Below are positions 1 to 64,000 of a stretch of 64,000 bases of DNA, piece after piece. The stretch covers positions 15,189 through 79,188 of the forward strand of contig CAYWKU010000014.1 of NCBI GenBank assembly GCA_964459325.1, given 5' to 3'. Position numbers and translations under genes: made by a program. The notes under the pieces were generated by a model. It was not told the DNA's origin and searched no databases. It saw nothing but the letters and a program-made list of their open reading frames with translations. This DNA is from an uncultured bacterium (GTDB taxonomy: Bacteria; RBG-13-61-14; CAYWKU01). How positions within the stretch are numbered: position 1 is the first letter of the stretch; each line of letters starts with the position of its first letter.

Positions 1-517
1 GGATAAGGCGGCTGGCCCGGTGCTTGTAAACCGAGCATATGTCACCGCCCGCAGGCCCCCTCGGGCCGGGATTTTCGCTGTCGGGGTCTCCGTCGGGGCG
101 GGTGTAGTCTCCCTTACGACCCTTGTTAAGCTCCTCGATGGCTTTTTCCAGGGCATCCGGTACTTCAGGGACACCCGGCTTTTCGGGCTTACTGACCGGT
201 TTTTTGTTGTCGACCTTCACCTTTTTCGCAGAAGATTTGGGTTTTTCCACCTTTACCGGCTGCTCAGGCTCGGGCTTGCTGATTTTTCCATCATGCTTCG
301 GCCCCCTTTTGGGCGTGCCGAAGGCTCCGCCGCCGATTTCTTCGGCGTAAACCAGTTTTACTTCGTGCGCTATGGGTCGCTCGTCCTGATTAGCGGTCCC
401 GCTGGAAGGTATAAGCATGAAGACGCCGAACAAGACCACGTGGGCGGCCAGGGATATGGCCACCATAGGCCCCAGGGAAGGCTCGTAGCCCGGCGCTTTT
501 CGGCGGTTTTTCTTCAT
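1..517 (-). CDS. TolA/TonB-family energy transducer, N-terminal part (runs off the window start)
   Basis: Manual translation of the minus strand from ATG at 517: MKKNRRKAPGYEPSLGPMVAISLAAHVVLFGVFML... It has a TM anchor with the SxxxH motif (SLAAH) followed by a Lys/Pro/Glu-rich linker. ATGA overlap with the tolR stop. Not in the ORF track because it is open-ended. Confidence 0.8.
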   Translation of the reverse strand, partial: MKKNRRKAPGYEPSLGPMVAISLAAHVVLFGVFMLIPSSGTANQDERPIAHEVKLVYAEEIGGGAFGTPKRGPKHDGKISKPEPEQPVKVEKPKSSAKKVKVDNKKPVSKPEKPGVPEVPDALEKAIEELNKGRKGDYTRPDGDPDSENPGPRGPAGGDICSVYKHRASRLI

Positions 518-945
518 CGACGCTCCCCGCGCTCCTTCTCCGGCGGCTCGGTGATTATGCCCACGCCGGCGATGCCTTCGGCTTTTATCCGGGCCATAAC
601 CTCTGCCACCCTGCCGTATCTTACGTTTTCGTCGGCCTTGAGGTAAACCATGTTCTTGCCGCGCCGACTCATCTGCTCCTTTAACTTAGCCGCGAGGGAA
701 TCGATATTCACCGGCCGTTTTCCCACGTGAATCGCCCCTTTGGCGTTGATGCTTACGATAACTTCCTCCGCGCCCACCTTGACGGGCGCAGCTTCCACCT
801 TGGGAAGATTGACCTTCATTCCGCTGGTAAGCTTTGGAGCCACTATCATGAAGATAATTAAAAGCACCAGCATCACGTCCACAAGAGGGGTGACGTTTAT
901 TTCGCTCATGGCCTCGTCTGAATTCCCTTTTCCCCCGATAGCCAT
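514..945 (-). CDS. tolR: TolR/ExbD biopolymer transport protein
   Basis: SEINVTPLVDVMLVLLIIFM signature and C-terminal YLKADENVRYGRVAEVM. Start moved to ATG 945 because the upstream extension of the ORF lies in a MITE. Confidence 0.88.
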   Translation of the reverse strand: MAIGGKGNSDEAMSEINVTPLVDVMLVLLIIFMIVAPKLTSGMKVNLPKVEAAPVKVGAEEVIVSINAKGAIHVGKRPVNIDSLAAKLKEQMSRRGKNMVYLKADENVRYGRVAEVMARIKAEGIAGVGIITEPPEKERGERR

Positions 946-966
946 TTTCTCACCTCTTTCTTTTAG

Positions 967-1113
967 CAGGGTGTTGAAAAAGTCAGAAACGTAACGCCGC
1001 CATCCTGGCGGCACTTGTAAGTAGCTGATTTTATTAAGGCGCCTTTTGCCGGCAAGCCATGCGGCCTGAGAAGGATGCCAGCGTTACGAAAAATAGCATT
1101 TTTCAACACCCTG
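967..1113. mobile_element. MITE family 1, copy a (147 bp)
   Basis: Perfect 15-bp TIR CAGGGTGTTGAAAAA (967-981 / 1099-1113), flanked on both sides by TTAG (963-966, 1114-1117). Near-identical inverted copy at 4536-4660. Confidence 0.9.
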
Positions 1114-1866
1114 TTAGAGGAAGTGGCGGTCTATAATGTTCAGTATATCCGAGCTGAAGTTTTCCATCTCTCCCGCAAAACTGCGGGCATGGGCAAGGAA
1201 ATAGTTGTAAGCGACAACCGCCGGTATGGCGGCGGCCAGCCCTGCCGCGGTAGCTATTAGCGCCTCGCTTATGCCTGGCGCCACCACTTCCAGCCCCACG
1301 TCCCCCAGCTCGGCGATGTCCCGAAAGCTGGTCATGATTCCCCAGACGGTTCCGAACAACCCCACGAAGGGCGCGGCGCTGCCGGTGGTGGCCAGAAAGC
1401 TCAGGTAACGCTCCAGGCGCGACCTTTCCCCGGCGTGAGCTCTCCGGAGTGCGCGTTCGACAAGCTCGACACCGCCAAGCTTGTCCGCCAGTCCCTCTTC
1501 CTCCCCTTCTCCACCTGGGTTAGCCTTCTTTATCTTGGTAAGCTCCTGGTATCCGGCCCGAAATACCTGGGCCAGCGGGCTGGAGCTTAATTTCCGGGAA
1601 TTCCTGTATATGGCCTCCAGGCTGTTGGCGCTCCAGAAAACCTCCATGAACCCGGCATTTGCCTTTCCGGCCCTGCGAAACTGAATGTACTTGAGCACGA
1701 TGATGGCCCAGCAAATTACACTGAATCCTACCAGCAGCAGAAGCACGAATTTCACCATCGGCCCGGCCCCGGCCACTATCTCCCACCACGTTAAGCTCTT
1801 ATCCGAAGCCTCGACCGCCGCCTGAACCAGTATCGACAAATAAGTTATATCCACCGCTCCGTTCAT
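1114..1866 (-). CDS. tolQ: TolQ/ExbB (MotA/TolQ/ExbB proton channel)
   Basis: FLATTGSAAPFVGLFGTVWGIM and VAPGISEALIATAAGLAAAIPAV motifs. Upstream of tolR and a tolA-like gene. Confidence 0.9.
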   Translation of the reverse strand: MNGAVDITYLSILVQAAVEASDKSLTWWEIVAGAGPMVKFVLLLLVGFSVICWAIIVLKYIQFRRAGKANAGFMEVFWSANSLEAIYRNSRKLSSSPLAQVFRAGYQELTKIKKANPGGEGEEEGLADKLGGVELVERALRRAHAGERSRLERYLSFLATTGSAAPFVGLFGTVWGIMTSFRDIAELGDVGLEVVAPGISEALIATAAGLAAAIPAVVAYNYFLAHARSFAGEMENFSSDILNIIDRHFL

Positions 1867-1895
1867 TTACTTTCTGGTACTCCCTTGGGCTGACC

Positions 1896-1929
1896 ACCAC
1901 AATATATTGTGGTATGCCGCCTGTGTCAA
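1896..1929 (-). promoter_or_regulatory. sigma70-type promoter of tolQ overlapped by a perfect 18-bp palindrome
   Basis: Minus strand TTGACA (1929-1924)-17 bp-TATATT (1906-1901). Palindrome ACCACAATATATTGTGGT at 1896-1913 covers the -10. Confidence 0.6.
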
Positions 1930-2004
1930 TGTCGATATCATTATGATAATATTACGCCAAGGAGCGGGAAAAAGTCAAATAGCGCCTCGCTCTCTCGCAA
2001 CCCG

Positions 2005-2160
2005 GGACTCCCGGATAATGGGCCCGGCCTGTTTCTCACCTTGACCGCTCCCGGGGGTTAAAAAAACATGCTCGTCACCAAAAAGGTGATAGCCGGCCTC
2101 CGGTCTTTTTTCGCCCCCAGCCCCCCTGCGGTCAAGGTGAGCTACCCTTACGGGGAATAT
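2005..2160. repeat. ~155-nt structured palindromic element, copy A (ncRNA or non-autonomous mobile element)
   Basis: Perfect 14-bp IR CTCACCTTGACCGC (2035-2048) / GCGGTCAAGGTGAG (2128-2141), an outer stem and an inner TCACC-N5-GGTGA hairpin. Homologous to 61670-61831 in opposite orientation. Confidence 0.75.
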
Positions 2161-2256
2161 TTGAATCATTAAGCGGGAATCACGGAGGGTGGAACACTCG
2201 TTTGCCCGGACGTTATTTTCATTTCAGAATATATAATTGGCTTGTAGGTTCAAAAA

Positions 2257-3045
2257 GTGATGAGAGCAGCCCTTACAATCAACATAATACTGGCGTTCGT
2301 GGGATTATTACTGCTGACTGCCGCGCAGCAACCTCCTCCCCGGCAAAAAAAACTGCCGCCCGAGCTTCAAACTCGCGACGGAATGGTGATGAAGCTGGTT
2401 CCGACCGGCAAATATTACATCGGCAGCGACGAGGGACCCGCTGATAGCCGCCCGCGCCACCCCGTAGAGTTGCCCGCTTTCTACATCGACAACCACGAGG
2501 TGACCAACGAGCAGTACCTGGACTTCTGCATCGCCACCGGCCACAGCCTCCCCCCGACCCTTCGAAGCGGAAAATTATCAGAAGAAATAAAACAACTGCC
2601 CGTTGTCAACGTGACTTATCATGACGCCGAAAGCTATGCCCGCTGGATGCGTAAAAAACTTCCTACCGAAGCCGAATGGGAAGTGGCCGCCCGTGGCGGA
2701 AAAAAGGAACTGATTTTTCCCTGGGGTGACGCCTTCAAGCCGGGAGCGGCGGCTATAAAAAGGAACAAACCCGCCGCCGTCGGCTCACACCCGAAAGATG
2801 CATCCCCCTTCGGCGTATACGACATGGCCGGCAACGTGTCCGAATGGACGCGGGACAGGTTCGGGCCTTATCCCGATGCTCCCCGGAACATCGAATTTCC
2901 CGAAGCCACCCGTGTAATACGAGGCGGAAACTACGCAATTGAAAACCCTGAAAAGCTGAAGCTTTACCTGCGTCGTCCGGTGGAAACGTACCACACATCG
3001 CCCCAAACCGGATTCCGGTGCGTAAAGGAAGTGAGATACCGCTGA
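2257..3045 (+). CDS. Exported formylglycine-generating-enzyme (FGE-sulfatase/SUMF1) domain protein
   Basis: Signal peptide; FYIDNHEVTNEQY, LPTEAEWEVAARGG, DMAGNVSEW, RGG...GFRC motifs. Lacks the catalytic CxxxxC of true FGE. Confidence 0.85.
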   Translation: MMRAALTINIILAFVGLLLLTAAQQPPPRQKKLPPELQTRDGMVMKLVPTGKYYIGSDEGPADSRPRHPVELPAFYIDNHEVTNEQYLDFCIATGHSLPPTLRSGKLSEEIKQLPVVNVTYHDAESYARWMRKKLPTEAEWEVAARGGKKELIFPWGDAFKPGAAAIKRNKPAAVGSHPKDASPFGVYDMAGNVSEWTRDRFGPYPDAPRNIEFPEATRVIRGGNYAIENPEKLKLYLRRPVETYHTSPQTGFRCVKEVRYR

Positions 3046-3093
3046 GGTGCGCTGGCATGAGCGACGGCGAGGTGATACCATTTTGCGGGTAAA

Positions 3094-3606
3094 ATGAAAC
3101 CAAAAATCGCAATATTGACAGGTATGCTTGTGTTTGCCGCGTCGGTCATGGCCTGCACATCCCCCGCAACGGTGAAAAAAGAGCCGCAAAACGCGAGCCT
3201 CTTGGACAGCGCCCGGGACTTTTATTCATTTCTGGAAAACAGGAGAATGGGCAACAGGCATAACGACCGCGACCAACGGTTCCGGCAATTTTTCCCCAAC
3301 CGCCCACACCGGTACAATTTCCTGGATACCTACCTTCCGCTGGCAAGAGACAGAAACTTCCTGTACAACCGTTACAACGCCTATTACATCCGGGACATCG
3401 AAATAGCCGAAAACGGCGACAGCGCCGAGGTCAAGGTAAAACTTTACAGCCGCGATGCGCCACTGCTTTATCGCAAGCTGGCGATTACCCACAATTGGTT
3501 CAAAACCGGCGACACCTGGTACCCGGGAAAGGTGGAGGGGAAAATGCTTACCCGGTGGACAAAGCTCACCCGCCTGTACGCACTGCCTCCCAAATCAGAC
3601 AAATAA
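3094..3606 (+). CDS. Hypothetical lipoprotein
   Basis: Basic N-terminus, hydrophobic stretch and lipobox-like VMAC; sits in an apparent operon between the FGE gene and era. Confidence 0.6.
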   Translation: MKPKIAILTGMLVFAASVMACTSPATVKKEPQNASLLDSARDFYSFLENRRMGNRHNDRDQRFRQFFPNRPHRYNFLDTYLPLARDRNFLYNRYNAYYIRDIEIAENGDSAEVKVKLYSRDAPLLYRKLAITHNWFKTGDTWYPGKVEGKMLTRWTKLTRLYALPPKSDK

Positions 3607-3611
3607 AAGCC

Positions 3612-4529
3612 ATGGAAGAGCCTCATACGCGCGAGCATGAAACTTGTTGCGGATTCGTAGCAGTGGTGGGGCGGCCCAACGTGGGCAAAAGCACGCTATT
3701 TAACGCGCTGGTCGGCGAAAAAGTGGCCATCGTCACCCCGAAACCGAACACCACCCGCAACCGCATAGCGGGGATACTTACAAAAGGAAAATCCCAGGCC
3801 ATCTTCCTGGACACTCCCGGTATCCATAATGCCAGAGACACACTCAACAAGCGCATGGTAAGCACCGCCATGGCCGCCCTGACCGACGTGGACATCATCC
3901 TTTTTATGGTGGAAGCCGGCGTGAAAACGCTGGAGATAGAAAGCTACATCGCCGAAAAAATCGGCGAAACTTCCGCCACAAAAATTCTTATCATCAACAA
4001 AACGGATAAAATTCCCAAACAGACATTACTGCCGGAAATTGAAGAACGAACCGAAAAACTTGGAGAATTCAACGAAGTGATTCCGATAAGCGCCCTCGAA
4101 GGCGACGGGGTGGATATAGTGGAAAGGCTGGTGACCGAATCCCTGCCCCCCAACCCCCACTTCTACCCGCCCGACATGTACACCGACCGGCCGGAAAGGT
4201 TCGTGGTGGCGGAAATGATACGGGAGCAAGTCTTCCTGGCCACGCACCAGGAGGTGCCATACGCAACCGCCGTCTCCGTCGAAGAATGGAACGAGCGCGA
4301 AAACCTGGTGCATATAGCCGCAAAAATACACGTGGAATCCAAGAGCCAGAAGGGCATAATCATCGGAAAAAAGGGCACCATGCTCAAAAAAATAGGCACG
4401 GAGGCCAGAATTCAAATCGAAAAGCTGCTCGGCGCCAAAGTCTACCTGGAACTTTTCGTACACGTCATGCCAAAATGGCGCCGCGACGAAAAATCGCTCG
4501 ACCGACTCGGTTACACCACCCCGGAATAA
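3612..4529 (+). CDS. era: GTPase Era
   Basis: GRPNVGKS, DTPG, NKTD, KH domain with SQKGIIIGKKG. Start moved to ATG 3612. Confidence 0.96.
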   Translation: MEEPHTREHETCCGFVAVVGRPNVGKSTLFNALVGEKVAIVTPKPNTTRNRIAGILTKGKSQAIFLDTPGIHNARDTLNKRMVSTAMAALTDVDIILFMVEAGVKTLEIESYIAEKIGETSATKILIINKTDKIPKQTLLPEIEERTEKLGEFNEVIPISALEGDGVDIVERLVTESLPPNPHFYPPDMYTDRPERFVVAEMIREQVFLATHQEVPYATAVSVEEWNERENLVHIAAKIHVESKSQKGIIIGKKGTMLKKIGTEARIQIEKLLGAKVYLELFVHVMPKWRRDEKSLDRLGYTTPE

Positions 4530-4535
4530 CCTTAG

Positions 4536-4660
4536 CAGGGTGTTGAAAAATGCTATTTTTCGTAACGCCCGGACGGGCAAAAGGCGCCTTAATAAAATCA
4601 GCTACTTACAAGTGCCGCCAGGGATGGCGGCGTTACGTTTCTGACTTTTTCAACACCCTG
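4536..4660. mobile_element. MITE family 1, copy b (125 bp)
   Basis: TIR CAGGGTGTTGAAAAA (4536-4550 / 4646-4660), TTAG duplication (4532-4535, 4661-4664). Lies between convergent era and rpiB. Confidence 0.9.
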
Positions 4661-4673
4661 TTAGGTTTTTAAA

Positions 4674-5123
4674 TTATTCGGAGAGATTTTCTATGAGGTC
4701 GAGGCGGCGCTGGTGGCGTTTTTCGAAGGGGGTATCGAGCCACGTCTGTATCAATTGCACCGCCAGCTCGTCGGCGATAAGCCTCGCCCCTATGCACAAT
4801 ATATTCGCCCGGTTGTGGCTCGCGGCGGCGACGGCTGTGGTCTGGTCGTGCACCACCGCCGCCCTTATTCCCCGGAAACGGTTGGCGGCTATGGCCATTC
4901 CGATACCGGTGCCGCACAGAAGTATCCCGGAATCGGCTTTCCCGTCCAGAATGTCATCCACCACCCGTTTGGCAAAGTTCGGATAGTCGACGCTTTTTGT
5001 CCCCGAACGGGCGCCCCGGTCAAGTACCTCGTAGCCCTTTTCCTTCAGATAGGCAACCACGGCCTTTTTCATTCTATAAGCGGCGTGGTCGCAGGCTACG
5101 CTTATCGGTAAACGGCCTTTCAT
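4674..5123 (-). CDS. rpiB: Ribose-5-phosphate isomerase B
   Basis: ACDHAA, SVDYP, CGTGIGMAIAANRFRGIRAA, HNRANILCIGAR, RHQRR. Confidence 0.93.
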   Translation of the reverse strand: MKGRLPISVACDHAAYRMKKAVVAYLKEKGYEVLDRGARSGTKSVDYPNFAKRVVDDILDGKADSGILLCGTGIGMAIAANRFRGIRAAVVHDQTTAVAAASHNRANILCIGARLIADELAVQLIQTWLDTPFEKRHQRRLDLIENLSE

Positions 5124-5135
5124 CAGTTCACCCTT

Positions 5136-5369
5136 TTAATCCAGCCTTTTGTGGAGATAATCGTAAACGTCCTTCACCGTGCGAATGCCCTCGACGTCGT
5201 CGTCCGGTATTTCCATGTCGAATTCTTCCTCCATGGCCATGGCCAGGGTCATAACATCCAGGGAATCCAGACCCAGGTCGTCTATAAAATCCTTCTCCGG
5301 GGTTATTTCCTTCTCTTCCAGTCCGAGTTCCCGAACTATGATTGAAACCACCTTGGATTCGATGTTCAT
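5136..5369 (-). CDS. acpP: Acyl carrier protein
   Basis: DLGLDSLD phosphopantetheine site, acidic 77-aa protein, downstream of fabG. Confidence 0.95.
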
Positions 5370-5452
5370 GCTTTTTGCCTCCTTATAGAACCGGCTTCAA
5401 ACGAGTAGTGAGCCTAACCGAAAAGCCCGTTTTAATCAACTCCGATTTTCTG

Positions 5453-6205
5453 CTACATATACAGGCCGCCGTTGACCGGAACAACCGCGCCGGTCACATA
5501 CCCGGCCCCGTCACTCGCCAGAAACCTTACCACTTGCGCCACTTCGGCGGGGGTTCCGAACCTTCCCGAGGGTATCCATTCCAGCACCGCGGATTTTGTT
5601 TTTTCGTCCATCTGCGAGGTAAGCTCCGTTTCTATGAAACCGGGAGCCACGGCATTGCAGGTGATTCCGCGCTTCGATACTTCCCGGGCCACGCTTTTTG
5701 TGAACCCGATGATGCCGGCTTTCGATGCGGCGTAATTTGCCTGCCCTTCTCGCCCTCCCTGACCTACCACGCTGGTAATATTGATTATTCTTCCCCATTT
5801 AGCTTTGACCATGGACCGCAATGCGGCGCGAGTGACCAGGAAGACGCCTTTCAAGTTAACCGACATAACCTCGTCGAAATCTTCATCCTTCATCCGCATC
5901 AGGAGACCGTCGCGAGTAATTCCGGCGTTGTTCACCACTATATCCAGCCGTCCCTGCGCTTCCAGAATCTTTTCCACTCCGCCCTTGACCCCTTCGGCTT
6001 CCGATACATCGAAAGTAATAACTTCGGCGAATCCGCCCGTTTTCTTTATGTTTTCGGCCACCTCGGATGCTGCGTCGGCGCTTTTGGAGCAGTTTATGTA
6101 CACTTTCGCTCCCGCCGAAGCCAACTCCCCGGCAATGGCTTTTCCTATCCCCCGGGAGGCTCCGGTGACCAGCGCTATTTTACCCTCCAGTTCCTTTTCC
6201 CCCAT
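5453..6205 (-). CDS. fabG: 3-oxoacyl-ACP reductase
   Basis: TGASRGIG, NNAGITRD, YAASK, VNGG; fab context. Confidence 0.95.
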   Translation of the reverse strand: MGEKELEGKIALVTGASRGIGKAIAGELASAGAKVYINCSKSADAASEVAENIKKTGGFAEVITFDVSEAEGVKGGVEKILEAQGRLDIVVNNAGITRDGLLMRMKDEDFDEVMSVNLKGVFLVTRAALRSMVKAKWGRIINITSVVGQGGREGQANYAASKAGIIGFTKSVAREVSKRGITCNAVAPGFIETELTSQMDEKTKSAVLEWIPSGRFGTPAEVAQVVRFLASDGAGYVTGAVVPVNGGLYM

Positions 6206-6232
6206 AGTCCGCGCACTCCGAATAGTTAAATA

Positions 6233-7174
6233 TTAAACACTCTCCATAGCTTTTTTCAACGATGCGGCGTCTCCGACCGGTAAGCATTCGATTTCCTTGC
6301 GGATTCGTTTGAGCAGTCCGGTGAGCACCTTTCCCGGCCCCAACTCGAAGGCCTTTTCCACCTCGAATTGCTCCAGCTTTTCCATCGATTGCGTCCACAA
6401 GACAGGTGATCGAACTTGCCGGGCCAAAACCTCCCGAGCACGGTCGGATTCACCGTAAACCGAAGCGTCCACGTTGGCTATCACCGGCGTTCGAGCTTCG
6501 GCGAACTCCGCTTCGTCAAGTTTCTCCCGGAGCCTTTCCGCCGCCGGTTCCATCAAGGGGGAATGAAAGGGGGCGCTTACGTTGAGGAAAACCGCCTTCC
6601 TGGCCCCGGCTTCCTTCAACTTATCGACAGCCCGATTGACCGCTTCCACATGGCCGGAAATAACCGTCTGCTCCGGGGAATTGTAATTGGCAACCACTAC
6701 CACGCTATCGTCTTCCTTCGCCACCCGGTCCGCCGTGGACTTCACCGTCTCGGCGTCGAGTCCGATAATCGCGGCCATCGCGCCCTTCCCTTCGACTACC
6801 GCTTCCTGCATGAACCTGCCGCGATTTTTTACCAGCCGAACCGCTTCAGTGAGGCCCAAAGCGCCGGCGGCCACCAGCGCGGAATACTCGCCGAGGGAAT
6901 GCCCGGCGGCAACCACGGGCCTGACGCCGCTTTCGGTCTCGAAGGCCCTCAAAGCGGCGACGCTGGCGGTAAGCACCGCGGGCTGGGTGTTTTCCGTCTT
7001 TACCAGCTCGCTTTCCGGGCCTTCAAAGCAAAGCTTGTCCACCCGCACCGAAAGGGCGTCGCTCGCTTCCTCGAAAACCAGCTTCCCCGGGTTGAAATTT
7101 TCGCACAGCTCCTTTCCCATGCCCACGAACTGCGAGCCCTGTCCGGGAAAAAGGAAAGCGATATTCATGTCCAC
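6233..7174 (-). CDS. fabD: Malonyl-CoA:ACP transacylase
   Basis: FPGQGSQ, GHSLGEY, VSAPFHS. Confidence 0.96.
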   Translation of the reverse strand: MDMNIAFLFPGQGSQFVGMGKELCENFNPGKLVFEEASDALSVRVDKLCFEGPESELVKTENTQPAVLTASVAALRAFETESGVRPVVAAGHSLGEYSALVAAGALGLTEAVRLVKNRGRFMQEAVVEGKGAMAAIIGLDAETVKSTADRVAKEDDSVVVVANYNSPEQTVISGHVEAVNRAVDKLKEAGARKAVFLNVSAPFHSPLMEPAAERLREKLDEAEFAEARTPVIANVDASVYGESDRAREVLARQVRSPVLWTQSMEKLEQFEVEKAFELGPGKVLTGLLKRIRKEIECLPVGDAASLKKAMESV

Positions 7175-8127
7175 TCCTTTTCTGAATCGAAAACGGTTGC
7201 CATCTTCTCCGTAACTTCCCGCGCCTCCGCGATAATTTCCTCGATTATTTCCCGCGCGGGCTTGACGTCCCGAACCAATCCCGCTATCTGGCCTATCATC
7301 ACGCTGCCTTCATCCATGTCCCCTTCCACAACAGCCCTTTGCAGCGCGCCCTCCCCGAGCTTCACCAACTCCGCCGGGTCGGCGCCTTCTTTTTCCATTT
7401 TCTCGAAGCGGCGCGTAAGCTTGTTTCTCAGGGAGCGAACGGGATGCCCGGCGGCGCGTCCCGATACCACGCTCGAGCGGTCGCGGGCTTTTATTACCGC
7501 CTGTCTCCAGTTATCGTGCACTGGCGATTCGGCGGCGCATGTAAACCTGGTACCCATCTGCACGGCCTCGGCGCCGAGCATGAAGGCCGCCGCCATGCCC
7601 CTTCCGTCGGCGATGCCTCCCGCCGCCACCACGGGAACTTTCACCGCGTCCACAACCTGCGGCGCCAGGCTCATTGTTGTTATATCCCCTATATGACCGG
7701 CGGCTTCGTGGCCTTCGCAGATAACGCCCGCAGCGCCGTAGCGCTCGGCCCGCCGGGCCAGGTCCACCGAAGCCACCACGGGAAACACCCTTGAACCTCC
7801 GCTCATCAGGGCTTCCATGTGCTTGCCCGGGCTGCCGGCGCCGGTGGTGACAACCGGCGCCTCTTCCGAGCGCACAAGCTCCACCATATTACCTATATCT
7901 TCCCGATATAAAAGGAGATTTACCCCGAAAGGCTTATCGGTGATTTCCCTGATGGATTGAATCTGACTTCTAAGCTCATCAGGAGGCATGGTGCCGGAGC
8001 CTATTATACCGAGTCCGCCGGCTTCGGAAACGGCTGCGGCCAGGCGGTAATCGCCGGCCCAGGCCATGCCGCCCTGGAAGATGGGAAAGGTAATGCCCAG
8101 CGCTTCTGTTACCCTTGTCGGTATCAA
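7165..8127 (-). CDS. fabK: Enoyl-ACP reductase II (FabK / nitronate monooxygenase family)
   Basis: PIFQGGMAW, EGHEAAGHIG, AAGGIADGRG, QMGTRF; directly upstream of fabD. Confidence 0.85.
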   Translation of the reverse strand: MIPTRVTEALGITFPIFQGGMAWAGDYRLAAAVSEAGGLGIIGSGTMPPDELRSQIQSIREITDKPFGVNLLLYREDIGNMVELVRSEEAPVVTTGAGSPGKHMEALMSGGSRVFPVVASVDLARRAERYGAAGVICEGHEAAGHIGDITTMSLAPQVVDAVKVPVVAAGGIADGRGMAAAFMLGAEAVQMGTRFTCAAESPVHDNWRQAVIKARDRSSVVSGRAAGHPVRSLRNKLTRRFEKMEKEGADPAELVKLGEGALQRAVVEGDMDEGSVMIGQIAGLVRDVKPAREIIEEIIAEAREVTEKMATVFDSEKEWT

Positions 8128-8309
8128 TCAAAGCCCCTTTTCACCGAATATGGCCATCCCATTTAATCCTTCCCGAGCATCAATGCCAAGGAATATGTCA
8201 TTTTATTTCATCCTGCGCAATAAAAACACCGCCCCCAGGGGGAGCGGCATTTAAAAATCGAATAAAACCGGTTACTTGGGACGATAGGGCTTTTAACCCC
8301 GGCGGGTAA

Positions 8310-8498
8310 TCAGGTGCCCTTTTCAACCACCTCGACCACCTGCTTGTCCTTGTACATTCCGCAATGAGGGCACGCCCGGTGTCTCTGCATGGTTTCTCCG
8401 CAATTGGGGCAATCCATCCAAGAGGGAGCTTTCAGAGCGTTGTGGCTGCGCCGTTTATCCCTGCGCGATTTGCTGACTCTTCTCTGTGGTAAACCCAT
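8310..8498 (-). CDS. rpmF: 50S ribosomal protein L32 (Zn-ribbon type)
   Basis: RRVSKSRRDKRRSH and CPNCG...HRACPHCG. Confidence 0.95.
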   Translation of the reverse strand: MGLPQRRVSKSRRDKRRSHNALKAPSWMDCPNCGETMQRHRACPHCGMYKDKQVVEVVEKGT

Positions 8499-8604
8499 TT
8501 GTTATCTCCTTTTTAACGTAAACGAGTATTAGAGGCCGTTGCAAAACAGGCTTCAGGGGGAGAGAAGGCTTTTTTTCTGTAGCTCCCCGGGAATGTCTTT
8601 TCCA

Positions 8605-8653
8605 GACAAGGGGTTTTAACCCCTTGAAATTCAAGGGGCTGAAGCCCCTTGTC
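8605..8653. repeat. REP-like double hairpin, copy a
   Basis: GACAAGGGGTTTTAACCCCTTG-AAATT-CAAGGGGCTGAAGCCCCTTGTC. Reverse-complement copy at 10171-10218. Confidence 0.85.
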
Positions 8654-8732
8654 CATTCGGGGTTCTTTTTCGGCACGATGAAGGTCAACACATCCCAAAC
8701 GAAAAATCATAATTCTGCAACGGCCTCTATTA

Positions 8733-9296
8733 TTACATTTTCAGTTTTTTCAAGGCGTCCCACCTCGGGTCCCATTCCTCTTCGCGGCAATTGCATTCCC
8801 CGAGGTTCAAATCCGCGCCGCAACGGCCACAAAGTCCGCTGCAATCGGGCCGGCACAGAAACTTGACGGGAAAATGCAAGGCCAGCTGGCCTCTTAAATG
8901 CTCGCCGATGTCAATCTCCTCGGGGGTCTCGTAGGTCCCGAAGCCTTCGTCTTCCGCGTCCTCGCCTCTCTGGCCGGGACGAGCCGGCGCCAGCACCACG
9001 TCCACCGGCGCTTTTACTTCCGAGTATAGCTCCGCCAGGCATCTTGCGCATTCGGCGATTACGGTGACCTTTATCTCACCCACAACGTGCACCTGCTCGC
9101 CGGTTCGGGTAACGTCCAGGTGGAAGATCACGGTGCTCGCAAGGCCCGGCCTGGCGTCTTCCTCCAGCATGTCGGTGAAGTTGGTCAGCCACGTCTCGGG
9201 CCGTATTTCATCTAAAACCAACCCCTCATCGGGGATATTTTCCAGTCTTACCTTCAACCGAACCACCTCCCCCGATAAATATCGTCCCTCCCACAA
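8733..9296 (-). CDS. yceD: YceD/DUF177 family protein
   Basis: CARCL and LCRPDCSGLCGRCGADLN...DPRWDAL motifs; upstream of rpmF. True start may be GTG ~9266. Confidence 0.9.
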   Translation of the reverse strand: MWEGRYLSGEVVRLKVRLENIPDEGLVLDEIRPETWLTNFTDMLEEDARPGLASTVIFHLDVTRTGEQVHVVGEIKVTVIAECARCLAELYSEVKAPVDVVLAPARPGQRGEDAEDEGFGTYETPEEIDIGEHLRGQLALHFPVKFLCRPDCSGLCGRCGADLNLGECNCREEEWDPRWDALKKLKM

Positions 9297-9506
9297 TTCC
9301 AGAGCAGTTCAAAGAACAATGCCTTATGCCATAATAAAGCAGCCGGTGAAAAGTACCGGCTAACTGAATATTAGGCTATATACCATTGCGGCGTTTGTCA
9401 ACTTTTGAGGAATTGCCCGCATCCGGCTCAACCGGTTCCACCCCACCATTGCAATCGGGGACACATGGCCTATTTTCAAAAATACCTCGCATCAAGGAGT
9501 TTTCCG

Positions 9507-10193
9507 ATGAAAAGGTCCGAAATTAACGGGATTCAAAAGGGGGCGCTAAAGTTTTTCGAGCGACACAATTTCCATCTGCCGCCCTGGTCTAAATGGAGAC
9601 CGGACGACTGGAAACGTGCGGGCGAGGCCGCCGCTGAAATTAAAAAGCGGATGCTGGGCTGGGACGTCACCGACTTCGGCAAGGGAGACTTCAGCTCCGA
9701 AGGGCTGGTGCTTTTTACGCTCCGCAACGGCCTGCTCGAAAGCTCGGGAGAGCCTTATTGCGAAAAAATAATGATATGCCGGCTCGGACAAAGGATGCCC
9801 GCTCACTTCCATTGGACCAAGACCGAGGACATCATCAACCGGGCGGGCGGAAAAATGGTGATGACCCTCCATAACTCCGATGAAAGCGAAAAACCTTCCC
9901 CTCACCCTATAAAAGTGCGAATCGACGGAATATACAGGGAAGTGTCGCCCGGTGAAGAAGTAATACTCCACCCCGGCGAAAGCATCACGCTCACCCCCGG
10001 CCTGTACCACAGCCTCCACGCCCGGGGCGAGGACATACTCATCGGCGAGGTAAGCAGCGTCAACGACGACAAAACCGACAATCGTTTTCGGGAGGAACTG
10101 CCCCGTTTTCCCGAAATCGAAGAGGACGAAGAGACACTCTACTGCCTTTGCAACGAGTATCCCTTTTTTAGACAAGGGGCTTCAGCCCCTTGA
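9507..10193 (+). CDS. D-lyxose/D-mannose ketol-isomerase family cupin
   Basis: MKRSEIN start with AAGGAG RBS; LGWDVTDFG, YCEKIM, PAHFHWTKTEDIINRAGG, GEVSSVNDD..DNRF, IEEDE. Confidence 0.88.
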   Translation: MKRSEINGIQKGALKFFERHNFHLPPWSKWRPDDWKRAGEAAAEIKKRMLGWDVTDFGKGDFSSEGLVLFTLRNGLLESSGEPYCEKIMICRLGQRMPAHFHWTKTEDIINRAGGKMVMTLHNSDESEKPSPHPIKVRIDGIYREVSPGEEVILHPGESITLTPGLYHSLHARGEDILIGEVSSVNDDKTDNRFREELPRFPEIEEDEETLYCLCNEYPFFRQGASAP

Positions 10194-10218
10194 TTCCAAG
10201 GGGTTAAAACCCCTTGTC
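10171..10218. repeat. REP-like double hairpin, copy b
   Basis: GACAAGGGGCTTCAGCCCCTTG-ATTC-CAAGGGGTTAAAACCCCTTGTC; overlaps the isomerase stop codon. Confidence 0.85.
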
Positions 10219-10263
10219 TACCTATCACCAGTACCTATTTCAAATATTCGCGCCTGCATCGGC

Positions 10264-11373
10264 TCAATCAACCAGTGATGATTTGAGGTAAGTCATGATG
10301 TCCGGGTTGGTCCCGAACGTCACTCCAATTGACCGCGCGTCCCGGAAACGCTTTTCCACCGGATAATCGTGCATGTAGCCGTAGCCTCCGAAGCACTGTA
10401 TCGCATCGGTGGTGGCCTGCATGGCTGCATCAGAAGCAAAGACCCGTGCCAGCAACGAGGCCCTGACGTCGAGCTTGCCGGTTATCCTGCCCGACTCGGA
10501 ATCTATTATCTCGTCGTTGGCCTTCATCACCTCCCGGAGCCTGCTGCGAGCGGCGTCTATCCGGGCGCTGTTTGAAAGTATCATGTGAGCCACGGCGTCG
10601 TGATTTATGATGCAGGTCCCTCCCTGGTATCTTTCGTTGGCGTACTTGCGGGCGTCTTCCAGGGCCGCCGCCGCGCATCCCACCGCTACGCAGCCTAAAA
10701 GAGTGGAGGTCAGGGCGAGCGCCTTCATGGAATCCACCTCCCCGAGCCTTACCCCCTCCACACCGTCAAGCTTCAATTTCCCGGGGGTCGCCGCGCGAAG
10801 CCCCAGCGGATTGTGCATGGGGCTGACTTCCACCCCCTGGGAATCGGCGGGCACTATCCAGCAGGTTCGGCCTCCCCCTTCCTCTGCGGTTACCGCGTAC
10901 CATCGGGCGTGTCCGGCCCCCAGCACGCCTGGGTCGTTTCCTTTCAAAGTACCCTCCGGCCCAACCGAGAAGGGAGTTTGAAACAACCCCGCCGATGCGA
11001 CCATGAACCTATCAGGGTCGGCTTCGTAAGGCTCCTTTATAAACCGCTCCAGTGTGGAAAAATCCGCCGCCGAGTTGATTGCCGCGAGTATTCCGGCCAG
11101 GCTCGCCACCACCTGGGTGGCCATACCCGCGCACCCCCCGGCCAACTCTTCCAACACAAGCCCTGCGTCGAAGGTTTTGAGACCCGTTCCGCCCAACTCG
11201 GGCGGAGCCGGCATGTTCATAAACCCCAGCTCGTTGGCCCGGCGGAGCCAACCTTCGGGGAAAGGGGCGTTAAGCCCGTCGTATTGCCACGCCACCGGCG
11301 ACAGCGTTTTCATGGCAAACAGCCGGGCCGTTTCCTTCATCACCGATTGGTCCTGGGTCAGCTTTTCCTCCAT
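10264..11373 (-). CDS. Acyl-CoA dehydrogenase-like protein (degenerate active site)
   Basis: ELGGTG, LEELA, LGLRA, QCFGGYGYMHDYPVEKRFRDAR. TEPxxGSD is absent and YEGT reads TFGT. Confidence 0.85.
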   Translation of the reverse strand: MEEKLTQDQSVMKETARLFAMKTLSPVAWQYDGLNAPFPEGWLRRANELGFMNMPAPPELGGTGLKTFDAGLVLEELAGGCAGMATQVVASLAGILAAINSAADFSTLERFIKEPYEADPDRFMVASAGLFQTPFSVGPEGTLKGNDPGVLGAGHARWYAVTAEEGGGRTCWIVPADSQGVEVSPMHNPLGLRAATPGKLKLDGVEGVRLGEVDSMKALALTSTLLGCVAVGCAAAALEDARKYANERYQGGTCIINHDAVAHMILSNSARIDAARSRLREVMKANDEIIDSESGRITGKLDVRASLLARVFASDAAMQATTDAIQCFGGYGYMHDYPVEKRFRDARSIGVTFGTNPDIMTYLKSSLVD

Positions 11374-11375
11374 GA

Positions 11376-12167
11376 TTACCCCCGCTTGAAGTCAGATTTG
11401 TTCGGCGGCAGACTTTCCAGGGGATTGGTAAGCAGAAACTTCAGTTGCGGCGCGTACCAGCCGAACAGAGGCTTGCTCAGTCCAAGGTCTTCAAGGTCGC
11501 GAGCCGCGTGATGTCGCCCGCCGATTTCAATTTCGCATCTTTTTCCGTATGAAGGTCTGAAGCCGTAAATTTTCCCCAGCGCCTCGCTGCGCAGCAACCT
11601 GTCCGAGCGGACGGAATACAGGTTGCCCCTCATTCCGTATACGCGGTTTCCTTCCGAGTGAGGCGCTTCCATTACTATAACGTTTTCTCCGTTTCCGGAA
11701 ACATGGCACCTGCCGTGCCTTGGTATTTCTTCGATATTAACCGCTGCGGGTTCGGTAGTAAAGCCGTAGATTTCCCGGAAGGCCCCGGCCAGCTCCTCGT
11801 TTCCGATAAAACGGTGCAGCATGTAAAAAGACGGGGAAAAAGCGCTCGACAAGATGGAACGCAACCGCCCCTTTTTCAGTGGCGAGCCGATGGGCAAAAT
11901 GACCGCAAACTCCCTGAAGGCGCCGAGGCTGGAGTCATGGTGATTGAGCGCCGCCAGGACAACGGGCGTCCGGTTTCGAGGCAGGCTCACCGGATTTATC
12001 AACGGCGAAGGCAGCATAGGAGCCAGGGTCGAACGGCGGGCCAGGCATACCACTCCGAAGGCCGAGGTGTTATGATGGAAAACAGGCAACAGCATCCCGG
12101 CGCCGATTTCACAGCGGTGAGGAACCAATTGCCTGATTTCGCGGAAATGAAGGTCATTCCCGGGCAT
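11376..12167 (-). CDS. Acetoacetate-decarboxylase-like superfamily protein
   Basis: LPSPLINP...HHDSSLGAFREFAVILP and FREIYGF resemble ADC-like motifs (GREIWGxPK), but the Lys is missing. Confidence 0.6.
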   Translation of the reverse strand: MPGNDLHFREIRQLVPHRCEIGAGMLLPVFHHNTSAFGVVCLARRSTLAPMLPSPLINPVSLPRNRTPVVLAALNHHDSSLGAFREFAVILPIGSPLKKGRLRSILSSAFSPSFYMLHRFIGNEELAGAFREIYGFTTEPAAVNIEEIPRHGRCHVSGNGENVIVMEAPHSEGNRVYGMRGNLYSVRSDRLLRSEALGKIYGFRPSYGKRCEIEIGGRHHAARDLEDLGLSKPLFGWYAPQLKFLLTNPLESLPPNKSDFKRG

Positions 12168-12175
12168 TGAAACGA

Positions 12176-12853
12176 TTATATTCCGCCGGAGTCGGCGTCA
12201 TCCTCTTCGACCACCTCCGGCCACTTATCGGGTTTCATTATTATAAGTTTTTTCAGGGCCTTTCGTATTAACCCGTACATGTAGGAGGTTTTGACTTCGG
12301 GATTCCTGTACCAGTAATTGAAAGCTCCCATTGTCAACATGCATATCAGCATGGCTGCGTCTTCGGGTTTGCATTCGGTGTTGAAAACACCTTTACTCTG
12401 ACCGTTGGCTACGAGCATGGTAAGAAACCGGATGTAAGAGTTCAAAGTCTGGCCCAGCGATTTAGTCGCTTCCTCACTTTCATGAAAAGTTTCTATCTGC
12501 AATAGAAGATAGGCTCGATTGAGTTCAGGCTCGGTGTTCAATTTTTTCTGAAAATGCTCGAGCAGGGTGCTCAATATGTCGGCTTCATCAACGTCTTCAG
12601 AGGAAACAATTTCGTCAATCATCTGCTGGACGCTACCCGAGACGAGTTTTTTCACCACCATGTCCAGGAGTCCGTCTTTTGTGCCGAAGTACCAGAAGAT
12701 GGCGCTTTTGGCCACGTGCGCTTCTTCGGCAATATCCGCCACGCTGGCGCCGCGGTAACCTCTTTGACTGAACAGGCGGATTGCGGCGTCCAGTATTTTT
12801 TCCCGCGTTAAAGCCGATTTTTTGTTTCTCTGCGCCTCTTTATTTTCCGCCAC
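12176..12853 (-). CDS. TetR/AcrR family transcriptional regulator
   Basis: TREKILDAAIRLFSQRGYRGASVADIAEEAHVAKSAIFWYFGTKDGL. GTG start at 12853 with upstream AAGGAAG. Confidence 0.92.
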   Translation of the reverse strand: MAENKEAQRNKKSALTREKILDAAIRLFSQRGYRGASVADIAEEAHVAKSAIFWYFGTKDGLLDMVVKKLVSGSVQQMIDEIVSSEDVDEADILSTLLEHFQKKLNTEPELNRAYLLLQIETFHESEEATKSLGQTLNSYIRFLTMLVANGQSKGVFNTECKPEDAAMLICMLTMGAFNYWYRNPEVKTSYMYGLIRKALKKLIIMKPDKWPEVVEEDDADSGGI

Positions 12854-13079
12854 CTGGATTACTTCCTTTTTAAGTAGCAATCTAGCTAATTTACCGAGGA
12901 GTTTCAACTCGAAGATGCAAAATGTCAAGTTTTTAACAACTTACTTTATCTGAACTAAGGATTTGTCTCCGCTCATTTTACGAACCGAAAACCCCTTTTA
13001 AACAGGCATCTTGGCAATTCGACTTTTCCATAATATCCTTTTTCTTATCCATGCTAATCGGGCACGGCCCGGGGGGCGG

Positions 13080-13289
13080 ATGACACTGGAAATAAAGAAA
13101 ACGGCAGTAAGTTTCGAGCCGGACGAGGTTATGGAGGTCGAGCGCATCGTACTGGATGCCGACGGGCGCGCCGCGCTGGAGTTTCTGAAAAAAAGCGTTT
13201 ACGGGAAAATGGTGGCTTCCCAGAAAGCCAGGCTGCACAGCCACGACATCAACCCCGCAAAGCCCTCCGACCATATGAAAAATAAATAG
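13080..13289 (+). CDS. Small hypothetical protein (69 aa)
   Basis: ATG 13080 after GGGGG, normal codon usage, same strand and 67 bp upstream of the radical SAM gene. Confidence 0.6.
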   Translation: MTLEIKKTAVSFEPDEVMEVERIVLDADGRAALEFLKKSVYGKMVASQKARLHSHDINPAKPSDHMKNK

Positions 13290-13356
13290 TGAAGGCCTCT
13301 TATCGAAATACCGCCGTGTTGACAGCAACACATAAAGGCAATAGAATCGGCACGCT

Positions 13357-15348
13357 ATGAAGGTATCGCTGATATTCCCGCCGGACTGGAACGACCTGTG
13401 TATGCCTTACGGCAGTACTCCCTCCATCAAGGCTTATCTCGAAGAGGGCGGAATCGAGGCATCACAATTCGACTTCAACATCGAGGCCTACGAGCGGATA
13501 CTCGAACCGGACAAGCTCCGGCAACTCTGGAAGCAAACCGACTGGAAAAAGGATTACCCCGCTCCCACCCCCGGGTCGCCCGGGCGCAAAGAAGTGGGCA
13601 AAATGCTCGCCGGAAAAGTAGACACCATCGTCGACAACATATCCGAAGCAATCGGTGTATTCCGTAGCTCCGATAAGTTCTATGACCCGGAAAAATACAA
13701 GCATGCCCTGGGAGTTCTGGACGGGGCGATTCTGCTGGTGTCGGCATCGAGCTGGGCGCTGGAAGATTCACTCAAATCGCCCGAAGAGGCGATAAAGGCC
13801 GCTTCCGACCCTTCGGTCAACATATTCTACCCTTACATCGAAGAGCTGTTCAAAGAAAAGCTCGCTTCAAGGTACGACATGGCGGGCCTTAGCGTGGCGT
13901 GGCCGAGGCAAATGATACCGGCCATCGCACTGGCTTACCTGATAAAGAAAAAATATCCGGAAACGCACGTAAGCCTGGGCGGCGCCTACCCCAGCCTGAT
14001 ATTCGAAGCCATCGAAAACTCTCCCGAGTTGTTCGATTACTTCGATTCCGTTTCATTGAGCGAGGGGGAAGTCGCGTCGCTGGGATTGGCGAAAGCCGTC
14101 GGAGAGGGAGAAAGCGTAAGCGAAGTTCCGGGAATTTTGTACAGGCACGGCGGCGAAGTGCACAGAACCAGCCTGCCTGTAATGGAAGACGCCGACGAGC
14201 TTCCGACGCCGGATTTCGACGGCCTGGATTTGAATAAATATCTTTCCCCGGAGCCGGCGCTTCCGGTTTTCAGCTCGAGGGGATGTTTCTGGAGACGATG
14301 CAGCTACTGCCTGAGACCCGACCGGAAAACTTTCAGCCAGCGCAGTCCTCAGCAGGTGGTCAAGGATTTGACAGCGCTTCATCGCCGTTACAAGGCACGC
14401 GCTTTCCATTTTACCGACAACGCCATCCGCACCCGCAGGATGGCGGAAATAGCCGACCTGATTTCGGAGGCCGGGCTTGAAATAAGCTGGACCGCCCGCA
14501 CCCGGTTTTCTCACGAAATGACCTGGGACTGGTGCGACCAGGTTGCCGCCGGAGGATGTGCCCGTATCATTTTCGGAGTAGAAAGCGCCTCCAAGCGCAT
14601 TCTCGACATGATGGACAAGGGTTTTCGCACCGAGGACGTGCCGGAAGCCCTCCAGGGATTATCCAAGGCGGGGATAGATTCCACCCTCTACTTCATAGTG
14701 GGCTTTCCCACCGAAAAGGAAGACGAAGCCCGAAAAACACTTCAGTTCGCCGAGCGGTTAACCGAAAGCCTCACCCCCTACGCCCAATATTACGTAACCC
14801 TTTTCGCCGTCCCCATCGGCAGCATAATTCACCAAAAACCGGATAGTTACGGAATTACTAAGCTGGCGGAGCCTGCCGCGAACGATTTGAGAAACCCCTA
14901 CCTTTACGAGTTCGAAACCGAAGAGGGAATGAGCCGCAAAGAAGCGGTAAAAATATATGGCGAGTTTCTCAGAAAGTTCGATGAGCTTACAAAACATCCT
15001 TACCGCATGCCCCACGACATGCTGATGAGGATGTCGGACAGCGCGGAGGCGGCGGTTTCCGAACCCCGGGCGCGGGTTTTGAAACTGGAGCATATTCCCA
15101 AGTTGGCAGATGATTTAAGGGCGGAAAAGGGGTATTTGTTGAAGGGAAACAAAAAGTTCCGCATTAACGAGCAGATGCGCAAGCTCATGGAACTTTTGGA
15201 CTCCAAAAGAACGGTCAAACAAGTGCTGCACGGGTTGACCAGGCAGGAAGATATCTCCATGCCCGCCGCCTACATCTACGCACAGCAGCTATTCGACGAG
15301 GGCATAATCGAGGTAAGAGCTTCCGAGGAACAAAAGGGCAAGCGGTAA
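13357..15348 (+). CDS. B12-binding radical SAM enzyme with C-terminal PqqD/RRE-like domain
   Basis: N-terminal cobalamin-binding region (PYGSTPSIKAYL...GGAY), SRGCFWRRCSYC (CxxxCxxC), FTDNA, GVESAS, YFIVGFPTE, plus a ~75-aa C-terminal beta/3-helix tail. Confidence 0.88.
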   Translation: MKVSLIFPPDWNDLCMPYGSTPSIKAYLEEGGIEASQFDFNIEAYERILEPDKLRQLWKQTDWKKDYPAPTPGSPGRKEVGKMLAGKVDTIVDNISEAIGVFRSSDKFYDPEKYKHALGVLDGAILLVSASSWALEDSLKSPEEAIKAASDPSVNIFYPYIEELFKEKLASRYDMAGLSVAWPRQMIPAIALAYLIKKKYPETHVSLGGAYPSLIFEAIENSPELFDYFDSVSLSEGEVASLGLAKAVGEGESVSEVPGILYRHGGEVHRTSLPVMEDADELPTPDFDGLDLNKYLSPEPALPVFSSRGCFWRRCSYCLRPDRKTFSQRSPQQVVKDLTALHRRYKARAFHFTDNAIRTRRMAEIADLISEAGLEISWTARTRFSHEMTWDWCDQVAAGGCARIIFGVESASKRILDMMDKGFRTEDVPEALQGLSKAGIDSTLYFIVGFPTEKEDEARKTLQFAERLTESLTPYAQYYVTLFAVPIGSIIHQKPDSYGITKLAEPAANDLRNPYLYEFETEEGMSRKEAVKIYGEFLRKFDELTKHPYRMPHDMLMRMSDSAEAAVSEPRARVLKLEHIPKLADDLRAEKGYLLKGNKKFRINEQMRKLMELLDSKRTVKQVLHGLTRQEDISMPAAYIYAQQLFDEGIIEVRASEEQKGKR

Positions 15349-15664
15349 AACCCTGCACCCACCCGATAACCCGAAAGAAAGTTCAAACCCCGAACCGGAG
15401 TTCCAAATGATGAGTTTCCCGGAAAAATTCCTTTCAAAGGAACTTCCGGGCTGTCTTCAGTTTCGATAAACCGGAGAGATGAAGTTGCCGGGTGTTTGGT
15501 AATTTAGAAGGGGAAACTCGGTAGCACTATTTTTAGATATATGACATCCTGTGGGCGAGATTAAATATTTTTTCTTGAAATGTAACTAAATTAATGCTAA
15601 TCTTTATTAAATTTAAGTATAATATCGCTTAAAAGAAGGGCCGGAGCGCCCGGAAGGTAATTCC

Positions 15665-16321
15665 ATGATTCTGGAGAGGCTTTACGAGTGGTGGCTGCTT
15701 TTCGAAAAGGGCGGCCCCTTGATGTACCTGATATTCCTGTGCTCGGTAACCGCGCTTGCCATAATATTCGAGCGGCTCTGGATGTTGCGCTCATCGAAGG
15801 TTATACCCGACGAGCTTGTCAAACGCGCCGAATCACTGCTTTCAAGCGGGAAATATAGCGAAGCCCGCGCTCTTCTCTCCTCAAGCAACACCTCCATAGC
15901 CCGCGTGCTGCTGGAGGGAATGGAGAGAGCGGATAAAGGCCGGGAAGCCGTGCGGGAAGCCATGGAAGACGCCGGGCGGATAGAGGCCACCCAACTCAAC
16001 CAGTTCGTCAACATGCTGGGGGGCATCGCCGGATTATCCCCCCTGCTGGGCCTTCTGGGAACGGTTATAGGCATGATACAGGCATTTAACAACATAGTGG
16101 AGCATGGAGTGGGCAATCCCGGGGACGTGGCGGGGGGCATTTCCGTGGCGCTTATTACCACTGCCGCAGGCCTCACGGTCGCCATCCCCGCTTTCATCGC
16201 CAACCGTTACTTCGCGGGAAGAGTGGAGAGTCTTCTTGCCAGGATGGAAGAGGTCGGCGTTCGCTTCATGGAGATTATCACCGGCTCCCCTGAAAAAACC
16301 GACCGGGAGGAGGACGGTTGA
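15665..16321 (+). CDS. exbB: MotA/TolQ/ExbB proton channel protein
   Basis: LGGIAGLSPLLGLLGTVIGMIQAF, GGISVALITTAAGLTVAIPA. Confidence 0.88.
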   Translation: MILERLYEWWLLFEKGGPLMYLIFLCSVTALAIIFERLWMLRSSKVIPDELVKRAESLLSSGKYSEARALLSSSNTSIARVLLEGMERADKGREAVREAMEDAGRIEATQLNQFVNMLGGIAGLSPLLGLLGTVIGMIQAFNNIVEHGVGNPGDVAGGISVALITTAAGLTVAIPAFIANRYFAGRVESLLARMEEVGVRFMEIITGSPEKTDREEDG

Positions 16322-16731
16322 GGTTCTCGAGGCAAAAACCGCAACAGGAGTTCCGGATAGACCTGACGTCCCTGATTGACGTGGTGTTTCTTCTCATCAT
16401 TTTCTTCATGGTCACCACAACCTTCCAGGCCCGCTCAGGCATTTCGGTAAAGCTCCCGGAAGCCGATTCCGAAATGCCCGCCGAGGAGTTCAAGCGGGTG
16501 GTCATCAGCTTGCGGGAAGACGGAAACACCTACTACCAGGACGCGCAGATAAGCGAAGAAGGGTTGACCCGCCGACTGGCGGCCGCCGCTGCTTCTGACA
16601 CTAAAACCCTGGTCATAATCAGGGCGGATAAGCACGTGGCTCACGGTCGGGTGGTATCCGTGATGGACGCCGCCCGAAGCGCCGGACTTAACCGACTGGC
16701 CATAGCCACCGTCAAAAGACCGCCGAGATGA
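16318..16731 (+). CDS. exbD: ExbD/TolR family protein
   Basis: IDLTSLIDVVFLLIIFFMVTT, IIRADKHVAHGRVVSVMD; 4-bp overlap with exbB. Confidence 0.9.
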   Translation: MRFSRQKPQQEFRIDLTSLIDVVFLLIIFFMVTTTFQARSGISVKLPEADSEMPAEEFKRVVISLREDGNTYYQDAQISEEGLTRRLAAAAASDTKTLVIIRADKHVAHGRVVSVMDAARSAGLNRLAIATVKRPPR

Positions 16732-16742
16732 GGTGAAATAAC

Positions 16743-17069
16743 ATGCCGCCGAGCCGTTCCAAATCGTCCCGGTTGGAAAAAATTCTGTTAACCACCCTGG
16801 TTATAATTGCCTTTGGCATCGCCGGAGCGGCGGTTGTCGGAAAACACGGACTGTTGACTTACATCAACATGCAGAACAGATACGAGCAAATGCAGGAAGA
16901 ATGCGAGCGACTGCGGGAGGAAAACGAGCGACTCCGGCAGGAAATACAAGCTTTACGAAAAGACCCCGAGGCCATCGAGGAGGTTGCCCGAAAAGAACTT
17001 GGCATGATAAAGCCGGGCGAGGTATTATATAAGTTCAAACCGGAGGATTCGGGCGTCGAGGTGAGATAG
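16743..17069 (+). CDS. ftsB: Septum formation initiator FtsB/DivIC
   Basis: TM helix, GxxG, coiled coil, IEEVARKELGMIKPGEVLY. Confidence 0.88.
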   Translation: MPPSRSKSSRLEKILLTTLVIIAFGIAGAAVVGKHGLLTYINMQNRYEQMQEECERLREENERLRQEIQALRKDPEAIEEVARKELGMIKPGEVLYKFKPEDSGVEVR

Positions 17070-17071
17070 CC

Positions 17072-19222
17072 TTGAGGGACAGCGAAAGCTCCAGTATAAA
17101 CCCGGCTACCATATTAACGGCGGTGGGCCTGATTGCGTCCGCCGCTGTTATTGTGTTTGTCACCAGGGGAGATTATCTCGGGCCGGCGACCCCTGAGTTG
17201 GCGTCCATAATTGCCGCCGGGATACTCGTTTTGTATACGGTAATTACTACCGCCTTTTTTTTCGCCGGTTCCGGCTCTCCATTCCAGTTGTCCATATCCC
17301 TGGCTATAAGTTGGGTGGTCATAGGCCGTGTGGCCATCGATTTTACCGGCGGAATCGCCAGCCCGCTTTACCCGGCGGCTTACGTACTGGCCGGGGTCGC
17401 GGGGGCCTACGCGCCGGCGAGCCTCACGATTCTCGGAATATTCATCTTCGCAGGAATGGAAGGCTCTCAGGCATGGCTGACCGGCCAATGGAACCAATCC
17501 GTATGGAAACTTACCTCCCACACCGCCGGATTGCTGGCGGCGGCGGGCGTCGTGGGCAGCTTTTTCCGCTCGGAAAGGAAGAAGACATCCGAGTTCGAGG
17601 AGGAGCTGGCCGTATACAGGCGAGGCCATGCGGCGTTCAGCGAAAGCGCCGACGAGTTCCGCAGCATCAGGGAGGAAGGGCGCCGGGCACAGCTTCGGGA
17701 AAGCGTGTTAAAACTCCAGGACGCCTTGCATCACATCATGAACGATTTGTACGACATCCTGAAGCCCCATACCATAATTCTTTTCACCCGTGACCCCAAA
17801 ACCAGAAAGATGTGTTTCCGCGACGCCATCAGCGCCACGGAAAACATTAACCGCTCAGCCACCGTCGGCGAGGGCGAGGGCCTGCTGGGGTGGATGTGGA
17901 GGGAGCTGGAATCGCTCAGGCTCACTTCCTACCACCACCCCCCGGAGAACCTTGTCTACTACAATAACGAGGAGCGGGTGCAGAGTCTGCTGGCCGTACC
18001 GGTCATCAGGAACAGCACCGGCGAAGCCGAAGGGCTCCTGGTGGCGGACAGCCTCCAGGAAGGTTACTTCACCCCGGAGGACGAGAGGCTGATATGGCTA
18101 TCGGCACGGCAGGTGATGCAGGAGCTGGAGACCGCCGAGCAGAGGCGCCGGGAAGTCAACGAGGCCCGCATAAGCCATGCTTTATATAAAGTGAGCGACG
18201 CGCTCAACTCCTCAATAGACCTCGACGAGGTATTGGACGCCACCATGGCGTGTGTAACCAGGATTGCCGACGCCGACTTGGTGGCTCTCTCGCTTTATGA
18301 CAGGCATCAGTCGAACAGTTACGTGGCCAGGGCCACCGGCGGCCTTGCGGACAGCTTCAAGGGAAAGAGATTCAACCCCGACGAAAGCCTGGTGGGATGG
18401 GTTACCACCCCCGAACAATACCTGTATTATCCGGACTTCAAGAGCCGGAAGGTGCAGAAACCGGTCTTCGGTAAGAACTTCCCCTCCATCAAGAAGAACA
18501 TAGGCACCTTCTTCTGCTATCCCCTGGTTTCGGGCAGTGATTTCCTCGGCTCGATTACAGTCATTTTCCGGGAGGAAGGGGCAATCAACGACTACGAAAG
18601 AAACGCCCTCAACACCACCGCCCGAATGGCGGCCACCAGCATAGCCAACGCCAACCTTCACCGCAGGGTGGAACAACTGGCCACCACGGACGGCCTCACG
18701 GGGCTTCACAATCACCGGTACTTCCAGGAGCGGCTGTCCGAGCGAATCGAAGAAGCCCGCCGCCATCCCACTCATCATACCCTGCTGCTTCTGGACATAG
18801 ACCACTTCAAGCAGGTAAACGACAAGTACGGCCACCCGGTCGGGGACGAGGTGCTCAGGTCTCTGGCCGGGCTGTTTAAATCGAGCATACGCAACGTGGA
18901 CCTGGCCGCCAGGTACGGCGGGGAGGAGTTTGTACTGCTTCTTGCCAATACCCGCCGGGAGGGGGCGATTAAACTGGCCAACAGGATAAGAAAAGCGGCT
19001 TCCAGGCTGAAATTCGAGACCGAGAATAAGACATTCAAGGTTACCATAAGCATGGGCATAACCACCTTTCCCGAAGACGCCAAGGGCAAATCCTCCCTGA
19101 TAGAAAGGGCCGACCAGGCGCTTTATTACGCAAAGGAAAACGGCCGCAACCAGGTAGTGCTTTACCACGATATAAGGGACGAAGCAGAATCGGATTCAAA
19201 CCTGCCGGCGGAACGCTACTAA
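17072..19222 (+). CDS. Membrane-anchored GAF-GAF-GGDEF diguanylate cyclase
   Basis: Several N-terminal TM helices, two GAF-like regions, TDGLTGLHNHRYF, LLLDIDHFKQVND, I-site RNVD, active site RYGGEEF. Confidence 0.93.
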   Translation: MRDSESSSINPATILTAVGLIASAAVIVFVTRGDYLGPATPELASIIAAGILVLYTVITTAFFFAGSGSPFQLSISLAISWVVIGRVAIDFTGGIASPLYPAAYVLAGVAGAYAPASLTILGIFIFAGMEGSQAWLTGQWNQSVWKLTSHTAGLLAAAGVVGSFFRSERKKTSEFEEELAVYRRGHAAFSESADEFRSIREEGRRAQLRESVLKLQDALHHIMNDLYDILKPHTIILFTRDPKTRKMCFRDAISATENINRSATVGEGEGLLGWMWRELESLRLTSYHHPPENLVYYNNEERVQSLLAVPVIRNSTGEAEGLLVADSLQEGYFTPEDERLIWLSARQVMQELETAEQRRREVNEARISHALYKVSDALNSSIDLDEVLDATMACVTRIADADLVALSLYDRHQSNSYVARATGGLADSFKGKRFNPDESLVGWVTTPEQYLYYPDFKSRKVQKPVFGKNFPSIKKNIGTFFCYPLVSGSDFLGSITVIFREEGAINDYERNALNTTARMAATSIANANLHRRVEQLATTDGLTGLHNHRYFQERLSERIEEARRHPTHHTLLLLDIDHFKQVNDKYGHPVGDEVLRSLAGLFKSSIRNVDLAARYGGEEFVLLLANTRREGAIKLANRIRKAASRLKFETENKTFKVTISMGITTFPEDAKGKSSLIERADQALYYAKENGRNQVVLYHDIRDEAESDSNLPAERY

Positions 19223-19516
19223 GAGACCACTGAATACATCCTTTAATTCATCAAGCTGAAAACACCAGCTATATCAGATAGTTACATAAAATAACCGCCC
19301 TGAAATAATACTGCAAGAATGCAAACACGTTGCTGATTATATGTTTGTGGCGTAAGCGCCTCAGCTTCGGATAATACTATTGAAAAATTGCAACAGTTTT
19401 CTAAGAAAATCGTAAAATATCCCCCGGAACCCCGAGCACTTTCAGAATATCGAAATACACTGAATTTTGCGGGATTGAAGTCGAGAAATCGTTTTCAATC
19501 CCGCTTTTTTAGCTTG

Positions 19517-19529
19517 TAACTTACTGATA
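19517..19529 (-). promoter_or_regulatory. IHF consensus site upstream of lpxC
   Basis: Minus strand TATCAGTAAGTTA matches WATCARNNNNTTR, ~95 bp upstream of a sigma54-like promoter. Confidence 0.45.
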
Positions 19530-19624
19530 TTATTAAACAATCCGGGAATGTAAGGTATTTTTCATCCATTAGAACGTATATACCGACAAAATTTCAAGAA
19601 AATCGCCCGACAGCTGGAGCCACC

Positions 19625-19640
19625 CGGCACGGCACTTGCT
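19625..19640 (+). promoter_or_regulatory. sigma54 (-24/-12) promoter candidate for lpxC
   Basis: CGGCACGGCACTTGCT matches YGGCACG-N4-TTGCW with exact spacing. Confidence 0.6.
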
Positions 19641-19708
19641 AACCAAATTCCCAAGGATTTTTGTGATAACACAAACCCGTTTGGGTGCGTTTTTTAAAAG
19701 AGAGGTAT

Positions 19709-20641
19709 GTGAACTTGTACAGACAACGAACCGTCAAGAACGCTGTAAGCTGCACGGGGATAGGGTTACACAACGGCAGGCTGGTGAAATTGACCATCAA
19801 GCCGGCCCCCTTTGACCACGGCATAGTATTCGAGCGCGTCGACCTTCCGGGCAGACCCCGTCTCAAGGCCGATTTCAACCTCATAGACGACGCCGACCAT
19901 GCGACAAGCCTGGGTTCCAACGGTACCCGGGTGGGCACCGTCGAGCATTTGCTTTCGGCGTTTTATGGCATGGGAATAGACAACGCTTTGGTGGAAATCA
20001 ACGACGACGAAGTGCCAATCATGGACGGCAGCAGCGCGCCTTTCATATTCCTGTTGAAAAACGCCGGAATACGGGTATTGCCCCGGAGCAAGAAATTTTA
20101 CGTGGTGACCGAGAAATTCTCCGTCAGCGACGGCGACAGGCGTATCGAAGTAAGGCCGGCCTCCAAAATGAAAATGTCCTTCACCATCGATTTCGCTCAC
20201 CCCCTTATCGAGACGCAGAACTATCGGTTTGATTTCAGCGCGAGGGATTTCGAGCGGGAGATAAGCAGGGCCCGCACATTCGGATTTCTTCACGAAGTGG
20301 AATATCTCAAAAAGCGCGGACTGGCCCGGGGAGGCAGCCTGAATAATGCAGTCGTGATAGGCCGTTTCAGGGTGCTGAACGACGACGGACTGCGTTTCCC
20401 GGACGAATTTGTGCGGCACAAGATACTCGACCAGTTGGGGGACATCTCTCTGCTGGGCGGACCGTTGCTGGCCGATATAAAGTCCCACAAAAGCGGACAT
20501 GCTCTCAACCACGCGATGGTGGGCAAGCTTGCCGAAAACCCGGAATTGGTAAAAGTGGTAAGATACGACGAGGATTCCGAAGCCGCCAGGCTCCACGAAG
20601 CGCTGCCCGCGTGGAACCTGCCGGAATGGGCAGCCACCTGA
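19709..20641 (+). CDS. lpxC: UDP-3-O-acyl-GlcNAc deacetylase
   Basis: RQRTVKN...GIGLHNG, TVEHLLSA, PIMDGSS, HKILDQLGDISL, KSGHALN. GTG 19709 after GAGG. Confidence 0.96.
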   Translation: MNLYRQRTVKNAVSCTGIGLHNGRLVKLTIKPAPFDHGIVFERVDLPGRPRLKADFNLIDDADHATSLGSNGTRVGTVEHLLSAFYGMGIDNALVEINDDEVPIMDGSSAPFIFLLKNAGIRVLPRSKKFYVVTEKFSVSDGDRRIEVRPASKMKMSFTIDFAHPLIETQNYRFDFSARDFEREISRARTFGFLHEVEYLKKRGLARGGSLNNAVVIGRFRVLNDDGLRFPDEFVRHKILDQLGDISLLGGPLLADIKSHKSGHALNHAMVGKLAENPELVKVVRYDEDSEAARLHEALPAWNLPEWAAT

Positions 20642-20671
20642 ATCGAATACGCTATATATGGCACATCAATA

Positions 20672-20703
20672 AAAGGCGCGGACCTTGATAAGCCGCGCTT
20701 TCT
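20672..20703. terminator. Bidirectional intrinsic terminator
   Basis: AAAAGGCGCGG-loop-CCGCGCTTTT between convergent genes. Confidence 0.55.
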
Positions 20704-20733
20704 TCATCTCCGGCGGCACTTCCCGATGGGCGT

Positions 20734-21519
20734 TTAAAAATCGGGGTACTCTTCCACCTTCAGCGGGGTGAAAGACGCCGGCTTAATATTTTCACTTTCT
20801 ATAAGACACTTCATGTCTAATTGACTCTTCACTATACGCTTTTGATGCAACCACGGCCAGTACTCCAACACGTACTTGTAATGAGTTTCCGGTATAACCG
20901 AAGGGTCTATCTTGTCCGGTCGGGCCACATGACCTTTGCCCTCGACCGCTTCGTAAAAACCGGCGTTTTTTGCGGCTGTTTTCAGGTACCTTATTACGTA
21001 CTCCGGTTTATCGGCGCCGTAACACTGGTCAGTCATTCTTTTTATGGCCAAAGCCGACGCATCCAGAATTTTATCTTCTATCCACAGGTACTCATCGGCC
21101 GTCATATTGTACTCCAGTAACTTTTCCCTGCGCACTTTGTTCAGAATGGCCATCTCTTTCTTGGCTATAAACAATGCGCCGCCGAGTTTTGGAAATTTTT
21201 TAGGCCGCTTTTTATGCAGATGATTTCTAATATCGCTCACATAATCGTGTATTTTTACATATGTACTCATACGTTCCCGGGGGATTAAGCCGTCGGAGGG
21301 CGGTTCGAACTTGGCTAATTTGGCTAAACCCTTTTTCAGATTTTCGGCCTTTGATTCCCATTCACCAAGCTTTTCCTGAGCGCTTTTTACCCTTTCTTCT
21401 TTCTTTTTCTGGGCGGGTCCCGGACGTTCGATTGCTTTCATAACCCCATAGCCCACAAAAGCAAGCACCGCAAGGATAACTATACCGGGAACTACGCTTT
21501 TTTTTGTAATTCTGGCCAT
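20734..21519 (-). CDS. Hypothetical membrane-anchored periplasmic protein
   Basis: Long clean ORF, N-terminal TM (VVPGIVILAVLAFVGYGVM), basic helical remainder; no family recognised. Confidence 0.65.
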   Translation of the reverse strand: MARITKKSVVPGIVILAVLAFVGYGVMKAIERPGPAQKKKEERVKSAQEKLGEWESKAENLKKGLAKLAKFEPPSDGLIPRERMSTYVKIHDYVSDIRNHLHKKRPKKFPKLGGALFIAKKEMAILNKVRREKLLEYNMTADEYLWIEDKILDASALAIKRMTDQCYGADKPEYVIRYLKTAAKNAGFYEAVEGKGHVARPDKIDPSVIPETHYKYVLEYWPWLHQKRIVKSQLDMKCLIESENIKPASFTPLKVEEYPDF

Positions 21520-21662
21520 TTGCGCAATCCTTTCAGACTTTTGTGCGATTATTTTAACCTGTTGGTAATTGGATTTCAAAGTGAGAATTTAGTTCACTTT
21601 TTGCCGTTGACTGCTATAATAAGGCGTGATAGCCTTCCGCTTTAGAGACGAGAAAAATATAC

Positions 21663-22490
21663 ATGCTCGGCGCCACTCATACCCGCGTACTCATGGAGGT
21701 GACAAGGCTCAGCGGGTTACCTTCCGAAAAACTCAGAAGTCCCGGTGGACTGGTGATGGCTTTCGGAAACCTCCTCCCCGACAGCCTTCCGCTGGTGGGA
21801 ATATCACCGGAAACCACTCACGACATGGAGCGGGCGGAGATGGTGATGGAAGCCGCCCCGGCGCTGGGGACAGGAATAGCCATACACATATACACCGATA
21901 ACCTGACTCATTGCAACAACCTCGAAAATGACGGAAATTACGGGGCCAGCGTGGCGTTAAAGCTGGGCCTGGAGCTTATGAACAAAACATCGGACAGGTT
22001 CCGGAACTTATTGGACAGCTTTGCGGGGCCGAGCATCGCTTACATGCTTCACACGGTAATCGAATTCGCAGCGGATGTAATCACGGCGCGGGGAGAAGTG
22101 GTGGAATTGATAGAAAACTCGTGGAAGTTCGCCAGGAAAAATCACGGCGACATGATAAACTCTTTAGCGATAATATACTCCGCCGATGCTGAAAAGTTGA
22201 CCGAAGGCATGAAAAAATTCCCGCCCGAAGACAGACCCGAGCCGGAGGCGATTTATTCCCGTCCGGCCAGGGCCGACCTGTTTTTGAGGAAATTCGACCC
22301 GAATAATTATCGGGACGAAAAACATAGAAAACACGCTCACTTGCGTATCCTGGAAATGCTGGAGGCGGCGGAAAGCATGCTGCACGGAACCCTGGACGAG
22401 GTGGTGGAAGATTTCGCACGCAGAATTGTAACCGAAAAGCCGGCCGTAGCCCGGGAACTCGGCGATATAATCGATTCCGCTCAAAATTGA
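21663..22490 (+). CDS. Zinc-dependent phospholipase C-like protein (putative)
   Basis: N-terminal GATH, GIAIHIYTDNLTH (HxxxDxxxH) and HTVIEFAAD match the metal-ligand pattern of the Zn-dependent PLC/S1-P1 fold. Confidence 0.5.
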   Translation: MLGATHTRVLMEVTRLSGLPSEKLRSPGGLVMAFGNLLPDSLPLVGISPETTHDMERAEMVMEAAPALGTGIAIHIYTDNLTHCNNLENDGNYGASVALKLGLELMNKTSDRFRNLLDSFAGPSIAYMLHTVIEFAADVITARGEVVELIENSWKFARKNHGDMINSLAIIYSADAEKLTEGMKKFPPEDRPEPEAIYSRPARADLFLRKFDPNNYRDEKHRKHAHLRILEMLEAAESMLHGTLDEVVEDFARRIVTEKPAVARELGDIIDSAQN

Positions 22491-22516
22491 TATATCCTTA
22501 AAGGAGGAGAGTTTTT

Positions 22517-23968
22517 ATGAACGTCCTGTTCGCGTCCAGCGAAGTGGTGCCCTTTTCCAAAACCGGCGGACTCGCCGACGTCGCGGGCGCTCTGCCCGGA
22601 GCCGTGGCAGCCCGGGGCCATAACGTCATGGTCGTAACCCCTCGCTATTCCAGGCTGAGAGCACAAGTCAAAGAAACCGGAGAAACAGTCGAGGTATCCA
22701 TAGGCGACAAAACTGAATCAGCCTCACTGGCACAAGCCACCCTGCCGGGAGGAACCGACGGAGTGGATGTGCCCGCCATTTTTACAGGAAATGATGACTA
22801 TTTTAACCGGGAGGAACTTTACAGCACCCCCGACGGCGATTACGAGGACAACGACATACGATTCGCATTTTTCGCAAAAGCCTTGCTCGAAGCGGCGCGA
22901 GCGAAAAAATTCAGGCCGGATGTCATTCACTTGAACGACTGGCAGAGCTCCCTTGTTCCGGTGTATCTGAAAACGGACATGGCTCAGGACCCGTTCTTCT
23001 CCAATGCCCGAATCCTGCTTACAATACACAACCTCGGCTACCAGGGCCTCTTTCCCGAGGAGACCGTGGAAAGAACGGGGCTGCCGCAGTATCTGTTCGA
23101 CCCCGAATACATGGAGTTTTACGGCAAAATAAATTTCCTGAAGGGCGGGATTGTCCTCTCCGACGCCATAAACACCGTCAGCCGTCGTTACTCGTGGGAG
23201 ATACAAACTCCCGAGTACGGCGCAGGGCTGGACGGCATACTCCGCAAGCGTTCCGAAAGACTCTTCGGCATACTCAACGGCGTGGACTACACCGCGTGGA
23301 ACCCGGAAACCGACAAGCTCATCGCCGCCAATTATTCGCCCGGGAAACCTTCCGGAAAGAAAAGGTGCAAGAAGGACCTGTTGAAGGAATTCGGGCTTCC
23401 CCACGTCCCCGGGAAACCGGTTATCGGAATGGTAAGCCGCCTGGCGGGACAGAAGGGATTTGACCTGGTCAAGGAAGCCATACCGGATATGATGATAAGG
23501 GACCTTCAACTGGTAATCCTGGGCACCGGCGAGCGCGAGTACCATGACTATTTCAACTCTATAACCGACCAATATCCCGACCGGTTGGGCGTCAAGCTTA
23601 CTTACGACAATGCCATAGCTCATAAAATCGAGGCCGGCAGTGACATGTTCCTCATGCCCAGCAAGTACGAGCCCTGCGGGCTGAACCAGATGTACTCGCT
23701 CAAGTACGGAACCGTCCCCGTCGTTCGCGGCACCGGCGGACTGGACGATACCGTGACCGAATGGGACGGTGGCTCCCAGGGAAACGGTTTCAAGTTCTAC
23801 GATTACAACTCCCGCGCCATGCTCGATTGCCTGGACAGGGCATTGAAAGTTTATCGCGATAAAGAGGCGTGGAAAACAATAGTGGCCAACGGCATGGGTG
23901 AAGACCACTCGTGGACGGCAAGCGCCGCCGAATATGTAAAATTGTACCGGAACATGCTCGAGTGGTAG
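22517..23968 (+). CDS. glgA: Glycogen synthase
   Basis: PFSKTGGLADV, IHLNDWQ, TIHNLGYQG, PSKYEPCGLNQMYSLKYG. Confidence 0.96.
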   Translation: MNVLFASSEVVPFSKTGGLADVAGALPGAVAARGHNVMVVTPRYSRLRAQVKETGETVEVSIGDKTESASLAQATLPGGTDGVDVPAIFTGNDDYFNREELYSTPDGDYEDNDIRFAFFAKALLEAARAKKFRPDVIHLNDWQSSLVPVYLKTDMAQDPFFSNARILLTIHNLGYQGLFPEETVERTGLPQYLFDPEYMEFYGKINFLKGGIVLSDAINTVSRRYSWEIQTPEYGAGLDGILRKRSERLFGILNGVDYTAWNPETDKLIAANYSPGKPSGKKRCKKDLLKEFGLPHVPGKPVIGMVSRLAGQKGFDLVKEAIPDMMIRDLQLVILGTGEREYHDYFNSITDQYPDRLGVKLTYDNAIAHKIEAGSDMFLMPSKYEPCGLNQMYSLKYGTVPVVRGTGGLDDTVTEWDGGSQGNGFKFYDYNSRAMLDCLDRALKVYRDKEAWKTIVANGMGEDHSWTASAAEYVKLYRNMLEW

Positions 23969-24002
23969 TCTGTATTGTCGATATTTATTATAATTGACGT
24001 AA

Positions 24003-25163
24003 GTGCCCGATTGGGCTATCTTTTTAACTATGGGAGAGATGCACAAAATACGGGCGAGCGGCCAGGCCGCCGAGCAATCGGGAGAAATACGCGCCACCCC
24101 CCGTGAAACCCGCATGACTGCATTGAGGGGTCACCAGCGGTTGCCGGCGACTACCGGTATTATCCTGCTTTACTCCCTCCTTTACGACCCCGAAACCCGC
24201 GTAAGGGCCATCGCACAGGAGCAATTATCCGAGATTACCGTCGAGCAGATAAGCACCTTCATCCGCCAGTCGGGCCACCCAAAGGTGCTTGACCTGATAG
24301 CTCGCAACCTGGAAAAGGGGTCCGCCACCCTGGAAGCCATAGCTTCCGCGCCAAACTTGTCAAAACGCACCAGGGAATACCTGCAATCCATGGGAGTAAT
24401 CATCCCCGAGGAAACTTTCGCTCCCCCTGCCGCTACTGAATCCGTTTCCGAAAAAACAGATGAGACGGACAGCCGCGAATGGACCCCGTCATCGCCCGAT
24501 ATCGACCTTCCTGAGGGCGTGGAGTTTTCCATGCCCACCGATGAAGAGCAGGCCCCGGGAAGCGGTCCTCAGCCCGGCTACGGGCCGGAAGAAAAACCCC
24601 GGCCCCCGGAGACCGCCCCGGAAGACGAAGCGCCCCGGGAGATGGAAGCCCCCTTACAAAAAGAGCAACAAGCCGAGGAAACACCGACACCTTGGACACA
24701 GGAAGTCGAAGAAAAAAACGCACAGGTCGAAAAAACACCCGAACCCACACCAAAAACGGCTGACCGAAAACTGTTCTCGGTGCACTCGGAAGAAAGCAAA
24801 AAAGCGGCCGCTCAAACGCCGGCGCCTCCCCAAGCCTCAAGGAAAACCCCGGCAGTCGCCTCTTCGGCGAAAGGACAACAGACAAAAGTCGCTTCGGGTA
24901 AAACCGCTAAAAAATCCAGTCTCAAGCGCGATATAGCGCTGGCCGTAATTATCGGAACACTTTTGGGTATAATTCTGGCCGCGGCGTTCGTTATAGTCGA
25001 ACGCTTTTTCCCGGACTGGCCTCAACGATTGAAAAACATAACGGAAATAATTCGCACCGAGAGCGTAACCGGCTGCGGCATGAGCTGCTACGCTTTAACC
25101 CGATTTTCGACCCGTCTCAACCGCGCTAAACCCTGCCGGAAAAATATAAACGAGGAAATGTGA
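24003..25163 (+). CDS. Hypothetical protein: helical-repeat N-terminus, acidic Pro/Glu linker, C-terminal TM
   Basis: HEAT-like LLYDPETRVRAIA...HPKVLDLIARN, low-complexity middle, TM IALAVIIGTLLGIILAAAFVIV. Confidence 0.65.
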   Translation: MPDWAIFLTMGEMHKIRASGQAAEQSGEIRATPRETRMTALRGHQRLPATTGIILLYSLLYDPETRVRAIAQEQLSEITVEQISTFIRQSGHPKVLDLIARNLEKGSATLEAIASAPNLSKRTREYLQSMGVIIPEETFAPPAATESVSEKTDETDSREWTPSSPDIDLPEGVEFSMPTDEEQAPGSGPQPGYGPEEKPRPPETAPEDEAPREMEAPLQKEQQAEETPTPWTQEVEEKNAQVEKTPEPTPKTADRKLFSVHSEESKKAAAQTPAPPQASRKTPAVASSAKGQQTKVASGKTAKKSSLKRDIALAVIIGTLLGIILAAAFVIVERFFPDWPQRLKNITEIIRTESVTGCGMSCYALTRFSTRLNRAKPCRKNINEEM

Positions 25164-25522
25164 GCGACATGGCCGAGGAAACCGTCCAAATACATGTTTT
25201 CTCCCGCGATTTCGACGAATTTTTCGTCAGGTTCGCGGAACAGATAGGAAAGGGAGAGGTCTTCGTCCAGGCCGAGGAATTGCTCGAAGTCGGCACTCCG
25301 GTAACTCTGGTTTTCTCCATCGTCTATGAAGACCTGGTGTTTTTCAGCGCCGCCGGCGCCATCAGTCATGTTGAAAAGAGCAAACAAACGGATTCCGGTA
25401 ACGAAGTTCCGGGCGGCATGCTTATTAAACTGGATGAAATTGACGACAGAATCCGAACTTTCATTATCGAGCTTGTAAAGCGTCAGCTCCGCAGCGAGCT
25501 CAGCAGAATGTTCACCACTTGA
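25160..25522 (+). CDS. PilZ-like domain protein (TIGR02266-type), degenerate
   Basis: F..FAEQIGKGEVFVQAEELLEVGTPVTLVFSI ... GGMLIKL pattern; 4-bp overlap with the upstream gene. Confidence 0.6.
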   Translation: MSDMAEETVQIHVFSRDFDEFFVRFAEQIGKGEVFVQAEELLEVGTPVTLVFSIVYEDLVFFSAAGAISHVEKSKQTDSGNEVPGGMLIKLDEIDDRIRTFIIELVKRQLRSELSRMFTT

Positions 25523-25530
25523 GCCCCGGC

Positions 25531-26913
25531 TTATTCCACAATCCCGACCGTTTTCAACTCCTTTATCATCAACGCCCTTACCGACAGCGGATATATCTTC
25601 CACTTTTCCTTCGGTATGTCGCGGGTCATGGCGATGAAATCCATCGTGGCCACCCGGTAGGCGGCTGAAGCGCCGGGCGCAAAAACGCGGTCAAAAATGA
25701 GCTCGCGGCCGCTCATCCACCCCTTCAGCTTTTTACCACTCATAGGGATAACCACTACCCTGTTATCAAAGGGCATGGCCCGATATACATCCCGGTAAGT
25801 AACCGGCCCCTCTTCGAATCCGCTCCTTATGCCTCCCGTGTTCACCACTGCCGCATCGGCGCCGGTGTATTGCTTCATAATTCCGGCCAGCCACGGCGCC
25901 AGGTCACCTTCGGCTTCCATCTTTCTTCCCACTCTCGTCAATTTCTCGTCCGGGTTCAACGGCAAATCATTTTCCGCTGCCTCCACCGCCCGGGCCATTT
26001 CTTCATCATGCGAGGTATTCGGCCCGACGGGAATCGTTCTTCCGGCAACCCTGATTATTTCCTCGGTATCAGGGTTCACTTTGACTCGTACAATGCCCAG
26101 GAATTTTCCGTTTTCGCCGGCATGGGATATCCACGTGCCGCCCACTTTTTCAGGCCGGTCGGTTGCGTGCCACGAATGCCCGCCGATAATTACATCTATA
26201 CCCTTCACCCTGCGAGCTAACTTGCGGTCGTCCTTCATCCCGACATGTGTCAGGGCGACGACAAGGTGCGCCTTTTTATCGACCTCGGGAACTATCTTCC
26301 TGAAGGATTTGTCCGGCTTCTCGAAGTTTACGCCTTTGGTGTTTTCCGGGAAAGTAAGCCACGGCGTGGCCGGGTGAGCAGCGCCGATTATCCCGACTTT
26401 CACTTTACCCGCCTCGATTATCACGTAAGGCGCGTCGGCCAGTTTGACGTTTTTCGCATTTTTTTTGAAAGGTGAAATGTTGGCCGCTACGAAGGGAAAC
26501 CGGGCAATTTTCATGTACTTTTTGTACTGCTCGGGGCCGTAATCGAATTCGTGATTGCCCGGCGCGAAGGCGTCTATCCCCATGCCGTTGGCCAGATCGA
26601 AAACGCCCTCCCCTTTCGTGTGAGTGGAAAGCGGGGAGCCTGTTATCAGGTCACCCGCCACCAGCAGCAACGCTCCGGGACGCCTCGACTGAACTTTCCG
26701 CCACGCTCCCGCCAGCTTGATGATTCCGCCCCTTCCTTCGTTATCCGCTCTGACTCGCCCGCCGAGGTCGTTGAAATGAGCTATTACCACCTCGGCGCCT
26801 TCGTTTCCGGAAAGCGCCCGGAAAAGCGCCAAACAAATTACACCAAAAACCAGTAAAAACCCGACGGCTTTTCTGCCCCTGGCGGATATGGAACATTGCC
26901 TGCTTTCGCTCAT
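25531..26913 (-). CDS. Exported 5'-nucleotidase / metallophosphoesterase
   Basis: HFNDLGG, AGDLITGS, GNHEFDYG, ALTHVG, IIGGHSW, NTGGIR, PFDN. Confidence 0.9.
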   Translation of the reverse strand: MSESRQCSISARGRKAVGFLLVFGVICLALFRALSGNEGAEVVIAHFNDLGGRVRADNEGRGGIIKLAGAWRKVQSRRPGALLLVAGDLITGSPLSTHTKGEGVFDLANGMGIDAFAPGNHEFDYGPEQYKKYMKIARFPFVAANISPFKKNAKNVKLADAPYVIIEAGKVKVGIIGAAHPATPWLTFPENTKGVNFEKPDKSFRKIVPEVDKKAHLVVALTHVGMKDDRKLARRVKGIDVIIGGHSWHATDRPEKVGGTWISHAGENGKFLGIVRVKVNPDTEEIIRVAGRTIPVGPNTSHDEEMARAVEAAENDLPLNPDEKLTRVGRKMEAEGDLAPWLAGIMKQYTGADAAVVNTGGIRSGFEEGPVTYRDVYRAMPFDNRVVVIPMSGKKLKGWMSGRELIFDRVFAPGASAAYRVATMDFIAMTRDIPKEKWKIYPLSVRALMIKELKTVGIVE

Positions 26914-27160
26914 TATTCCTCTTCTACAATATAAAGGTACTCAAAAAAGAGGTCATATTACAACACCGGCAAAGCAAAAATAACCTTCATCAAAAGCGGC
27001 TCATATTGTGTTTTGGAGACCCTTGTTGTAAAATATTAAAACTTTTCAGTATATTATAAAAAACCGACTTCAATGAACTGCGCCGCTATTGGCTGTAAAG
27101 TACGCTAAAAGAAAGGGGCTCTGTTTCCCTACCATTAAATCAAGGAGGTAAACCGTCAAA

Positions 27161-28048
27161 ATGGATGTAAACGTTGTCATCGGCGTCTCGCTTGCCTTGT
27201 TGGGAGCCGTCTTCCTGAATATCGGCAAGGGCGTGGAAAAGATGAAGGTCCAGGTCTTCACCAAAGGCTGGGACATGTTCAAACAGCCTCACATAAAGGA
27301 CCTGGGAATATGGAGCACCGGCATACTGCTTACTCTCTCGTTCGGAGTCTTGCAGTGGCTTGCCATGAGGTTCGTAAACAACCCCTCCCTGGTTACCGCC
27401 ATGAGCGGCTTCGGGCTGGTCGCCCTGGTGTTGTTCGCAGTCAAGATAATAGGGGAGCATATAAACGTCCGCGAGATAATCAGTATCGCAATAATAATGA
27501 TTGCAACCTTCTTTATGAGTTATTACCAGGCCCCCACCAAGGAGATGCACGATTATAACCTGACGGCTCTCCTCATCGGAACCCTGGTTCCCATAAGTTT
27601 CTTCGGTCTGCTTTCGGTCTATGCCCTTTTCACAAAAAAACTTCACGGCTTCGCATGGGGCGCATTCTCAGGCTCCTGCAACGCCATCCCGTCCCTGCTC
27701 CTGAAAGTAAGCTGGGTGGTGGTCGGCACCGAGGTCAGCGTATTCGAGCAACTGAAACATCCTTACATATACCTGGCGTTGCTCGTGGGCATAATCGCAA
27801 CCGCCACCTCACAGGTGGGCTTCTGGCGAGACAGGGCGATTATCGTGGTACCCACGTTCATATCTTTCAACATGATTGTGCCGGCGGTAGTGGAATATTT
27901 CGTCTTCGGAGTATCTCTCTACACCATACAGTTCATCGCAATGGGCGGGATAATTGTCGGGGTTATACTGCTGAGCCTGTCCACTCCCGAGGCCGTGCTT
28001 GCCGTGGACCTCGAGGAAGCGGCAGAGGAGACCGAATCAACCGGCTGA
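27161..28048 (+). CDS. DMT-superfamily membrane transporter (NIPA/EamA-like)
   Basis: About 9 hydrophobic helices; N-terminal GVSLALLGAVFLNIGKGVEK. Confidence 0.65.
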   Translation: MDVNVVIGVSLALLGAVFLNIGKGVEKMKVQVFTKGWDMFKQPHIKDLGIWSTGILLTLSFGVLQWLAMRFVNNPSLVTAMSGFGLVALVLFAVKIIGEHINVREIISIAIIMIATFFMSYYQAPTKEMHDYNLTALLIGTLVPISFFGLLSVYALFTKKLHGFAWGAFSGSCNAIPSLLLKVSWVVVGTEVSVFEQLKHPYIYLALLVGIIATATSQVGFWRDRAIIVVPTFISFNMIVPAVVEYFVFGVSLYTIQFIAMGGIIVGVILLSLSTPEAVLAVDLEEAAEETESTG

Positions 28049-28120
28049 TTGATTGTCGCGGTTGCCGAACGAAAAACCGGTTCATCGAAAATTCATCCGT
28101 TGGATTAAGGAGGGGATGAA

Positions 28121-29128
28121 ATGGCAAAAGTATACTACGACAAGGACGCCGATTTAAAAGCCCTCAAGAATAAAACCGTCGCCATTATCGGCTACGGTAC
28201 TCAGGGCCGCGCCCAGGCTCTGAACCTTCACGATTCCGGACTCAAAGTGATTGTCGGCCAGCGAAAAGGGCCCAGCTTCAACCGGGCCCGCTCGGACGGA
28301 CTGGAGGTCATGTCCGTCGAGGATGCGGCAAAAAAGGCCGATTTCGTGCAGGTGCTGGTGCCGGACGAGTTGATGCCGGACATCTATTACGAATCCGTCG
28401 CGCCACACATGAAGAAGGGTAAAACACTGGGCTTCAGTCACGGATTTAACGTCCATTTCAGCCAGATAGACCCGCCTTCCAACGTGGACGTGGTGATGAT
28501 AGCCCCCAAAGGGCCGGGTAACCTGGTCAGGGTGCAATACGAAGAAGGCAGGGGCGTGCCGGCGCTTATCGCCGTCGAGCGGGATGCCTCGCGCTCGGCG
28601 AAAAAAAAGGCCCTCGCTTACGCCAAGGGTATCGGCGCCACCCGCGCCGGGGTGTTCGAAACCACTTTCCGCGAAGAGACCGAATCCGACCTTTTCGGCG
28701 AACAGGCGGTGTTGTGCGGCGGAGTAACCCGCCTGATGCAAACCGGGTTTCAAATACTGGTGGATGCCGGTTATTCCCCGGAAATCGCATATTTCGAGTG
28801 CATTCACGAAATGAAGTTAATCGTTGACCTCGTCGTGGAGCAGGGTTTTGCGGGAATGAGGGCCGCCATCAGCAACACGGCCGAGTTTGGAGACCTGACA
28901 AAAGGCGACAGAGTCGTAGATGAGTTCGTGCGGGAAAACATGGAGGAGCTGTTGAGCGAAATTCAGAGCGGACAATTCGCCCGCGAGTGGATACTGGAAA
29001 ATAAAGCCGGGCGACCCATGTTCAGAACGCTGAGACAAAAATCGGCGGAGCATCTTGCCGAAAAAACCGGCGAAAAACTGCGCTCAATGATGCCCTGGCT
29101 GAAAAAAACAAAATCCAGAAAGAAATAG
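28121..29128 (+). CDS. ilvC: Ketol-acid reductoisomerase
   Basis: [53 protein letters not shown]. Confidence 0.97.
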
Positions 29129-29137
29129 AATCCGGAC

Positions 29138-29575
29138 TCAATCGGAGCTCGCAACCTCCAGGTAGGCGCGGAACAGCTTCCTGGCTTCGGAGCCGGCTTG
29201 TTCATCCACCAGCCGGGACATGTATTCCAGGAGTTGAAGAGAGGTATAAATATCCAGCTCTCTCAGAAATTCCAACAGTTCCCGTTCACCCTGTTCCAAC
29301 AGTTCCAGCCTGCGAAAGCCTTCTCCGTGAGCCGATTCCGCTCCCATGCTCCTGATAGCCCGGCTCGCACAAGCTCTCAGCCACAGTTCATCGAAGTTAG
29401 TTTTCAGAACCCACGCCAACTGGCGGCAACGGGGTTTTCCCGGGGGCGGGCATTTCCCCGTTTCCAGTTGGTGGATGTAAGCTCCGCTAACCTGGATGGA
29501 ATCGGCAAGCTCCTGCTGGGTCATTCTCATACCCTTGCGCAATGATTTTACATGGTTGCCGAAAGAGGACTTCAT
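29138..29575 (-). CDS. XRE-family HTH regulator
   Basis: FGNHVKSLRKGMRMTQQELADSIQVSGAYIHQLETGKCPPP. Confidence 0.85.
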   Translation of the reverse strand: MKSSFGNHVKSLRKGMRMTQQELADSIQVSGAYIHQLETGKCPPPGKPRCRQLAWVLKTNFDELWLRACASRAIRSMGAESAHGEGFRRLELLEQGERELLEFLRELDIYTSLQLLEYMSRLVDEQAGSEARKLFRAYLEVASSD

Positions 29576-29707
29576 AGCTTCTTAAGTAATTTACTTCAAA
29601 ATGCGCCCGAATGCCACTGCCGATAAACGAAGGCAAAGGAACCGGGGACGTAAGGGATTGTCATAACAAACAGTCCCCAAGTGGGCGAAAAAGCGATGGT
29701 TTGGAAA

Positions 29708-29876
29708 GGGTCTGCGACATAAATGTGGGGCAAACGGAACGGCGACGTCCTTCTCAGGCCGCACGGCTCGCCGGCAAGGGAAATGCCGCCGGGCCGGACG
29801 GCTCGTATGAGACGGCGGCGTTCCGAACCATACAACCGGTGGAAGTCCTAAAAACTCACTTTCATGTCGCAGGCCC
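29708..29876. mobile_element. MITE family 2 (169 bp) with 9-bp target duplication
   Basis: Imperfect TIR GGGTCTGCGACATAAA / TTTCATGTCGCAGGCCC; direct repeat GTTTGGAAA at 29699-29707 and 29877-29885. Confidence 0.85.
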
Positions 29877-30003
29877 GTTTGGAAATCGGCGGTTGACATC
29901 GTCAACCCCCGAATTACCATCATCACACTAAGCCTTGAGGGTTCTTCAGGGACTGAAAAAGCGTTCAAAAACCCGGGCGAGTGAGAAAATACCATTTAGT
30001 TCA

Positions 30004-30933
30004 ATGAAAACGGCGCCTTACATAGACAAATACATCTGGGTGCTCAACGTTATACTGCTGGTATTCCTGGGTTGGGCGGCGGCGAAAACCACTGCAACCG
30101 CCGTACGGTCATATCATTCTCAACCAGACACGGTAAGAGCATGGGTCCCCCCTCAACTCGAAGAAGCAACCGGGGAGAAAGGCTTTCCCAAGTCCGTTGA
30201 GTTGATAGAGGAACGAAACATTTTTAACGCCAAGCTCAAGGAAGAAAGCCCGGAGGAAAAAGGGAAAGCCCAGCAAACCGTTCAGCAAGGCCCGTTGAAC
30301 CTTGAGCTTACGGGAGTAGCCATCGGGCCGGGATGGGCCTTTGCCACCATACACAACAAAAAAAAGCGGAAAAACTACGTGGTAACCCTTGGTGAGGAAA
30401 TTGAACCGGGCGTGGTGGTAGCCTCCATCGAGCACGACAGGGTGCTCTTCGAACGCTCGGACGGCAGCCTGGAGGAAATCTTCCTCATGTTCAACGAAAA
30501 ACCCACCGTAACTCAGAGAACTCAATCCCGGAGACCCAAACGTTACGCCGACAGAGCTCCCACAAACGAAAACGGCGCCGATTACGGAAAAATGGTGAAA
30601 GCCATATCCGATACCGAATACGTTATAGACCGCGAAGGTTTCCAATCGGCCATGAGCAACATCAATGAAATAGTCACCCAGGCCAGGATGGTTCCCAACT
30701 TTACTCCCGACAGGCAAGTAGACGGCTTCAGGATATTCCGCGTGAAGCCCAGAAGCGTATTTCGTGAGTTGGGGCTGCGCAACGGCGATGTGATTCAGGA
30801 GGTCAACGGAATAGAACTGGACGACCCCACCAAGGGGCTGGAGTTGTTCCAGACCTTGAAAGACCAAAGCAATTTCACCATCAACCTAAAGCGCGGAAAC
30901 CAGAAAATGAGCTTTACTTACACGGTAAAGTGA
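30004..30933 (+). CDS. gspC: Type II secretion protein C (with PDZ)
   Basis: N-terminal TM, IEERNIF, LELTGVAIG, ARMVPNF...GFRIFRVKPRSVFRELGLRNGDVI PDZ. Confidence 0.9.
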   Translation: MKTAPYIDKYIWVLNVILLVFLGWAAAKTTATAVRSYHSQPDTVRAWVPPQLEEATGEKGFPKSVELIEERNIFNAKLKEESPEEKGKAQQTVQQGPLNLELTGVAIGPGWAFATIHNKKKRKNYVVTLGEEIEPGVVVASIEHDRVLFERSDGSLEEIFLMFNEKPTVTQRTQSRRPKRYADRAPTNENGADYGKMVKAISDTEYVIDREGFQSAMSNINEIVTQARMVPNFTPDRQVDGFRIFRVKPRSVFRELGLRNGDVIQEVNGIELDDPTKGLELFQTLKDQSNFTINLKRGNQKMSFTYTVK

Positions 30934-30942
30934 TTCATCATA

Positions 30943-33318
30943 TTGTATTTTCAAACCTCGTATGGAGGGTGGAAGCTGGTGGTAAAATATTTTCTTAAAA
31001 TTCAACCGGTTCTGTTTTGTGTTGCGCTGATTTTCTTCGCGCCACTCACCGGAGCCCAGGAAACCGAAGAAGAAAATCCGGCCACTGCCGAAGAGGAGAT
31101 AGCGGAGTCGGGCTTCGAAGAAACCGAAGCCGGTAAGCCGGAAACGGGTGGCGAAGAAGATGTAACACTGAACTTCGTCGACATGGAACTCAGCGAAGTA
31201 ATAACCAACATCTCGAAAATTACCGGCAAAAATTTCATTTGGGACAAAAAGGTAAGGGGAAAAGTAACCATCATCTCCCCCGAAGGCATCCCCGTCGAGG
31301 AGGCGTGGGAAGTTTTCCAGGCGGTTATGAGGTTTAACGGATATCAACTCGTGCCCGTAAAAGGAGTGAGGGAATTATATAAAATTGTCCGGGTGCAGGA
31401 AGCCGGCGGACAAACCATACCCACTTACACCGAAGGATTGTGGAGCCCGCGCACCGAGTCCTTCGTGACCAGGCTTCTCGAACTCCAGTATATCGACGCT
31501 CAAAGCGCGGCCCAGGTGTTGAATAACCTGAAAAGCAAGGAAGCCAAGGTTCTGCCATACCCGCCCACCAATACCCTGATAGTCATCGAAAGCGCCAACA
31601 ATTTGAACCGCCTCGTACGGGTGCTCCAGCAGATGGATGTGCCGGTCAAACTGCCCCAGGTGAAAATAATAAAGCTCAATTACGCCCCGGCGGAAAAAAT
31701 CGCCAGCGAGCTGTCCCAGATATTCAGCGAGGAATACCTCGGCGCCTTAATGGGAGGCGATACGGGTGGAGCCTCTTCACGCCAGGGGCGCTCCCGCAGA
31801 AGTCCGAGGCAGCAGGCTTCTTCCCAACAGGCCGGAAAGGCGCTCAAAATAATCCCGGACACGCGCACAAACTCGCTCATAGTAATCGCCACCGAAGAAA
31901 TAATGGGCGAAGTCATTCGGGTAATCGAGGAGCTGGACGTCGCCGTGGAAGGCGAAGAAGGTATATATGTCTATTACTGCCGGAACGCCTCGGCAGAGGA
32001 GCTGGCGTCCACTTTGTCTTCACTGGCGGGTGGAGGTAAAGGAGGAAGCCAGACCGGTGTTCGCGCAGTGGCGGCCAAAGCCAGGGAAGGCGGTGAACAA
32101 GGCGGCGGAAGACGGGAAGCTCAGCCCTCAAAGGGAGCCGCCGTAAGCCAGCTTGCGCTGGGAACGTTAAGCGGCGAGGTAAGGGTAACCGCCGACGAAG
32201 CCACCAATAGCCTGGTAATAGTGGCCAGTCGGAGAGACTATGCCATCCTGCGTAGTGTTATCGAAAAGCTGGACGTCAGGCGCAGGCAGGTATTCGTCGA
32301 AGCGGTTATACTGGAAGTGGAACTCTCCCGGAACGACAGCTTCGGCACCAGCCTGTCCGGCGCGGCGGCCATCGACCACGAAGCCGCCGTTTTCGGCTCC
32401 ACGGCCCTGGGCGGTTTGAACTCGCTGGGCATTCTCCCGGCACTCACAACCAACGGGGGCTCTCTGGGGGAAGCCATGCCCGGCGGCTTCAGCGTAGGCG
32501 CCCTGGGGAAAACCGTAACCTTGAATGTAGGCGGCGCCACCCTTGAGGTGCCCACTTTCAGCGCCCTGTTCAACGCCCTGGTGGCCACCAACAACGTCAA
32601 CGTGCTCTCCACGCCCAACCTGCTTACCACCGATAACGAGCAGGCGGAGATAGTGGTGGGGCAGAACGTTCCCATACCCACCGGCTCCACCGTCGGCTCC
32701 GGGGGCACCACCACCGTTACCATTCAGCGGCAGAACGTGGGCATCAAGATGAAGGTTACGCCCCAGATAAGTGAGAGCAAAACCATAAGAATGGTCATTT
32801 TCACCGAAATTTCCGGAGTGGTGCAAACCGCCGTGGCGGGAATCGACGTGAACACCCTGGGCGTCACCACCAGCATAAAGAGCGCTGAAACCACCGTGGT
32901 GGTGGACAACCACCAGACCGTGGTCATCGGCGGACTCATTGAAAACAGGAAGACCCGTTCCACCGGCAAGGTGCCGTTTCTGGGCGACATTCCCATACTT
33001 GGATGGCTGTTCAAAAGCCGTAGCGGGCAAAACACCAAGACAAACCTCGTCATCCTGCTTACCCCTCATATAGTCCGGGGCGCGGAAGATATGTCCGAGC
33101 TTTCCGACCGTTACAACCAGCGGCGAAAGCGGTTCCTGGACAAGGCTACGGGAGGTCGTTACGAGGAACCCTTCTATATGGAACCACTCATGCTGCCCGA
33201 GGATAACGCCACATCCGAAGAGAAAATAGAACCGTCACACGAAACATTCGAGAGAGAAAGAATAATCCCGGGACCGGAACCGTTAACGCCACAGAAAGAA
33301 GGGACGGCAGCGCCATGA
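30943..33318 (+). CDS. gspD: Type II secretion secretin D
   Basis: VTLNFVD, PDTRTNSLIV, LDVRRRQVFVEAVILEV, VLSTPNLLTTDNEQA, KVPFLGDIPILGWLF. Start may be GTG 30979. Confidence 0.95.
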   Translation: MYFQTSYGGWKLVVKYFLKIQPVLFCVALIFFAPLTGAQETEEENPATAEEEIAESGFEETEAGKPETGGEEDVTLNFVDMELSEVITNISKITGKNFIWDKKVRGKVTIISPEGIPVEEAWEVFQAVMRFNGYQLVPVKGVRELYKIVRVQEAGGQTIPTYTEGLWSPRTESFVTRLLELQYIDAQSAAQVLNNLKSKEAKVLPYPPTNTLIVIESANNLNRLVRVLQQMDVPVKLPQVKIIKLNYAPAEKIASELSQIFSEEYLGALMGGDTGGASSRQGRSRRSPRQQASSQQAGKALKIIPDTRTNSLIVIATEEIMGEVIRVIEELDVAVEGEEGIYVYYCRNASAEELASTLSSLAGGGKGGSQTGVRAVAAKAREGGEQGGGRREAQPSKGAAVSQLALGTLSGEVRVTADEATNSLVIVASRRDYAILRSVIEKLDVRRRQVFVEAVILEVELSRNDSFGTSLSGAAAIDHEAAVFGSTALGGLNSLGILPALTTNGGSLGEAMPGGFSVGALGKTVTLNVGGATLEVPTFSALFNALVATNNVNVLSTPNLLTTDNEQAEIVVGQNVPIPTGSTVGSGGTTTVTIQRQNVGIKMKVTPQISESKTIRMVIFTEISGVVQTAVAGIDVNTLGVTTSIKSAETTVVVDNHQTVVIGGLIENRKTRSTGKVPFLGDIPILGWLFKSRSGQNTKTNLVILLTPHIVRGAEDMSELSDRYNQRRKRFLDKATGGRYEEPFYMEPLMLPEDNATSEEKIEPSHETFERERIIPGPEPLTPQKEGTAAP

Positions 33319-35027
33319 ATGACCGCATAGGGGAAAGGCTGGTGGCAAAAGGTATACTGGACACCTCCGACCTGGAAAGGGCCTTACAAATCCAGAAGGA
33401 GAAGGGAGAAAGGCTGGGAAAGATATTAATGAAAGAAGGATTGGTGTCCGGGGATATACTTTACCGCGAACTGGCCTCCCAGATGGGGGTGGAGTATATC
33501 AAGGAAATCCCTCACGATGAAATGGACCTCGACCTCATCAAGGATTTGCCCATCCAGTTTGCCAAACGATACCAGATGCTGCCTTATGACCGAAAAAACG
33601 GAACCATACTGGTCGCCACCGCCGACCCGCTGAACTTTTACGCCCTGGATGACCTGAGGCAATTGCTCGGAACGGAAGTCCTGCCCGCACTCACCAATGA
33701 AGACGCGGTGATGGAAGCCATAAACGAAGTATACGACCGCGCCGCCGAAAGCGCTCAGAGAGCCATGGACGGCCTGAGCGACGAGAAGGGACTCGAGTCA
33801 TTAACTCACGAGTTCGACGAGCCTCAGGACCTGTTGGATGCTTCCGATGAAGCTCCCATCATAAGACTGGTAAACAGCCTGCTTTTCCAGGCCGTCAAGG
33901 AGCGGGCCAGCGATATTCACATAGAACCCTTCGAGAAGGAGGTGAGCGTCCGGTTCAGAATCGACGGCGTGCTCAGGGAAATAATCCGCCCGCCCAAACG
34001 GTTCCAGAACTCCATATCCAGCCGCGTTAAAGTCATGGCGGGGCTGAACATCGCGGAAAAGCGCCTCCCCCAGGATGGGCGTATCCGCATAAAAATCGCG
34101 GGCAAAGATATCGATATACGAATCTCGACAATACCCGTCGCTCACGGCGAACGGCTGGTGCTGCGGCTGCTGGACAAGGGCAGCATGATACTCAGCCTCG
34201 AGGACATCGGCATGGAAGGCGACGTCCTGTCCAGGATGAACCGGCTTATTCACCGCTCCAACGGCATAGTCCTGGTAACCGGCCCCACCGGCAGCGGAAA
34301 AACCACCACCCTGTACGCCTCCCTTACCCGCATAAACAAACCGGATTTAAACATCATCACGGTGGAAGACCCGGTCGAGTATCAGGTGCCGGGTATCGGG
34401 CAGATACAGGTTAACCCCAAGATAAACCTGACTTTCGCCAACGGCCTGAGAAACATACTGCGCCAGGACCCGGATGTCATCATGGTGGGGGAGGTGCGCG
34501 ACGTTGAAACTGCGGACATCGCCATCCAGGCTTCCCTGACGGGCCACCTGGTTTTCAGCACCCTCCACACCAACGACGCCGCCGGAGCGCTCACCCGACT
34601 GCTGGACATGGGAATAGAGCCGTTCCTGGTGGGCAGCTCTCTCGCTGCCAGCATGGCCCAGCGGCTGATAAGGGTACTGTGCAAAAATTGCCGCGAGCCT
34701 TACGAACCAACAGACGCGGAACTCGAAGAACTCGGCCTCTCCCGCGAGCAGGTGAGAGATGAGGGCTTCTACAGGCCGGTCGGTTGCGACCATTGCCTCA
34801 ACACCGGCTATTCCGGCAGAACCGGCATTTTTGAACTCTTGATGGTCGATGATGAAATCCGCGACCTGATAGTCAACCGCTCCGACAGCGTTAAAATCAA
34901 GAAAAGCGCTATGTCCAGGGGCATGAGAACCCTCCGGGACGACGGGGCGCTGAAAGTTATTGCCGGTGTTACCAGCGTAGCCGAGGTGCTTGCCGTTACA
35001 CAGGAAGACTCGGTACCGGTCACTTAA
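33315..35027 (+). CDS. gspE: Type II secretion ATPase E
   Basis: ASDIHIEP, GPTGSGKTTT, ILRQDPDVIMVGEVRD, TGHLVFSTLHTND, CxxC/CxxC. Confidence 0.96.
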   Translation: MNDRIGERLVAKGILDTSDLERALQIQKEKGERLGKILMKEGLVSGDILYRELASQMGVEYIKEIPHDEMDLDLIKDLPIQFAKRYQMLPYDRKNGTILVATADPLNFYALDDLRQLLGTEVLPALTNEDAVMEAINEVYDRAAESAQRAMDGLSDEKGLESLTHEFDEPQDLLDASDEAPIIRLVNSLLFQAVKERASDIHIEPFEKEVSVRFRIDGVLREIIRPPKRFQNSISSRVKVMAGLNIAEKRLPQDGRIRIKIAGKDIDIRISTIPVAHGERLVLRLLDKGSMILSLEDIGMEGDVLSRMNRLIHRSNGIVLVTGPTGSGKTTTLYASLTRINKPDLNIITVEDPVEYQVPGIGQIQVNPKINLTFANGLRNILRQDPDVIMVGEVRDVETADIAIQASLTGHLVFSTLHTNDAAGALTRLLDMGIEPFLVGSSLAASMAQRLIRVLCKNCREPYEPTDAELEELGLSREQVRDEGFYRPVGCDHCLNTGYSGRTGIFELLMVDDEIRDLIVNRSDSVKIKKSAMSRGMRTLRDDGALKVIAGVTSVAEVLAVTQEDSVPVT

Positions 35028-35033
35028 CAACAA

Positions 35034-36257
35034 ATGCCTGTATTCGAGTATAAAGGCTGGGATGCTCAGGGAAAGCGCACCCAAGGCGTAATAGACGCCG
35101 ACGGTCCCCAGGCAGCCAGGGTAAAACTCAAACGCGCCGGCATATACACTATCGAGCTTAATCAACGCAAGCTCGAGAAGGAAAAAACCTGGCAGCGTAA
35201 GTTATCCCTGTCCCGCAAAAGCGGCGGCATAGGCCGGCGTGACGTAAGTCTTTCCACAAGGCAGCTGGCTACACTCATCGGCGGAGGGCTGCCGCTCATA
35301 ACCGCCCTTAACGCACTTGTGGAGCAAGTGGAAAACGAGCGGCTGACGGCCGTTCTGTCCGATGTCAGAGAGAGAATCAACGAAGGCGCCAGCTTTGCCG
35401 ACGCCATGGCGGCACATCCCACCGTATTCTCACCCCTTTACGTTAACATGATACGGGCCGGAGAAACTTCCGGAGCGCTGGAAGTTGTGTTGAACCGGCT
35501 GGCGGATTTTCTGGAAGGGCAGGAAGAACTTCGCGGCAAAATCATGTCCGCCCTTATCTACCCGGCGATTATGCTGGCGGTGGGGATAATCGTGGTGCTT
35601 TTCATGGTGGGTTACGTTATTCCGCAAGTTCAGGTGATTTTCGAGGAAACTCAACAGGCGCTGCCGTTACCCACCACAATTCTGCTGGGTTTCACCGACT
35701 TTGTCCGCAGTTGGGGATGGCTGGCGGCATTGGGATTGATAGGGGCCATTTTCGGATTTCGCCACTACATAAAAACGGAAAAGGGCCGGAGAAAATGGGA
35801 CAGTCTCCGTATTAACGCGCCCGTCTTCGGCAAGCTCCACCTGACCGTGGCTACCAGCAGGTTCGCCAGAACCCTCTCGACCCTTTTATCCAGCGGCGTT
35901 CCGCTGGTGCGAAGCCTGGATATAGTGGAGCACGTGATGGGCAATACCCTCCTGGCCGAAGCGGTGCAAAATTCCCGAAACGCCATAGCCGAAGGCGCGG
36001 ACCTGGCTGCGCCGCTGAAGCAAAGTCAACTGTTCCCACCCATAGTGGTGCACATGGTGGCCGTGGGGGAAAAGACGGGCGAACTCGAGCAAATGCTCAC
36101 TCATGTAGCCGAGGCTTACGACACGGAGGTGGAGTTGCGGGTGAGGAGTCTGACCTCCATGCTGGAACCGGCCATGCTGATTATGATGGGCGCTGTTATA
36201 GGTTTCGTGGTGGTAAGCGTTCTGCTGCCCATATTCCAGATGACTCAGGGATTTTAG
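35034..36257 (+). CDS. gspF: Type II secretion inner-membrane platform F
   Basis: TRQLATLIGGGLPL, AGETSGALE, SALIYPA, GEKTGELE, MLEPAM. Confidence 0.95.
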   Translation: MPVFEYKGWDAQGKRTQGVIDADGPQAARVKLKRAGIYTIELNQRKLEKEKTWQRKLSLSRKSGGIGRRDVSLSTRQLATLIGGGLPLITALNALVEQVENERLTAVLSDVRERINEGASFADAMAAHPTVFSPLYVNMIRAGETSGALEVVLNRLADFLEGQEELRGKIMSALIYPAIMLAVGIIVVLFMVGYVIPQVQVIFEETQQALPLPTTILLGFTDFVRSWGWLAALGLIGAIFGFRHYIKTEKGRRKWDSLRINAPVFGKLHLTVATSRFARTLSTLLSSGVPLVRSLDIVEHVMGNTLLAEAVQNSRNAIAEGADLAAPLKQSQLFPPIVVHMVAVGEKTGELEQMLTHVAEAYDTEVELRVRSLTSMLEPAMLIMMGAVIGFVVVSVLLPIFQMTQGF

Positions 36258-36287
36258 TCCGTGCGAAAAGGCTTGCCTGGCCGCGGT

Positions 36288-36893
36288 TTATTTTAAAACT
36301 TTTTTCTGCGCGCCGGCTTTCGGACGGAGGGACATGAGGTCGTCGGGCCAGAATATCTTTTCACCCGCCCTTCCCCATGAGCGCGCCATGAGGACAGTGC
36401 TGTTGTTACGCCTCTGAGCTGCGATTCCCCACAAGGTTACTTCCTCGGAAATGTATTGGACGATTGTCGCTCCGGGAGTTTGCATTGTCCACGCTTCGGT
36501 ATTGACCATGGATTTTTCCAAGCGCATTTGCCTCGGCTGATGACCCATTTTCAGTATTCGCGTCTTGCCGTAAATGTCCCTGCCCATTCGAAGGTTTCTT
36601 CTTACATCATCGAACTCGAACCTGTGAACGGTTGTCCCCTTGCGGGGGCCTTTTTGGATGTAAGTCTGGTTCTCTATCTCGACGCCATCTTCATCGCGCT
36701 CCACCACCTGCCTCCTCACCTGGAGCTTATCGTTAATGTGATAAAGTATCCAGTCTCCCTGCCGCATATCTTCCATGGCGGTCATTATCTGCTTTTGATA
36801 ACGCTGCGGCACGGTATCTTCATAAACGCAAGACACCGTCGCGCAGGCGCACAAACAAATGACTGAAGCAAGTAAAAACCCGGAGCTTTTCAT
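36288..36893 (-). CDS. Hypothetical exported protein or lipoprotein
   Basis: MKSSGFLLASVICLCACATVSC signal/lipobox-like start; ATGA overlap with the upstream gene. Confidence 0.6.
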   Translation of the reverse strand: MKSSGFLLASVICLCACATVSCVYEDTVPQRYQKQIMTAMEDMRQGDWILYHINDKLQVRRQVVERDEDGVEIENQTYIQKGPRKGTTVHRFEFDDVRRNLRMGRDIYGKTRILKMGHQPRQMRLEKSMVNTEAWTMQTPGATIVQYISEEVTLWGIAAQRRNNSTVLMARSWGRAGEKIFWPDDLMSLRPKAGAQKKVLK

Positions 36894-37258
36894 TGTCCCA
36901 AGCATTGTTTTCTGTATCTTTCCAACTCCGCTTCGTATTCTTTGGTATTCTTGTATGCTTTGCATTTCACAAAAACGCCCCATCTGAAGTTTGCGCCCCG
37001 CTCGTTACGTCGTTCGACGAGACCCTTCACCTCCTCCTCCACCCTTGCGTACTCACTTTCGCACTGTTCCGGAGAATCCGTGAGCAGGGTGTCCCTGAGC
37101 ATGCAATCAGTATCGGTTTTACCCACCCATAGAAAGCTCGCATAAACGCCGGTTTCCCCCTCATCGGATGAATTATCCTCTTGCTCTGCCGCTACAAATG
37201 AACCAACTGCCAACAAAACGAAAAGGACCACCACGGAACGGGCAAGCGCTCGTTTCAT
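36890..37258 (-). CDS. Hypothetical secreted protein, 4 Cys
   Basis: Signal peptide MKRALARSVVVLFVLLAVGSFVAA, RBS GGAGGG. Confidence 0.65.
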   Translation of the reverse strand: MKRALARSVVVLFVLLAVGSFVAAEQEDNSSDEGETGVYASFLWVGKTDTDCMLRDTLLTDSPEQCESEYARVEEEVKGLVERRNERGANFRWGVFVKCKAYKNTKEYEAELERYRKQCLGQ

Positions 37259-37470
37259 CGGATTCCCTCCTTAGCAAGCCGACTAATTAACTTCAATTCA
37301 GGAGGATACTCGACCCAATCCCGCTCCACAACCCCGCATCCGAAACGTGGCCGGTCAAACGAGATGAAACCTCACCTCTTGCGGAAATCCATGTGCCCGT
37401 TTAATATGCAAGTAACGGCAGGGGAAGCAAACAAATCCATCGGCAAAAAGCATAACAGGGGATTGTAAAA

Positions 37471-39624
37471 TTGAGAACTTCGGCGCTTTATTTTGTGTTG
37501 ATTGCAGGGACCGTTTTGATTTCTTCCATCGCGGGTGCGGAGGAAAGGTTCCTGTGGACCAACCTGGATGTAGGCGGAAACGCTCTTCACGCGATAGACA
37601 TCGACGGCGACGCCGAACTGGATATATCCACCGGGAGAAAACTGGAAACGGTATTCGTGTCCGGAAAAACCGGCGAAATCGATGTCCCCGTAGACCATTA
37701 CACAGACCAAATCCGCTTCGCCGATATGGATTTGGACAAAGAGCTTGACGTGGTACTGCTAACTACGCGTCGGATGGTAGTCGGCGGAGTAATAGCCATT
37801 AACTTCTCCTCCTTCGGCAACTGGGATACTCAAGCCAGATGGGATAAGAAACATCTGGAACTTTTCGCCGTTTACGATTTCAACATGGACAAACGCCCCG
37901 AAATCATAGGAGCGGACAAGAAAAATTTGTTCATCATCGACCCCGCTTCGGGTGAATATACCATGTACGCCAACACCGGAACTATAACTTCAGCTTCCGT
38001 CGGCTATTTGACCGACCCGGATAACGCGCAAATAGTGGCATATCAATGGCAAAAAAACCCCAAAGGAAGATTCTCGTACAGAGATCAATGGACAGCCTTC
38101 AAATACAACCTCAAACTGTGCGTGATTGACCCGGCAAGCGGGGATATAATTTCCCGCTCCACCCCCGTCGGAGCACCTGTCCGGCAGCCGATTACAGCCG
38201 ACCTGGCTCAAAGAGGCATTGACGACGCAATTTCAATCAGCGACACGGACGTGCTGATTATGCGAGACGGGAAAGTGCTGTCGAGATTCTCCCATAAGTT
38301 CGACCTGACGTACGAGCACGAAGAGTTGATAAAGGATATGGAGCTGGACCTGTCCGTTGGCGCCATGGACGTCTCTGACAAGTTCACCGGCGGCGCCGTG
38401 GGCAACTTCCACTCCAACCCCGGCCTGGAACTTGCGGTCACCACCTCCTACGGTTTTATGGTGGCGTTGAACGAAAACTGCAAAGTTCTCTGGTCAACGT
38501 GGGGAAAAACCGTAGGCGACCCCGTGATAGCCGACGTCAACGGGGACGGAGCGCAGGAAGTTATAGCCGTTACTTACGAAGGCTCGGTTAAAGCTTTGGA
38601 CGGACAGAGCGGCTCGGAATTATATTCCTTCAGTCCCAGTTTCGACGCGACGAGAGTAATTGTGGCCGATGCCAACTCGGACGGGAAGCTCGACATCATA
38701 GTAAGCGGCGCCCCCGGACTTTCCGCATGGACAATGGACGCGGTCGGAACCATCGAATGGGGCGTGCCCACCGGAGACGGTATGGGTACATGCAATTACG
38801 GACTGTCCCGGGAATACCTGAAAAGAATCGCCGACCCCGCGGCTTACAGCAATTATCCGTGGATAGTAAGAGGCATCGCCGGAGGTATAATACTGCTGCT
38901 GGGACTTACGGGCTTCTTGCTGGTTCGCCATTATACCTCCATGAGAAGTACAATCGAGTCCGCAGAAGCCACCAGCGAGTTCGCAAAAATGGAAAAAGCC
39001 TATCTTAACAACACCGAATCTCCGGACACCATAATCCCTCTGGCAAGAGAATACGCCAGGAACAAATCACTGGGCATGCGGGCAATGGAGGTTTACCGGA
39101 AGGCGGCGAAAATAGCTCCCGACGATAAGGAAATTGTAGTAGCGGCGGCCAAAGCAATGGCCGGCAGAAAAATCGTCAGCCCGGAAACGGAGGAAATATT
39201 CCAGAAGGCTTTGAATCACGCCCCCGACGACCTTAAATTCATTGAAATACTTGCCCGTCTGTATGCCGAAAAAAATCGCGCCGACAGCATGGCCCTGCAC
39301 ATATATTACAAGTACTTCACCGCCGGCTCGTTCAACAGGGAGCTTGCCTTGACCATCGCCCGGGTCCTCAAGGAAGCCGGCTGCCAGGACAATTTCTCCG
39401 TTTGGCTTTTCCAGCAGGCGCTCACCATCAATACCGGCGACATGGAGATGCTCCTTACACTGCTCACGGCATTGAAAAATCAAAATCAACCCGACCAATA
39501 TCTTCAATGGGCATCGAAGTATATATCCGACCCCCGCCTGACCGACGAAATGAGAAAAAGGATAGCCGGGGAACTCGAGGCCATGGGCAGGGGGGAGGAC
39601 GCCGGCCGCTTCATGCCCCGCTGA
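37471..39624 (+). CDS. FG-GAP/beta-propeller + TM + TPR-like protein
   Basis: Signal peptide, repeated DxDGDG/DVNGDG/DANSDG loops, TM GIAGGIILLLGLTGFLLV, helical TPR-like C-terminus. Confidence 0.75.
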   Translation: MRTSALYFVLIAGTVLISSIAGAEERFLWTNLDVGGNALHAIDIDGDAELDISTGRKLETVFVSGKTGEIDVPVDHYTDQIRFADMDLDKELDVVLLTTRRMVVGGVIAINFSSFGNWDTQARWDKKHLELFAVYDFNMDKRPEIIGADKKNLFIIDPASGEYTMYANTGTITSASVGYLTDPDNAQIVAYQWQKNPKGRFSYRDQWTAFKYNLKLCVIDPASGDIISRSTPVGAPVRQPITADLAQRGIDDAISISDTDVLIMRDGKVLSRFSHKFDLTYEHEELIKDMELDLSVGAMDVSDKFTGGAVGNFHSNPGLELAVTTSYGFMVALNENCKVLWSTWGKTVGDPVIADVNGDGAQEVIAVTYEGSVKALDGQSGSELYSFSPSFDATRVIVADANSDGKLDIIVSGAPGLSAWTMDAVGTIEWGVPTGDGMGTCNYGLSREYLKRIADPAAYSNYPWIVRGIAGGIILLLGLTGFLLVRHYTSMRSTIESAEATSEFAKMEKAYLNNTESPDTIIPLAREYARNKSLGMRAMEVYRKAAKIAPDDKEIVVAAAKAMAGRKIVSPETEEIFQKALNHAPDDLKFIEILARLYAEKNRADSMALHIYYKYFTAGSFNRELALTIARVLKEAGCQDNFSVWLFQQALTINTGDMEMLLTLLTALKNQNQPDQYLQWASKYISDPRLTDEMRKRIAGELEAMGRGEDAGRFMPR

Positions 39625-39667
39625 ATATATGATAACTTCTCCCGAAACTTGTTGAGGAAAGGTTGCA

Positions 39668-40663
39668 ATGCCCGAGTTCAGACAGAACTTCGCCTCCAAG
39701 GAATGGGTCATCATAGCCACCGAGCGGGCCAAAAGACCCGGTGAATTTTCCTCCAACCGGGACCGCCGTCCCGAGCCGCCCTCACACGTGCCTGAATGCC
39801 CGTTCTGCGAAGGCAACGAAAATAAAACTCCCCCTCCAAAGCTGGTCATAGAAGACGACGAAAGCTGGAAAGTAAGAGTGGTGGCGAACAAGTTCGCCGC
39901 CGTTAACGAAAACCTGGACAGAACCATGCACAAGGAAGGCCTGTTCGTCAAAATCGACGGCTACGGAATAGCGGAGGTAGTGGTCGAAACCCCCGACCAT
40001 TCAAAAACCATCGGAACCCTGAGCATGGAAGAAGTGTTTGACGTGTTACTCGCTTATAGGAGCCGTTACCAGAGCATAGCCGCCGACCCGAACGTGGCCC
40101 TCATAAACATCTTCCGGAACCACGGCCCGAAGGCCGGTACCAGTCTGGAACACCCCCACTCGCAGATAATCGCCACCCCGATAGTGCCGCCTCACGTGAG
40201 GGACCCGGTAATCAAGCTCATGAGAGCCTACGACACTTACGGCACTTGCATATACTGCGACATGCTGGAAGCGGAGCTTAAAGCCAAGGAAAGAGTTATC
40301 ATGGAGACCCGGCATTTCGTGGCGCTCTCGCCATACGCGGCAAGGTCTCCCTTCGAGGTGCGAATTTACCCCAAGCGTCACTCGGCGGTATTCGGGAGCG
40401 TGACCGACGCGGAACTGGAAGACCTCGCGGAAACACTGAGAGTGACCATGAAAAAAATATACGTGGGTCTGGACAACCCCGATTACAATTACATTATCCA
40501 TTCCGCGCCCCTCGACCACTACGATTCCCGCTTTTTCCACTGGGCGATTATCATTGTGCCGCGACTTACCACCCCCGCAGGTTTCGAAATGGGCACCGGG
40601 ATTTACATTAACATCACTCTCCCGGAAAATTGCGCCGACTACCTGCGGGAAACGGAGGTATAA
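39668..40663 (+). CDS. galT: Galactose-1-phosphate uridylyltransferase
   Basis: WVIIATERAKRP, CPFCEGNE, FRNHGPKAGTSLEHPHSQ, PAGFEMGTG. Confidence 0.93.
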   Translation: MPEFRQNFASKEWVIIATERAKRPGEFSSNRDRRPEPPSHVPECPFCEGNENKTPPPKLVIEDDESWKVRVVANKFAAVNENLDRTMHKEGLFVKIDGYGIAEVVVETPDHSKTIGTLSMEEVFDVLLAYRSRYQSIAADPNVALINIFRNHGPKAGTSLEHPHSQIIATPIVPPHVRDPVIKLMRAYDTYGTCIYCDMLEAELKAKERVIMETRHFVALSPYAARSPFEVRIYPKRHSAVFGSVTDAELEDLAETLRVTMKKIYVGLDNPDYNYIIHSAPLDHYDSRFFHWAIIIVPRLTTPAGFEMGTGIYINITLPENCADYLRETEV

Positions 40664-40664
40664 A

Positions 40665-41081
40665 GTGTCCGACCGGCTGCGCCCCATCGGGGTGCTCCAC
40701 ACCAACCTGAAAACACTCGACCAGTGCCCCCGGCAGGGCTCGATAACCGATAACGAAGGAGAAGCCGAAATTTTTCCGGAATACGCCGAAGGACTTAAAG
40801 GCATGGAGCGGCGGTCTCACGTGTGGTTACTATACCGATTCGACTCTTCAGAGCCGGTCTCCCTGCTCGTAAAGCCGCCTCACTCGAACAAACAAAGGGG
40901 CCTTTTCGCCACTCGCAGCCCTTACAGAATCAATCCCATAGGACTCACTCTGGTAAAAATAGCGCAAGTGAAAGAAAATCGAATAAAATTCATCGGAGCC
41001 GACATGCTCGACGGCACCGCTCTACTGGACATAAAACCCTACTCTGAGGAGATAGACGGCCCGTGCGAGCAATCAAAGTAG
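40665..41081 (+). CDS. trmO: tRNA m6t6A37 methyltransferase TrmO (TsaA/YaeB), N-terminal domain only
   Basis: PIGVLHT, GLFATRSPYRINPIGL, DMLDGTALLDIKPY. GTG start at 40665. Confidence 0.88.
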   Translation: MSDRLRPIGVLHTNLKTLDQCPRQGSITDNEGEAEIFPEYAEGLKGMERRSHVWLLYRFDSSEPVSLLVKPPHSNKQRGLFATRSPYRINPIGLTLVKIAQVKENRIKFIGADMLDGTALLDIKPYSEEIDGPCEQSK

Positions 41082-41302
41082 CCTTAACACTCCTTTAAAT
41101 GAGTACTGAAACCTTTTTTTTGCGTACGAGCACGCATGACGTGACTTTAATTCCACAAAGACGGGTAAGCCCCTTGTCCGCACTTTTATTTCGGTGTTAT
41201 TCTTTCCAATGCCAACTGCGGATAATTTAGTCGTTCTCGCCTTTCCGCCGTTTGTATTTTACCGTAGAACTCTAATCACTTACATAGAGAGGAGATAATC
41301 CA

Positions 41303-43024
41303 ATGACAAAAATGACCCCGTCGGAAGCGCTGGTAGAAACCCTGGTCGCCGAAGGAGTTCAGACGGTGTTCGGTATCGTGGGCAGCGCATACATGGACGC
41401 CCTAGACCTTTTCCCCGCCGCAGGTATCCGGTTCGTAAGCACCGCCCACGAGCAAGCCGCGGCCCACGCGGCGGACGGTCTCGCAAGGGTAACGGGCAGG
41501 CCGCAAGTATGCATCGCCCAGAACGGCCCCGGGGCCGCCAACTTCGTCAGCGCCATTACCGCTGCTTACTGGGCACACTCACCGGTTGTGGCGATAACTC
41601 CCGAAACCGGGAGCGTGGGAATAGGCACCGGTGGTTTCCAGGAACTTGACCAGATGCCATGGTTCCAGGCGTGCACCAAGTACCAGGTGCGCGTCAACAG
41701 GCCGGAGCGCATGGCCGAATTCGCTCGCAGATGTTTCTACGTCGCCAAAACCGAATGCGGCCCCACCCAACTCAATATCCCCCGGGATTACTTTTACGGG
41801 GAAATAGATACCGACATTTTCAAAACCCCCGAAATTCAACACGGCGCCGGCGCCGAGGAACAGCTCGACAAGGCCGCGAAAATGCTCCTGGATGCCAAAT
41901 ATCCGGTAATCCTGGCCGGTGGCGGCGTTGCCCAGTCAAACGCCACGGAAGAAACCGAGTCGCTCTGCGAATACATGACCGCACCCGTGGTTAACACGTA
42001 CCTCCATAACGACAGCTTCCCCACCGGCCACGACCTGAGCGTGGGGCCCATCGGGTACTGCGGCTCCAAGGCGGCCATGAGAACGCTCGCAAAGGCAGAC
42101 GTTGTACTGACGCTGGGAACCCGATTGGGGCCGTTCGGCACCCTGCCGCAGTATGACATGAATTACTTTCCCGATAACGCCAAAATTGTCCAGGTGGACA
42201 TCGACCACCGGGTAATCGGCCTGAGCAAAAAGGTGGATTTGGGAATAGTCGCCGATGCCCGTCAGTTCGCCGGCAGGTTGCTGGAAAGAATCAAAGCCAA
42301 AGACCCGGCGCGAAAACCCGACCGGGAGAAACTCGAAGAAATTCAAAAGGAAAAGGACACCTGGGCCGAGGAGCTCAACGGCTGGTCGAGCTCGAACGCA
42401 AAACCCATGCACCCCCGTCGATTGCTCAAGGAACTGTCATCGGCGGTGCCGAAAGGCTCCCCCGTAACAACCGACGTGGGCAACACCTGCTCCATGTGTA
42501 ACGCCTACTTCGGCGCCACCGGCCCGGGACAGTTTCTTGCTCCTCTCAGTTGGGGCAACTGCGGAATCGCTTACGGAGTGGCAATGGGCGCAAAGATGGG
42601 CAACCCCTCAAAGCCGGTCTTTGCCCTCCAGGGCGACGGAGCTTACGGCATCAGCGGCCTGAGCGAAGTAATGACCGCCGTCAGGGAAGAAATACCGGTG
42701 ATAGCGGTGGTGTTCAATAACAACCAGTGGGGCGCGGAAAAGAAGAACCAGATAGACTACTACGACGACAGATTCGTCGGCGCCAACCTGCAGAATCCCG
42801 ACTTCGCACAACTGGCCCGGGACATGGGGGCGGAAGGATACCGCGTTGAAGAACCGGACCAGGTCGGGGACGCCGTGCAGGCGGCCTTGAAGTCCGGAAA
42901 ACCCGCCGTCATAGACGCAATAATCGACGGCTCCGCCGAAGTGCTGGCCGAACCCTTCCGGCGGGACGCGCTCAAAAAACCCGTGCGTTATCTGGACAAA
43001 TATAAACACCTGACCGTAAAGTAA
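41303..43024 (+). CDS. xsc: Sulfoacetaldehyde acetyltransferase (ThDP enzyme)
   Basis: MTPSEALVE, FGIVGSAYMD, HEQ, QNGPG, AAYWAH, GGFQE, LNIPRDYFYG, GDGAYG, NNQWGAEKKNQ...FVG: Xsc-specific motifs rather than AlsS/IlvB. Confidence 0.9.
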   Translation: MTKMTPSEALVETLVAEGVQTVFGIVGSAYMDALDLFPAAGIRFVSTAHEQAAAHAADGLARVTGRPQVCIAQNGPGAANFVSAITAAYWAHSPVVAITPETGSVGIGTGGFQELDQMPWFQACTKYQVRVNRPERMAEFARRCFYVAKTECGPTQLNIPRDYFYGEIDTDIFKTPEIQHGAGAEEQLDKAAKMLLDAKYPVILAGGGVAQSNATEETESLCEYMTAPVVNTYLHNDSFPTGHDLSVGPIGYCGSKAAMRTLAKADVVLTLGTRLGPFGTLPQYDMNYFPDNAKIVQVDIDHRVIGLSKKVDLGIVADARQFAGRLLERIKAKDPARKPDREKLEEIQKEKDTWAEELNGWSSSNAKPMHPRRLLKELSSAVPKGSPVTTDVGNTCSMCNAYFGATGPGQFLAPLSWGNCGIAYGVAMGAKMGNPSKPVFALQGDGAYGISGLSEVMTAVREEIPVIAVVFNNNQWGAEKKNQIDYYDDRFVGANLQNPDFAQLARDMGAEGYRVEEPDQVGDAVQAALKSGKPAVIDAIIDGSAEVLAEPFRRDALKKPVRYLDKYKHLTVK

Positions 43025-43078
43025 TTGTCTATAATTGAAGCCCGGGGAGCGGTCAGGGTGTGAAATAACGGAGCCTGA

Positions 43079-44287
43079 ATGAAAGTCCTCGTCCTCAACA
43101 GCGGCAGCTCCAGCTTGAAGTACAAAGTCCTGGAAATGCCCGATGAAACCGGCCTGGCTTCCGGCCGGGTGGAAAAAATCGGCGAGCCGGACGGTTGGGC
43201 CTTTCTCGTACATACCATGAAGGACGGTACGGGCTACGAATCCGACGTGGAAAGCCCTGACCACAAGGAAGCGCTGAAACGCGCCCTGGACGCCATATCC
43301 GACCCGGAAAAGGGTTGCATATCCGAGGTAAACGAAATCGGAGCAGTGGGGCATCGCGTCGTACACGGCAGGGACATATTCCACGGCCCGACCACGGTCA
43401 CCGATGAGGTGCTGGAGCGGATGAAGGAGCTGGTGGAACTGGCGCCTCTGCACATGCCCGCCAATATAGCCGGCATCGAGGCCTGCCTCGAGCTGCTACC
43501 CGGAGTACCGCAGATAGCTCACTTCGACACTTCATTCTACCGCACTATGCCCATGCATTCCTACTTGTACCCGGTACCCACGGAATGGCACGAAAAGTAC
43601 GGCGTCCGGCGGTACGGTTTTCACGGAATATCCCACCAGTTCGTCACAATGGTAGCCTCGGAGCTTACGAATATTCCTCCCGAAAAGCTCAAGCTCATAA
43701 GCGCCCACCTGGGCAACGGCGCCAGCATTACCGCTTTCAAGGAAGGTGGAGTGCTGGACACCAGCATGGGCTTCACGCCCCTGGAAGGCCTGATGATGGG
43801 CACCCGCTGCGGATACCTCGACCCGGCGGTCATACCCTACATCGCCTCCAAAACCGGCGCGGCGGTCGCTGAAATCGAGCGCACCCTCAACAACGAAAGC
43901 GGCCTGGAGGCCGTCAGCGGCGTCGGAAGGGACATGCGCAAAATACTGGCCGCCAGAGCTGAAGGCAACGAAAAAGCGGAGTTGGCCTTCCGGATGTTTG
44001 TACACACCCTCCGTAAATATATAGGGGCCTACTTCTTCGCCATGGGAGGCGCGGACGTGGTGGTGTTCACCGGCGGAATCGGTGAAAACTCGCCCGAGGT
44101 CAGGTGGGAGGCGCTGGAAAATCTCGAACACTGGGGAATCCGCATGGACAAAAAGAAAAACGAAGACGCCCTCGGCGGCGAACCCGCCTTCATAAACGAC
44201 GAATCTAGCACGGTAAAGCTGATGGTCATACCCACCAACGAAGAGCTGATGATAGCGAGGGAGACTTATAAATCAGTGGTAAAATAG
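43079..44287 (+). CDS. ackA: Acetate kinase
   Basis: LVLNSGSSSLKY, GHRVVHG, APLHMP, RRYGFHGISH, HLGNGAS, TPLEGLMMGTRCG, FTGGIGENS, PTNEELMIA. Confidence 0.96.
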   Translation: MKVLVLNSGSSSLKYKVLEMPDETGLASGRVEKIGEPDGWAFLVHTMKDGTGYESDVESPDHKEALKRALDAISDPEKGCISEVNEIGAVGHRVVHGRDIFHGPTTVTDEVLERMKELVELAPLHMPANIAGIEACLELLPGVPQIAHFDTSFYRTMPMHSYLYPVPTEWHEKYGVRRYGFHGISHQFVTMVASELTNIPPEKLKLISAHLGNGASITAFKEGGVLDTSMGFTPLEGLMMGTRCGYLDPAVIPYIASKTGAAVAEIERTLNNESGLEAVSGVGRDMRKILAARAEGNEKAELAFRMFVHTLRKYIGAYFFAMGGADVVVFTGGIGENSPEVRWEALENLEHWGIRMDKKKNEDALGGEPAFINDESSTVKLMVIPTNEELMIARETYKSVVK

Positions 44288-44341
44288 TTACTTAAATTCA
44301 TGGCTCAATGCATTGAACCGTTGATAGTTACTCAGCCCATT

Positions 44342-44445
44342 CCGCTTTCCTGAGGAGGAGCCCCGAAGGGGCGACATCTCGAAGGGAGCGGAATTGGCCG
44401 CCCTTCGAAACGTTACACCGTTGGCGTAACTCCTCAGGAAAGCGG
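44342..44445. repeat. Cloverleaf palindromic repeat element
   Basis: Perfect 16-bp outer stem CCGCTTTCCTGAGGAG / CTCCTCAGGAAAGCGG enclosing three hairpins; between convergent genes. Confidence 0.75.
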
Positions 44446-44498
44446 CCAATTCCTTAATTAACAGTCACTTGAGCACATAAAAGGTTAAATAGAATCAA

Positions 44499-46451
44499 TC
44501 ATTGAAAATGCTCCCTCAACAGCCTGTTCAGGTTTTCCCGTGCCGTTGGCTGGTTGGGGTCGATGCTCAGGGTCTTTTCGAGCAGGCGTCGCGCCTTTTC
44601 GTACTCACCCTTGTTTATGTGTATCACCGCCAGGTTGTTATAAGGCGTGGTGTAGCCGGGAGATATTTCAATCGCCTTGCGGAAGGCGGCTTCGGCCTTC
44701 TCCATCCGGTCCAGGTTGACGTAGATGCTTCCCAGGTTGTAATGGCCGTGAGCGCTGTTCGGCTCAATTTCCAAAGCCTTCTTTATCAAATCGAGGGCTT
44801 CGCGGTGCTTTCCGGTTTTGTTCAACGCCACCGCCAGGTTCCGCATGATGTCGGGGTTGTTGGGAGCAAGCTCGTGGGCCACCCGCCACTGCCGCCGCGC
44901 CTTATCCGGCTCGCCCGCCTGCTCGTAGACGTATCCCAGCGACTGGTAAGTGTTTTCGCTTTGAGGGGCTTTGCTTACCGCGTCCTCCCACAAGCGCTTT
45001 TCGCTCGAGTACACGTAGTTTCGGTGCACCGTCAGCATGGAGAAAAACACCACCATCGCCGCCGTCGCAACCGCGAGCGTGCGTTTATCCCTCTTACGTG
45101 GGGAACGCAATAACCGCTCAGCTACAGCCCCCGCCACCAGCAACAGCCCGAAAAGCGGCACGTAAAGCCGCCGCTCGGCTACCAACTGGTTCAGTGGAAT
45201 CAGGGTTTCGGGCAGGAGGGATATTATGTACCACGCCCCGCCCAGCATCGCCAATCGGCTACGCGAGCGGACTATGGCAAAGGCTATCCCCGCAAGTATC
45301 ACAACCGAAACGCCGGGCCAGGCTAATATCGGCGCGCCGGCCTTCCATAAAGTCGAGAACTCGGGAAAATGGTGATAAATGTTCAAATCATTCGGCCACA
45401 ACACAAACCGGATGTAATAAACGAGCACCGAAAGCTGGGTGAGCAGATTTTCGCCGTAACCCCTGACGGGGTTGTCCACGGCTACCGTATCCAGGCTGAG
45501 CGCCGCGTTGCGCACGATGAGATAAACCACCGCCACTGCGGCAAAAGGCGCATAACGGCGCACATCGTCCGCGAAGCTTTCCTCGCGCTCTTTATCCAGA
45601 AGCCGGTCTGAGAGCCACATTATTGCCGGCAGGACGATTATGTTCTCCTTTACCAGCAACCCGGCGGCGTAAGCGGCCACCGCCGCCCAACGGTACGCTT
45701 TCACTCGCGCCCTTTCACGCCACAGCCGGTGGAGCAGAAAGCTTCCGAAAAAAAATACTCCCACCAGCGACGCCGACCGGCTCGAGACGTAATCCACAAC
45801 CTCGGTGTTCACCGGATGCACGGCAAACACCAGTCCCATTCCCAGCGCCAACCAACGCCTTCGGGTAAGCACAAGCACCAGTCCCGCTACAAACAACGAT
45901 GAAAGCCAGTGAATCCCGAGGTTGCAAAAATGCCACCCGGCGGGATTGTAGCCGAATATCGAGTGGTTAACCAGGTAGCTCGTCAGCAGGAACGGCCGGA
46001 ACATCCTCCGGCCCGGCAGTATCGAGAAGGTTTGAGGGTCGGTAAAGAACTTTCCGATATTGCCCGCGTCGCGAATTGCGGGGTTTTCAACTATTGAATG
46101 CCTGTCGTCGAGCGTGAAGGGCACATCGAGGCCGTTGGCGTAGACACCTCCCACAACCACCGCCAACAATACCGCCGCCACGAGCATCCGCTTCCACGTG
46201 ATGGATGGCTCCGCGGCGACACCGGTTGCCATGCCCTTCTCCGTGGTTTTCTTCTCAACCTCCCGCTTTTGCGGCTTTTTCTTTTTTCCGGAAGGTTTGG
46301 ATTTTGCCCCGCCCGATACCTCGTCCACCGCTCGCTGAACGTCATCCTCGCTCAAGCTCAACTGCCGGGCCAATTGGGAAACCGACTTGTTTTTCCACTC
46401 CCGCTCTATAACCCGCCGCTGCTTCGGAGTAATTTTATCGCCTTTGGCCAT
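44499..46451 (-). CDS. TMTC-like GT-C glycosyltransferase with C-terminal TPRs
   Basis: FTLDDRHSIVEN acidic loop, FRPFL, HPVNTEVVDY, KENII, AERRLYVP, multiple TMs, TPR repeats. Confidence 0.82.
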   Translation of the reverse strand: MAKGDKITPKQRRVIEREWKNKSVSQLARQLSLSEDDVQRAVDEVSGGAKSKPSGKKKKPQKREVEKKTTEKGMATGVAAEPSITWKRMLVAAVLLAVVVGGVYANGLDVPFTLDDRHSIVENPAIRDAGNIGKFFTDPQTFSILPGRRMFRPFLLTSYLVNHSIFGYNPAGWHFCNLGIHWLSSLFVAGLVLVLTRRRWLALGMGLVFAVHPVNTEVVDYVSSRSASLVGVFFFGSFLLHRLWRERARVKAYRWAAVAAYAAGLLVKENIIVLPAIMWLSDRLLDKEREESFADDVRRYAPFAAVAVVYLIVRNAALSLDTVAVDNPVRGYGENLLTQLSVLVYYIRFVLWPNDLNIYHHFPEFSTLWKAGAPILAWPGVSVVILAGIAFAIVRSRSRLAMLGGAWYIISLLPETLIPLNQLVAERRLYVPLFGLLLVAGAVAERLLRSPRKRDKRTLAVATAAMVVFFSMLTVHRNYVYSSEKRLWEDAVSKAPQSENTYQSLGYVYEQAGEPDKARRQWRVAHELAPNNPDIMRNLAVALNKTGKHREALDLIKKALEIEPNSAHGHYNLGSIYVNLDRMEKAEAAFRKAIEISPGYTTPYNNLAVIHINKGEYEKARRLLEKTLSIDPNQPTARENLNRLLREHFQ

Positions 46452-46496
46452 GAGGATTCTTTAAGTCCCAAAAAAAGTGAGATTACCTTTTAATAA

Positions 46497-46997
46497 CTAC
46501 CCGAGCCGGGTTTTAAACGTTTCGTAGGCTTCCGTTCCGAAAAGGACGAAAGTGACTTCCTCTACCGAAGTATCCCCCGACAGGTGGTTTTTCACTTCCT
46601 CAATCATTATCCGGGCGGCTTCGTCCATCGGGAACCCCGCCACGCCGGCGCCTATAGCGGGGAAAGCGATAGTTTTGAGACCTTTTTCGTCCGCCCGTTT
46701 GAGGCTGTTTTTCACGCAGTTACGCAGGCTTTCTTCAGTGGTTTTTCCACCCAGGTGCATCCCGGCGGCGTGTATAACGTATTTTGTTTTAAGCTCGCCC
46801 GCCCCGGTTATTGCGGCTTCCCCCAGCTCGATGTGGCCGATTTTATCGCACTCCTCTTGTATTGAAGAGCCACCCTTCTTCCTGATGGCGCCGGCGACGC
46901 CCGCTCCCAATTTCAAGTCGGTGTTGGCGGCGTTTACAATCGCGTCGGTTTCCATCGCGGTAATGTCGCCTTCCATTACCTTTATCTTCTCACTCAT
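46497..46997 (-). CDS. Macro-domain protein (O-acetyl-ADP-ribose deacetylase family)
   Basis: EGDIT...DAIVNAAN...[28 protein letters not shown]. Confidence 0.93.
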
Positions 46998-47145
46998 TCC
47001 GGCGCCTCCCAATTATTGGAAAGAATAACGTATTTCCGGATAAAAAGTTTCACGTGGCACATTTCCAAAAGTAACGGTTTTTTCGGAAAAATTCGGGTTT
47101 TTCAGGATTTACCAAAAAATTTAATTATGCTTCCCATAGCGTCAA

Positions 47146-47185
47146 GCCGGTGAGCCAGACGGCCTGTAGGGACGCCGGCGTTCCG
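47146..47185. repeat. Solitary REP-like half unit related to the MITE cargo
   Basis: GCCGGTGAGCCAGACGGCCTGTAGGGACGCCGGCGTTCCG aligns with the reverse complement of 29735-29775 and with the inner arm of MITE 1a. Confidence 0.6.
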
Positions 47186-47219
47186 ATTGCCGCATTTTCA
47201 CGTTGCAATCTCAAAACGT

Positions 47220-48350
47220 TCAGGTCAGGAAACTGTAAATAACGCAGGCCACCACGCTGGATGCCAGGATACCGCCCATGTTCGGCCCCATGGCGTGCAT
47301 TATGAGGTAATTCGAGGCGTCGGCCTTCCTCCCCTCCGCCTGCACTACCCGGGGGCTATGAGGCACCGCCGCCAGTCCGGCGGCCCCTATGAGCGGGTTT
47401 ATATCCCCCTTCCCCAGAGCTTTCATCACCCTCGCTATCAACACTCCCGCCGCCGTACTCAGCACGAACCCCATAAGCCCCAGGCCGAGTATACCCAGAG
47501 TTTTGAAATTCAGGAACTTATCGGCGCTCAACGTATAGCTTATCCCGAACACCAGGCAGATGATGAAGATGTTGGTTATCTCGTTCTGAGCGGCATGGCT
47601 AAGCCGGTCGGTCACTTGGCTCTCCCTGAGCAGGTTCCCCGCCAGGAAAAAGGCGAACAACGGGGTGCCGACCGGCAAAAGCAGGGAAGCTATAACTGTC
47701 ACCGCCACTACGAAAATAACTTTCTCCGCCCGGCTCACACTCCTCATTTCGGCCATCGAAATGCGCCTTTCGCGAGCCGGAATAAGCAGTCTCATCACGG
47801 GCGGCTGTATAAGGTGCACCAATGCCATGTACAGGTACGCCGTTACCACGATGGGGCCTATCAACTCCGGCGCCAGGCGCGTGGCCATGAACACGGTAAC
47901 CGGCCCGTTGGCCCCTGCGATTATACCTATGGCCGCGGCTTCCTTTAGGCCGTAACCTGCAACCGCCGCCAATAGCAGCACCGCGAACTGCCCCACCTGG
48001 GCCGCCGCGCTTATGAGCATCACCCCCGGCCTCGCCAGAAGCGGCCCCAGGTCGGTCAACGCCCCCACCCCGAAAAACAACAGGATGGGCGCAATGTCGG
48101 TCATTATGGTGTAATCGAAAAAGTAACGGAACATCCCGCCCGGCTCGTGCGCCAGCAGGCCGCTGGCGGGGATGTTGGCGAGGATAGTGCCGAAACCGAG
48201 CGGCAAAAGCAGGAGCGGCTCGTAATCCTTCCTGATGGCGAGATACATCATCCCGCAGCCGACGAGCATCATCACCAGGTTGCCCGCCCCCAGTTGCGAG
48301 AAACCGGTCACGCTCCAGAAGTCTTCAAAAATCTCCAGCAAATTCGCCAA
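47220..48350 (-). CDS. Na+-translocating decarboxylase beta subunit (OadB/MmdB/GcdB)
   Basis: YEPLLLLPLGFG, AAAIGIIAGANGP, YLYMALV, PLIGAAG, HAMGPNMGG. Confidence 0.92.
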   Translation of the reverse strand: MANLLEIFEDFWSVTGFSQLGAGNLVMMLVGCGMMYLAIRKDYEPLLLLPLGFGTILANIPASGLLAHEPGGMFRYFFDYTIMTDIAPILLFFGVGALTDLGPLLARPGVMLISAAAQVGQFAVLLLAAVAGYGLKEAAAIGIIAGANGPVTVFMATRLAPELIGPIVVTAYLYMALVHLIQPPVMRLLIPARERRISMAEMRSVSRAEKVIFVVAVTVIASLLLPVGTPLFAFFLAGNLLRESQVTDRLSHAAQNEITNIFIICLVFGISYTLSADKFLNFKTLGILGLGLMGFVLSTAAGVLIARVMKALGKGDINPLIGAAGLAAVPHSPRVVQAEGRKADASNYLIMHAMGPNMGGILASSVVACVIYSFLT

Positions 48351-48351
48351 C

Positions 48352-48720
48352 CTACCCTATGGTTACGAGCTTGTCCCCGGTCTTTACGTGGTCCCCCACC
48401 GATACGTGGATTCGGGTAACCATGCCGTCCATCGGAGCCATGACGGGGTTTTCGATTTTCATTGACTCGACCACCATAAGCTCGTCGCCCTTTTTCACCC
48501 GGTCGGAAACCTTAACCTTTATTCTGAGAACTTTTCCGGGAATCGGGGCGGCAACCGCCCCGTCCGATACCGTCGCCGCAGACGGGGCGGGAGTTCCCGC
48601 ACCTTCGGTGAAATTGCTCGATTGCACCCTGTTTATCCTGTGTTCTCCCTCACCCAATTCCTCCACTTCGACTTCGAAGGTTTTTCCGTTGACGGTCACT
48701 CTGAACTTGCGGGTTGCCAA
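48352..48720 (-). CDS. Biotin carboxyl carrier subunit of the decarboxylase
   Basis: FRVTVNGK, APIPGKV, VESMKIEN biotinylation motif. TTG start after GGAGGAG. Confidence 0.92.
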   Translation of the reverse strand: MATRKFRVTVNGKTFEVEVEELGEGEHRINRVQSSNFTEGAGTPAPSAATVSDGAVAAPIPGKVLRIKVKVSDRVKKGDELMVVESMKIENPVMAPMDGMVTRIHVSVGDHVKTGDKLVTIG

Positions 48721-48722
48721 GT

Positions 48723-49025
48723 TTATTCTCCTCCCTCGGGCAGGTCGGATTCGGCGAGCGTTCTCCACGCATCCGCCTCCCCTTCCGGCTCTATATCCGG
48801 TATGAAAGGGGTTTCGGGCATCTCGAAGAAAAAGGAAATCGCCCCGGCTATCGCCGCCATTCCTTCATCACTGAGCTCACCTTCTGTGACTTCGACCAGT
48901 GTTTCGGTGGCATCGGCGAAAAGCTTCTTTACCAACTTGGCCACACCGATAAAGAAGAGAATTATTATCAGGGTGGCTATGAAGCTGACCAGCGAAACCT
49001 CAAGCCCTTGTACGAAAGCGCTCAT
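48723..49025 (-). CDS. Decarboxylase delta/gamma (OadG/MmdD-like) membrane subunit
   Basis: Single N-terminal TM, AAIAGAI motif, C-terminal W; position in the operon. Confidence 0.75.
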   Translation of the reverse strand: MSAFVQGLEVSLVSFIATLIIILFFIGVAKLVKKLFADATETLVEVTEGELSDEGMAAIAGAISFFFEMPETPFIPDIEPEGEADAWRTLAESDLPEGGE

Positions 49026-49035
49026 CGATTCCTCG

Positions 49036-50589
49036 TCACATAGGGATGTTTCCGTGTTTTTTTCGGGGGCGCGGCTCCTTTTTGCCCCGCATGAAATCCA
49101 GATACTTTATCAAGGCATTCCGGGTTTGCGCCGGCTCGATGACGTCGCCGGCAAGCCCGAGCTCCGCGTTTCTCACCGGCTCGCCGAAAGTGTCGCGGTA
49201 CCATTCAACTTTTTCCCGCCGGAAAGCTTCCGGTTCTTCGGCCTCCTTGATTTCTTTGGCCATCAACAAATCCACCGCCGCTTCGGCTCCCACCACGGCG
49301 ATTTCAGCTGTAGGCCACGCCAGTATCAGGTCCGAGCCCAGGCCCTTGTTGCCGCCCATTGCTAATATGCCGCCGCCGTAGCCTTTGCGCAGCACCACCG
49401 TTATTTTTGGCACGCTTGCTTCGCAGTACGCGTAAAGCATTTTGGCGCCGTGACGGATTATCCCCGCATGTTCCTGTTCGGCTCCCGGCAAGTACCCCGG
49501 CACGTCCGCGAAGTACACGATGGGTATGTTGAAGCAGTCGCAAAACCTGACGAACCGGGCACTCTTATCGCTGGCATCCACCGTCAGCGCGCCGCCCATG
49601 GACATGGGCTGGTTGGCTATTATGCCCACCGGGCGTCCATTCAACCTTATAAAACCAACCACCAGGTTGGTGGCGAACTCCTCGTGGATTTCCATAAAAT
49701 CGCCGAAATCTCCCACCCGGCGGATAATTTCCCTCACGTCGTAAGACTTGCGCCCGTCCTCGGGCACAATCGAAGCAAGCTCCCCGTCCTCCCGTTCCGA
49801 ATCGTCAACTTGTACGGCGACCGGGGGATCTTCGAGGTGATTTTGCGGCAAAAAGGCCAGTAGCCTCTTCACCGAATCGAAGCATTGCGCCTCATCCGGA
49901 AGTGCGAAATGAGCGCATCCGGTAACCTGCGAGTGCACTTTCGAGCCCCCGAGTTGTTCGCTGGTGAATTGCTCCCCGGTGACCGATTCAATCACCCGGG
50001 GGCCGGTGATATGCATGTAGGAAATTTCGTCCACCATGAAGACGAAATCCATGAGTGCGGGCGAGTAGACGCTTATCCCTGCGCATGGTCCCATTATGAG
50101 GGCGATTTGAGGCACCACGCCGGATGCCAGGGTGTTTGGGAGAAACAGGGAGCCGCCGTCCCTGCCGCCGCCCCATCCTTCCTGGATACGGGCGCCGGCG
50201 CTGTCGAAAAGGCCGATGACCGGAACGCCCCTCTTGCGGGCCCAATCCACCGTTTCGCACATCTTCCTGCCGTGCACCGCGCCGATGCTTCCTCCAAGCA
50301 CGGTGAAATCCTGGGCAAATATGCAAACTTTCCTGCCGTTAACTTCGCCGAACCCGGATATCAGCCCGTCTCCGTGGAAACGCTTTCTGTCCATTCCGAA
50401 TTCCGTGGCGCGGGTGGTAACCAGGGGGTCGAATTCCGTGAAGGCGCCGGGGTCTAGCAGCTTGTCTATTCTTTCCCGGGCGGATAATTTGCCCTTATCG
50501 TGTTGCTTATCGAGCTTCTCCTTGCCTCCGCCGGTCAGGGCTTTATCCTTTATTTCTCGCAGCCCCCGGATTTTGTCGTCCATGCTCAT
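49036..50589 (-). CDS. Acyl-CoA carboxyltransferase alpha subunit (methylmalonyl-CoA decarboxylase / PccB type)
   Basis: QHDKGKLSARERI, QDFTVLGGS, DSAGARIQEG, GPCAG, DVPGYLPG, RKGYGG, KKHGNIPM. Confidence 0.92.
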   Translation of the reverse strand: MSMDDKIRGLREIKDKALTGGGKEKLDKQHDKGKLSARERIDKLLDPGAFTEFDPLVTTRATEFGMDRKRFHGDGLISGFGEVNGRKVCIFAQDFTVLGGSIGAVHGRKMCETVDWARKRGVPVIGLFDSAGARIQEGWGGGRDGGSLFLPNTLASGVVPQIALIMGPCAGISVYSPALMDFVFMVDEISYMHITGPRVIESVTGEQFTSEQLGGSKVHSQVTGCAHFALPDEAQCFDSVKRLLAFLPQNHLEDPPVAVQVDDSEREDGELASIVPEDGRKSYDVREIIRRVGDFGDFMEIHEEFATNLVVGFIRLNGRPVGIIANQPMSMGGALTVDASDKSARFVRFCDCFNIPIVYFADVPGYLPGAEQEHAGIIRHGAKMLYAYCEASVPKITVVLRKGYGGGILAMGGNKGLGSDLILAWPTAEIAVVGAEAAVDLLMAKEIKEAEEPEAFRREKVEWYRDTFGEPVRNAELGLAGDVIEPAQTRNALIKYLDFMRGKKEPRPRKKHGNIPM

Positions 50590-50651
50590 CGGATAGAAAT
50601 ATACCCCCACGCGCCTTGACGGTCAACAGGCTCTTTATTCATGAATTCCGC

Positions 50652-51716
50652 CTACCTTATGGCTTCCAGGCGGAGAAGGTGGTCGGCCAGCACAATCGCC
50701 AGCATGGCTTCGGCTACCGGAACTATTCGCGGACATATGCAGGGGTCGTGTCGGCCTTTTATTTCGACGGTTCGGGAGTTTCCCTTCAGGTCTACAGTTT
50801 TCTGCTTTTTACTTACGGAAGGAGTGGGCTTGACGGCTATCCGCGCGATGATGTCCTCCCCCGTGCTTATCCCCCCGAGAACGCCACCGGCCCTGTTGGA
50901 AGGCATACGAATCCGGCCTTTTCTCTTGACTATCGGGTCGTTCATTTCCGAGCCGCGCATCCGGGCGGCTCCGAACCCGGCGCCGAGTTCCACGCCCTTG
51001 ACGGCGCCTATGCTCATCAGCGCTCCGGCTATGTCGGCGTCCAGCTTGGAGAAGACGGGATCCCCCAGCCCCGCAGGCGCCCCCGAGGCTACAACTTCAA
51101 CAACGCCGCCGAGCGAATCGCCTTCTTTCCGGGCCTTTTCGACGGCCTCTTGCATTTTCTTCGCAGCCCCGGAGTCGGCGCATCTGACGGGATTCCGCTC
51201 GATTTCTGTGCGCTTAAACTCACCGGCTTCAATCCCGCCTATCTCGAGCGTGTGGCCGTATATTTCGATGCCCTTGTCTGCGAGCAAAGTCTTTGCGACT
51301 GCACCGGCGGCCACTCTGGCGGCCGTCTCTCGGCCCGAGCTTCTTCCGCCGCCCCGGTGGTCCCTTATGCCGTATCGGGCCTGATAAGTGAAGTCCGCGT
51401 GACCGGGCCTGTACAACTCTTTTATTTCTTCGTAAGAGGAAGAATCGACGTCCTTGTTCCGGAGGAGAACGGCAATGGGCGCGCCGGTGGTTACTCCCTC
51501 GAAGACGCCGGAAAGCACCTCGCACCGGTCGGTTTCCGACCGGGAGGTGGTGATTTCACTCTGCCCCGGTCTCCGCCGGTCCAATTCCTTCTGTATGAGC
51601 TTTTCGTCGAGTTTTAAACCGGGCGGGCAACCGTCAATCACGCATCCGACACCCGGCCCGTGGGATTCCCCGAAAGTGGTGACATTGAAAAGCACTCCGA
51701 AAGTATTTCCGCTCAT
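50652..51716 (-). CDS. aroC: Chorismate synthase
   Basis: [39 protein letters not shown]. Confidence 0.97.
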
Positions 51717-51818
51717 CTTTTTCTCCCGTGGTCAATTTGCTCCAAAAGGGGGACTTTGTCAACTCTGCCTCCTTTGAGTGAGTTGACAGGCCCGCCGGCA
51801 AGAATCACCCTTTAAGTC

Positions 51819-52193
51819 ATGCATAAGGTAGGCGTAAAAGCAAGGTTCAGCGCGGCGCATTCATTGAGAGAATACGGCGGCAACTGCGAAAAACTCCACG
51901 GACACAACTGGCTTGTGGAGCTGGTTTGCAGTTCGGACGAGCTGAATAACCTGGGCATGGTGGTGGATTTCAGGGTTTTAAAAAAGGCCCTGGGCGAGGT
52001 CATCGACAAGCTTGACCACAGCTTTCTGAACGACCTTGAGCCCTTCAGGAAGGTGAACCCCTCCAGCGAGAACATAGCCCGCCACATATATGAAGAAGTT
52101 CACTCGCGACTGCCCTCCGATAGGCCCGCGAAGCTGGTCGGCGTGAGGGTTTGGGAAAGCGAAGACAGTTGGGCCGAATATGACGGGTCGTAG
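51819..52193 (+). CDS. queD: 6-carboxytetrahydropterin synthase
   Basis: FSAAHSL, CEKLHGHNW, LDHSFLN, PSSENIA, VWES. Confidence 0.92.
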   Translation: MHKVGVKARFSAAHSLREYGGNCEKLHGHNWLVELVCSSDELNNLGMVVDFRVLKKALGEVIDKLDHSFLNDLEPFRKVNPSSENIARHIYEEVHSRLPSDRPAKLVGVRVWESEDSWAEYDGS

Positions 52194-52220
52194 TTTTCCC
52201 GGGCGTTACCGGGAATGCGG

Positions 52221-54173
52221 TTACTTTTCCGTGCTTACGTTCCACACAGATATGCCGATGTAAACGAGGTATACAAACGCGCCTAAAATAAGCGGCAAGA
52301 TGTTGGAATAGGCGGGCATTATCCACTCGCTGCGCAGTATACCGTGCCTGTAAATAAAGCCGAATATCACCAGGGAGGAAACAAAGGTGAGTACGAGCCC
52401 CCTCACGCTTTTACCGAGCAAGAGGTGTCCGATTCCCGGCACCAATATGGTGATAATTTCCGCCGCCAGCACCTTTCTTTCCTGCTTCAGCCTGATTTCC
52501 GCCCGCGCCCGTTCGCGGGTTCGAGGGTCAATTCCGGTTTTCATGCCGGTGATGTTGCGGCACCGGACACACATATCTTCAGCGCTTTCCACCGGTTGGC
52601 ACTTTTTGCAGAAAGGAGTTCCGCAAACCTTACAAGCAGCGGCATGGGGCACCTTAACGTCCACTACGGTCAACAAGCCCATCAGGAGCAGACAACCAAG
52701 CACGACGAAAGGAACCGCATCGAGCGGAACGCCGCCGGAATAGGATTTGAACATGGTATCCGCGACTTGTTCCCGGCGCGGCGTTGCCCTCCACAAGTCG
52801 CTCCATATCCGCCCCAGCGGCAACTGCATAGGCACCACGAATCTGCCGGGATTGAGCTCCTGGTATTCGGTCCACGTCTCCATAAGGTCCGGCGCCAGGG
52901 ATTTTACGGTACGGATTTCATCTTCCGAGCGGTCGACATTGTCGGCGCTCAAGTCCACGATTTCCGGCCTTCCCAACACCATGGCCAGGTTGTAATGAAC
53001 CACCGGCCCCTCCGGCAACATCCGGGCGGCCTTTTCATACCACTTGAGGGCCTCGGAGTATTTTCCCCAGCGATAATAGGTGTTTCCCTTAAGGAAACTG
53101 CTGAGCGCTTCGGTTTCCTCATCGCCGCTTTCTATCCCCTGAAGAACGGTAATGGCTTTCTGGTATTCCCCGCGGTTGGCCAGGGACTTGGCCAGGGAAA
53201 GTTTCAGGTTGCTTTTCGACACTCCCCCGTTTTCCCCGGCGTTCAGAGCCTCCCTCAGCCGCGTAATTTCCTGCTGGCCCCACATCTCCTCCCTAACCTT
53301 GACCACCGCTTCGAAAGCAGGCTCCGACATGGCGGAAATTCCGTTGCCCAGGAATCTGAAGGGCAGCGGCAATATCAGAATGAGGACCGTAAGAACGGCC
53401 GCCACTATTTTCTCCCCACGCCTCATGTATATCCATGTAATAAGCAACACAAGGAGCGCATACAGAAATATGTTGGGGACAAAAGCCACCGGGAACAGAA
53501 CCAGCGCCGATACCATCACCATGGAGCTTCTCTTATCAAAACCCGCTCCCCTTTCCTGTAATTCGTGGGCCAAAAGCTTGGTGTGACGGATAAGCAGGAA
53601 AGCCGCAAACAGTAACAAGGCCCAGAAATAAGCGCTCAGAAATACCGACAGGAGGTTGAAAAGAGACGGATAAGCGGTATTGAAAGCGGAGTACTTTTTA
53701 CGGACACCCGACAAGGCAGTAGCCAGCGCGTCAAATATCCTCCCGGTCTTGAGGTAGTACCTGGCCTGTCCCCGATTGGGACCGTAAAAATCGGGCGCAA
53801 GGTCACGGGCCTGTTTAAGGAGCTGATGAGACCTGGGATTTTTATCATTACCAGCGAGATTACGGGATTCTTCAATCAGCGAAGCGGAGTAAAGCTGAAG
53901 GTTGGACACACCCAGATTGAGCCTCTGCAGAAGCATTTCGTTCACTATTTTTTCCGCCCGCCCGTAGTCGCCCATTCCGGCCAGCCGAGTCCGCTCCCAC
54001 CAGAGGCTCTCCCAGGGCGCGGGAGATTTGTTGTATTCTTCTCCATCGGAAGCTTGAGAAAGGGCGGGCAAAAAAAACGCGAGTAAAATTATTCCCGCAA
54101 GCAAACTACCGGTCCACGCGAGCTTTTCAGGTGTGAATTTTCCGCCAAGCATGGGATTTCTTTTAATTATCAC
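52221..54173 (-). CDS. Membrane TPR protein with C-terminal Cys-rich Zn-finger-like region
   Basis: TM bundle, TPR repeats, CKVCGTPFCKKC...CVRC, then PGIGHL plus TMs. Confidence 0.75.
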   Translation of the reverse strand: MIIKRNPMLGGKFTPEKLAWTGSLLAGIILLAFFLPALSQASDGEEYNKSPAPWESLWWERTRLAGMGDYGRAEKIVNEMLLQRLNLGVSNLQLYSASLIEESRNLAGNDKNPRSHQLLKQARDLAPDFYGPNRGQARYYLKTGRIFDALATALSGVRKKYSAFNTAYPSLFNLLSVFLSAYFWALLLFAAFLLIRHTKLLAHELQERGAGFDKRSSMVMVSALVLFPVAFVPNIFLYALLVLLITWIYMRRGEKIVAAVLTVLILILPLPFRFLGNGISAMSEPAFEAVVKVREEMWGQQEITRLREALNAGENGGVSKSNLKLSLAKSLANRGEYQKAITVLQGIESGDEETEALSSFLKGNTYYRWGKYSEALKWYEKAARMLPEGPVVHYNLAMVLGRPEIVDLSADNVDRSEDEIRTVKSLAPDLMETWTEYQELNPGRFVVPMQLPLGRIWSDLWRATPRREQVADTMFKSYSGGVPLDAVPFVVLGCLLLMGLLTVVDVKVPHAAACKVCGTPFCKKCQPVESAEDMCVRCRNITGMKTGIDPRTRERARAEIRLKQERKVLAAEIITILVPGIGHLLLGKSVRGLVLTFVSSLVIFGFIYRHGILRSEWIMPAYSNILPLILGAFVYLVYIGISVWNVSTEK

Positions 54174-54420
54174 ATCGAGGCCTTTGACGCAATCGGCCCT
54201 TCAAACCCGGGACGACCTGTCCCGGATATTGACCAAATACCAATCATTTATTGTTTATTATTAATACAAAAGACGCAACGACTGCAACTTTATTTTCCCG
54301 GGGGGCTACCGAAAAGAACGGCTACGATAGCGGTTTATCCGGCCTGCGGCCTTATAAGCGGTTGAAAACCCGCGAATATTGGAGTAATTTAATGGAATTA
54401 GCCGGTTGTGGAGGTATTTG

Positions 54421-54831
54421 ATGATTGATTTTATCAGAAACAGGTTCAAGTTGGTTTGTTTAATATGCTTTATCCTGACCAGCGGGGCGGGCCTATTGGG
54501 TCTGCTGGCGCCGGGAATCGTCGATGCTATGGCCGGAACCACCATAGACATTACGGTACAAAGCCGGTTTTTTGCCCAGTCCGCATTCGTGCTGATACTT
54601 ATTATCGGCTTCCTTTTTCTTATTATAATGTCCGACCCGGAAGGCAACAGGTTCCTCCTGGGGTGGCTTATAGCGGAAAAATTCATCTTCGTGGGCTTTC
54701 TGATATACGCCATGGGACCGTTGAGCCTCTCGTGGATGTTTCTCCCCGTTGTAATAGGGGATTTATTGATGGGACTGGCGTGTCTGTTGTATCTTATTCT
54801 TGGGGCTTCGGAAACGGAGCCGGCCTATTAA
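54421..54831 (+). CDS. Hypothetical 4-TM membrane protein
   Basis: Four hydrophobic helices; ATG 54421 after GGAGG. Confidence 0.65.
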   Translation: MIDFIRNRFKLVCLICFILTSGAGLLGLLAPGIVDAMAGTTIDITVQSRFFAQSAFVLILIIGFLFLIIMSDPEGNRFLLGWLIAEKFIFVGFLIYAMGPLSLSWMFLPVVIGDLLMGLACLLYLILGASETEPAY

Positions 54832-54879
54832 GGCTGCCCGAATGTATCACGCAATCAATCGACATGGGAGGTTAAGGGC

Positions 54880-55104
54880 ATGACATTCTTTCTGGGCCCC
54901 CTGGGCCCCACCGAGTTGATTCTCATCCTCCTGGTTATCCTCATTATCTTCGGAGCCGGAAGGCTGCCGGAAATAGGGGAAGGACTGGGCAAAGGAATAA
55001 AAAGTTTCAAAAAAGCCGTAAAGGACGAGCGCAAGCAGATGTCCCCGGATGAGGAGGATGAAAAGAAAAAAGAGCTTCCCCCCGGAAAAGATAAAGAAGA
55101 GTGA
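54880..55104 (+). CDS. tatA: Twin-arginine translocase TatA
   Basis: [38 protein letters not shown]. Confidence 0.93.
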
Positions 55105-55130
55105 GTGCGGATTAACGGCCCGAATATCAT

Positions 55131-55158
55131 GACTCCGGCATGGCCGGGGTCTTTTTAT
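55131..55158 (+). terminator. Intrinsic terminator after tatA
   Basis: GACTCCGGC-ATG-GCCGGGGTC followed by TTTTTATT. Confidence 0.7.
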
Positions 55159-55209
55159 TGCATTGCTTTGTAGCCGATGGGCGATTCCATATTTTATAAT
55201 ATCTCCCCG

Positions 55210-56808
55210 ATGAAAACGGCAAGGCTTATCCTGCCGCTGGCGATTTGCATCATCGCGACGGCGGCCTCAACCTGTAAGGTTCGCGAAATCAGCCGCACTC
55301 CCACCGATTGGCTGGTGCGAAGACTGGGCAGTGAACCCGACACGCTCAACCCGCTCACCAGCACCGACGCCTACTCCAACGAAATTCTCGACTACATATA
55401 TGAAACCCTCGTCCGCCGGAACCCGGACACCCTCAAGCTGGAACCGTGGCTGGCCAGAGACTGGGACATAAGCTCCGACGGCATGGTAATAACCTTCCAT
55501 ATGCGCAAGGACGTCAAATTCACCGACGGCCACCCCGCAACGGCGGAAGACGTTGCCTACGCCTACCGGAAGATAATGGACCCCAAGGTCAACGCCCCTC
55601 ACCTGCGCAACTACTACAAGGATATCGAAAAGGTCGAAGTGACGGGTAAGTACACCATCAAGTTCACTTACAAGCAACCATATTTCAGGGCGGTGGAAAT
55701 ATGCGGCTACACCCCGTGCATACCAAAACATCTCTTCGAGAAATCCGAAAACTTCAACCAGAGCGACCTCGGGCGAAAACCGGTCGGCACCGGCCCATAT
55801 AAGTTCAAAAAATGGATTACCGGCCAGAAAATAATCCTCGAGCGCAATGAGAACTATTGGAAAGATAAGCCGCGGATAAAAACCATCGCTTACAAGTTCA
55901 TACACCAGGACTCCACCGCCCTTATCGAGCTCAAAAAGCAACACATCGACTACATGGGCCTCACTTCTCTTCAGTGGGCCAAGCAATCCGACACCGAGCG
56001 CTTCAAAGCCAAATTCCGCAAGGAAAAATACTACCAGCCCAATTACAACTACGTCGGCTGGAACATGCGGACACCGCCCTTCGACGACAAGAAAGTGCGA
56101 CGGGCCATGACCATGCTCGTAGACCGGGAAACCATACTTAAAACCGTGCAATTCGGGCTGGGTAAAATTGTGACCGGCCCTGCATACATCAACAGCCCGT
56201 ACTACGACGATTCCATCGAGCCATGGCCGTACGACCCCGCCAGGGCCAGAGAACTATTGGCGGAAGCCGGCTGGAAGGACCACGACGGAGACGGAATCCG
56301 CGATAAAAACGGCGAGCCTTTCAGGTTCGAGTTCCTTATATCCAGCGGCAGTATTTTTTCCTCTCAACTGGCTACCATCCTGAAGGAAGAACTGGACAAG
56401 ATGGGTATAGTCATGGAAGTGCGCCGCCTGGAATGGGCGACGTTTCTCAAGCTGATAGACGAGCGCAACTTTGACGCCGTCACACTGGGCTGGTCGTTGA
56501 GCGTCGAGACCGACCCTTATCAGTTGTGGCATTCCAGCCAGTCCGAAAAGGGCTCCAACTTCGTTGGATTCAAGAACCAAAAGGCCGACCGCATCATCGT
56601 CAAAAACCGCCGCACCCTTGACCGAGACAAAAGAATCGAGTTGATGAAGGAGTTTCACGGGATACTCCACGAGGAGCAACCCTACACGTTCCTCTTCTGC
56701 CGGCCCTCGCTGGTGGCGCTGCACAGAAGGTTTGAAAACGTCACAGTTCACAAGCTGGGGCTGAGGCCGCGCGAGTGGACAATAAACCCCGATTGGAAAG
56801 AGGACTGA
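55210..56808 (+). CDS. Peptide ABC transporter substrate-binding protein (family 5)
   Basis: Lipoprotein-like signal, EPDTLNP, PVGTGPYKF, KVRRAM. Confidence 0.92.
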   Translation: MKTARLILPLAICIIATAASTCKVREISRTPTDWLVRRLGSEPDTLNPLTSTDAYSNEILDYIYETLVRRNPDTLKLEPWLARDWDISSDGMVITFHMRKDVKFTDGHPATAEDVAYAYRKIMDPKVNAPHLRNYYKDIEKVEVTGKYTIKFTYKQPYFRAVEICGYTPCIPKHLFEKSENFNQSDLGRKPVGTGPYKFKKWITGQKIILERNENYWKDKPRIKTIAYKFIHQDSTALIELKKQHIDYMGLTSLQWAKQSDTERFKAKFRKEKYYQPNYNYVGWNMRTPPFDDKKVRRAMTMLVDRETILKTVQFGLGKIVTGPAYINSPYYDDSIEPWPYDPARARELLAEAGWKDHDGDGIRDKNGEPFRFEFLISSGSIFSSQLATILKEELDKMGIVMEVRRLEWATFLKLIDERNFDAVTLGWSLSVETDPYQLWHSSQSEKGSNFVGFKNQKADRIIVKNRRTLDRDKRIELMKEFHGILHEEQPYTFLFCRPSLVALHRRFENVTVHKLGLRPREWTINPDWKED

Positions 56809-56812
56809 AGCG

Positions 56813-57820
56813 GTGAGAAGCTACATAATCAAAAGGCTGCTTCTCATAATACCCACCCTTTTCGGAATCACCGTAATCACGTTCATAGTCATCCACCTGA
56901 CCCCCGGCGACCCGGCGGAGCTTAAAATCAAACAGGGCGCCATGGGTACCGCTACTCCGGTAACCAGGGAAATGCTGGAGCAGACCCGCGAGTTGTACGG
57001 ACTGGACAAGCCCCTCCACGAACAGTATTTCATCTGGCTGGGCAGGCTGGCGCGGCTGGACTTCGGCACCAGCTTCAAAGACTCCCGGCCCGTGCTGGAA
57101 AAGCTCAAGGAAGCCGTGCCCATTACCCTGTTACTCAACGTCATAAGCATTTTCCTCATATACCTGCTGGCCATCCCCCTGGGGATTTTGAGCGCGGTAA
57201 AAAGGCGAACCATGCTGGACAATTCCCTGACCGTGGTCCTGTTCGTTCTGTACAGCCTGCCGTCATTCTGGGTGGCGCAGATACTCATAACCTACTTCGC
57301 CAGCGGCACTTACTTCGACTTTTTCCCCGCATACGGGCTTCATTCGGAAGGCATAATCAATTACGGCACGTGGCTGAGATTCGAGGACCTCATGTGGCAC
57401 CTGGTACTGCCCGTCTTCTGCCTCACCTACAACGGGCTGGCCTATTTGAGCCGGATGGAGCGGATTGGGATGCTGGAGGTTATTCAACAGGACTACATCC
57501 GAACCGCCCGCGCCAAAGGACTGAGCGAGCCGGTGGTTATACTTAAACACGCCTTCCGCAACAGCCTGATACCCATACTAACCCTCATGGCCTCCCTGCT
57601 GCCGGCGCTTTTGGGCGGGTCGGTCATAATCGAGCAGATATTTAACATCAGAGGCATGGGGTGGCTTACCTTCGAGGCCATACTCAACCGCGACTATCCG
57701 GTGGTCATGGGAGTGTTTACCATAAGCGCCTTCCTTACGCTGTTAGGTCTCCTGCTCTCCGACATCATGTACGCGGTGGTGGACCCGAGGATAAGCTTCG
57801 AGAGGGGCGAGGGTGGCTGA
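56813..57820 (+). CDS. Peptide ABC transporter permease (OppB/DppB)
   Basis: YIIKRLLLIIPTL, PGDPA, DYIRTARAKGL...KHAFRNS, RDYPVV, DPRI. Confidence 0.93.
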   Translation: MRSYIIKRLLLIIPTLFGITVITFIVIHLTPGDPAELKIKQGAMGTATPVTREMLEQTRELYGLDKPLHEQYFIWLGRLARLDFGTSFKDSRPVLEKLKEAVPITLLLNVISIFLIYLLAIPLGILSAVKRRTMLDNSLTVVLFVLYSLPSFWVAQILITYFASGTYFDFFPAYGLHSEGIINYGTWLRFEDLMWHLVLPVFCLTYNGLAYLSRMERIGMLEVIQQDYIRTARAKGLSEPVVILKHAFRNSLIPILTLMASLLPALLGGSVIIEQIFNIRGMGWLTFEAILNRDYPVVMGVFTISAFLTLLGLLLSDIMYAVVDPRISFERGEGG

Positions 57821-58847
57821 TAAAACTCGAAGCGGAGGCTACTGGGCCGAAACATGGCACCAGTTCAAAAAGAACCGCCTGGCTATGATAGGGCTGGTGG
57901 TGGTGCTGGCGATGATTGCCGCAGCCCTGCTGGCTCCGCTTTTGGCCAACAATCGCCCGTTGGCCATGAAAACCTCGGAGGGGTGGAGATTCCCCGCTTT
58001 CAGTCAATATTTGCCGAAAGAGCTTGACACCGAATACCGCAACGTCGACTGGGCCCATCCTGAGGAAAAGTGGGGCGCCATCGAGAAGAAGATTATGCCG
58101 CCGGTACCCTACTCGCCCGACGAGATACATTTGGTGGAGTTTTACGAAGCCCCCGGTCGCAAACACCTGCTGGGAACGGACGACAGGGGCAGGGATTTGT
58201 TGAGCAGACTTATATGGGGCAGCCGGATAAGCCTGTCGGTGGGCATAGTGGCCGTCGGGATAGCCATTCTAATCGGCATTCCCATAGGCGCGTTGGCCGG
58301 TTACTACGGCGGGCTTACCGACAGCATCATTCTCAGAATTATAGAAGTGGTCATTTGTTTCCCCACCTTCTTTCTGATACTCGCCATCCTGGCGTTTCTC
58401 CCCCAAAGCATATTCAACATCATGGTGGTCATAGGCATTACCGGCTGGGTAGGACCGGCGCGGCTGATAAGAGGCGAGTTTTTGAAGCTGCGGCAGGTGC
58501 AGTATGTGGAAGCCGTGAGGGCGCTGGGAGCAACCAACTTCCGGGCCATATTCCGCCACATACTGCCCAACGCCGTAGCGCCGGTGCTTGTGGCTGCAAC
58601 CTTCGGCGTTGCCAACGCCATCCTCTACGAAAGCGCTCTGAGCTTTCTCGGTTTCGGCGTGCCGCCGCCAACGCCGAGTTGGGGGGAAGCTATCAGCCAG
58701 GCCCAGCATTTCGTGGATGCATGGTGGTTGACACTTTTTCCGGGGTTTGCCATCTTTTTGACCGTGACTGCTTACAACCTTGTAGGTGAAGGTTTCCGGG
58801 ACGCAACCGACCCAAGGCTGAGGGGAACCAAGGGAGAAAAGCCATGA
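57813..58847 (+). CDS. Peptide ABC transporter permease (OppC/DppC)
   Basis: HLLGTDDRGRDLLSRL, YVEAVRALGA...RHILPN, LSFLGFG. Confidence 0.93.
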   Translation: MADKTRSGGYWAETWHQFKKNRLAMIGLVVVLAMIAAALLAPLLANNRPLAMKTSEGWRFPAFSQYLPKELDTEYRNVDWAHPEEKWGAIEKKIMPPVPYSPDEIHLVEFYEAPGRKHLLGTDDRGRDLLSRLIWGSRISLSVGIVAVGIAILIGIPIGALAGYYGGLTDSIILRIIEVVICFPTFFLILAILAFLPQSIFNIMVVIGITGWVGPARLIRGEFLKLRQVQYVEAVRALGATNFRAIFRHILPNAVAPVLVAATFGVANAILYESALSFLGFGVPPPTPSWGEAISQAQHFVDAWWLTLFPGFAIFLTVTAYNLVGEGFRDATDPRLRGTKGEKP

Positions 58848-59632
58848 ACGACGAAAAGAAACCACCCTTTCCGGTGCCGGAGCCGGACCCGGAAGAGGTG
58901 AAAGCGGTGCAGGATATTTTCAACACTTCGGGGGAAGAATCCAAGGGCGATGACGTCTTCTCACAGGATATTTTCTCAGCCCCTCCCCCACCTCCACAAC
59001 AGCAGCCACAACAACCACCGGCCTCCGAACCGCCCCCCGCTTCACCGGAACCCGTCGCACAAAATGCCGACGAGGAACAGGACGTGAAAGTGGTGGGGTT
59101 TGAAGATTTCGATAAGCTTTCGCAACCTGAAGGGCTTGCCGTTGAAGGCCAATCCTACGCGCCGGGTAACCCTTCACCCTCTGAACAACCCGAGGTTGAA
59201 GAAGACGAAGAGAACATGCCCGATTTGGTAATGTCCGGGACACCGGCCGATGTTTCCATGGAAACGGCCGAACCCGTCTCCGATTCCGAAGAAGCGCAGG
59301 AAGCAGAGGCGGTGACCGAAGACGAGTGGGCCGAGGATGACATAGGCGCCGCCGAAGCCGTTGATGAGCCGGAACCGGCCCAGTCTGCGGTCGATGAAGA
59401 ATTGCCGCTGCAAACCGAGGAGCAGCCGCTGACCTTCAAAGCGGCAAAAGCCAAGGAAGGCCCCGAGGCAGTCAAGCAGACGCAGGAGTTGATTGAACAC
59501 CTCGACGGCGCCGATGAAGGTTTCATGGACGCCGCCGAGATAGAAAGGGCGGTAAAATCCATCTCCGATTTGAAGGACGAGATTCGCAACCTTGCCGAGC
59601 GGGTTCGAGCTATCGAAGAAAAGCTGAAATAA
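58844..59632 (+). CDS. Acidic, largely disordered hypothetical protein with C-terminal coiled coil
   Basis: ATGA overlap with oppC, ends 3 bp before oppD; D/E/P/Q-rich; heptad-like tail ISDLKDEIRNLAERVRAIEEKLK. Confidence 0.72.
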   Translation: MNDEKKPPFPVPEPDPEEVKAVQDIFNTSGEESKGDDVFSQDIFSAPPPPPQQQPQQPPASEPPPASPEPVAQNADEEQDVKVVGFEDFDKLSQPEGLAVEGQSYAPGNPSPSEQPEVEEDEENMPDLVMSGTPADVSMETAEPVSDSEEAQEAEAVTEDEWAEDDIGAAEAVDEPEPAQSAVDEELPLQTEEQPLTFKAAKAKEGPEAVKQTQELIEHLDGADEGFMDAAEIERAVKSISDLKDEIRNLAERVRAIEEKLK

Positions 59633-59635
59633 AAA

Positions 59636-60598
59636 GTGGCCCTTCTTGACGTACAGAACCTTTGCACGGTCTTTGAGATGGAAGATGTGTCGTTCGCCGC
59701 GGTGGACGGGCTGACATTCCGAATCGACCGGTGCGAAACCATGGGACTGGTGGGTGAAAGCGGCTGCGGGAAAAGCGTCAGCGCCCTTTCCGTAATTCGG
59801 CTTGTTCAAACGCCGCCGGGCAGGATAGCTTCCGGAAAAGTTCTGCTCGAAGACAAGAACATACTCGGCCTCAACGAGCGCGAAATGCGCCGCATCCGGG
59901 GCAATCGCATCTCCATGATATTCCAGGAACCCACTTCCAGCCTGAACCCCGTCTTTACCGTCGGCAACCAGATAGCCGAAGCCATCCGGCTCCACCAGGG
60001 AGTGGGAAAGAAGGAATCACTCGAACGGGCCGTCGAAATGCTCAAGCTGGTGCGCATACCCGAGCCGGAAAGCCGCGCCGGGAGCTACCCTCACCAGCTA
60101 TCCGGAGGCATGTGCCAGCGGGCCATGATAGCGATGGCTCTGGCGTGCCGACCGGACGTGCTTATTGCCGACGAGCCGACCACCGCCCTGGACGTCACCA
60201 TCCAGGCCCAGATACTCGAGCTTATCGCCGAGCTTCGGGAGGAGCTGGGCATGGCGGTGCTCCTGATAACACATGACCTGGGCATCGTGGCACAGAACGT
60301 TAACAGGGTGCTGGTAATGTACGCGGGCACGGAGATGGAGGAGGCGTCGGTGACCGAGCTTTTCGCTCACCCCGCCAACCCGTATACGCAGGGTCTCCTC
60401 GCGGGCATGCCGCGAGTGGAAGCGCGGGGCGGGAAACTGTCGGCAATCCCCGGAACAGTTCCCGACCTGGCGGAGCTTCCGACCGGCTGCCGGTTCCGGG
60501 AGCGCTGCCCGCACGCTTTCGATAAATGCGCAGAAGCCGAGCCGCCGCTTTTGCAGGTGAGCAGCGAGCACCTGAGCAGATGCTGGTTGCACGAGTGA
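59636..60598 (+). CDS. Peptide ABC transporter ATPase (OppD/DppD)
   Basis: [46 protein letters not shown]. Confidence 0.94.
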
Positions 60599-60602
60599 GG
60601 AT

Positions 60603-61580
60603 ATGAAGGAAAACCTGGTACAGGCAAAAGGACTGGTCAAGCATTTTCCGCTGCGGGGAGGGGTTTTCGGCAGGGCCAAGGCTTTCGTGCGGGCCGTGGA
60701 CGGCGTCGACCTGGATATACAAAAAGGAGAAACGCTCGGACTGGTCGGCGAAAGCGGCTGCGGAAAAAGCACCCTCGGAAGAACCCTCCTGCGACTGCTC
60801 GACCCCACTTCCGGCGCCATATCATTCGATAACGCCGACATAACTTCGCTGCACGGCTCTCCTCTTCGCCGGTATCGCAAGCGTATGCAGATAATCTTCC
60901 AAGACCCCTTCAGCTCCCTGAACCCCCGCATGACGGCGGGCTCCATAGTGGGAGAGGCGCTGTCCATACATAAACTGGCGAAAAAGAAAGAAAATCGCCA
61001 GAGAGTGGCGGAGTTGCTGAAAATGGTGGGGCTGAGCGCAGACCATGCCGGCCGGTACCCGCACGAGTTCAGCGGCGGGCAGCGCCAGCGTATAGGAATC
61101 GCCCGGGCGCTGGCGGTTGACCCGGAGTTCATAGTGGCCGACGAGCCTATAAGCGCGCTGGACGTGAGCATCCAGGCGCAGATTATAAACCTGGTGATGG
61201 ACCTGCAGGAGCGGCTGGGGCTTACTTACCTCTTCATCACACACGACCTGCGGGTGGTGGGGCACCTGGCAAACCGGGTGGCGGTGATGTACCTGGGCAG
61301 AATCGTCGAGGTGGCTCCCGTGGCGGAGATTTTGGCCAACCCGCGCCATCATTACACTGTGGCGCTCCTGGAGGCGGTGCCGCTTCCCGACCCCGGACAT
61401 AAATGGAAGGGGAAACACGCCATCTCGGGCGACGTACCCAGTCCGGTGTCCCCACCGGAAGGATGTCGCTTCCACCCCCGCTGCCCGGCGGCCAGGGAAG
61501 ACTGCCGCGGTCGAATTCCACTTCTCGAACCTGAGCCGGGCAACCCCGAGCACCTTGTGGCCTGCTACCACCCTGTATGA
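60603..61580 (+). CDS. Peptide ABC transporter ATPase (OppF/DppF)
   Basis: [51 protein letters not shown]...ACYHP. Confidence 0.95.
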
Positions 61581-61610
61581 TTTTTCAATACACCGAATAA
61601 TATTCAGCCA

Positions 61611-61649
61611 GGATTCCCCATCAAGGGTAGCCTCATTATCCAGGAATCC
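61611..61649. repeat. Minimal shell version (copy C) of the structured element
   Basis: GGATTCCCCATCAAGGGTAGC-CTCATTATCCAGGAATCC joins the two outer arms of copies A and B with no inner part. Confidence 0.6.
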
Positions 61650-61669
61650 CGGAATAATTCAACCTCCCC

Positions 61670-61831
61670 AAGATTTCTTATTAAGGGTAGCGCGCCTTGA
61701 CCGCAGGGCCACATATGCCGGGTGAAGAATCTGAGGGCGGCCATCACCTTCCGGGTGACGACCGTATTTTCATGTAACCCCCGGGAGCAGTCAAGGTGTG
61801 AAACGAATCCGCCTCCTTATTCGGGAATCTT
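61670..61831. repeat. ~160-nt structured palindromic element, copy B (ncRNA or non-autonomous mobile element)
   Basis: IR CGCGCCTTGACCGC (61691-61704) / GCAGTCAAGGTGTG (61787-61800), outer stem and inner TCACC-N5-GGTGA hairpin; homologous to the reverse complement of 2005-2160. Confidence 0.75.
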
Positions 61832-61846
61832 GGTCAATCTACCCGT

Positions 61847-61875
61847 TTGACATCCCTTGAGTTTGCGCGGATAAT
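61847..61875 (+). promoter_or_regulatory. sigma70-type promoter
   Basis: TTGACA-17 bp-GATAAT, 10 bp before ATG 61886. Confidence 0.55.
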
Positions 61876-61885
61876 TCAAGTAAAT

Positions 61886-62779
61886 ATGCTGCTCACTCCC
61901 CAATGTTACTCCTGCATACTTGACGACCTTAGAGGAGCCTTGGAGCTATTGGATGTGGAAGAGGAACTCTTCCACGAAACCATGATAAGGGCCGTCCGGA
62001 TGCTGGAGGCACAAGGCCCGGCGCGCAAGTACCCGTCACATTACATCACCGAAGCTCACCGGATATTGAAGAAAGCTACCGGTATAGATATGCCCTTCGC
62101 CGAGTTGAGGAAAAAAACCAACCTCGTCGGAATCGAAATAGCGAAAAAGCTGCGCAACGATATATCGAACCTCGCTCCCGCCGAGCGCTTCCGCACCGTG
62201 GTTGTCTGGTGCGTTGCCGCAAATCACCTGGACTTCCGCACCGTCGGTACCGGCTACGGTTTCGACCCGGATGAAATATATCAATGGCTTGAAAATTACG
62301 TGGAAGAAGGGCTCGCAGTGGACATGATTAACCAGTTTCATCAAGCGGCAGGGGGCGCGGAAAAAATAACGTACGTACACGACAACGTGGGGGAAGTGGC
62401 GGTGGACTCGGTGCTTATCGAGGAACTCAAATCGCTCGGCGCCGGCGTTACAAGCGCATTGCGCGGCGGCCCTATCACCAGCGACGCTACCATGGAAGAC
62501 GGAAAGCAAGCGGGCGTCTTCGAGGCGGCCGACGAAGTGATACTCGCAGGCCCCGACACCCTGGGAATATCCCTGAACGAAATAACGCCCGAGCTTAAAA
62601 AGGCTCTAAAGGAAGCGGACCTCATCGTATCCAAGGGACAGGCCAATTATTATGTACTTACCGAGTACATAAAAGAAACCCCGGCGCGCATCGCGTTTCT
62701 TTTCAGCAACAAGTGCGAACCGGTGGCGAATACCCTGGGACTTACGGGCAAAAACAATATAGTCTGGATGAACGCTTAA
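61886..62779 (+). CDS. DUF89/ARMT1-like damage-control phosphatase
   Basis: CYSC near the N-terminus, AANHLDF, YVHDNVGEVAVD, RGGPITSDAT, SKGQANY, KCEPVA. Confidence 0.88.
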   Translation: MLLTPQCYSCILDDLRGALELLDVEEELFHETMIRAVRMLEAQGPARKYPSHYITEAHRILKKATGIDMPFAELRKKTNLVGIEIAKKLRNDISNLAPAERFRTVVVWCVAANHLDFRTVGTGYGFDPDEIYQWLENYVEEGLAVDMINQFHQAAGGAEKITYVHDNVGEVAVDSVLIEELKSLGAGVTSALRGGPITSDATMEDGKQAGVFEAADEVILAGPDTLGISLNEITPELKKALKEADLIVSKGQANYYVLTEYIKETPARIAFLFSNKCEPVANTLGLTGKNNIVWMNA

Positions 62780-62797
62780 AACGAGAGGAAAACGGCA

Positions 62798-64000
62798 ATG
62801 GACAGAAGAAAATTTGTGAAAACTTCGGCAACCGCCGGATTATTAGCCGCAACCGGCCCCGGCTTTATAACTCGTGGGATGGCGGCGGAATCCATGTCCC
62901 CCATGGGCAGGCCGCTCGGGGCCGAAGAAACTTTATTGATTCACAACGCCAGACTCGTAGACGTGGAAAACGGCGAATTTCTGCCACAATCCGCCATTCT
63001 GATAAAGGGTGATAAGATTTCTGCCCTCCCCGAAGGTTTTGTTGATATAAAAAAGGCCGACCGGAAAATAGACGCCGGCGGAAGGTTCATAATACCCGGC
63101 CTTATAAACAATCACTGCCACATGAGCCTTCCCGGGGTGGCGGCTCTGAGCATCCACATTCTGACCAAATTCGACGACCAGATGGACCGCAACTGCACCG
63201 ACTGTATAACTCACGGAGTAACCACGGTCAGGGACCAGCTCGGCGGGCAGCAGTTTCTCATGAGAAGGCAGGCGCGTATGAGCGCGGGCGAACTTATGGG
63301 GCCGCGTATCATGCGCGGCATCGGGGTGCAGGTGCCGGACGGATACGGCACCTTCTTCCCGGACTTCGTGGCCAACGACTCGGTGATGCCCGCGCGTAAC
63401 GTATCCGAAGTGAAGGACGGGGTAAAAAAGGCCGTCGACCTCGGCGCGGACCACATCAAGCTCTTTCTGCAATACCGGACGCTTTTCCAGGGAGACAAGA
63501 AATATCCGGTAATGACCGACAAAATGCTCGCAACGGCGGTCGAAGAGGCGGAAAAGCATTCCAAGTACGCGGCAATTCACGAAACCAACGTCAAAGGCTA
63601 CAGGGCATCGCTGAAGGCCGGAGTGCGCAGCATCGAACACGCCCCCCGAGATGAGGCCATTACCGAAGAAGACGTAAAAAAATTCGTGGACGGCGGACAT
63701 TACTCCGTCCCCACTATGAGCGTGGCGTGGGCGCTGGCTTATCCGGTATCCGGTGATAAAAGCTTCCAGAACCCCCGCGTTCAAAAAATCTACAAACACA
63801 AAAACACACATATTAATGAAATGCTGGATGAATTCCTGGCGCCGAAACTGGCAAAGGTAGGGAAAAAAGTGCACCGGAAATATTCCCGACCCGGCTACTT
63901 CGACGAAGACCACTTCATGATTACCCCCGACGCCGCTTACTTCAACGCGGCGGGAGCCATCGGAGGCGAAAACATCATGAAGCTCTATAAGGCGGGAGCG
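62798..64000 (+). CDS. Tat-exported amidohydrolase (prolidase-like), partial at window end
   Basis: Manual translation MDRRKFVKTSATAGLLAA (twin-Arg signal), IIPGLINNHCH, GVTTVRD, DHIKLF, IEHAP. Open-ended, so absent from the ORF track. Confidence 0.85.
   Translation, partial: MDRRKFVKTSATAGLLAATGPGFITRGMAAESMSPMGRPLGAEETLLIHNARLVDVENGEFLPQSAILIKGDKISALPEGFVDIKKADRKIDAGGRFIIPGLINNHCHMSLPGVAALSIHILTKFDDQMDRNCTDCITHGVTTVRDQLGGQQFLMRRQARMSAGELMGPRIMRGIGVQVPDGYGTFFPDFVANDSVMPARNVSEVKDGVKKAVDLGADHIKLFLQYRTLFQGDKKYPVMTDKMLATAVEEAEKHSKYAAIHETNVKGYRASLKAGVRSIEHAPRDEAITEEDVKKFVDGGHYSVPTMSVAWALAYPVSGDKSFQNPRVQKIYKHKNTHINEMLDEFLAPKLAKVGKKVHRKYSRPGYFDEDHFMITPDAAYFNAAGAIGGENIMKLYKAGA

Follow-up and report, generated by a model that had tools for sequence, protein, structure and literature searches.

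The 64,000-nt stretch of DNA analyzed here (the window) carries, beside tolQ and a DUF89 gene, two related segments that a preliminary description, made from the sequence alone, had presented as an unnamed structured element of about 155 nt in two diverged copies 60 kb apart, and as a candidate for either a new non-coding RNA or a mobile RNA family. This raises the question of what kind of element it is and what its rod-like fold reflects. We found that it is very probably a miniature inverted-repeat transposable element (MITE) with IS1380-type terminal inverted repeats (TIRs), presumably mobilized in trans by the transposase of that insertion sequence (IS).

Two copies of the element in the window

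The two stretches are clearly homologous: 1990-2180, read in reverse complement, can be aligned with 61650-61850 at 80% column identity. All conserved blocks listed previously were found, namely AAGGGTAGC, CCTTGACCGCAGGG, GGCyATCACCTT..GGTGACGA, TAACCCCCGGGAGCrGTCAAGGTG.GAAAC and the ATTAyCGGGA arm. The rod fold of both copies was also reproduced, and both strands of the consensus were predicted to form a long rod (-75 and -71 kcal/mol; z = -5.5 and -4.8, respectively, against dinucleotide shuffles). In agreement with the proposal that both neighboring genes have their own sigma70 promoters, strong sigma70-like sites (11/12 matches) are located between each window copy and the neighboring gene. 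An element does lie at 2005-2160 and 61670-61831, but its true ends are farther out (Table 1); similarly, the copies are real but they are not two, since about 90 are present genome-wide.

Copy A belongs to a subfamily (subfamily A) in which the left end consists of 22 nt identical to end 1 of the IS described below, with the old left repeat just inside; the renewed end of copy A reads CCGTGATTCCCGCTTAATGATT, and its old left TIR is retained internally. No recognizable target-site duplication remains around this copy in the exact adjacent-word test. The first 11 nt of the left TIR of copy B are the same as the IS termini found at contig ends. Copy B was scored as lacking a duplication in the exact-word test because its duplication is imperfect.

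Besides these copies, the window contains a core-less shell flanked by AATAAT(A)TTCA and AATAATTCA, and a weak remnant in which the P1 arms surround a shortened interior. The shell is best read, from its sequence, as a probable deletion derivative. The opposite possibility, a precursor that received the core, was rejected: there is no duplication around the core inside full copies, and the breakpoints differ in the only other reduced copy of the genome.

Table 1. Positions in the window of the two copies, their parts and other repeats (P1 is the internal 14-bp inverted repeat; arms of copy A are given in the minus-strand reading)
Feature	Position	Strand	Basis
Copy B, full-length main-family member (probable MITE), 166 nt	61668-61833	+	nhmmer, 142.6 bits, model positions 1-167
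Copy B, core	61685-61804	+	covariance model, 106.7 bits
Copy B, left TIR CCAAGATTTCTTATTAAGGGTAGC	61668-61691	+	alignment of 57 copies
Copy B, right TIR CTCCTTATTCGGGAATCTTGG	61813-61833	+	reverse complement CCAAGATTCCCGAATAAGGAG matches TIR CCTTGATTCCCGGATAAGGAG of a related full-length IS1380-family IS
Copy B, P1 5' arm CGCGCCTTGACCGC	61691-61704	+	pairs with 61787-61800
Copy B, P1 3' arm GCAGTCAAGGTGTG	61787-61800	+	P1 pairing analysis
Copy B, decayed target-site duplication, left TCAACCTCC, right TCAATCTACC	61659-61667; 61834-61843		read from sequence
Copy A, subfamily A member (probable MITE), 184 nt	2002-2185	-	alignment, IS-end comparison
Copy A, core	2031-2147	-	covariance model, 107.3 bits
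Copy A, P1 5' arm CTCACCTTGACCGC	2128-2141	-	P1 pairing analysis
Copy A, P1 3' arm GCGGTCAAGGTGAG	2035-2048	-	P1 pairing analysis
Core-less 45-nt shell, left TIR CCAGGATTCCCCATCAAGGGTAGC joined to right TIR CTCATTATCCAGGAATCCCGG	61608-61652	+	37/45 positions identical to joined TIR consensus
Weak remnant, P1 arms ACACCTGACCG and CGGTCAGGGTGTG	43000-43066	+	nhmmer partial match (C14:58217-58256); covariance model, 13.3 bits, E=0.094
Second MITE-like family, two copies	967-1113; 4536-4660
Third MITE-like element, 169 nt, TIR GGGyCTGCGACAT	29708-29876

A dispersed family with TIRs and target-site duplications

A BLAST search of the element's own genome, which comprises 3.8 Mb in 74 contigs, returned 43 matches. 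Searches of the kind suggested in the preliminary description extended the family further: iterated nhmmer revealed 93 non-overlapping matches (57 full and 36 partial), and a covariance model of the core (R1) detected 67-69 copies. The covariance model tells the strands apart (~107 vs 22 bits for the window copies), and therefore the element has a defined orientation, plus for copy B and minus for copy A.

Members of the family are 157-190 nt long and non-coding, and indels in homopolymer runs disrupt any reading frame between copies. They are bounded by TIRs of 20-24 nt (CCAAGATTCCC...). Alignment of the 57 full copies gave the consensus CCAAGATTCCCyGTTAAGGGTAGC for the left TIR and CTCCTTATCCGGGAATCTTGG for the right one; over the outermost 11 nt, one end is the inverted repeat of the other, and the pair CCAAGATTCCCyGTTAAGG ... 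CCTTATCCGGGAATCTTGG was used in the assignment to MITEs. The left TIR is followed by a 14-nt arm (CACACCyTGACCGC), a conserved block (AGGGyGGCTTATGG) and a variable interior of ~60 nt; then come the conserved CCGGGAG, the second arm (GCGGTCArGGTGTG), GAAAC, a short variable stretch and the right TIR.

Target-site duplications were sought as exact words abutting both ends, with left and right flanks taken from different copies as a control. Direct repeats of 6-12 nt were revealed in 23 of the 57 copies, against 1.9% in the mismatched-flank control (e.g., TATTCCATACC, TATTGAGTTT, TTATAGAATTAA, GTATGTTTCC, GGATTGAAAA). Older copies, including copy A, have lost their duplications.

Bacterial MITEs are under about 600 bp, non-coding, bounded by TIRs and target-site duplications, present in many dispersed copies and accompanied by an autonomous partner. 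The family described here has this size, lack of coding capacity, TIRs, duplications and copy number, and a partner with the same termini. Thus, the ~90 copies, the TIRs, the duplications and the termini shared with an IS point to a MITE family, and the earlier guess of a mobile family was right.

Nearly all copies in the genome are intergenic. A promoter with at least 10/12 matches was found within 130 nt downstream of 10 of the 57 copies and an outward-pointing promoter upstream of three of them, and a fixed position of the element relative to promoters was rejected on these counts. A tRNA/tmRNA scan over all copies gave no hits.

The partner insertion sequence

Twenty contig ends of the assembly stop 51-55 nt inside IS termini of two kinds, starting with CCAAGATTCCCGCTTAA or CCAAGCTTCCCGCTTTA; read farther, the termini are CCAAGATTCCCGCTTAACGAGTTGGCAATGC... 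or CCAAGCTTCCCGCTTTAGGTAAGTGAAAAAGC... Such breaks are the effect of a multi-copy insertion sequence on short-read assembly. The ten contig ends with end 1 pair uniquely with the ten with end 2 through common words of 7-9 nt in their flanks (14 nt in one case), and a second-best partner was found for none of the ten pairs. An extra pair of IS ends is located on contig C3, with 10 nt common to its flanks. As the flank words are the target duplications of the IS itself, ten contig joins can be predicted: C4/C41, C5/C6, C12/C38, C16/C39, C22/C18, C26/C24, C31/C51, C42/C55, C53/C26 and C70/C21. The insertion at C4/C41 sits within a core of the element. In total, the genome contains at least 12 copies of the partner IS.

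It should be mentioned that two IS ends of C3, at 108557 and 160590 and thus 52 kb from each other, have the flank word GTGAATTTGC in common; this points to either an inversion or a misjoin involving two IS copies.

The type of the IS was revealed by an internally deleted copy of 768 bp with both ends kept (C3:159823-160590). Its frameshifted frame corresponds to a transposase N-terminus and matches NF033539 (IS1380 family; E=4.8e-17, positions 2-141 of 419) as well as PF13701. Among 1.84 billion representative proteins scanned, the best full-length relative was a protein of 440 aa (P0004) with 48% identity, which scores 188 bits on NF033539 against the curated cut-off of 180. The IS encoding P0004 has the TIR CCTTGATTCCCGGATAAGGAG on both sides, and this sequence is nearly identical to the right end of the element studied here when that end is read in reverse complement. 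The interior of the partner is absent from the assembly, and it is from this fragment and its nearest full-length relative that the partner can be assigned to the IS1380 family.

The termini of the IS (20 contig ends and C3) have 11-22 nt in common with the ends of the element. Target duplications of the IS are 7-10 bp (one of 14 bp) and those of the element are 6-12 bp. Duplications of IS1380-family elements are usually given as 4-5 bp (ISfinder), and neither the IS nor the element has duplications of this length; this sets the pair (7-12 bp here) apart from what is usual in the family and counts against the assignment.

Taken together, these data allow us to propose a mechanism. The element would be a non-coding, non-autonomous DNA transposon of 165-190 bp bearing the TIRs of the resident IS1380-family IS, whose DDE transposase is likely to mobilize it in trans (the role of this particular transposase is inferred), and insertion would duplicate 7-12 bp of the target. 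The rod fold would then have two sources, pairing of the TIRs and the internal inverted repeat P1. Like other members of the IS1380 family (ISEcp1, ISPme1; PMC9330008), the partner matches NF033539 and PF13701 and has termini that start with CC. Elements of this family misrecognize their ends and mobilize neighboring DNA (PMC9330008), which offers a plausible route by which a MITE could acquire a foreign core and subfamily A its renewed left end.

Three further observations do not follow simply from the proposed MITE. No relationship was found between its core and the assembled IS parts; helix P1 shows higher conservation than the TIRs, which is unexpected of a purely decaying selfish element; and several old copies have no clear TIRs and are flanked by direct repeats of 15-30 nt that are unlike simple duplications.

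The old TIR-poor copies deserve a separate remark. Their direct repeats include the left junction, and three of them contain a TTGAC(A/G)/TTGAAG word. In four diverged copies (C4:98161-98313; C28:28595-28749; C28:19216-19378; C23:14637-14790) the flanking direct repeats are 15-22 nt long and cover the beginning of the left end; a TTGACA- or TTGAAG/TTGACG-type word occurs in two of these four. Such repeats are not simple target duplications.

Conservation of helix P1 and a possible RNA function

Over 61 distinct copies P1 is 95.9% paired, and 6 of its 14 pairs have changed on both sides, with compensatory variants such as CCTTGACC/GGTCAAGG, CCCTGACC/GGTCAGGG, TTAATCGG/CGATTAA and CTGAACGC/GCGTTCAG. 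Its covariation score was reached by none of 500 shuffles, and cells of the G.U type outnumber those of the A.C type 34 to 11; both statistics overstate independence because the copies are related to one another. Singleton counts per column are a poor, saturating measure of constraint, and nine close subfamily A copies were compared instead. Among them 3 substitutions have accumulated in 26 columns of P1 and 138 in the 186 columns of the whole element (permutation p ~1.5e-4), while the TIRs have 0.55-0.68 substitutions per column, so that P1 evolves about five times more slowly than the TIRs. Judging from these comparisons, P1 and the blocks GGGTAGC, AGGGyGGCTTATGG and CCGGGAG are under stronger constraint than the TIRs.

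Such a pattern is what one would expect if the core (GGGTAGC, P1, interior, CCGGGAG and the second P1 arm) were a functional structured RNA, cis-acting or small, that had been spread by the MITE; the functional strand would be plus, the orientation of copy B. The distribution of orientations agrees with this explanation as well: in co-directional intergenic regions 36 copies run with the genes and 13 against them. Other data speak against it. Apart from P1, the proposed helices are only 58-76% paired, and the interior between the P1 arms has no extra stability compared with dinucleotide shuffles (mean z of -0.25 for the plus and -0.78 for the minus strand). RNAalifold on MAFFT alignments recovered no more than pieces of a structure, owing to the variable interior, which is misaligned. 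The integrity of P1 is the same whether a copy lies sense or antisense to its neighbors, or between divergent or convergent genes. The strong promoter of the neighboring gene is downstream of both window copies, which places the element outside that 5' UTR. The excess of G.U-type cells comes from non-independent copies, no Rfam family corresponds to the core and no copies are present in relatives. Finally, the downstream genes have no common function (e.g., PanD, RuvB, HrcA, ThiF, PP2C, an aldolase, a response regulator), and a riboswitch or regulon was rejected since these are unrelated housekeeping genes. We therefore consider a structured RNA unlikely, though worth keeping in mind, and the earlier lead of a new ncRNA is not supported: covariation backs P1 alone, and the interior is as stable as shuffled sequence.

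Because the interior has no extra stability, P1 is intact in all contexts and promoters lie downstream, we read the constraint on P1 as acting at the level of the element. Most likely, although we hold this view loosely, it would belong to the element itself, for example as a DNA or single-strand hairpin or cruciform aiding synapsis or persistence; a host RNA function of P1 seems less likely. A related and rather doubtful possibility is that the MITE carries a cargo module under its own purifying selection, consisting of P1 with GGGTAGC, AGGGyGGCTTATGG and CCGGGAG. It would be a structured RNA or a single-strand hairpin to which some factor of the host or of the element binds. Such a module might serve as an insulator or as a signal for processing or stability, or it might give rise to a small RNA from the promoter-like site of the element.

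The site in question was observed on the minus strand of young copies (TTGACy-17-GAAAAT, 9/12 matches; e.g., 61794-61766 and 2092-2113) and is unconserved in older ones. In subfamily A copies it is followed by a small hairpin and a T-run, and a predicted minus-strand transcript of ~50 nt could start from it. No outward promoter was found in the element.

Comparison with REPINs, 6S RNA and IS200/IS605 ends

REP and REPIN elements reportedly go together with RAYT transposases. They are recognized by GTAG-tagged REP singlets and doublets that lack a duplication and by a RAYT gene flanked by REPs, and to our knowledge RAYT-type movement makes neither target-site duplications nor TIRs. The element described here resembles them as a dispersed intergenic hairpin repeat with a GTAG word beside the stem and compensatory changes in the stem. 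The core might accordingly have been a REPIN-like doublet (a GTAG-tagged palindrome) moved by a RAYT/IS200-type Y1 transposase and later wrapped in IS1380 ends: GGGTAGC, the most conserved block, has the GTAG tag just 5' of the stem, CACCCT-GACCGC-AGGGTG is able to form a small hairpin, the genome has four Y1_Tnp matches, and some copies are without clear TIRs. Against this, none of the Y1 transposase genes is within 5 kb of any copy, so that the element has no associated Y1 gene; free half-sites corresponding to singlet REPs are absent, the few outside matches being apparently due to chance or adjoining partial copies; the 3' arm ends in GAAAC rather than CTAC; and the element has TIRs and target-site duplications. 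This origin is largely refuted by these data, and we regard it as very improbable.

6S RNA is encoded by a single-copy gene matching the Rfam 6S models, while IS200/IS605 elements and HEARO/omega RNAs are without TIRs and duplications, have subterminal hairpins and are adjacent to a TnpA(Y1), TnpB or IscB gene. The size, the rod shape and the TTGAC/GTCAA words are what recalls a 6S-like RNA, or else an end or guide RNA (HEARO/omega RNA) of the IS200/IS605 type. Both can be practically dismissed: a family of ~90 dispersed copies is compatible with neither a 6S gene nor a nuclease-tied guide RNA, TIRs and target-site duplications are present, all Y1 transposase genes are more than 5 kb from every copy, and Rfam gave nothing relevant, 6S included, either at gathering thresholds over the whole window or at E up to 10 for both loci, in line with the initial impression that neither likeness was convincing.

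Distribution outside the genome

In all 12 other genomes of the phylum the element was absent (BLAST and the covariance model), and no ancestral single-copy core was found in these relatives. A search for the exact two-block pattern, which recovers 30 of the 57 copies of the genome itself, was extended to 185,579 species genomes, where all matches were due to chance, and to the JGI metagenomes, which yielded one true copy (L045). This is a subfamily A copy from another organism, at a different, unrelated site and with its own duplication, TGCGACA. Thus, in these searches the family was found only in its own genome and one metagenome contig and is restricted to this lineage. An exact-protein look-up for sister strains, as a source of empty sites, returned no record.

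It should be mentioned that the L045 copy is located (at about 800-1000) upstream of an opposite-strand gene that, by eye, may encode a CrcB-type fluoride channel.

Other repeats in the genome

Two more MITE-like repeats were observed in the window (Table 1). The second family is 125-150 nt long with perfect 15-nt TIRs (CAGGGTGTTGAAAAA ... TTTTTCAACACCCTG), and one of its copies is nested in an IS1380-type IS copy on C3 (about 108230-108440). In L045 the MITE studied here lies inside the GGGTCTGCGACAT end of an element of the third type, with the duplication TGCGACA; thus, the families nest into one another.

Local tandem cores with repeated spacers of 18-30 nt were found at C51:15087-15333, where the array runs into a stretch of N, and at C37:19502-19824. 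Some of the old copies without clear TIRs lie in these arrays, and unequal recombination could account for them.

Discussion

Several bacterial MITEs derived from or mobilized by ISs are known, including Correia elements of Neisseria, ERIC/IRU of enterobacteria, RUP of Streptococcus pneumoniae, Nezha and Chunjie. The element studied here shares with them its short, non-coding structure, TIRs, target-site duplications, many intergenic copies and long-hairpin fold, the existence of nested and deleted derivatives, and termini common with a partner IS of the same genome. It differs from them in that its sequence family and host lineage are new, the partner belongs to the IS1380 family, the interior does not come from the assembled parts of the IS, and an internal 14-bp helix is conserved above the TIRs. 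Thus, the sequence family is new, while its kind, a MITE with an IS partner, is well known.

The assignment to a repeat family removes a tempting false lead, that of a 6S-like or guide RNA. It also explains most assembly breaks of this MAG, with ten IS copies that can be bridged by their target duplications. An IS1380-type IS and its MITE with unusually long duplications are hereby described in a phylum from which only 13 species have been sequenced. If the doubtful cargo module did exist, an IS1380-type transposase would have planted it beside ~70 genes. An internal helix kept more strictly than the transposase-binding ends bears on the synapsis of short transposons or on how MITEs may turn regulatory.

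Follow-up and report, generated by a model that had tools for sequence, protein, structure and literature searches.

The four neighbouring genes exbB, exbD, ftsB and a diguanylate cyclase gene, found in a bacterium from a small uncultured phylum, are probably two functional pairs on one string, a reading to which we give a probability of about 0.6. One pair is ftsB with a cyclase of the same type as DmxA of Myxococcus xanthus, the other is exbB-exbD, which would encode the motor of an ordinary TonB system.

Layout, transcription and conservation of the gene string

The four genes lie on the forward strand of the window, the whole stretch of 64,000 nucleotides that was analysed. The exbB gene (15665-16321) encodes a 218 residue proton-channel subunit of the MotA/TolQ/ExbB family with three hydrophobic segments, and exbD (16318-16731), which starts with TTG, a 137 residue ExbD/TolR subunit with a single transmembrane helix that carries Asp21. 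They are followed by ftsB (16743-17069), encoding a bitopic divisome protein of 108 residues with an N-terminal transmembrane helix and a coiled coil, and by the gene of the DmxA-like diguanylate cyclase, 716 residues (17072-19222). The initial annotation described the genes as tightly packed, and the open reading frame coordinates agree exactly with the spacing it gave, a 4-bp TTGA overlap between exbB and exbD and gaps of 11 bp between exbD and ftsB and 2 bp between ftsB and the cyclase gene.

The 316 nt in front of exbB (15349-15664, forward strand) are AT-rich and probably contain the promoter of the four genes, and a pattern scan found a sigma-70-like site at 15541-15569. Pattern scanning revealed no strong terminator between the four genes, the single terminator-like hairpin being located within the start of the cyclase reading frame. 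An intrinsic terminator is found on the same strand at 19469-19510, 247 nt past the cyclase stop codon, with a 12-bp G+C-rich stem followed by U6. Its RNA fold of -28.6 kcal/mol (z -5.2) was equalled in stability by 0 of 200 shuffles, and it is the probable end of the transcription unit. Judged from these signals, ftsB and the cyclase gene are probably co-transcribed with the housekeeping genes of a TonB motor. Rfam gave no match within 15200-19800. A weak Fur-box-like 19-mer (14/19) begins near 15590, upstream of exbB. Sites of that quality number 120 across the genome, and neither a Fur box nor any other iron-regulation signal is conserved upstream of the exbB orthologues, and for these reasons the site was discarded as evidence that exbB is regulated by iron.

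A synteny survey, one of the checks that the initial annotation had proposed, showed that relatives keep all four genes in this order, with the cyclases 24-67% identical and with differing flanks. The order thus recurs between different flanks and is not a chance arrangement. The survey covered 13 genomes (13 species) of the host's phylum and a random sample of 388 genomes from other lineages, coded here as families. The exbBD genes are linked to ftsB in 11 of the 13 phylum genomes and also in two unrelated families outside the phylum, f35 and f162, and several genomes show a 4-nt overlap of exbD with ftsB. Within the phylum, family f3 has kept this linkage although the cyclase is absent, and in genus g3 exbBD stand apart from ftsB, both being retained. 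The complete four-gene string is present in a genome of f162 (G169, 97% complete), and no Plug-domain receptor could be detected in that genome.

The cyclase and its pairing with ftsB

The assignment of ftsB is based on a match of its product to the DivIC family (PF04977, 2.6e-23, 82 bits) and on 39% identity to FtsB of M. xanthus, even if the score on the equivalog model NF002058 is under the cut-off, 63.9 as compared to 101. It is the top DivIC match genome-wide, and the runner-up is ftsL, situated between rsmH and ftsI in the dcw cluster on contig C6. Apart from that ftsL, it is the sole gene for a bitopic protein of the DivIC family.

The cyclase had been described as a TM-GAF-GAF-GGEEF protein with an intact RxxD I-site, and on this Pfam, the motif positions and an AF2 model (mean pLDDT 80.9) all agree. 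A membrane domain of six helices (residues 11-167, nt 17102-17572) is followed by two GAF domains, at residues 215-352 (nt 17714-18127) and 383-526 (nt 18218-18649), and a GGDEF domain at 537-694 (nt 18680-19153; Pfam 7.9e-52). The I-site RNVD (607-610, nt 18890-18901) lies five residues ahead of the A-site GGEEF (616-620, nt 18917-18931), and both are invariant among 18 relatives. In the model the six N-terminal helices, at 11-31, 43-65, 71-91, 102-113, 116-136 and from 140 onward, lead into GAF, helix, GAF, helix and GGDEF. The best Foldseek matches are cyclases built as sensor, coiled coil and GGDEF, for example IsPadC (PDB 5llw, 6et7). The predicted cytoplasmic part, with a long helix after each GAF, matches cyclases of this kind with solved structures, IsPadC, PleD and WspR; they are dimeric and their helical linkers set the catalytic competence. 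Their input comes from a phytochrome or receiver domain, whereas here it is the six-helix membrane domain and the GAFs. Polar residues of the membrane domain are conserved in relatives of the cyclase (Pro101, Glu130, His150 and Glu168-Arg169), which suggests that the domain does more than anchor the protein.

Word-indexed protein searches did not reach Myxococcus, their matches being confined to close relatives from metagenomes and to GAF kinases that are unrelated, and the M. xanthus locus was retrieved via a primer sequence in the supplement of the DmxA paper. In M. xanthus, ftsB and dmxA (MXAN_3705) form an operon (Perez-Burgos et al. 2024, PMC11255338), in agreement with the initial annotation. 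DmxA has an N-terminal membrane domain of six helices, which by itself is both required and sufficient to bring the protein to the septum (PMC11255338). In Myxococcales the c-di-GMP burst of the ftsB-dmxA system at cytokinesis makes the daughter cells alike. BLASTP aligned the cyclase to DmxA with 31% identity over 617 residues (E 3e-80), collinearly from the membrane domain through to the end of GGDEF. With DmxA as query against the host genome the cyclase is the best match, 262 bits as compared to 166 for the next, and with the cyclase as query against two Myxococcus genomes dmxA is on top in both, 274 and 271 bits, the next being at 167-168. The two are thus reciprocal best matches by a clear margin, and they have the same build: 722 residues in DmxA and 716 here, six transmembrane helices, two GAFs, a GGEEF A-site and an RxxD I-site. 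Together with the position directly after ftsB this bears out the earlier description of the cyclase as DmxA-like.

The membrane domain is the least conserved part and has diverged strongly from that of DmxA. The alignment of the two proteins extends to residue 99 by BLASTP and to residue 19 by HMMER. Still, the motif TGGxxSxLYP and His150 are common to the cyclase, DmxA and most relatives, LYP appearing as LYP/LFP when the two membrane domains are compared, and where the relatives have GLE, DmxA has YD. A search with the membrane domain only, among 1.84 billion proteins, gave just 5 weak relatives, too few to estimate the size of the family.

In both organisms the cyclase follows directly 3' of ftsB with starts and stops nearly touching or overlapping; here the gap is 2 nt. 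The overlap is 4 nt in M. xanthus and in the genomes G002, G004, G008, G010 and L016, and 1 nt in G009. The neighbourhood differs upstream, with genes of the fur family and for a redoxin in M. xanthus, where exbBD are not beside ftsB-dmxA, and exbB-exbD here. The pair was observed in 9 of the 13 phylum genomes and, outside the phylum, in at least 8 genomes of the 388-genome sample, 8 of about 17 DmxA-like matches from other lineages being paired in this way. By gene order and homology it is a known module, now in a new phylum. In family f3 a 147 residue membrane protein follows ftsB; it was considered as a stand-alone version of the membrane domain of the cyclase, and rejected at an hhalign probability of 0.3%.

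By analogy, the best reading of the cyclase is a DmxA-type enzyme that is coupled to division together with FtsB. The septal localisation, the cytokinetic burst and the motility phenotype are those of M. xanthus only, whose DmxA is 31% identical to the cyclase. It is conceivable that it shares the ancestry and position of DmxA but works as a general cyclase sensing through its membrane and GAF domains, the adjacency to ftsB being a remnant, and that the four genes are unrelated housekeeping genes sharing a promoter. The low identity, the divergence of the membrane domain and its few relatives would fit this, as would the observations that outside the phylum ftsB is missing upstream of roughly half the DmxA-like proteins and that family f3 has lost the cyclase and kept ftsB. 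Mixed housekeeping operons around ftsB are also common, ftsB-ispD-ispF of Escherichia coli being one example. On the other hand, the junction with a 4-nt overlap has been kept in at least three unrelated lineages, the phylum, Myxococcaceae and f162, the polar residues of the membrane domain are conserved, and in M. xanthus that domain suffices for recruitment to the septum (PMC11255338). We regard an uncoupled cyclase as rather unlikely.

The ExbB-ExbD motor and its probable partner

Pfam identifies both motor subunits (ExbB, PF01618 MotA_ExbB, 1.5e-32; ExbD, PF02472, 1e-33). As in the ExbB-ExbD-TonB system of the E. coli type, ExbB has three hydrophobic segments and ExbD one transmembrane helix with a conserved Asp. 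The ExbD sequence contains LTSLIDVVFLLIIFF; its transmembrane segment is found at residues 14-32, and Asp21 lies in LIDVVF. Against the NCBIfam cut-offs, exbB reaches 92.6 of 221 on tolQ and 56.9 of 206.2 on exbB, and exbD 63.5 of 152.95 on ExbD_1 and 74.6 of 127.3 on tolR, all of which are missed with a slight preference for tolQ/tolR. The equivalog models for ExbB and ExbD are built mainly on proteobacterial sequences.

The separate tolQRA locus that had been noted at 1-1866 is real. The reading frame at 1114-1866 on the reverse strand scores 231 bits on TIGR02796 tolQ (cut-off 221), with tolR, a tolA-like gene and tolB coming next. Tol-Pal motors belong to the same proton-driven family and have a known role at the division site. 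The exbBD genes do not fit the Tol-Pal pattern; they score below the TolQ and TolR cut-offs, they have no tolA, tolB or pal adjoining, and ExbB is only distantly related to the TolQ of the complete, separate cluster, which occupies 1-1866 of the window and continues upstream of it.

No tonB or tolA follows exbD within the window, and to this extent the claim that the motor lacks a TonB/TolA partner stands. It does not hold for the genome, where a canonical orphan TonB is encoded on contig C3 (P0065, TonB_C 62.9 bits), with the SxxxH motif LSVIIH and a spacer rich in Pro, Lys and Glu. Its gene adjoins that of a TonB-dependent receptor and has no exbBD nearby. The genome contains three Plug-domain receptors, none with an ExbBD of its own, and just two genes of the MotA/ExbB family, tolQ and the exbB described here, which leaves TonB and the receptors with no other motor. 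Plug-domain receptors were found in 13 of the 13 phylum genomes, 7 of which hold only TolQ and the ftsB-linked ExbB. Outside the phylum, the closest ExbB relatives not linked to ftsB are mostly encoded in exbB-exbD-tonB operons. Nine downstream genes of the next-closest relatives (41-47% identity) were tested with Pfam, and TonB_C was identified in all nine, reaching the cut-off in eight; an SxxxH transmembrane helix is likewise present in eight. In eight exbB-exbD-tonB loci ftsB was never found after tonB. In a tree, ExbB is placed far from the TolQ of the host, in the company of ExbBs whose genes precede tonB or ftsB. With 3-5 changes needed for the linkage to ftsB on an unresolved backbone, the tree does not decide for or against a single origin.

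The inventory of motors, TonB and receptors, and the TonB_C neighbours of the relatives, are why the name orphan motor, given in the initial annotation, is not supported. We infer instead a pairing with an ordinary TonB, an outcome that the annotation itself had named as speaking against its proposal, and exbBD are most likely the cell's ordinary TonB energiser. The overlap of exbB and exbD is also as in exbB-exbD-tonB systems. What differs is that tonB is on another contig with ftsB filling the slot after exbD, that the proteins are below the equivalog cut-offs, and that no iron signal was found upstream; in known ExbBD systems linkage to tonB is common, not universal. If the pairing with TonB holds, the locus would also show that calling a motor orphan from one window requires a genome-wide census of TonB and receptors.

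Two other readings of the motor can be considered. ExbBD may be a dedicated or dual-use, proton-driven divisome motor, in which TonB/TolA is replaced by FtsB or by the six membrane helices of the cyclase and the proton flow is coupled to activation of FtsQLB, to constriction of the envelope or to switching on the cyclase. In its favour, ftsB occupies the exact slot that tonB has where the closest ExbBD relatives are encoded, the linkage is retained in two other families and in 11 of 13 phylum genomes, some of which lack the cyclase, with overlapping exbD and ftsB in several genomes, and G169 has the string with no detectable TonB-dependent receptor. The literature that was searched contains no link between ExbBD and FtsB. 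TonB and TolA engage their motors via the SxxxH motif, but this motif is absent from the transmembrane helix of FtsB while the TonB of the genome has it, and a divisome motor would leave TonB and three receptors with no dedicated motor. Furthermore, genus g3 has split exbBD from ftsB and kept both, M. xanthus runs its DmxA programme with no adjoining exbBD, the ftsB-linked ExbBs are not resolved as one clade in the tree, and synteny is the entire support for a mechanical link between ExbBD and the divisome. We find this explanation unlikely. It is similarly doubtful that in deep lineages (the 13-species phylum, f35 and f162) the proton motive force is coupled directly to the late divisome via ExbBD; if true, the target of the motor would be FtsB or else the membrane domain of the cyclase, and division, energisation of the envelope and the c-di-GMP burst would be one machine.

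The other reading is that ExbBD is a second Tol-like motor, serving not TonB but the additional TonB_C-like protein that the Tol cluster encodes, or the constriction of the outer membrane. The Tol cluster does have two TonB_C-like transducers (the TolA-like protein and a 236 residue DUF4398 protein) alongside a single TolQR, Tol-Pal acts at the division site, and the NCBIfam tolQ/tolR scores exceed those of exbB/exbD. Both scores are nevertheless far under the cut-offs, the TolQ of the host does not reach E 1e-25 against ExbB and forms a long outgroup branch in the tree, the operons of the closest ExbB relatives do not continue into tolB-pal, and again TonB would be left without a motor, which makes a Tol-like motor very improbable.

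A proposed mechanism

In the preferred reading of two functional pairs, FtsB joins the late divisome and, by analogy with DmxA, the six-helix membrane domain of the cyclase would recruit the enzyme to the septum. There it would dimerise via the helices linking its GAFs and produce c-di-GMP briefly and locally during cytokinesis, a burst that may be read by the many PilZ proteins of the genome (21 hits). The nearly touching stop and start, 2 nt apart here and overlapping by 4 nt in Myxococcus and most relatives, would couple the synthesis of the cyclase to that of FtsB. ExbB-ExbD, the sole motor of this type outside Tol, would energise the unlinked TonB and the three receptors of the outer membrane. 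That exbBD precede ftsB would reflect a gene order inherited from long ago, probably with a common transcript, and does not show that the motor works on the divisome.

Some observations count against this explanation. The adjacency of exbBD and ftsB is kept more than simple inheritance predicts (11 of 13 phylum genomes, including f3 with no cyclase, and the unrelated f35 and f162), the string of G169 occurs with no detectable Plug-domain receptor, and ExbB and ExbD miss the equivalog cut-offs, slightly favour tolQ/tolR and have no conserved iron signal upstream. The recurrent adjacency is absent from the literature searched, which raises the testable question whether septal functions extend beyond Tol-Pal to motors of the ExbBD type.

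To date, Myxococcales are the only group from which the ftsB-dmxA module has been described. Here a clear DmxA ortholog is still joined to ftsB in a different and very small phylum (13 species genomes), unrelated and uncultured, and the pair occurs in at least seven other families of the random genome sample, which suggests that a division-timed pulse of c-di-GMP may be a widespread bacterial device, beyond the myxobacteria.

The four-gene string and its neighbours

The four open reading frames and the spacing described in the initial annotation all match, with every gene on the forward strand. The string starts with exbB (15665-16321, Pfam MotA_ExbB 1.5e-32), which is preceded by an AT-rich gap of 316 nt, and continues with exbD (16318-16731, Pfam ExbD 1e-33), which has a TTG start and a 4-bp overlap with the TGA stop of exbB. 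After an 11-bp gap follows ftsB (16743-17069, Pfam DivIC 2.6e-23), and after another 2 bp the 716-aa cyclase (17072-19222, two GAF stretches and GGDEF 7.9e-52 in Pfam). A strong intrinsic terminator (19469-19510, z -5.2) is situated 247 nt past the cyclase stop, and in the ~247 nt of non-coding DNA between them (19223-19468) there was no ORF and no Rfam match. A hairpin with a 14-bp stem (17114-17151, forward strand, -34.9 kcal/mol, z -3.9) and, after it, a U-rich stretch fall within the initial 80 nt of the cyclase ORF; such a structure could reduce cyclase expression relative to ftsB, or it may be no more than a by-product of the sequence that encodes TM helix 1.

Downstream of the string is lpxC (19685-20641, forward strand, PF03331 3.2e-104), and in G001, a genome of the same family as the host, the cyclase is likewise followed by the start of an LpxC-like ORF. 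Just upstream is a 663-aa B12-binding radical SAM protein (13357-15348, forward strand), which resembles RiPP C-methyltransferases at a score below the cut-off (TIGR03975, 139.7 bits), and a TetR regulator is found at 12176-12928 on the reverse strand.

Kinship of the cyclase with DmxA

The AlphaFold2 model of the cyclase (mean pLDDT 80.9) has six N-terminal helices, the sixth continuing into a long cytoplasmic helix, and then GAF1, a long helix, GAF2, another long helix and the GGDEF domain. In the PDB, Foldseek matched it best to IsPadC and other dimeric cyclases of the sensor-coiled-coil-GGDEF type. The motifs RNVD (607-610) and GGEEF (616-620) are each invariant across 18 relatives. The Myxococcus xanthus diguanylate cyclase DmxA is 722 aa long and consists of a membrane domain (TMD) of six helices, a pair of GAF domains and a GGDEF domain whose I-site is described as low-affinity; the TMD is required, and by itself suffices, to bring the protein to the divisome (PMC11255338). 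The M. xanthus locus was retrieved by a contig search with a primer sequence from the supplement of the same paper (PMC11255338).

The two proteins are 31% identical across 617 residues (E 3e-80), in a collinear alignment reaching from TM helix 4 as far as the GGDEF domain's end, and the HMMER alignment to the dmxA product starts at residue 19. When DmxA was searched against the host genome, the top match was the cyclase of the window, 262 bits as compared to 166 for the runner-up, and in the opposite direction dmxA was the top match in two Myxococcus genomes, 274 and 271 bits as compared to 167-168. The FtsB proteins of the window and of M. xanthus are 39% identical. In a multiple alignment the TMD is the most diverged part of the cyclase among its relatives, and a search with the TMD only against 1.84 billion proteins gave just five weak matches, all in proteins of 663-760 aa. 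The cyclase has the motif TGGxxSxLYP and a His that opens TM6 in common with DmxA and most relatives; at the TMD position where most relatives have GLE, DmxA reads YD. The cyclase is assigned to the DmxA family, in line with the initial annotation: the best matches are reciprocal, the alignment is collinear, the architecture is the same, and the gene lies directly after ftsB in both organisms.

Conservation of the two junctions

The phylum of the host comprises just 13 species genomes, all of one class, in five coded families. A DmxA-like cyclase is present in nine of them, in every case with ftsB immediately before it, and absent from family f3; exbB-exbD lies just 5' of ftsB in 11/13, f3 included. 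Genus g3 is the exception, keeping ftsB and the cyclase together with the orthologous exbBD alone at another site. A metagenomic relative (49-54% cyclase identity) has the identical four genes in wholly different flanks. In G006 exbD and ftsB are separated by an ORF of 491 aa in the opposite orientation (L063:1376-2851, reverse strand), and both halves of the string are retained. In f3 a conserved 147-aa multi-TM protein replaces the cyclase after ftsB, with a 4-nt overlap (L067:1366-1809, forward strand, and L065:2612-3055, reverse strand). This protein gave a weak match to SxtJ (PF19588), and kinship with the TMD of the cyclase was ruled out, the two being unrelated.

In a sample of about 388 genomes from outside the phylum, DmxA-like proteins with a match covering the TMD occur in about 17, eight of these with ftsB directly before the cyclase, including a 9-Mb Myxococcus-like genome. 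The complete string occurs in two genomes of family f162, and the three nearest ExbB relatives beyond the phylum (family f35, 48-50% identity) are encoded in exbB-exbD-ftsB without the cyclase. As a result of this recurrence in the phylum, f35, f162 and other sampled genomes, the exbD-ftsB and ftsB-cyclase junctions are both conserved well above chance in more than one lineage. In M. xanthus AM003 ftsB and dmxA overlap by 4 nt and exbBD was not found beside them; directly before ftsB, in the slot that exbB-exbD takes in the phylum, come a Fur-family regulator gene and then a redoxin gene (L023:3099-4138). In the literature searched we found the ftsB-cyclase link only in the DmxA paper (PMC11255338) and its preprint, and the ExbBD-FtsB link in none.

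The ExbBD motor and a proposed mechanism

Inside the window the motor has no TonB partner, as the initial annotation noted, but genome-wide this does not hold. A tonB unit is found elsewhere in the genome, on contig C3 (L019:8365-12399, reverse strand), where the gene for a TonB of 238 aa (P0065) is grouped with those for a TonB-dependent receptor and a 384-aa lipoprotein. The membrane helix of this TonB carries the canonical SxxxH motif as LSVIIH, and the protein also has a spacer rich in Pro, Lys and Glu and a TonB_C domain. exbBD was not found beside this tonB. There are three Plug-domain receptors in the genome, and at least one in 13/13 of the phylum, but only two MotA/ExbB-family genes, those of TolQ and the ExbB of the string, which are the sole motors in 7/13 phylum genomes. 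Next to the tonB unit is a methylmalonyl-CoA mutase, which hints at cobalamin uptake.

The economical reading of this genome census is that exbB-exbD energises the TonB of the cell. Downstream of the next-closest ExbB relatives beyond the phylum (41-47% identity), nine of nine genes tested match TonB_C in Pfam, eight of them reaching the cut-off, and the SxxxH helix is present in eight of the nine. In the ExbB tree, the ExbB of the string is far from its own TolQ and among ExbBs followed by tonB or ftsB, the poor backbone resolution being compatible with one or several origins of the ftsB linkage. Against this reading count the striking persistence of the exbBD-ftsB adjacency, the lack of a detected receptor in the f162 genome G169, and the lack of a conserved iron-regulation signal upstream of exbB. 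A real coupling of ExbBD to the divisome would fit the adjacency, but the SxxxH motif was not found in the TM helix of FtsB, and we consider such a coupling unlikely. Also counted against TonB are the NCBIfam scores of ExbB and ExbD, which are below threshold with a slight lean to tolQ/tolR; a Tol-like role, set beside the distance from TolQ in the tree, is the least probable of the alternatives.

What the analysis establishes is which genes are present and in what order, their orthology, and which motors, TonB and receptors the genome has. The whole reading, to which we give a probability of about 0.6, is a DmxA-type, division-coupled cyclase with FtsB, and ExbBD as a TonB motor transcribed alongside. 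By analogy with M. xanthus, FtsB would join the late divisome, and the TMD would draw the cyclase there, with dimerisation via the GAF-linker helices. The cyclase would then make a brief c-di-GMP pulse at cytokinesis, possibly capped by a low-affinity I-site as described for DmxA. The host genome (3.8 Mb) has 21 PilZ-domain matches as compared to about six GGDEF-domain genes, an unusually receiver-rich c-di-GMP network, and the PilZ proteins could be ample receivers for the pulse. ExbBD would power TonB, and its place ahead of ftsB would mean that envelope functions are transcribed together, probably constitutively. That the cyclase acts without division coupling in this organism is rather improbable, marginally more so than the divisome-coupled motor.

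The tolQRA locus annotated at 1-1866 was confirmed: its ORF at 1114-1866 (reverse strand) scores above the TolQ equivalog cut-off, 231 as compared to 221 bits. After tolQ follow tolR, a tolA-like gene, a TonB_C-like gene and tolB. The TonB_C-like gene, just upstream of the window on the same contig, C14 (L018:14120-14830, reverse strand), encodes 236 aa with DUF4398 and a weak TonB_C match and is situated between the tolA-like gene and tolB, and thus one TolQR faces two TonB_C-type transducers.

Follow-up and report, generated by a model that had tools for sequence, protein, structure and literature searches.

Linked genes for sulfoacetaldehyde acetyltransferase and acetate kinase in an uncultured bacterium likely form a two-gene module for energy conservation from a sulfonate

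Taurine, isethionate, DHPS, sulfolactate and other organosulfonates make up large pools of sulfur and carbon, and their anaerobic breakdown yields sulfide. The route via sulfoacetaldehyde acetyltransferase (Xsc) is both oxygen-tolerant and ATP-yielding. In Taurinivorans muris LT0009 taurine is respired by means of Tpa, Ald and Xsc together with AckA and DsrAB-DsrC, with sulfite as electron acceptor (PMC10507020). According to Denger et al. 2001 (cited in PMC10507020), Desulfonispora thiosulfatigenes ferments taurine via Xsc; for D. ruminis a genome-based prediction combines Tpa-Xsc, acetate kinase and sulfite as acceptor (PMC3569383). The chemistry that leads from Xsc to AckA is hence already known from these three organisms. 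Classical aerobic clusters join xsc to pta (Ruff et al. 2003, as cited in PMC6453916); we found xsc followed by pta in Rhodococcus pDK3, Caballeronia pNK83 and Paracoccus jeotgali, an order by which acetyl phosphate is converted to acetyl-CoA for growth. Bilophila and Desulfovibrio use an isethionate sulfite-lyase route, IslAB/IseG with SarD/TauF, in which a radical enzyme yields acetaldehyde and the gain of ATP requires AdhE, Pta and AckA (PMC6386719, PMC6453916).

The locus described here resembles that of T. muris in that Xsc would form acetyl phosphate and sulfite, AckA would form ATP and sulfite would be respired by Dsr, in an anaerobe that is here predicted from its genes. It differs in that xsc and ackA are adjacent, that neither Tpa, a recognisable taurine transporter nor Pta was found in the genome, and that the host belongs to another, small uncultured phylum. 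Anaerobic use of Xsc and conversion of acetyl phosphate to ATP by acetate kinase are shared with Desulfonispora and D. ruminis, but these are Firmicutes, unlike the host, and in D. ruminis tpa adjoins xsc while the acetate kinase is encoded elsewhere, whereas here ackA adjoins xsc and tpa was not found. With the classical xsc-pta clusters the locus has the enzyme family and the first product, acetyl phosphate, in common; however, ackA stands in the place of pta and the Xsc is only 43-53% identical to theirs. Like the isethionate sulfite-lyase route it would release sulfite anaerobically from C2 sulfonates for Dsr respiration, but the three glycyl-radical enzymes of the host all score under every equivalog cut-off. 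What is new is the recurrence of the pair in 22/81 related loci, the single clade of xsc-linked AckAs, and the separation of both genes from the copies of the host phylum. In addition, an uncultured phylum that bears DsrAB and AprA joins the users of the Xsc route.

The window, by which we mean the whole stretch of 64,000 nucleotides analysed, carries both open reading frames on the same strand and 54 bp apart, exactly as the initial annotation had them, and the pairing is confirmed (Table 1). Neighbouring genes were annotated with Pfam and NCBIfam. On the upstream side are gspD/E/F, an FG-GAP/TPR protein, a galT-like HIT protein and trmO, and the minus strand on the downstream side encodes a TPR protein, a macro-domain protein, a Na+-translocating acyl-CoA decarboxylase set and chorismate synthase. 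No sulfonate genes occur among these flanking genes, and it was likewise correct that pta, a taurine transporter, an aminotransferase, a sulfite exporter and a sulfite dehydrogenase are absent beside the pair. In promoter and terminator scans that performed at chance level for the locus, no terminator was predicted in the spacer between xsc and ackA, which makes it probable that the two genes are co-transcribed. Rfam families gave no match in 40900-44600, leader region included. The repeat that closes the unit was compared with a MITE at 2005-2160 and is unrelated to it.

Table 1. Features of the xsc-ackA unit, in coordinates of the window
Feature	Coordinates	Strand	Details
Leader/promoter region of the pair	41082..41302	+	221 bp; sequence read; single occurrence in the genome
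Terminator-like hairpin of the upstream trmO unit	41162-41180		inside the 221-bp leader
AGGAG ribosome-binding site	41290-41294		8 nt 5' of the xsc ATG
xsc, sulfoacetaldehyde acetyltransferase	41303..43024	+	573 aa; family models, invariant columns, trees
Intergenic spacer xsc/ackA	43025..43078	+	54 bp; GGAG at 43070-43073, 5 nt 5' of the ackA ATG
ackA, acetate kinase	43079..44287	+	402 aa; Pfam/NCBIfam matches, AckA tree
Palindromic repeat element closing the unit	44288..44498	.	fold -75.9 kcal/mol; about 5 partial copies elsewhere in the genome

The xsc product is a three-domain ThDP enzyme with full-length matches to PF02776, PF00205 and PF02775. It scores 765.2 bits on the TIGR03457 equivalog (cut-off 676.4) and 839.9 bits on NF005713 (cut-off 620); the next best models, those of acetolactate synthase, give at most 370 bits and stay under their own cut-offs. 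The catalytic Glu (Glu50) and the ThDP motif GDG(444-446)...NN(472-473) are present, and the alignment shows E50, G444-D445-G446 and N472-N473 to be invariant in 14 clade members. With IlvB and ThDP2, another ThDP enzyme of the host to which we return below, as root, the tree separates the protein from other ThDP enzymes and nests it inside the Xsc family, a 91-row clade (SH-aLRT 100). This clade includes the Ruegeria/Paracoccus/Ensifer, Rhodococcus and Caballeronia/Cupriavidus types, which occur in cultured degraders of taurine or sulfoacetate; the plasmid sequences among them are annotated orthologues and not the assayed proteins themselves. Models and tree thus identify the enzyme as a true Xsc, of which the host genome has one copy. 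Within the family it falls in a separate clade (SH-aLRT 100) with Desulfobacterota, Spirochaetota, Myxococcota and others; this clade is rich in anaerobes, and the neighbours of the protein are Syntrophales and other Desulfobacterota. The protein shares 51-60% identity with Burkholderiales Xsc, 53% with the Rhodococcus type and 43% with the alphaproteobacterial type. Both the separate clade and the identity to Burkholderiales Xsc contradict the betaproteobacterial type that had been proposed. To our knowledge no member of this clade has been assayed, and the PDB holds no Xsc structure.

Neither Pta (PF01515) nor PduL nor phosphoketolase was detected in the host genome, which is 97.8% complete, and its other ThDP paralogues are IlvB or remain without family assignment, with no pyruvate oxidase among them. 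Acs is present (1059 bits), as are paralogues of the ACD family. Since acetate/acetyl-CoA traffic could go via Acs and the enzymes searched for were not found, AckA appears to be without a CoA-linked partner, and the simplest reading is that it is dedicated to an acetyl-phosphate-forming ThDP lyase. We consider it likely that xsc and ackA together make up a two-gene operon for energy conservation from a sulfonate, with AckA dedicated to Xsc. Xsc, by means of its ThDP, would add to sulfoacetaldehyde and then eliminate sulfite; phosphorolysis of the resulting acetyl-ThDP would give acetyl phosphate, from which AckA, using ADP, would produce acetate and one ATP. We infer that flux runs in this direction, from sulfoacetaldehyde towards ATP. 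The released sulfite would probably be reduced by the DsrAB system of the host, which by its gene content looks like a sulfate-reducing anaerobe. It encodes three glycyl-radical enzymes with their activases, in line with the anaerobe initially supposed. Furthermore dsrA (576.6 bits, cut-off 392.9) and dsrB (520.4 bits, cut-off 341.5), both at C4:68291-70563, and aprA (935 bits, cut-off 642) are all over their cut-offs, which makes respiration of sulfite possible. The sister genome G051 carries the same xsc-ackA pair, and dsrA was not found in it. Among the genes that the initial annotation proposed to look for in the genome, dsrAB is present while pta, tpa and sauS were not found. Its energy module holds as regards a real Xsc, the unit with ackA, the missing pta, the anaerobic host and Dsr; its Xsc type is wrong, and its named substrates, discussed below, lack support.

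AckA matches positions 1-392 of the 392 of PF00871 with 473.8 bits and TIGR00016 with 460.5 bits (cut-off 293.4), and one ackA copy was found in the host genome. All xsc-linked AckAs (20/20), that of the window included, fall in one 25-row clade (SH-aLRT 98), and the linkage label requires 4 changes on the AckA tree versus 15.1 in shuffles. The window AckA shares 59% identity with an xsc-linked AckA of Desulfobacteraceae versus 44-47% with the AckAs of its own phylum. AU tests rejected one origin inside the host phylum both for AckA (p = 0.0003) and for Xsc (p = 0.0005), in each case with groups that were chosen with the trees already in view; by these tests xsc and ackA are each shown to be phylogenetically separate in origin from the host-phylum copies. 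This bears on the alternative that AckA is a general acyl-phosphate kinase of the phylum, which serves also or mainly an acyl-phosphate-forming ThDP2 and has Xsc as one client. Pta over cut-off was found in 0/13 genomes of the phylum, yet AckA occurs in 10/13, including G052 and G058 in which AckA and ThDP2 are present and Xsc and Pta absent, and in G057 ackA adjoins ThDP2. These cases suggest a second source of acyl phosphate, which AckA may have besides Xsc. As an account of the pair, however, a general kinase is unlikely, since the ackA-ThDP2 adjacency is the single one seen outside xsc clusters, the window AckA groups with the xsc-linked clade rather than with the clade of AckAs proper to its phylum, and the closest solved relatives of ThDP2 release aldehydes or acyl-CoA, not acyl phosphates.

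A tblastn search of the host genome with Tpa-like neighbour proteins gave three matches. The third, on contig C5, is weak; the stronger two are class-III aminotransferases, namely BioA (531 bits), which lies in a bioFADB cluster, and ArgD; no Tpa was recognised. SauS, ComDE, an Fe-ADH at SarD level, the xsc-linked SDR-A and the xsc-linked transporter were not found in the host genome either, nor could any of its genes be named as a sulfonate transporter. No assignment as SarD, IslA or HpsG was reached for the Fe-ADHs and glycyl-radical enzymes of the host, and the SDR at 5453-6205 of the window is no orthologue of either xsc-linked SDR family. Taurine, isethionate and sulfoacetate, the substrates named initially, are thus left with no recognisable feeder enzymes (Tpa, SauS, ComDE, SarD) in the host. 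Elsewhere, close relatives of xsc adjoin a Tpa-like aminotransferase, SauS/SauCD, or an SBF/MFS transporter with an SDR, and in clade members at 64-72% identity xsc lies directly beside the Tpa-like aminotransferase or SauS/SauCD. Such sulfonate neighbours support sulfoacetaldehyde as the substrate of the clade. They count against a second alternative, that the Xsc-like enzyme makes acetyl phosphate for AckA from another substrate, either a beta-substituted aldehyde or a 2-oxo acid (glycolaldehyde or sulfopyruvate, for instance), and that there is no sulfoacetaldehyde module. The want of a sulfoacetaldehyde-forming enzyme in the host genome would fit another substrate, as would the observation that xsc in the host phylum is mostly solitary, with no sulfonate neighbours. 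Nevertheless we regard it as improbable, given that the protein is over the equivalog cut-off and nested in the Xsc family, and that in the host phylum dsrA was found only together with Xsc (6/8 genomes with Xsc versus 0/5 without).

The distribution of the pair, which the initial annotation had suggested as a check, shows xsc-ackA linkage to be spread over about 6 phyla, and the Xsc tree requires no fewer than 17 changes to account for it. In sister genome G051 (locus L011) the pair is retained with a 59-bp gap. Retention and recurrence argue that the juxtaposition did not arise by chance, and the pair behaves like a portable unit. All linked genomes that were checked carry a single ackA. Canonical Pta is absent in 13/16 linked versus 14/35 unlinked genomes, an association that is seen in the raw counts and lost in phylogenetically independent pairs, where it is not significant (median p = 0.25). 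That xsc lies beside a housekeeping ackA by chance, or that the genes form a biosynthetic run from acetate via acetyl phosphate to sulfoacetaldehyde, is very improbable: an ackA without xsc linkage lies, in G055 and G062, close to the galT-like gene that also borders the window pair, so that the locus may be an old ackA site, but the linkage is too widespread, the linked AckAs form one clade to which that of the window is closer than to its own phylum, and reversal of C-S cleavage, which the biosynthetic direction would need, is thermodynamically implausible.

The practical value of the xsc-ackA unit lies less in the two genes than in the pointer they give to an unstudied pair of a dehydrogenase and a ThDP lyase, which may open a new way in for C3 sulfonates. 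This conserved pair, SDR-B and ThDP2, is located on another contig of the host (G000:C26:40304-42870, with SDR-B at C26:40304-41134 and ThDP2 at C26:41164-42870), and is the best candidate source of sulfoacetaldehyde. The two genes that follow ThDP2 were considered as transporters and ruled out. We found no description of the SDR/ThDP2 pair in the literature searched. Oxidation of a C3 sulfonate such as dihydroxypropanesulfonate, sulfolactaldehyde or sulfolactate, followed by ThDP-dependent C-C cleavage or decarboxylation, would yield sulfoacetaldehyde; alternatively ThDP2 itself would form an acyl phosphate. Tentatively, and with doubt prevailing, we propose that SDR-B/ThDP2 is in one of these ways the feeder, and with it a route, so far undescribed, into the xsc-ackA module, which would be laterally mobile, have its own AckA clade and serve Pta-less lineages. 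The closest solved relatives of ThDP2 are benzaldehyde lyase and 2-hydroxyacyl-CoA lyases, and the SDR/ThDP2 pair co-occurs with xsc and tracks it across the Desulfobacterota.

The window carries a true gene for sulfoacetaldehyde acetyltransferase (xsc), followed on the same (+) strand by a gene for acetate kinase (ackA), and the core of the initial annotation, in which desulfonation by Xsc is coupled to ATP formation by AckA, holds. The mechanism is already established in the literature. For Taurinivorans muris, passage of acetyl phosphate from Xsc to AckA with sulfite as electron acceptor is described in PMC10507020. The D. ruminis genome paper describes the same mechanism with Tpa-Xsc and acetate kinase (PMC3569383), Xsc serves taurine fermentation in Desulfonispora (cited in PMC10507020), and carriage of Xsc by some sulfate or sulfite reducers has been noted (PMC6453916). 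The present pair is a further case of this known module. In classical aerobic clusters, by contrast, pta follows xsc, as the annotation had stated and as was confirmed for Rhodococcus pDK3, Caballeronia pNK83 and Paracoccus jeotgali. New here are the stripped two-gene form in a phylum with no Pta found, evidence that xsc-linked AckAs form a clade of their own, evidence that the pair has an origin separate from other copies in the phylum and, as the most promising lead, an association, now quantified, between xsc and a so far unstudied pair of SDR and ThDP-lyase genes.

Both open reading frames and their spacing of 54 bp were exactly as first annotated. The spacer holds no terminator-like hairpin according to the terminator scan; such a hairpin is found upstream of xsc, and neither leader nor spacer matched an Rfam family. 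The unit is closed by a palindromic repeat, of which about five partial copies occur on other contigs of the host genome. Its membership of the MITE family at 2005-2160 was considered and rejected, the two being unrelated.

Coordinates of the features discussed (window positions unless a genome or locus is named; G000, host genome; L, loci in host or related genomes)
Feature	Position	Strand	Remarks
gspD-gspE-gspF	30943-36257		complete type II secretion block
galT-like HIT-family gene, then directly trmO	39668-41081
Terminator-like hairpin	41162-41180		3' of trmO
Shine-Dalgarno of xsc	41290-41294	+	AGGAG
xsc	41303-43024	+	573-aa ORF
Shine-Dalgarno of ackA	43070-43073	+	GGAG
ackA	43079-44287	+	402-aa ORF
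Palindromic repeat	44288-44498		211 bp, intergenic, strongly self-complementary, MFE -75.9 kcal/mol
Na+-translocating acyl-CoA decarboxylase genes	47220-50610	-	carboxyltransferase, biotin carrier, OAD_beta pump subunit
SDR-B and ThDP2	G000:C26:40304-42870 (L089:10305-12871)		outside window; ThDP2 29 bp after SDR-B; downstream of polA
Glycyl-radical enzymes	G000:C1:154236-158113, C12:80634-84159, C10:1228-3639		PFL2/glycerol-dehydratase subfamily
ackA and ThDP2 orthologue	L109:9513-12652; G057:C1:1515560-1518648		sister family
Decarboxylase homologues	L101:2841-6645		G053, another family
ORF of about 930 aa	G002:C14:56707-61063		MAG labelled Thermodesulfobacteriota
ORF of about 930 aa	G006:C399:5171-8958		MAG labelled Desulfomonilaceae

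The Xsc contains three ThDP-enzyme domains and exceeds the cut-offs of the NCBIfam models TIGR03457 (765 bits, cut-off 676) and NF005713 (840 bits, cut-off 620); acetolactate synthase models give at most 370 bits, under their own cut-offs. All of its relatives compared share the catalytic Glu50 and the GDG...NN cofactor motif; the PDB holds no Xsc structure. The protein is nested deep within the Xsc family, rather than grouping with other ThDP enzymes, in a tree of 91 Xsc sequences for which IlvB and a second ThDP family served as outgroup. Its clade (56 rows, SH-aLRT 100) includes Desulfobacterota, Spirochaetota, Myxococcota, Acidobacteriota, Gemmatimonadota and others, and the nearest rows are Syntrophales and Thermodesulfobacteriota (76-79% identity). 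Judged by identity, the types of cultured aerobes are more distant: 53% for Rhodococcus, about 51% for Caballeronia and Cupriavidus, and about 43% for Ensifer, Paracoccus and Ruegeria. Uncultured Betaproteobacteria of the sampled set reach 60%, and the label 'betaproteobacterial type' was wrong, since the protein belongs to a separate clade and Burkholderiales Xscs are 51-60% identical. Sulfoacetaldehyde is the probable substrate of the entire clade, a reading supported because the xsc genes of members with 64-72% identity adjoin genes for Tpa-like class-III aminotransferases, Na:alanine symporters, SauS/SauCD, or an SBF/MFS transporter with an SDR.

The host assembly (3.80 Mb, 74 contigs, 97.8% complete, the window being on contig C14) contains one true xsc and one ackA, the latter encoding a full-length acetate kinase. 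The annotation had noted that no pta lies beside the pair; at this completeness, searches of the whole genome for Pta, PduL and phosphoketolase gave no match. The remaining ThDP paralogues, each either IlvB or without family assignment, include no pyruvate oxidase. The strongest genomic argument for AckA working on the acetyl phosphate that Xsc would produce is that the host acetate kinase is without a CoA-linked partner. Acetate and acetyl-CoA can be linked through an AMP-forming Acs (1059 bits) and ACD-family paralogues, both encoded in the genome. Because dsrA, dsrB and aprA each score above cut-off and three glycyl-radical enzymes are present, the host probably lives anaerobically by reducing sulfate or sulfite, in agreement with the earlier proposal of a probable anaerobe passing sulfite to respiration or disproportionation. 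Two TauE-family genes were also found. Scanned genes adjoining the glycyl-radical enzymes on C1 and C12 are activases. At least five paralogues in the host (C1, C16, C34, C22) share 35-38% identity with a large sulfatase near xsc in L011, the locus of sister genome G051, which suggests that the host may degrade sulfated polymers.

Across 81 Xsc loci (that of the window and 80 others, each species represented by a single genome), ackA is beside xsc or in its cluster in 22, from Spirochaetota, Desulfobacterales, Myxococcota, MAGs labelled 'Rickettsiales', Alpha- and Gammaproteobacteria and the window's lineage. On the Xsc tree, linkage must have been gained or lost at least 17 times. Every linked genome examined has a single ackA. 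Canonical Pta is absent from 13 of 16 linked versus 14 of 35 unlinked genomes, a trend not significant in phylogenetically independent pairs. The AckA tree is more informative than these counts. All 20 xsc-linked AckAs fall within one 25-row clade (SH-aLRT 98) on this unrooted tree, whose housekeeping AckAs are from Desulfobacterota only; the linked label changes 4 times versus 15.1 in shuffles (0/500 as low). Most unlinked Desulfobacterota AckAs, many of them pta-adjacent, lie outside that clade. In two Desulfobacterota MAGs, G002 and G006, an ORF with a C-terminal match confined to the second half of PTA_PTB is found 2-3 kb away from ackA and may encode a non-canonical phosphotransacylase; G002 is without canonical Pta and G006 also has one.

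The host's GTDB phylum has only 13 species representatives (G000, G051-G062). Pta (PTA_PTB family, above cut-off) was found in none, Acs in all 13, the second conserved ThDP enzyme (ThDP2) in 11, AckA in 10, Xsc in 8 and DsrA in 6 (6/8 Xsc carriers versus 0/5 without Xsc). Only in the window's family (G000, G051) does xsc adjoin ackA. The window AckA is 44-47% identical to sister-family AckAs versus 59% to an xsc-linked Desulfobacteraceae AckA, and AU tests, with groups chosen post hoc and the trees already in view, reject a single clade of the phylum's AckAs (p = 0.0003) and of its Xscs (p = 0.0005). The simplest reading is that the pair came into the window's family as one unit, possibly displacing an ackA that had occupied the locus before, because in relatives G055 and G062 an unlinked ackA lies near the same galT-like gene.

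The substrates first listed, taurine, isethionate and sulfoacetate, fared less well than the mechanism. Searching the host genome by tblastn with Tpa-like neighbour proteins gave three class-III aminotransferase matches, the two strongest of which were rejected as BioA and ArgD. Neither SauS, ComDE, SBF/MFS transporter orthologues nor an orthologue of SDR-A, the SDR family preceding xsc elsewhere, was found there; none of its Fe-ADHs or glycyl-radical enzymes passes the cut-off for SarD, HpsG or HpfG, and the three glycyl-radical enzymes also stay below those for CutC and HypD. A candidate feeder is the pair formed by ThDP2 and the dehydrogenase SDR-B. In about eleven loci of Desulfobacterota and Spirochaetota, orthologues of the two occur in a single cluster that also holds xsc, SDR-A, genes for a transporter and a TetR regulator and, in some cases, ackA. 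Among 151 evenly sampled genomes from the class of Desulfosarcina widdelii, Xsc is present in 25 and absent from 6 of the 31 with ThDP2, and present in 13 and absent from 107 of the 120 without it (odds ratio 34, Fisher p 9e-14, uncorrected for phylogeny). Of the 25 genomes carrying both, 16 have the two genes at most about 6 kb apart. The nearest solved relatives of ThDP2 are benzaldehyde lyase, oxalyl-CoA decarboxylase and 2-hydroxyacyl-CoA lyases. We infer that SDR-B would oxidise a C3 sulfonate and ThDP2 would cleave or decarboxylate the product to sulfoacetaldehyde. No description of the two enzymes as a pair turned up in the literature searched. As a variant, ThDP2 might itself make an acyl phosphate, as is suggested by sister-family genome G057, where ackA is directly upstream of the ThDP2 orthologue and xsc on another contig, and by G052 and G058, which have AckA and ThDP2 and neither Xsc nor Pta.

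The flanks of xsc-ackA are unconnected with sulfonates. Upstream are gspD/E/F, an FG-GAP/TPR protein, the galT-like HIT protein and trmO; downstream, on the minus strand, are a TPR protein, a macro-domain protein, the decarboxylase set and chorismate synthase. GspE has an MshEN-type c-di-GMP-binding motif at its N-terminus. The true start of trmO is likely GTG 40665, with GGAGG in front, rather than TTG at 40554. The decarboxylase genes lie 3-6 kb downstream of the pair, and homologues with 45-53% identity lie directly 5' of xsc in G053, which may reflect conserved synteny or a functional link.
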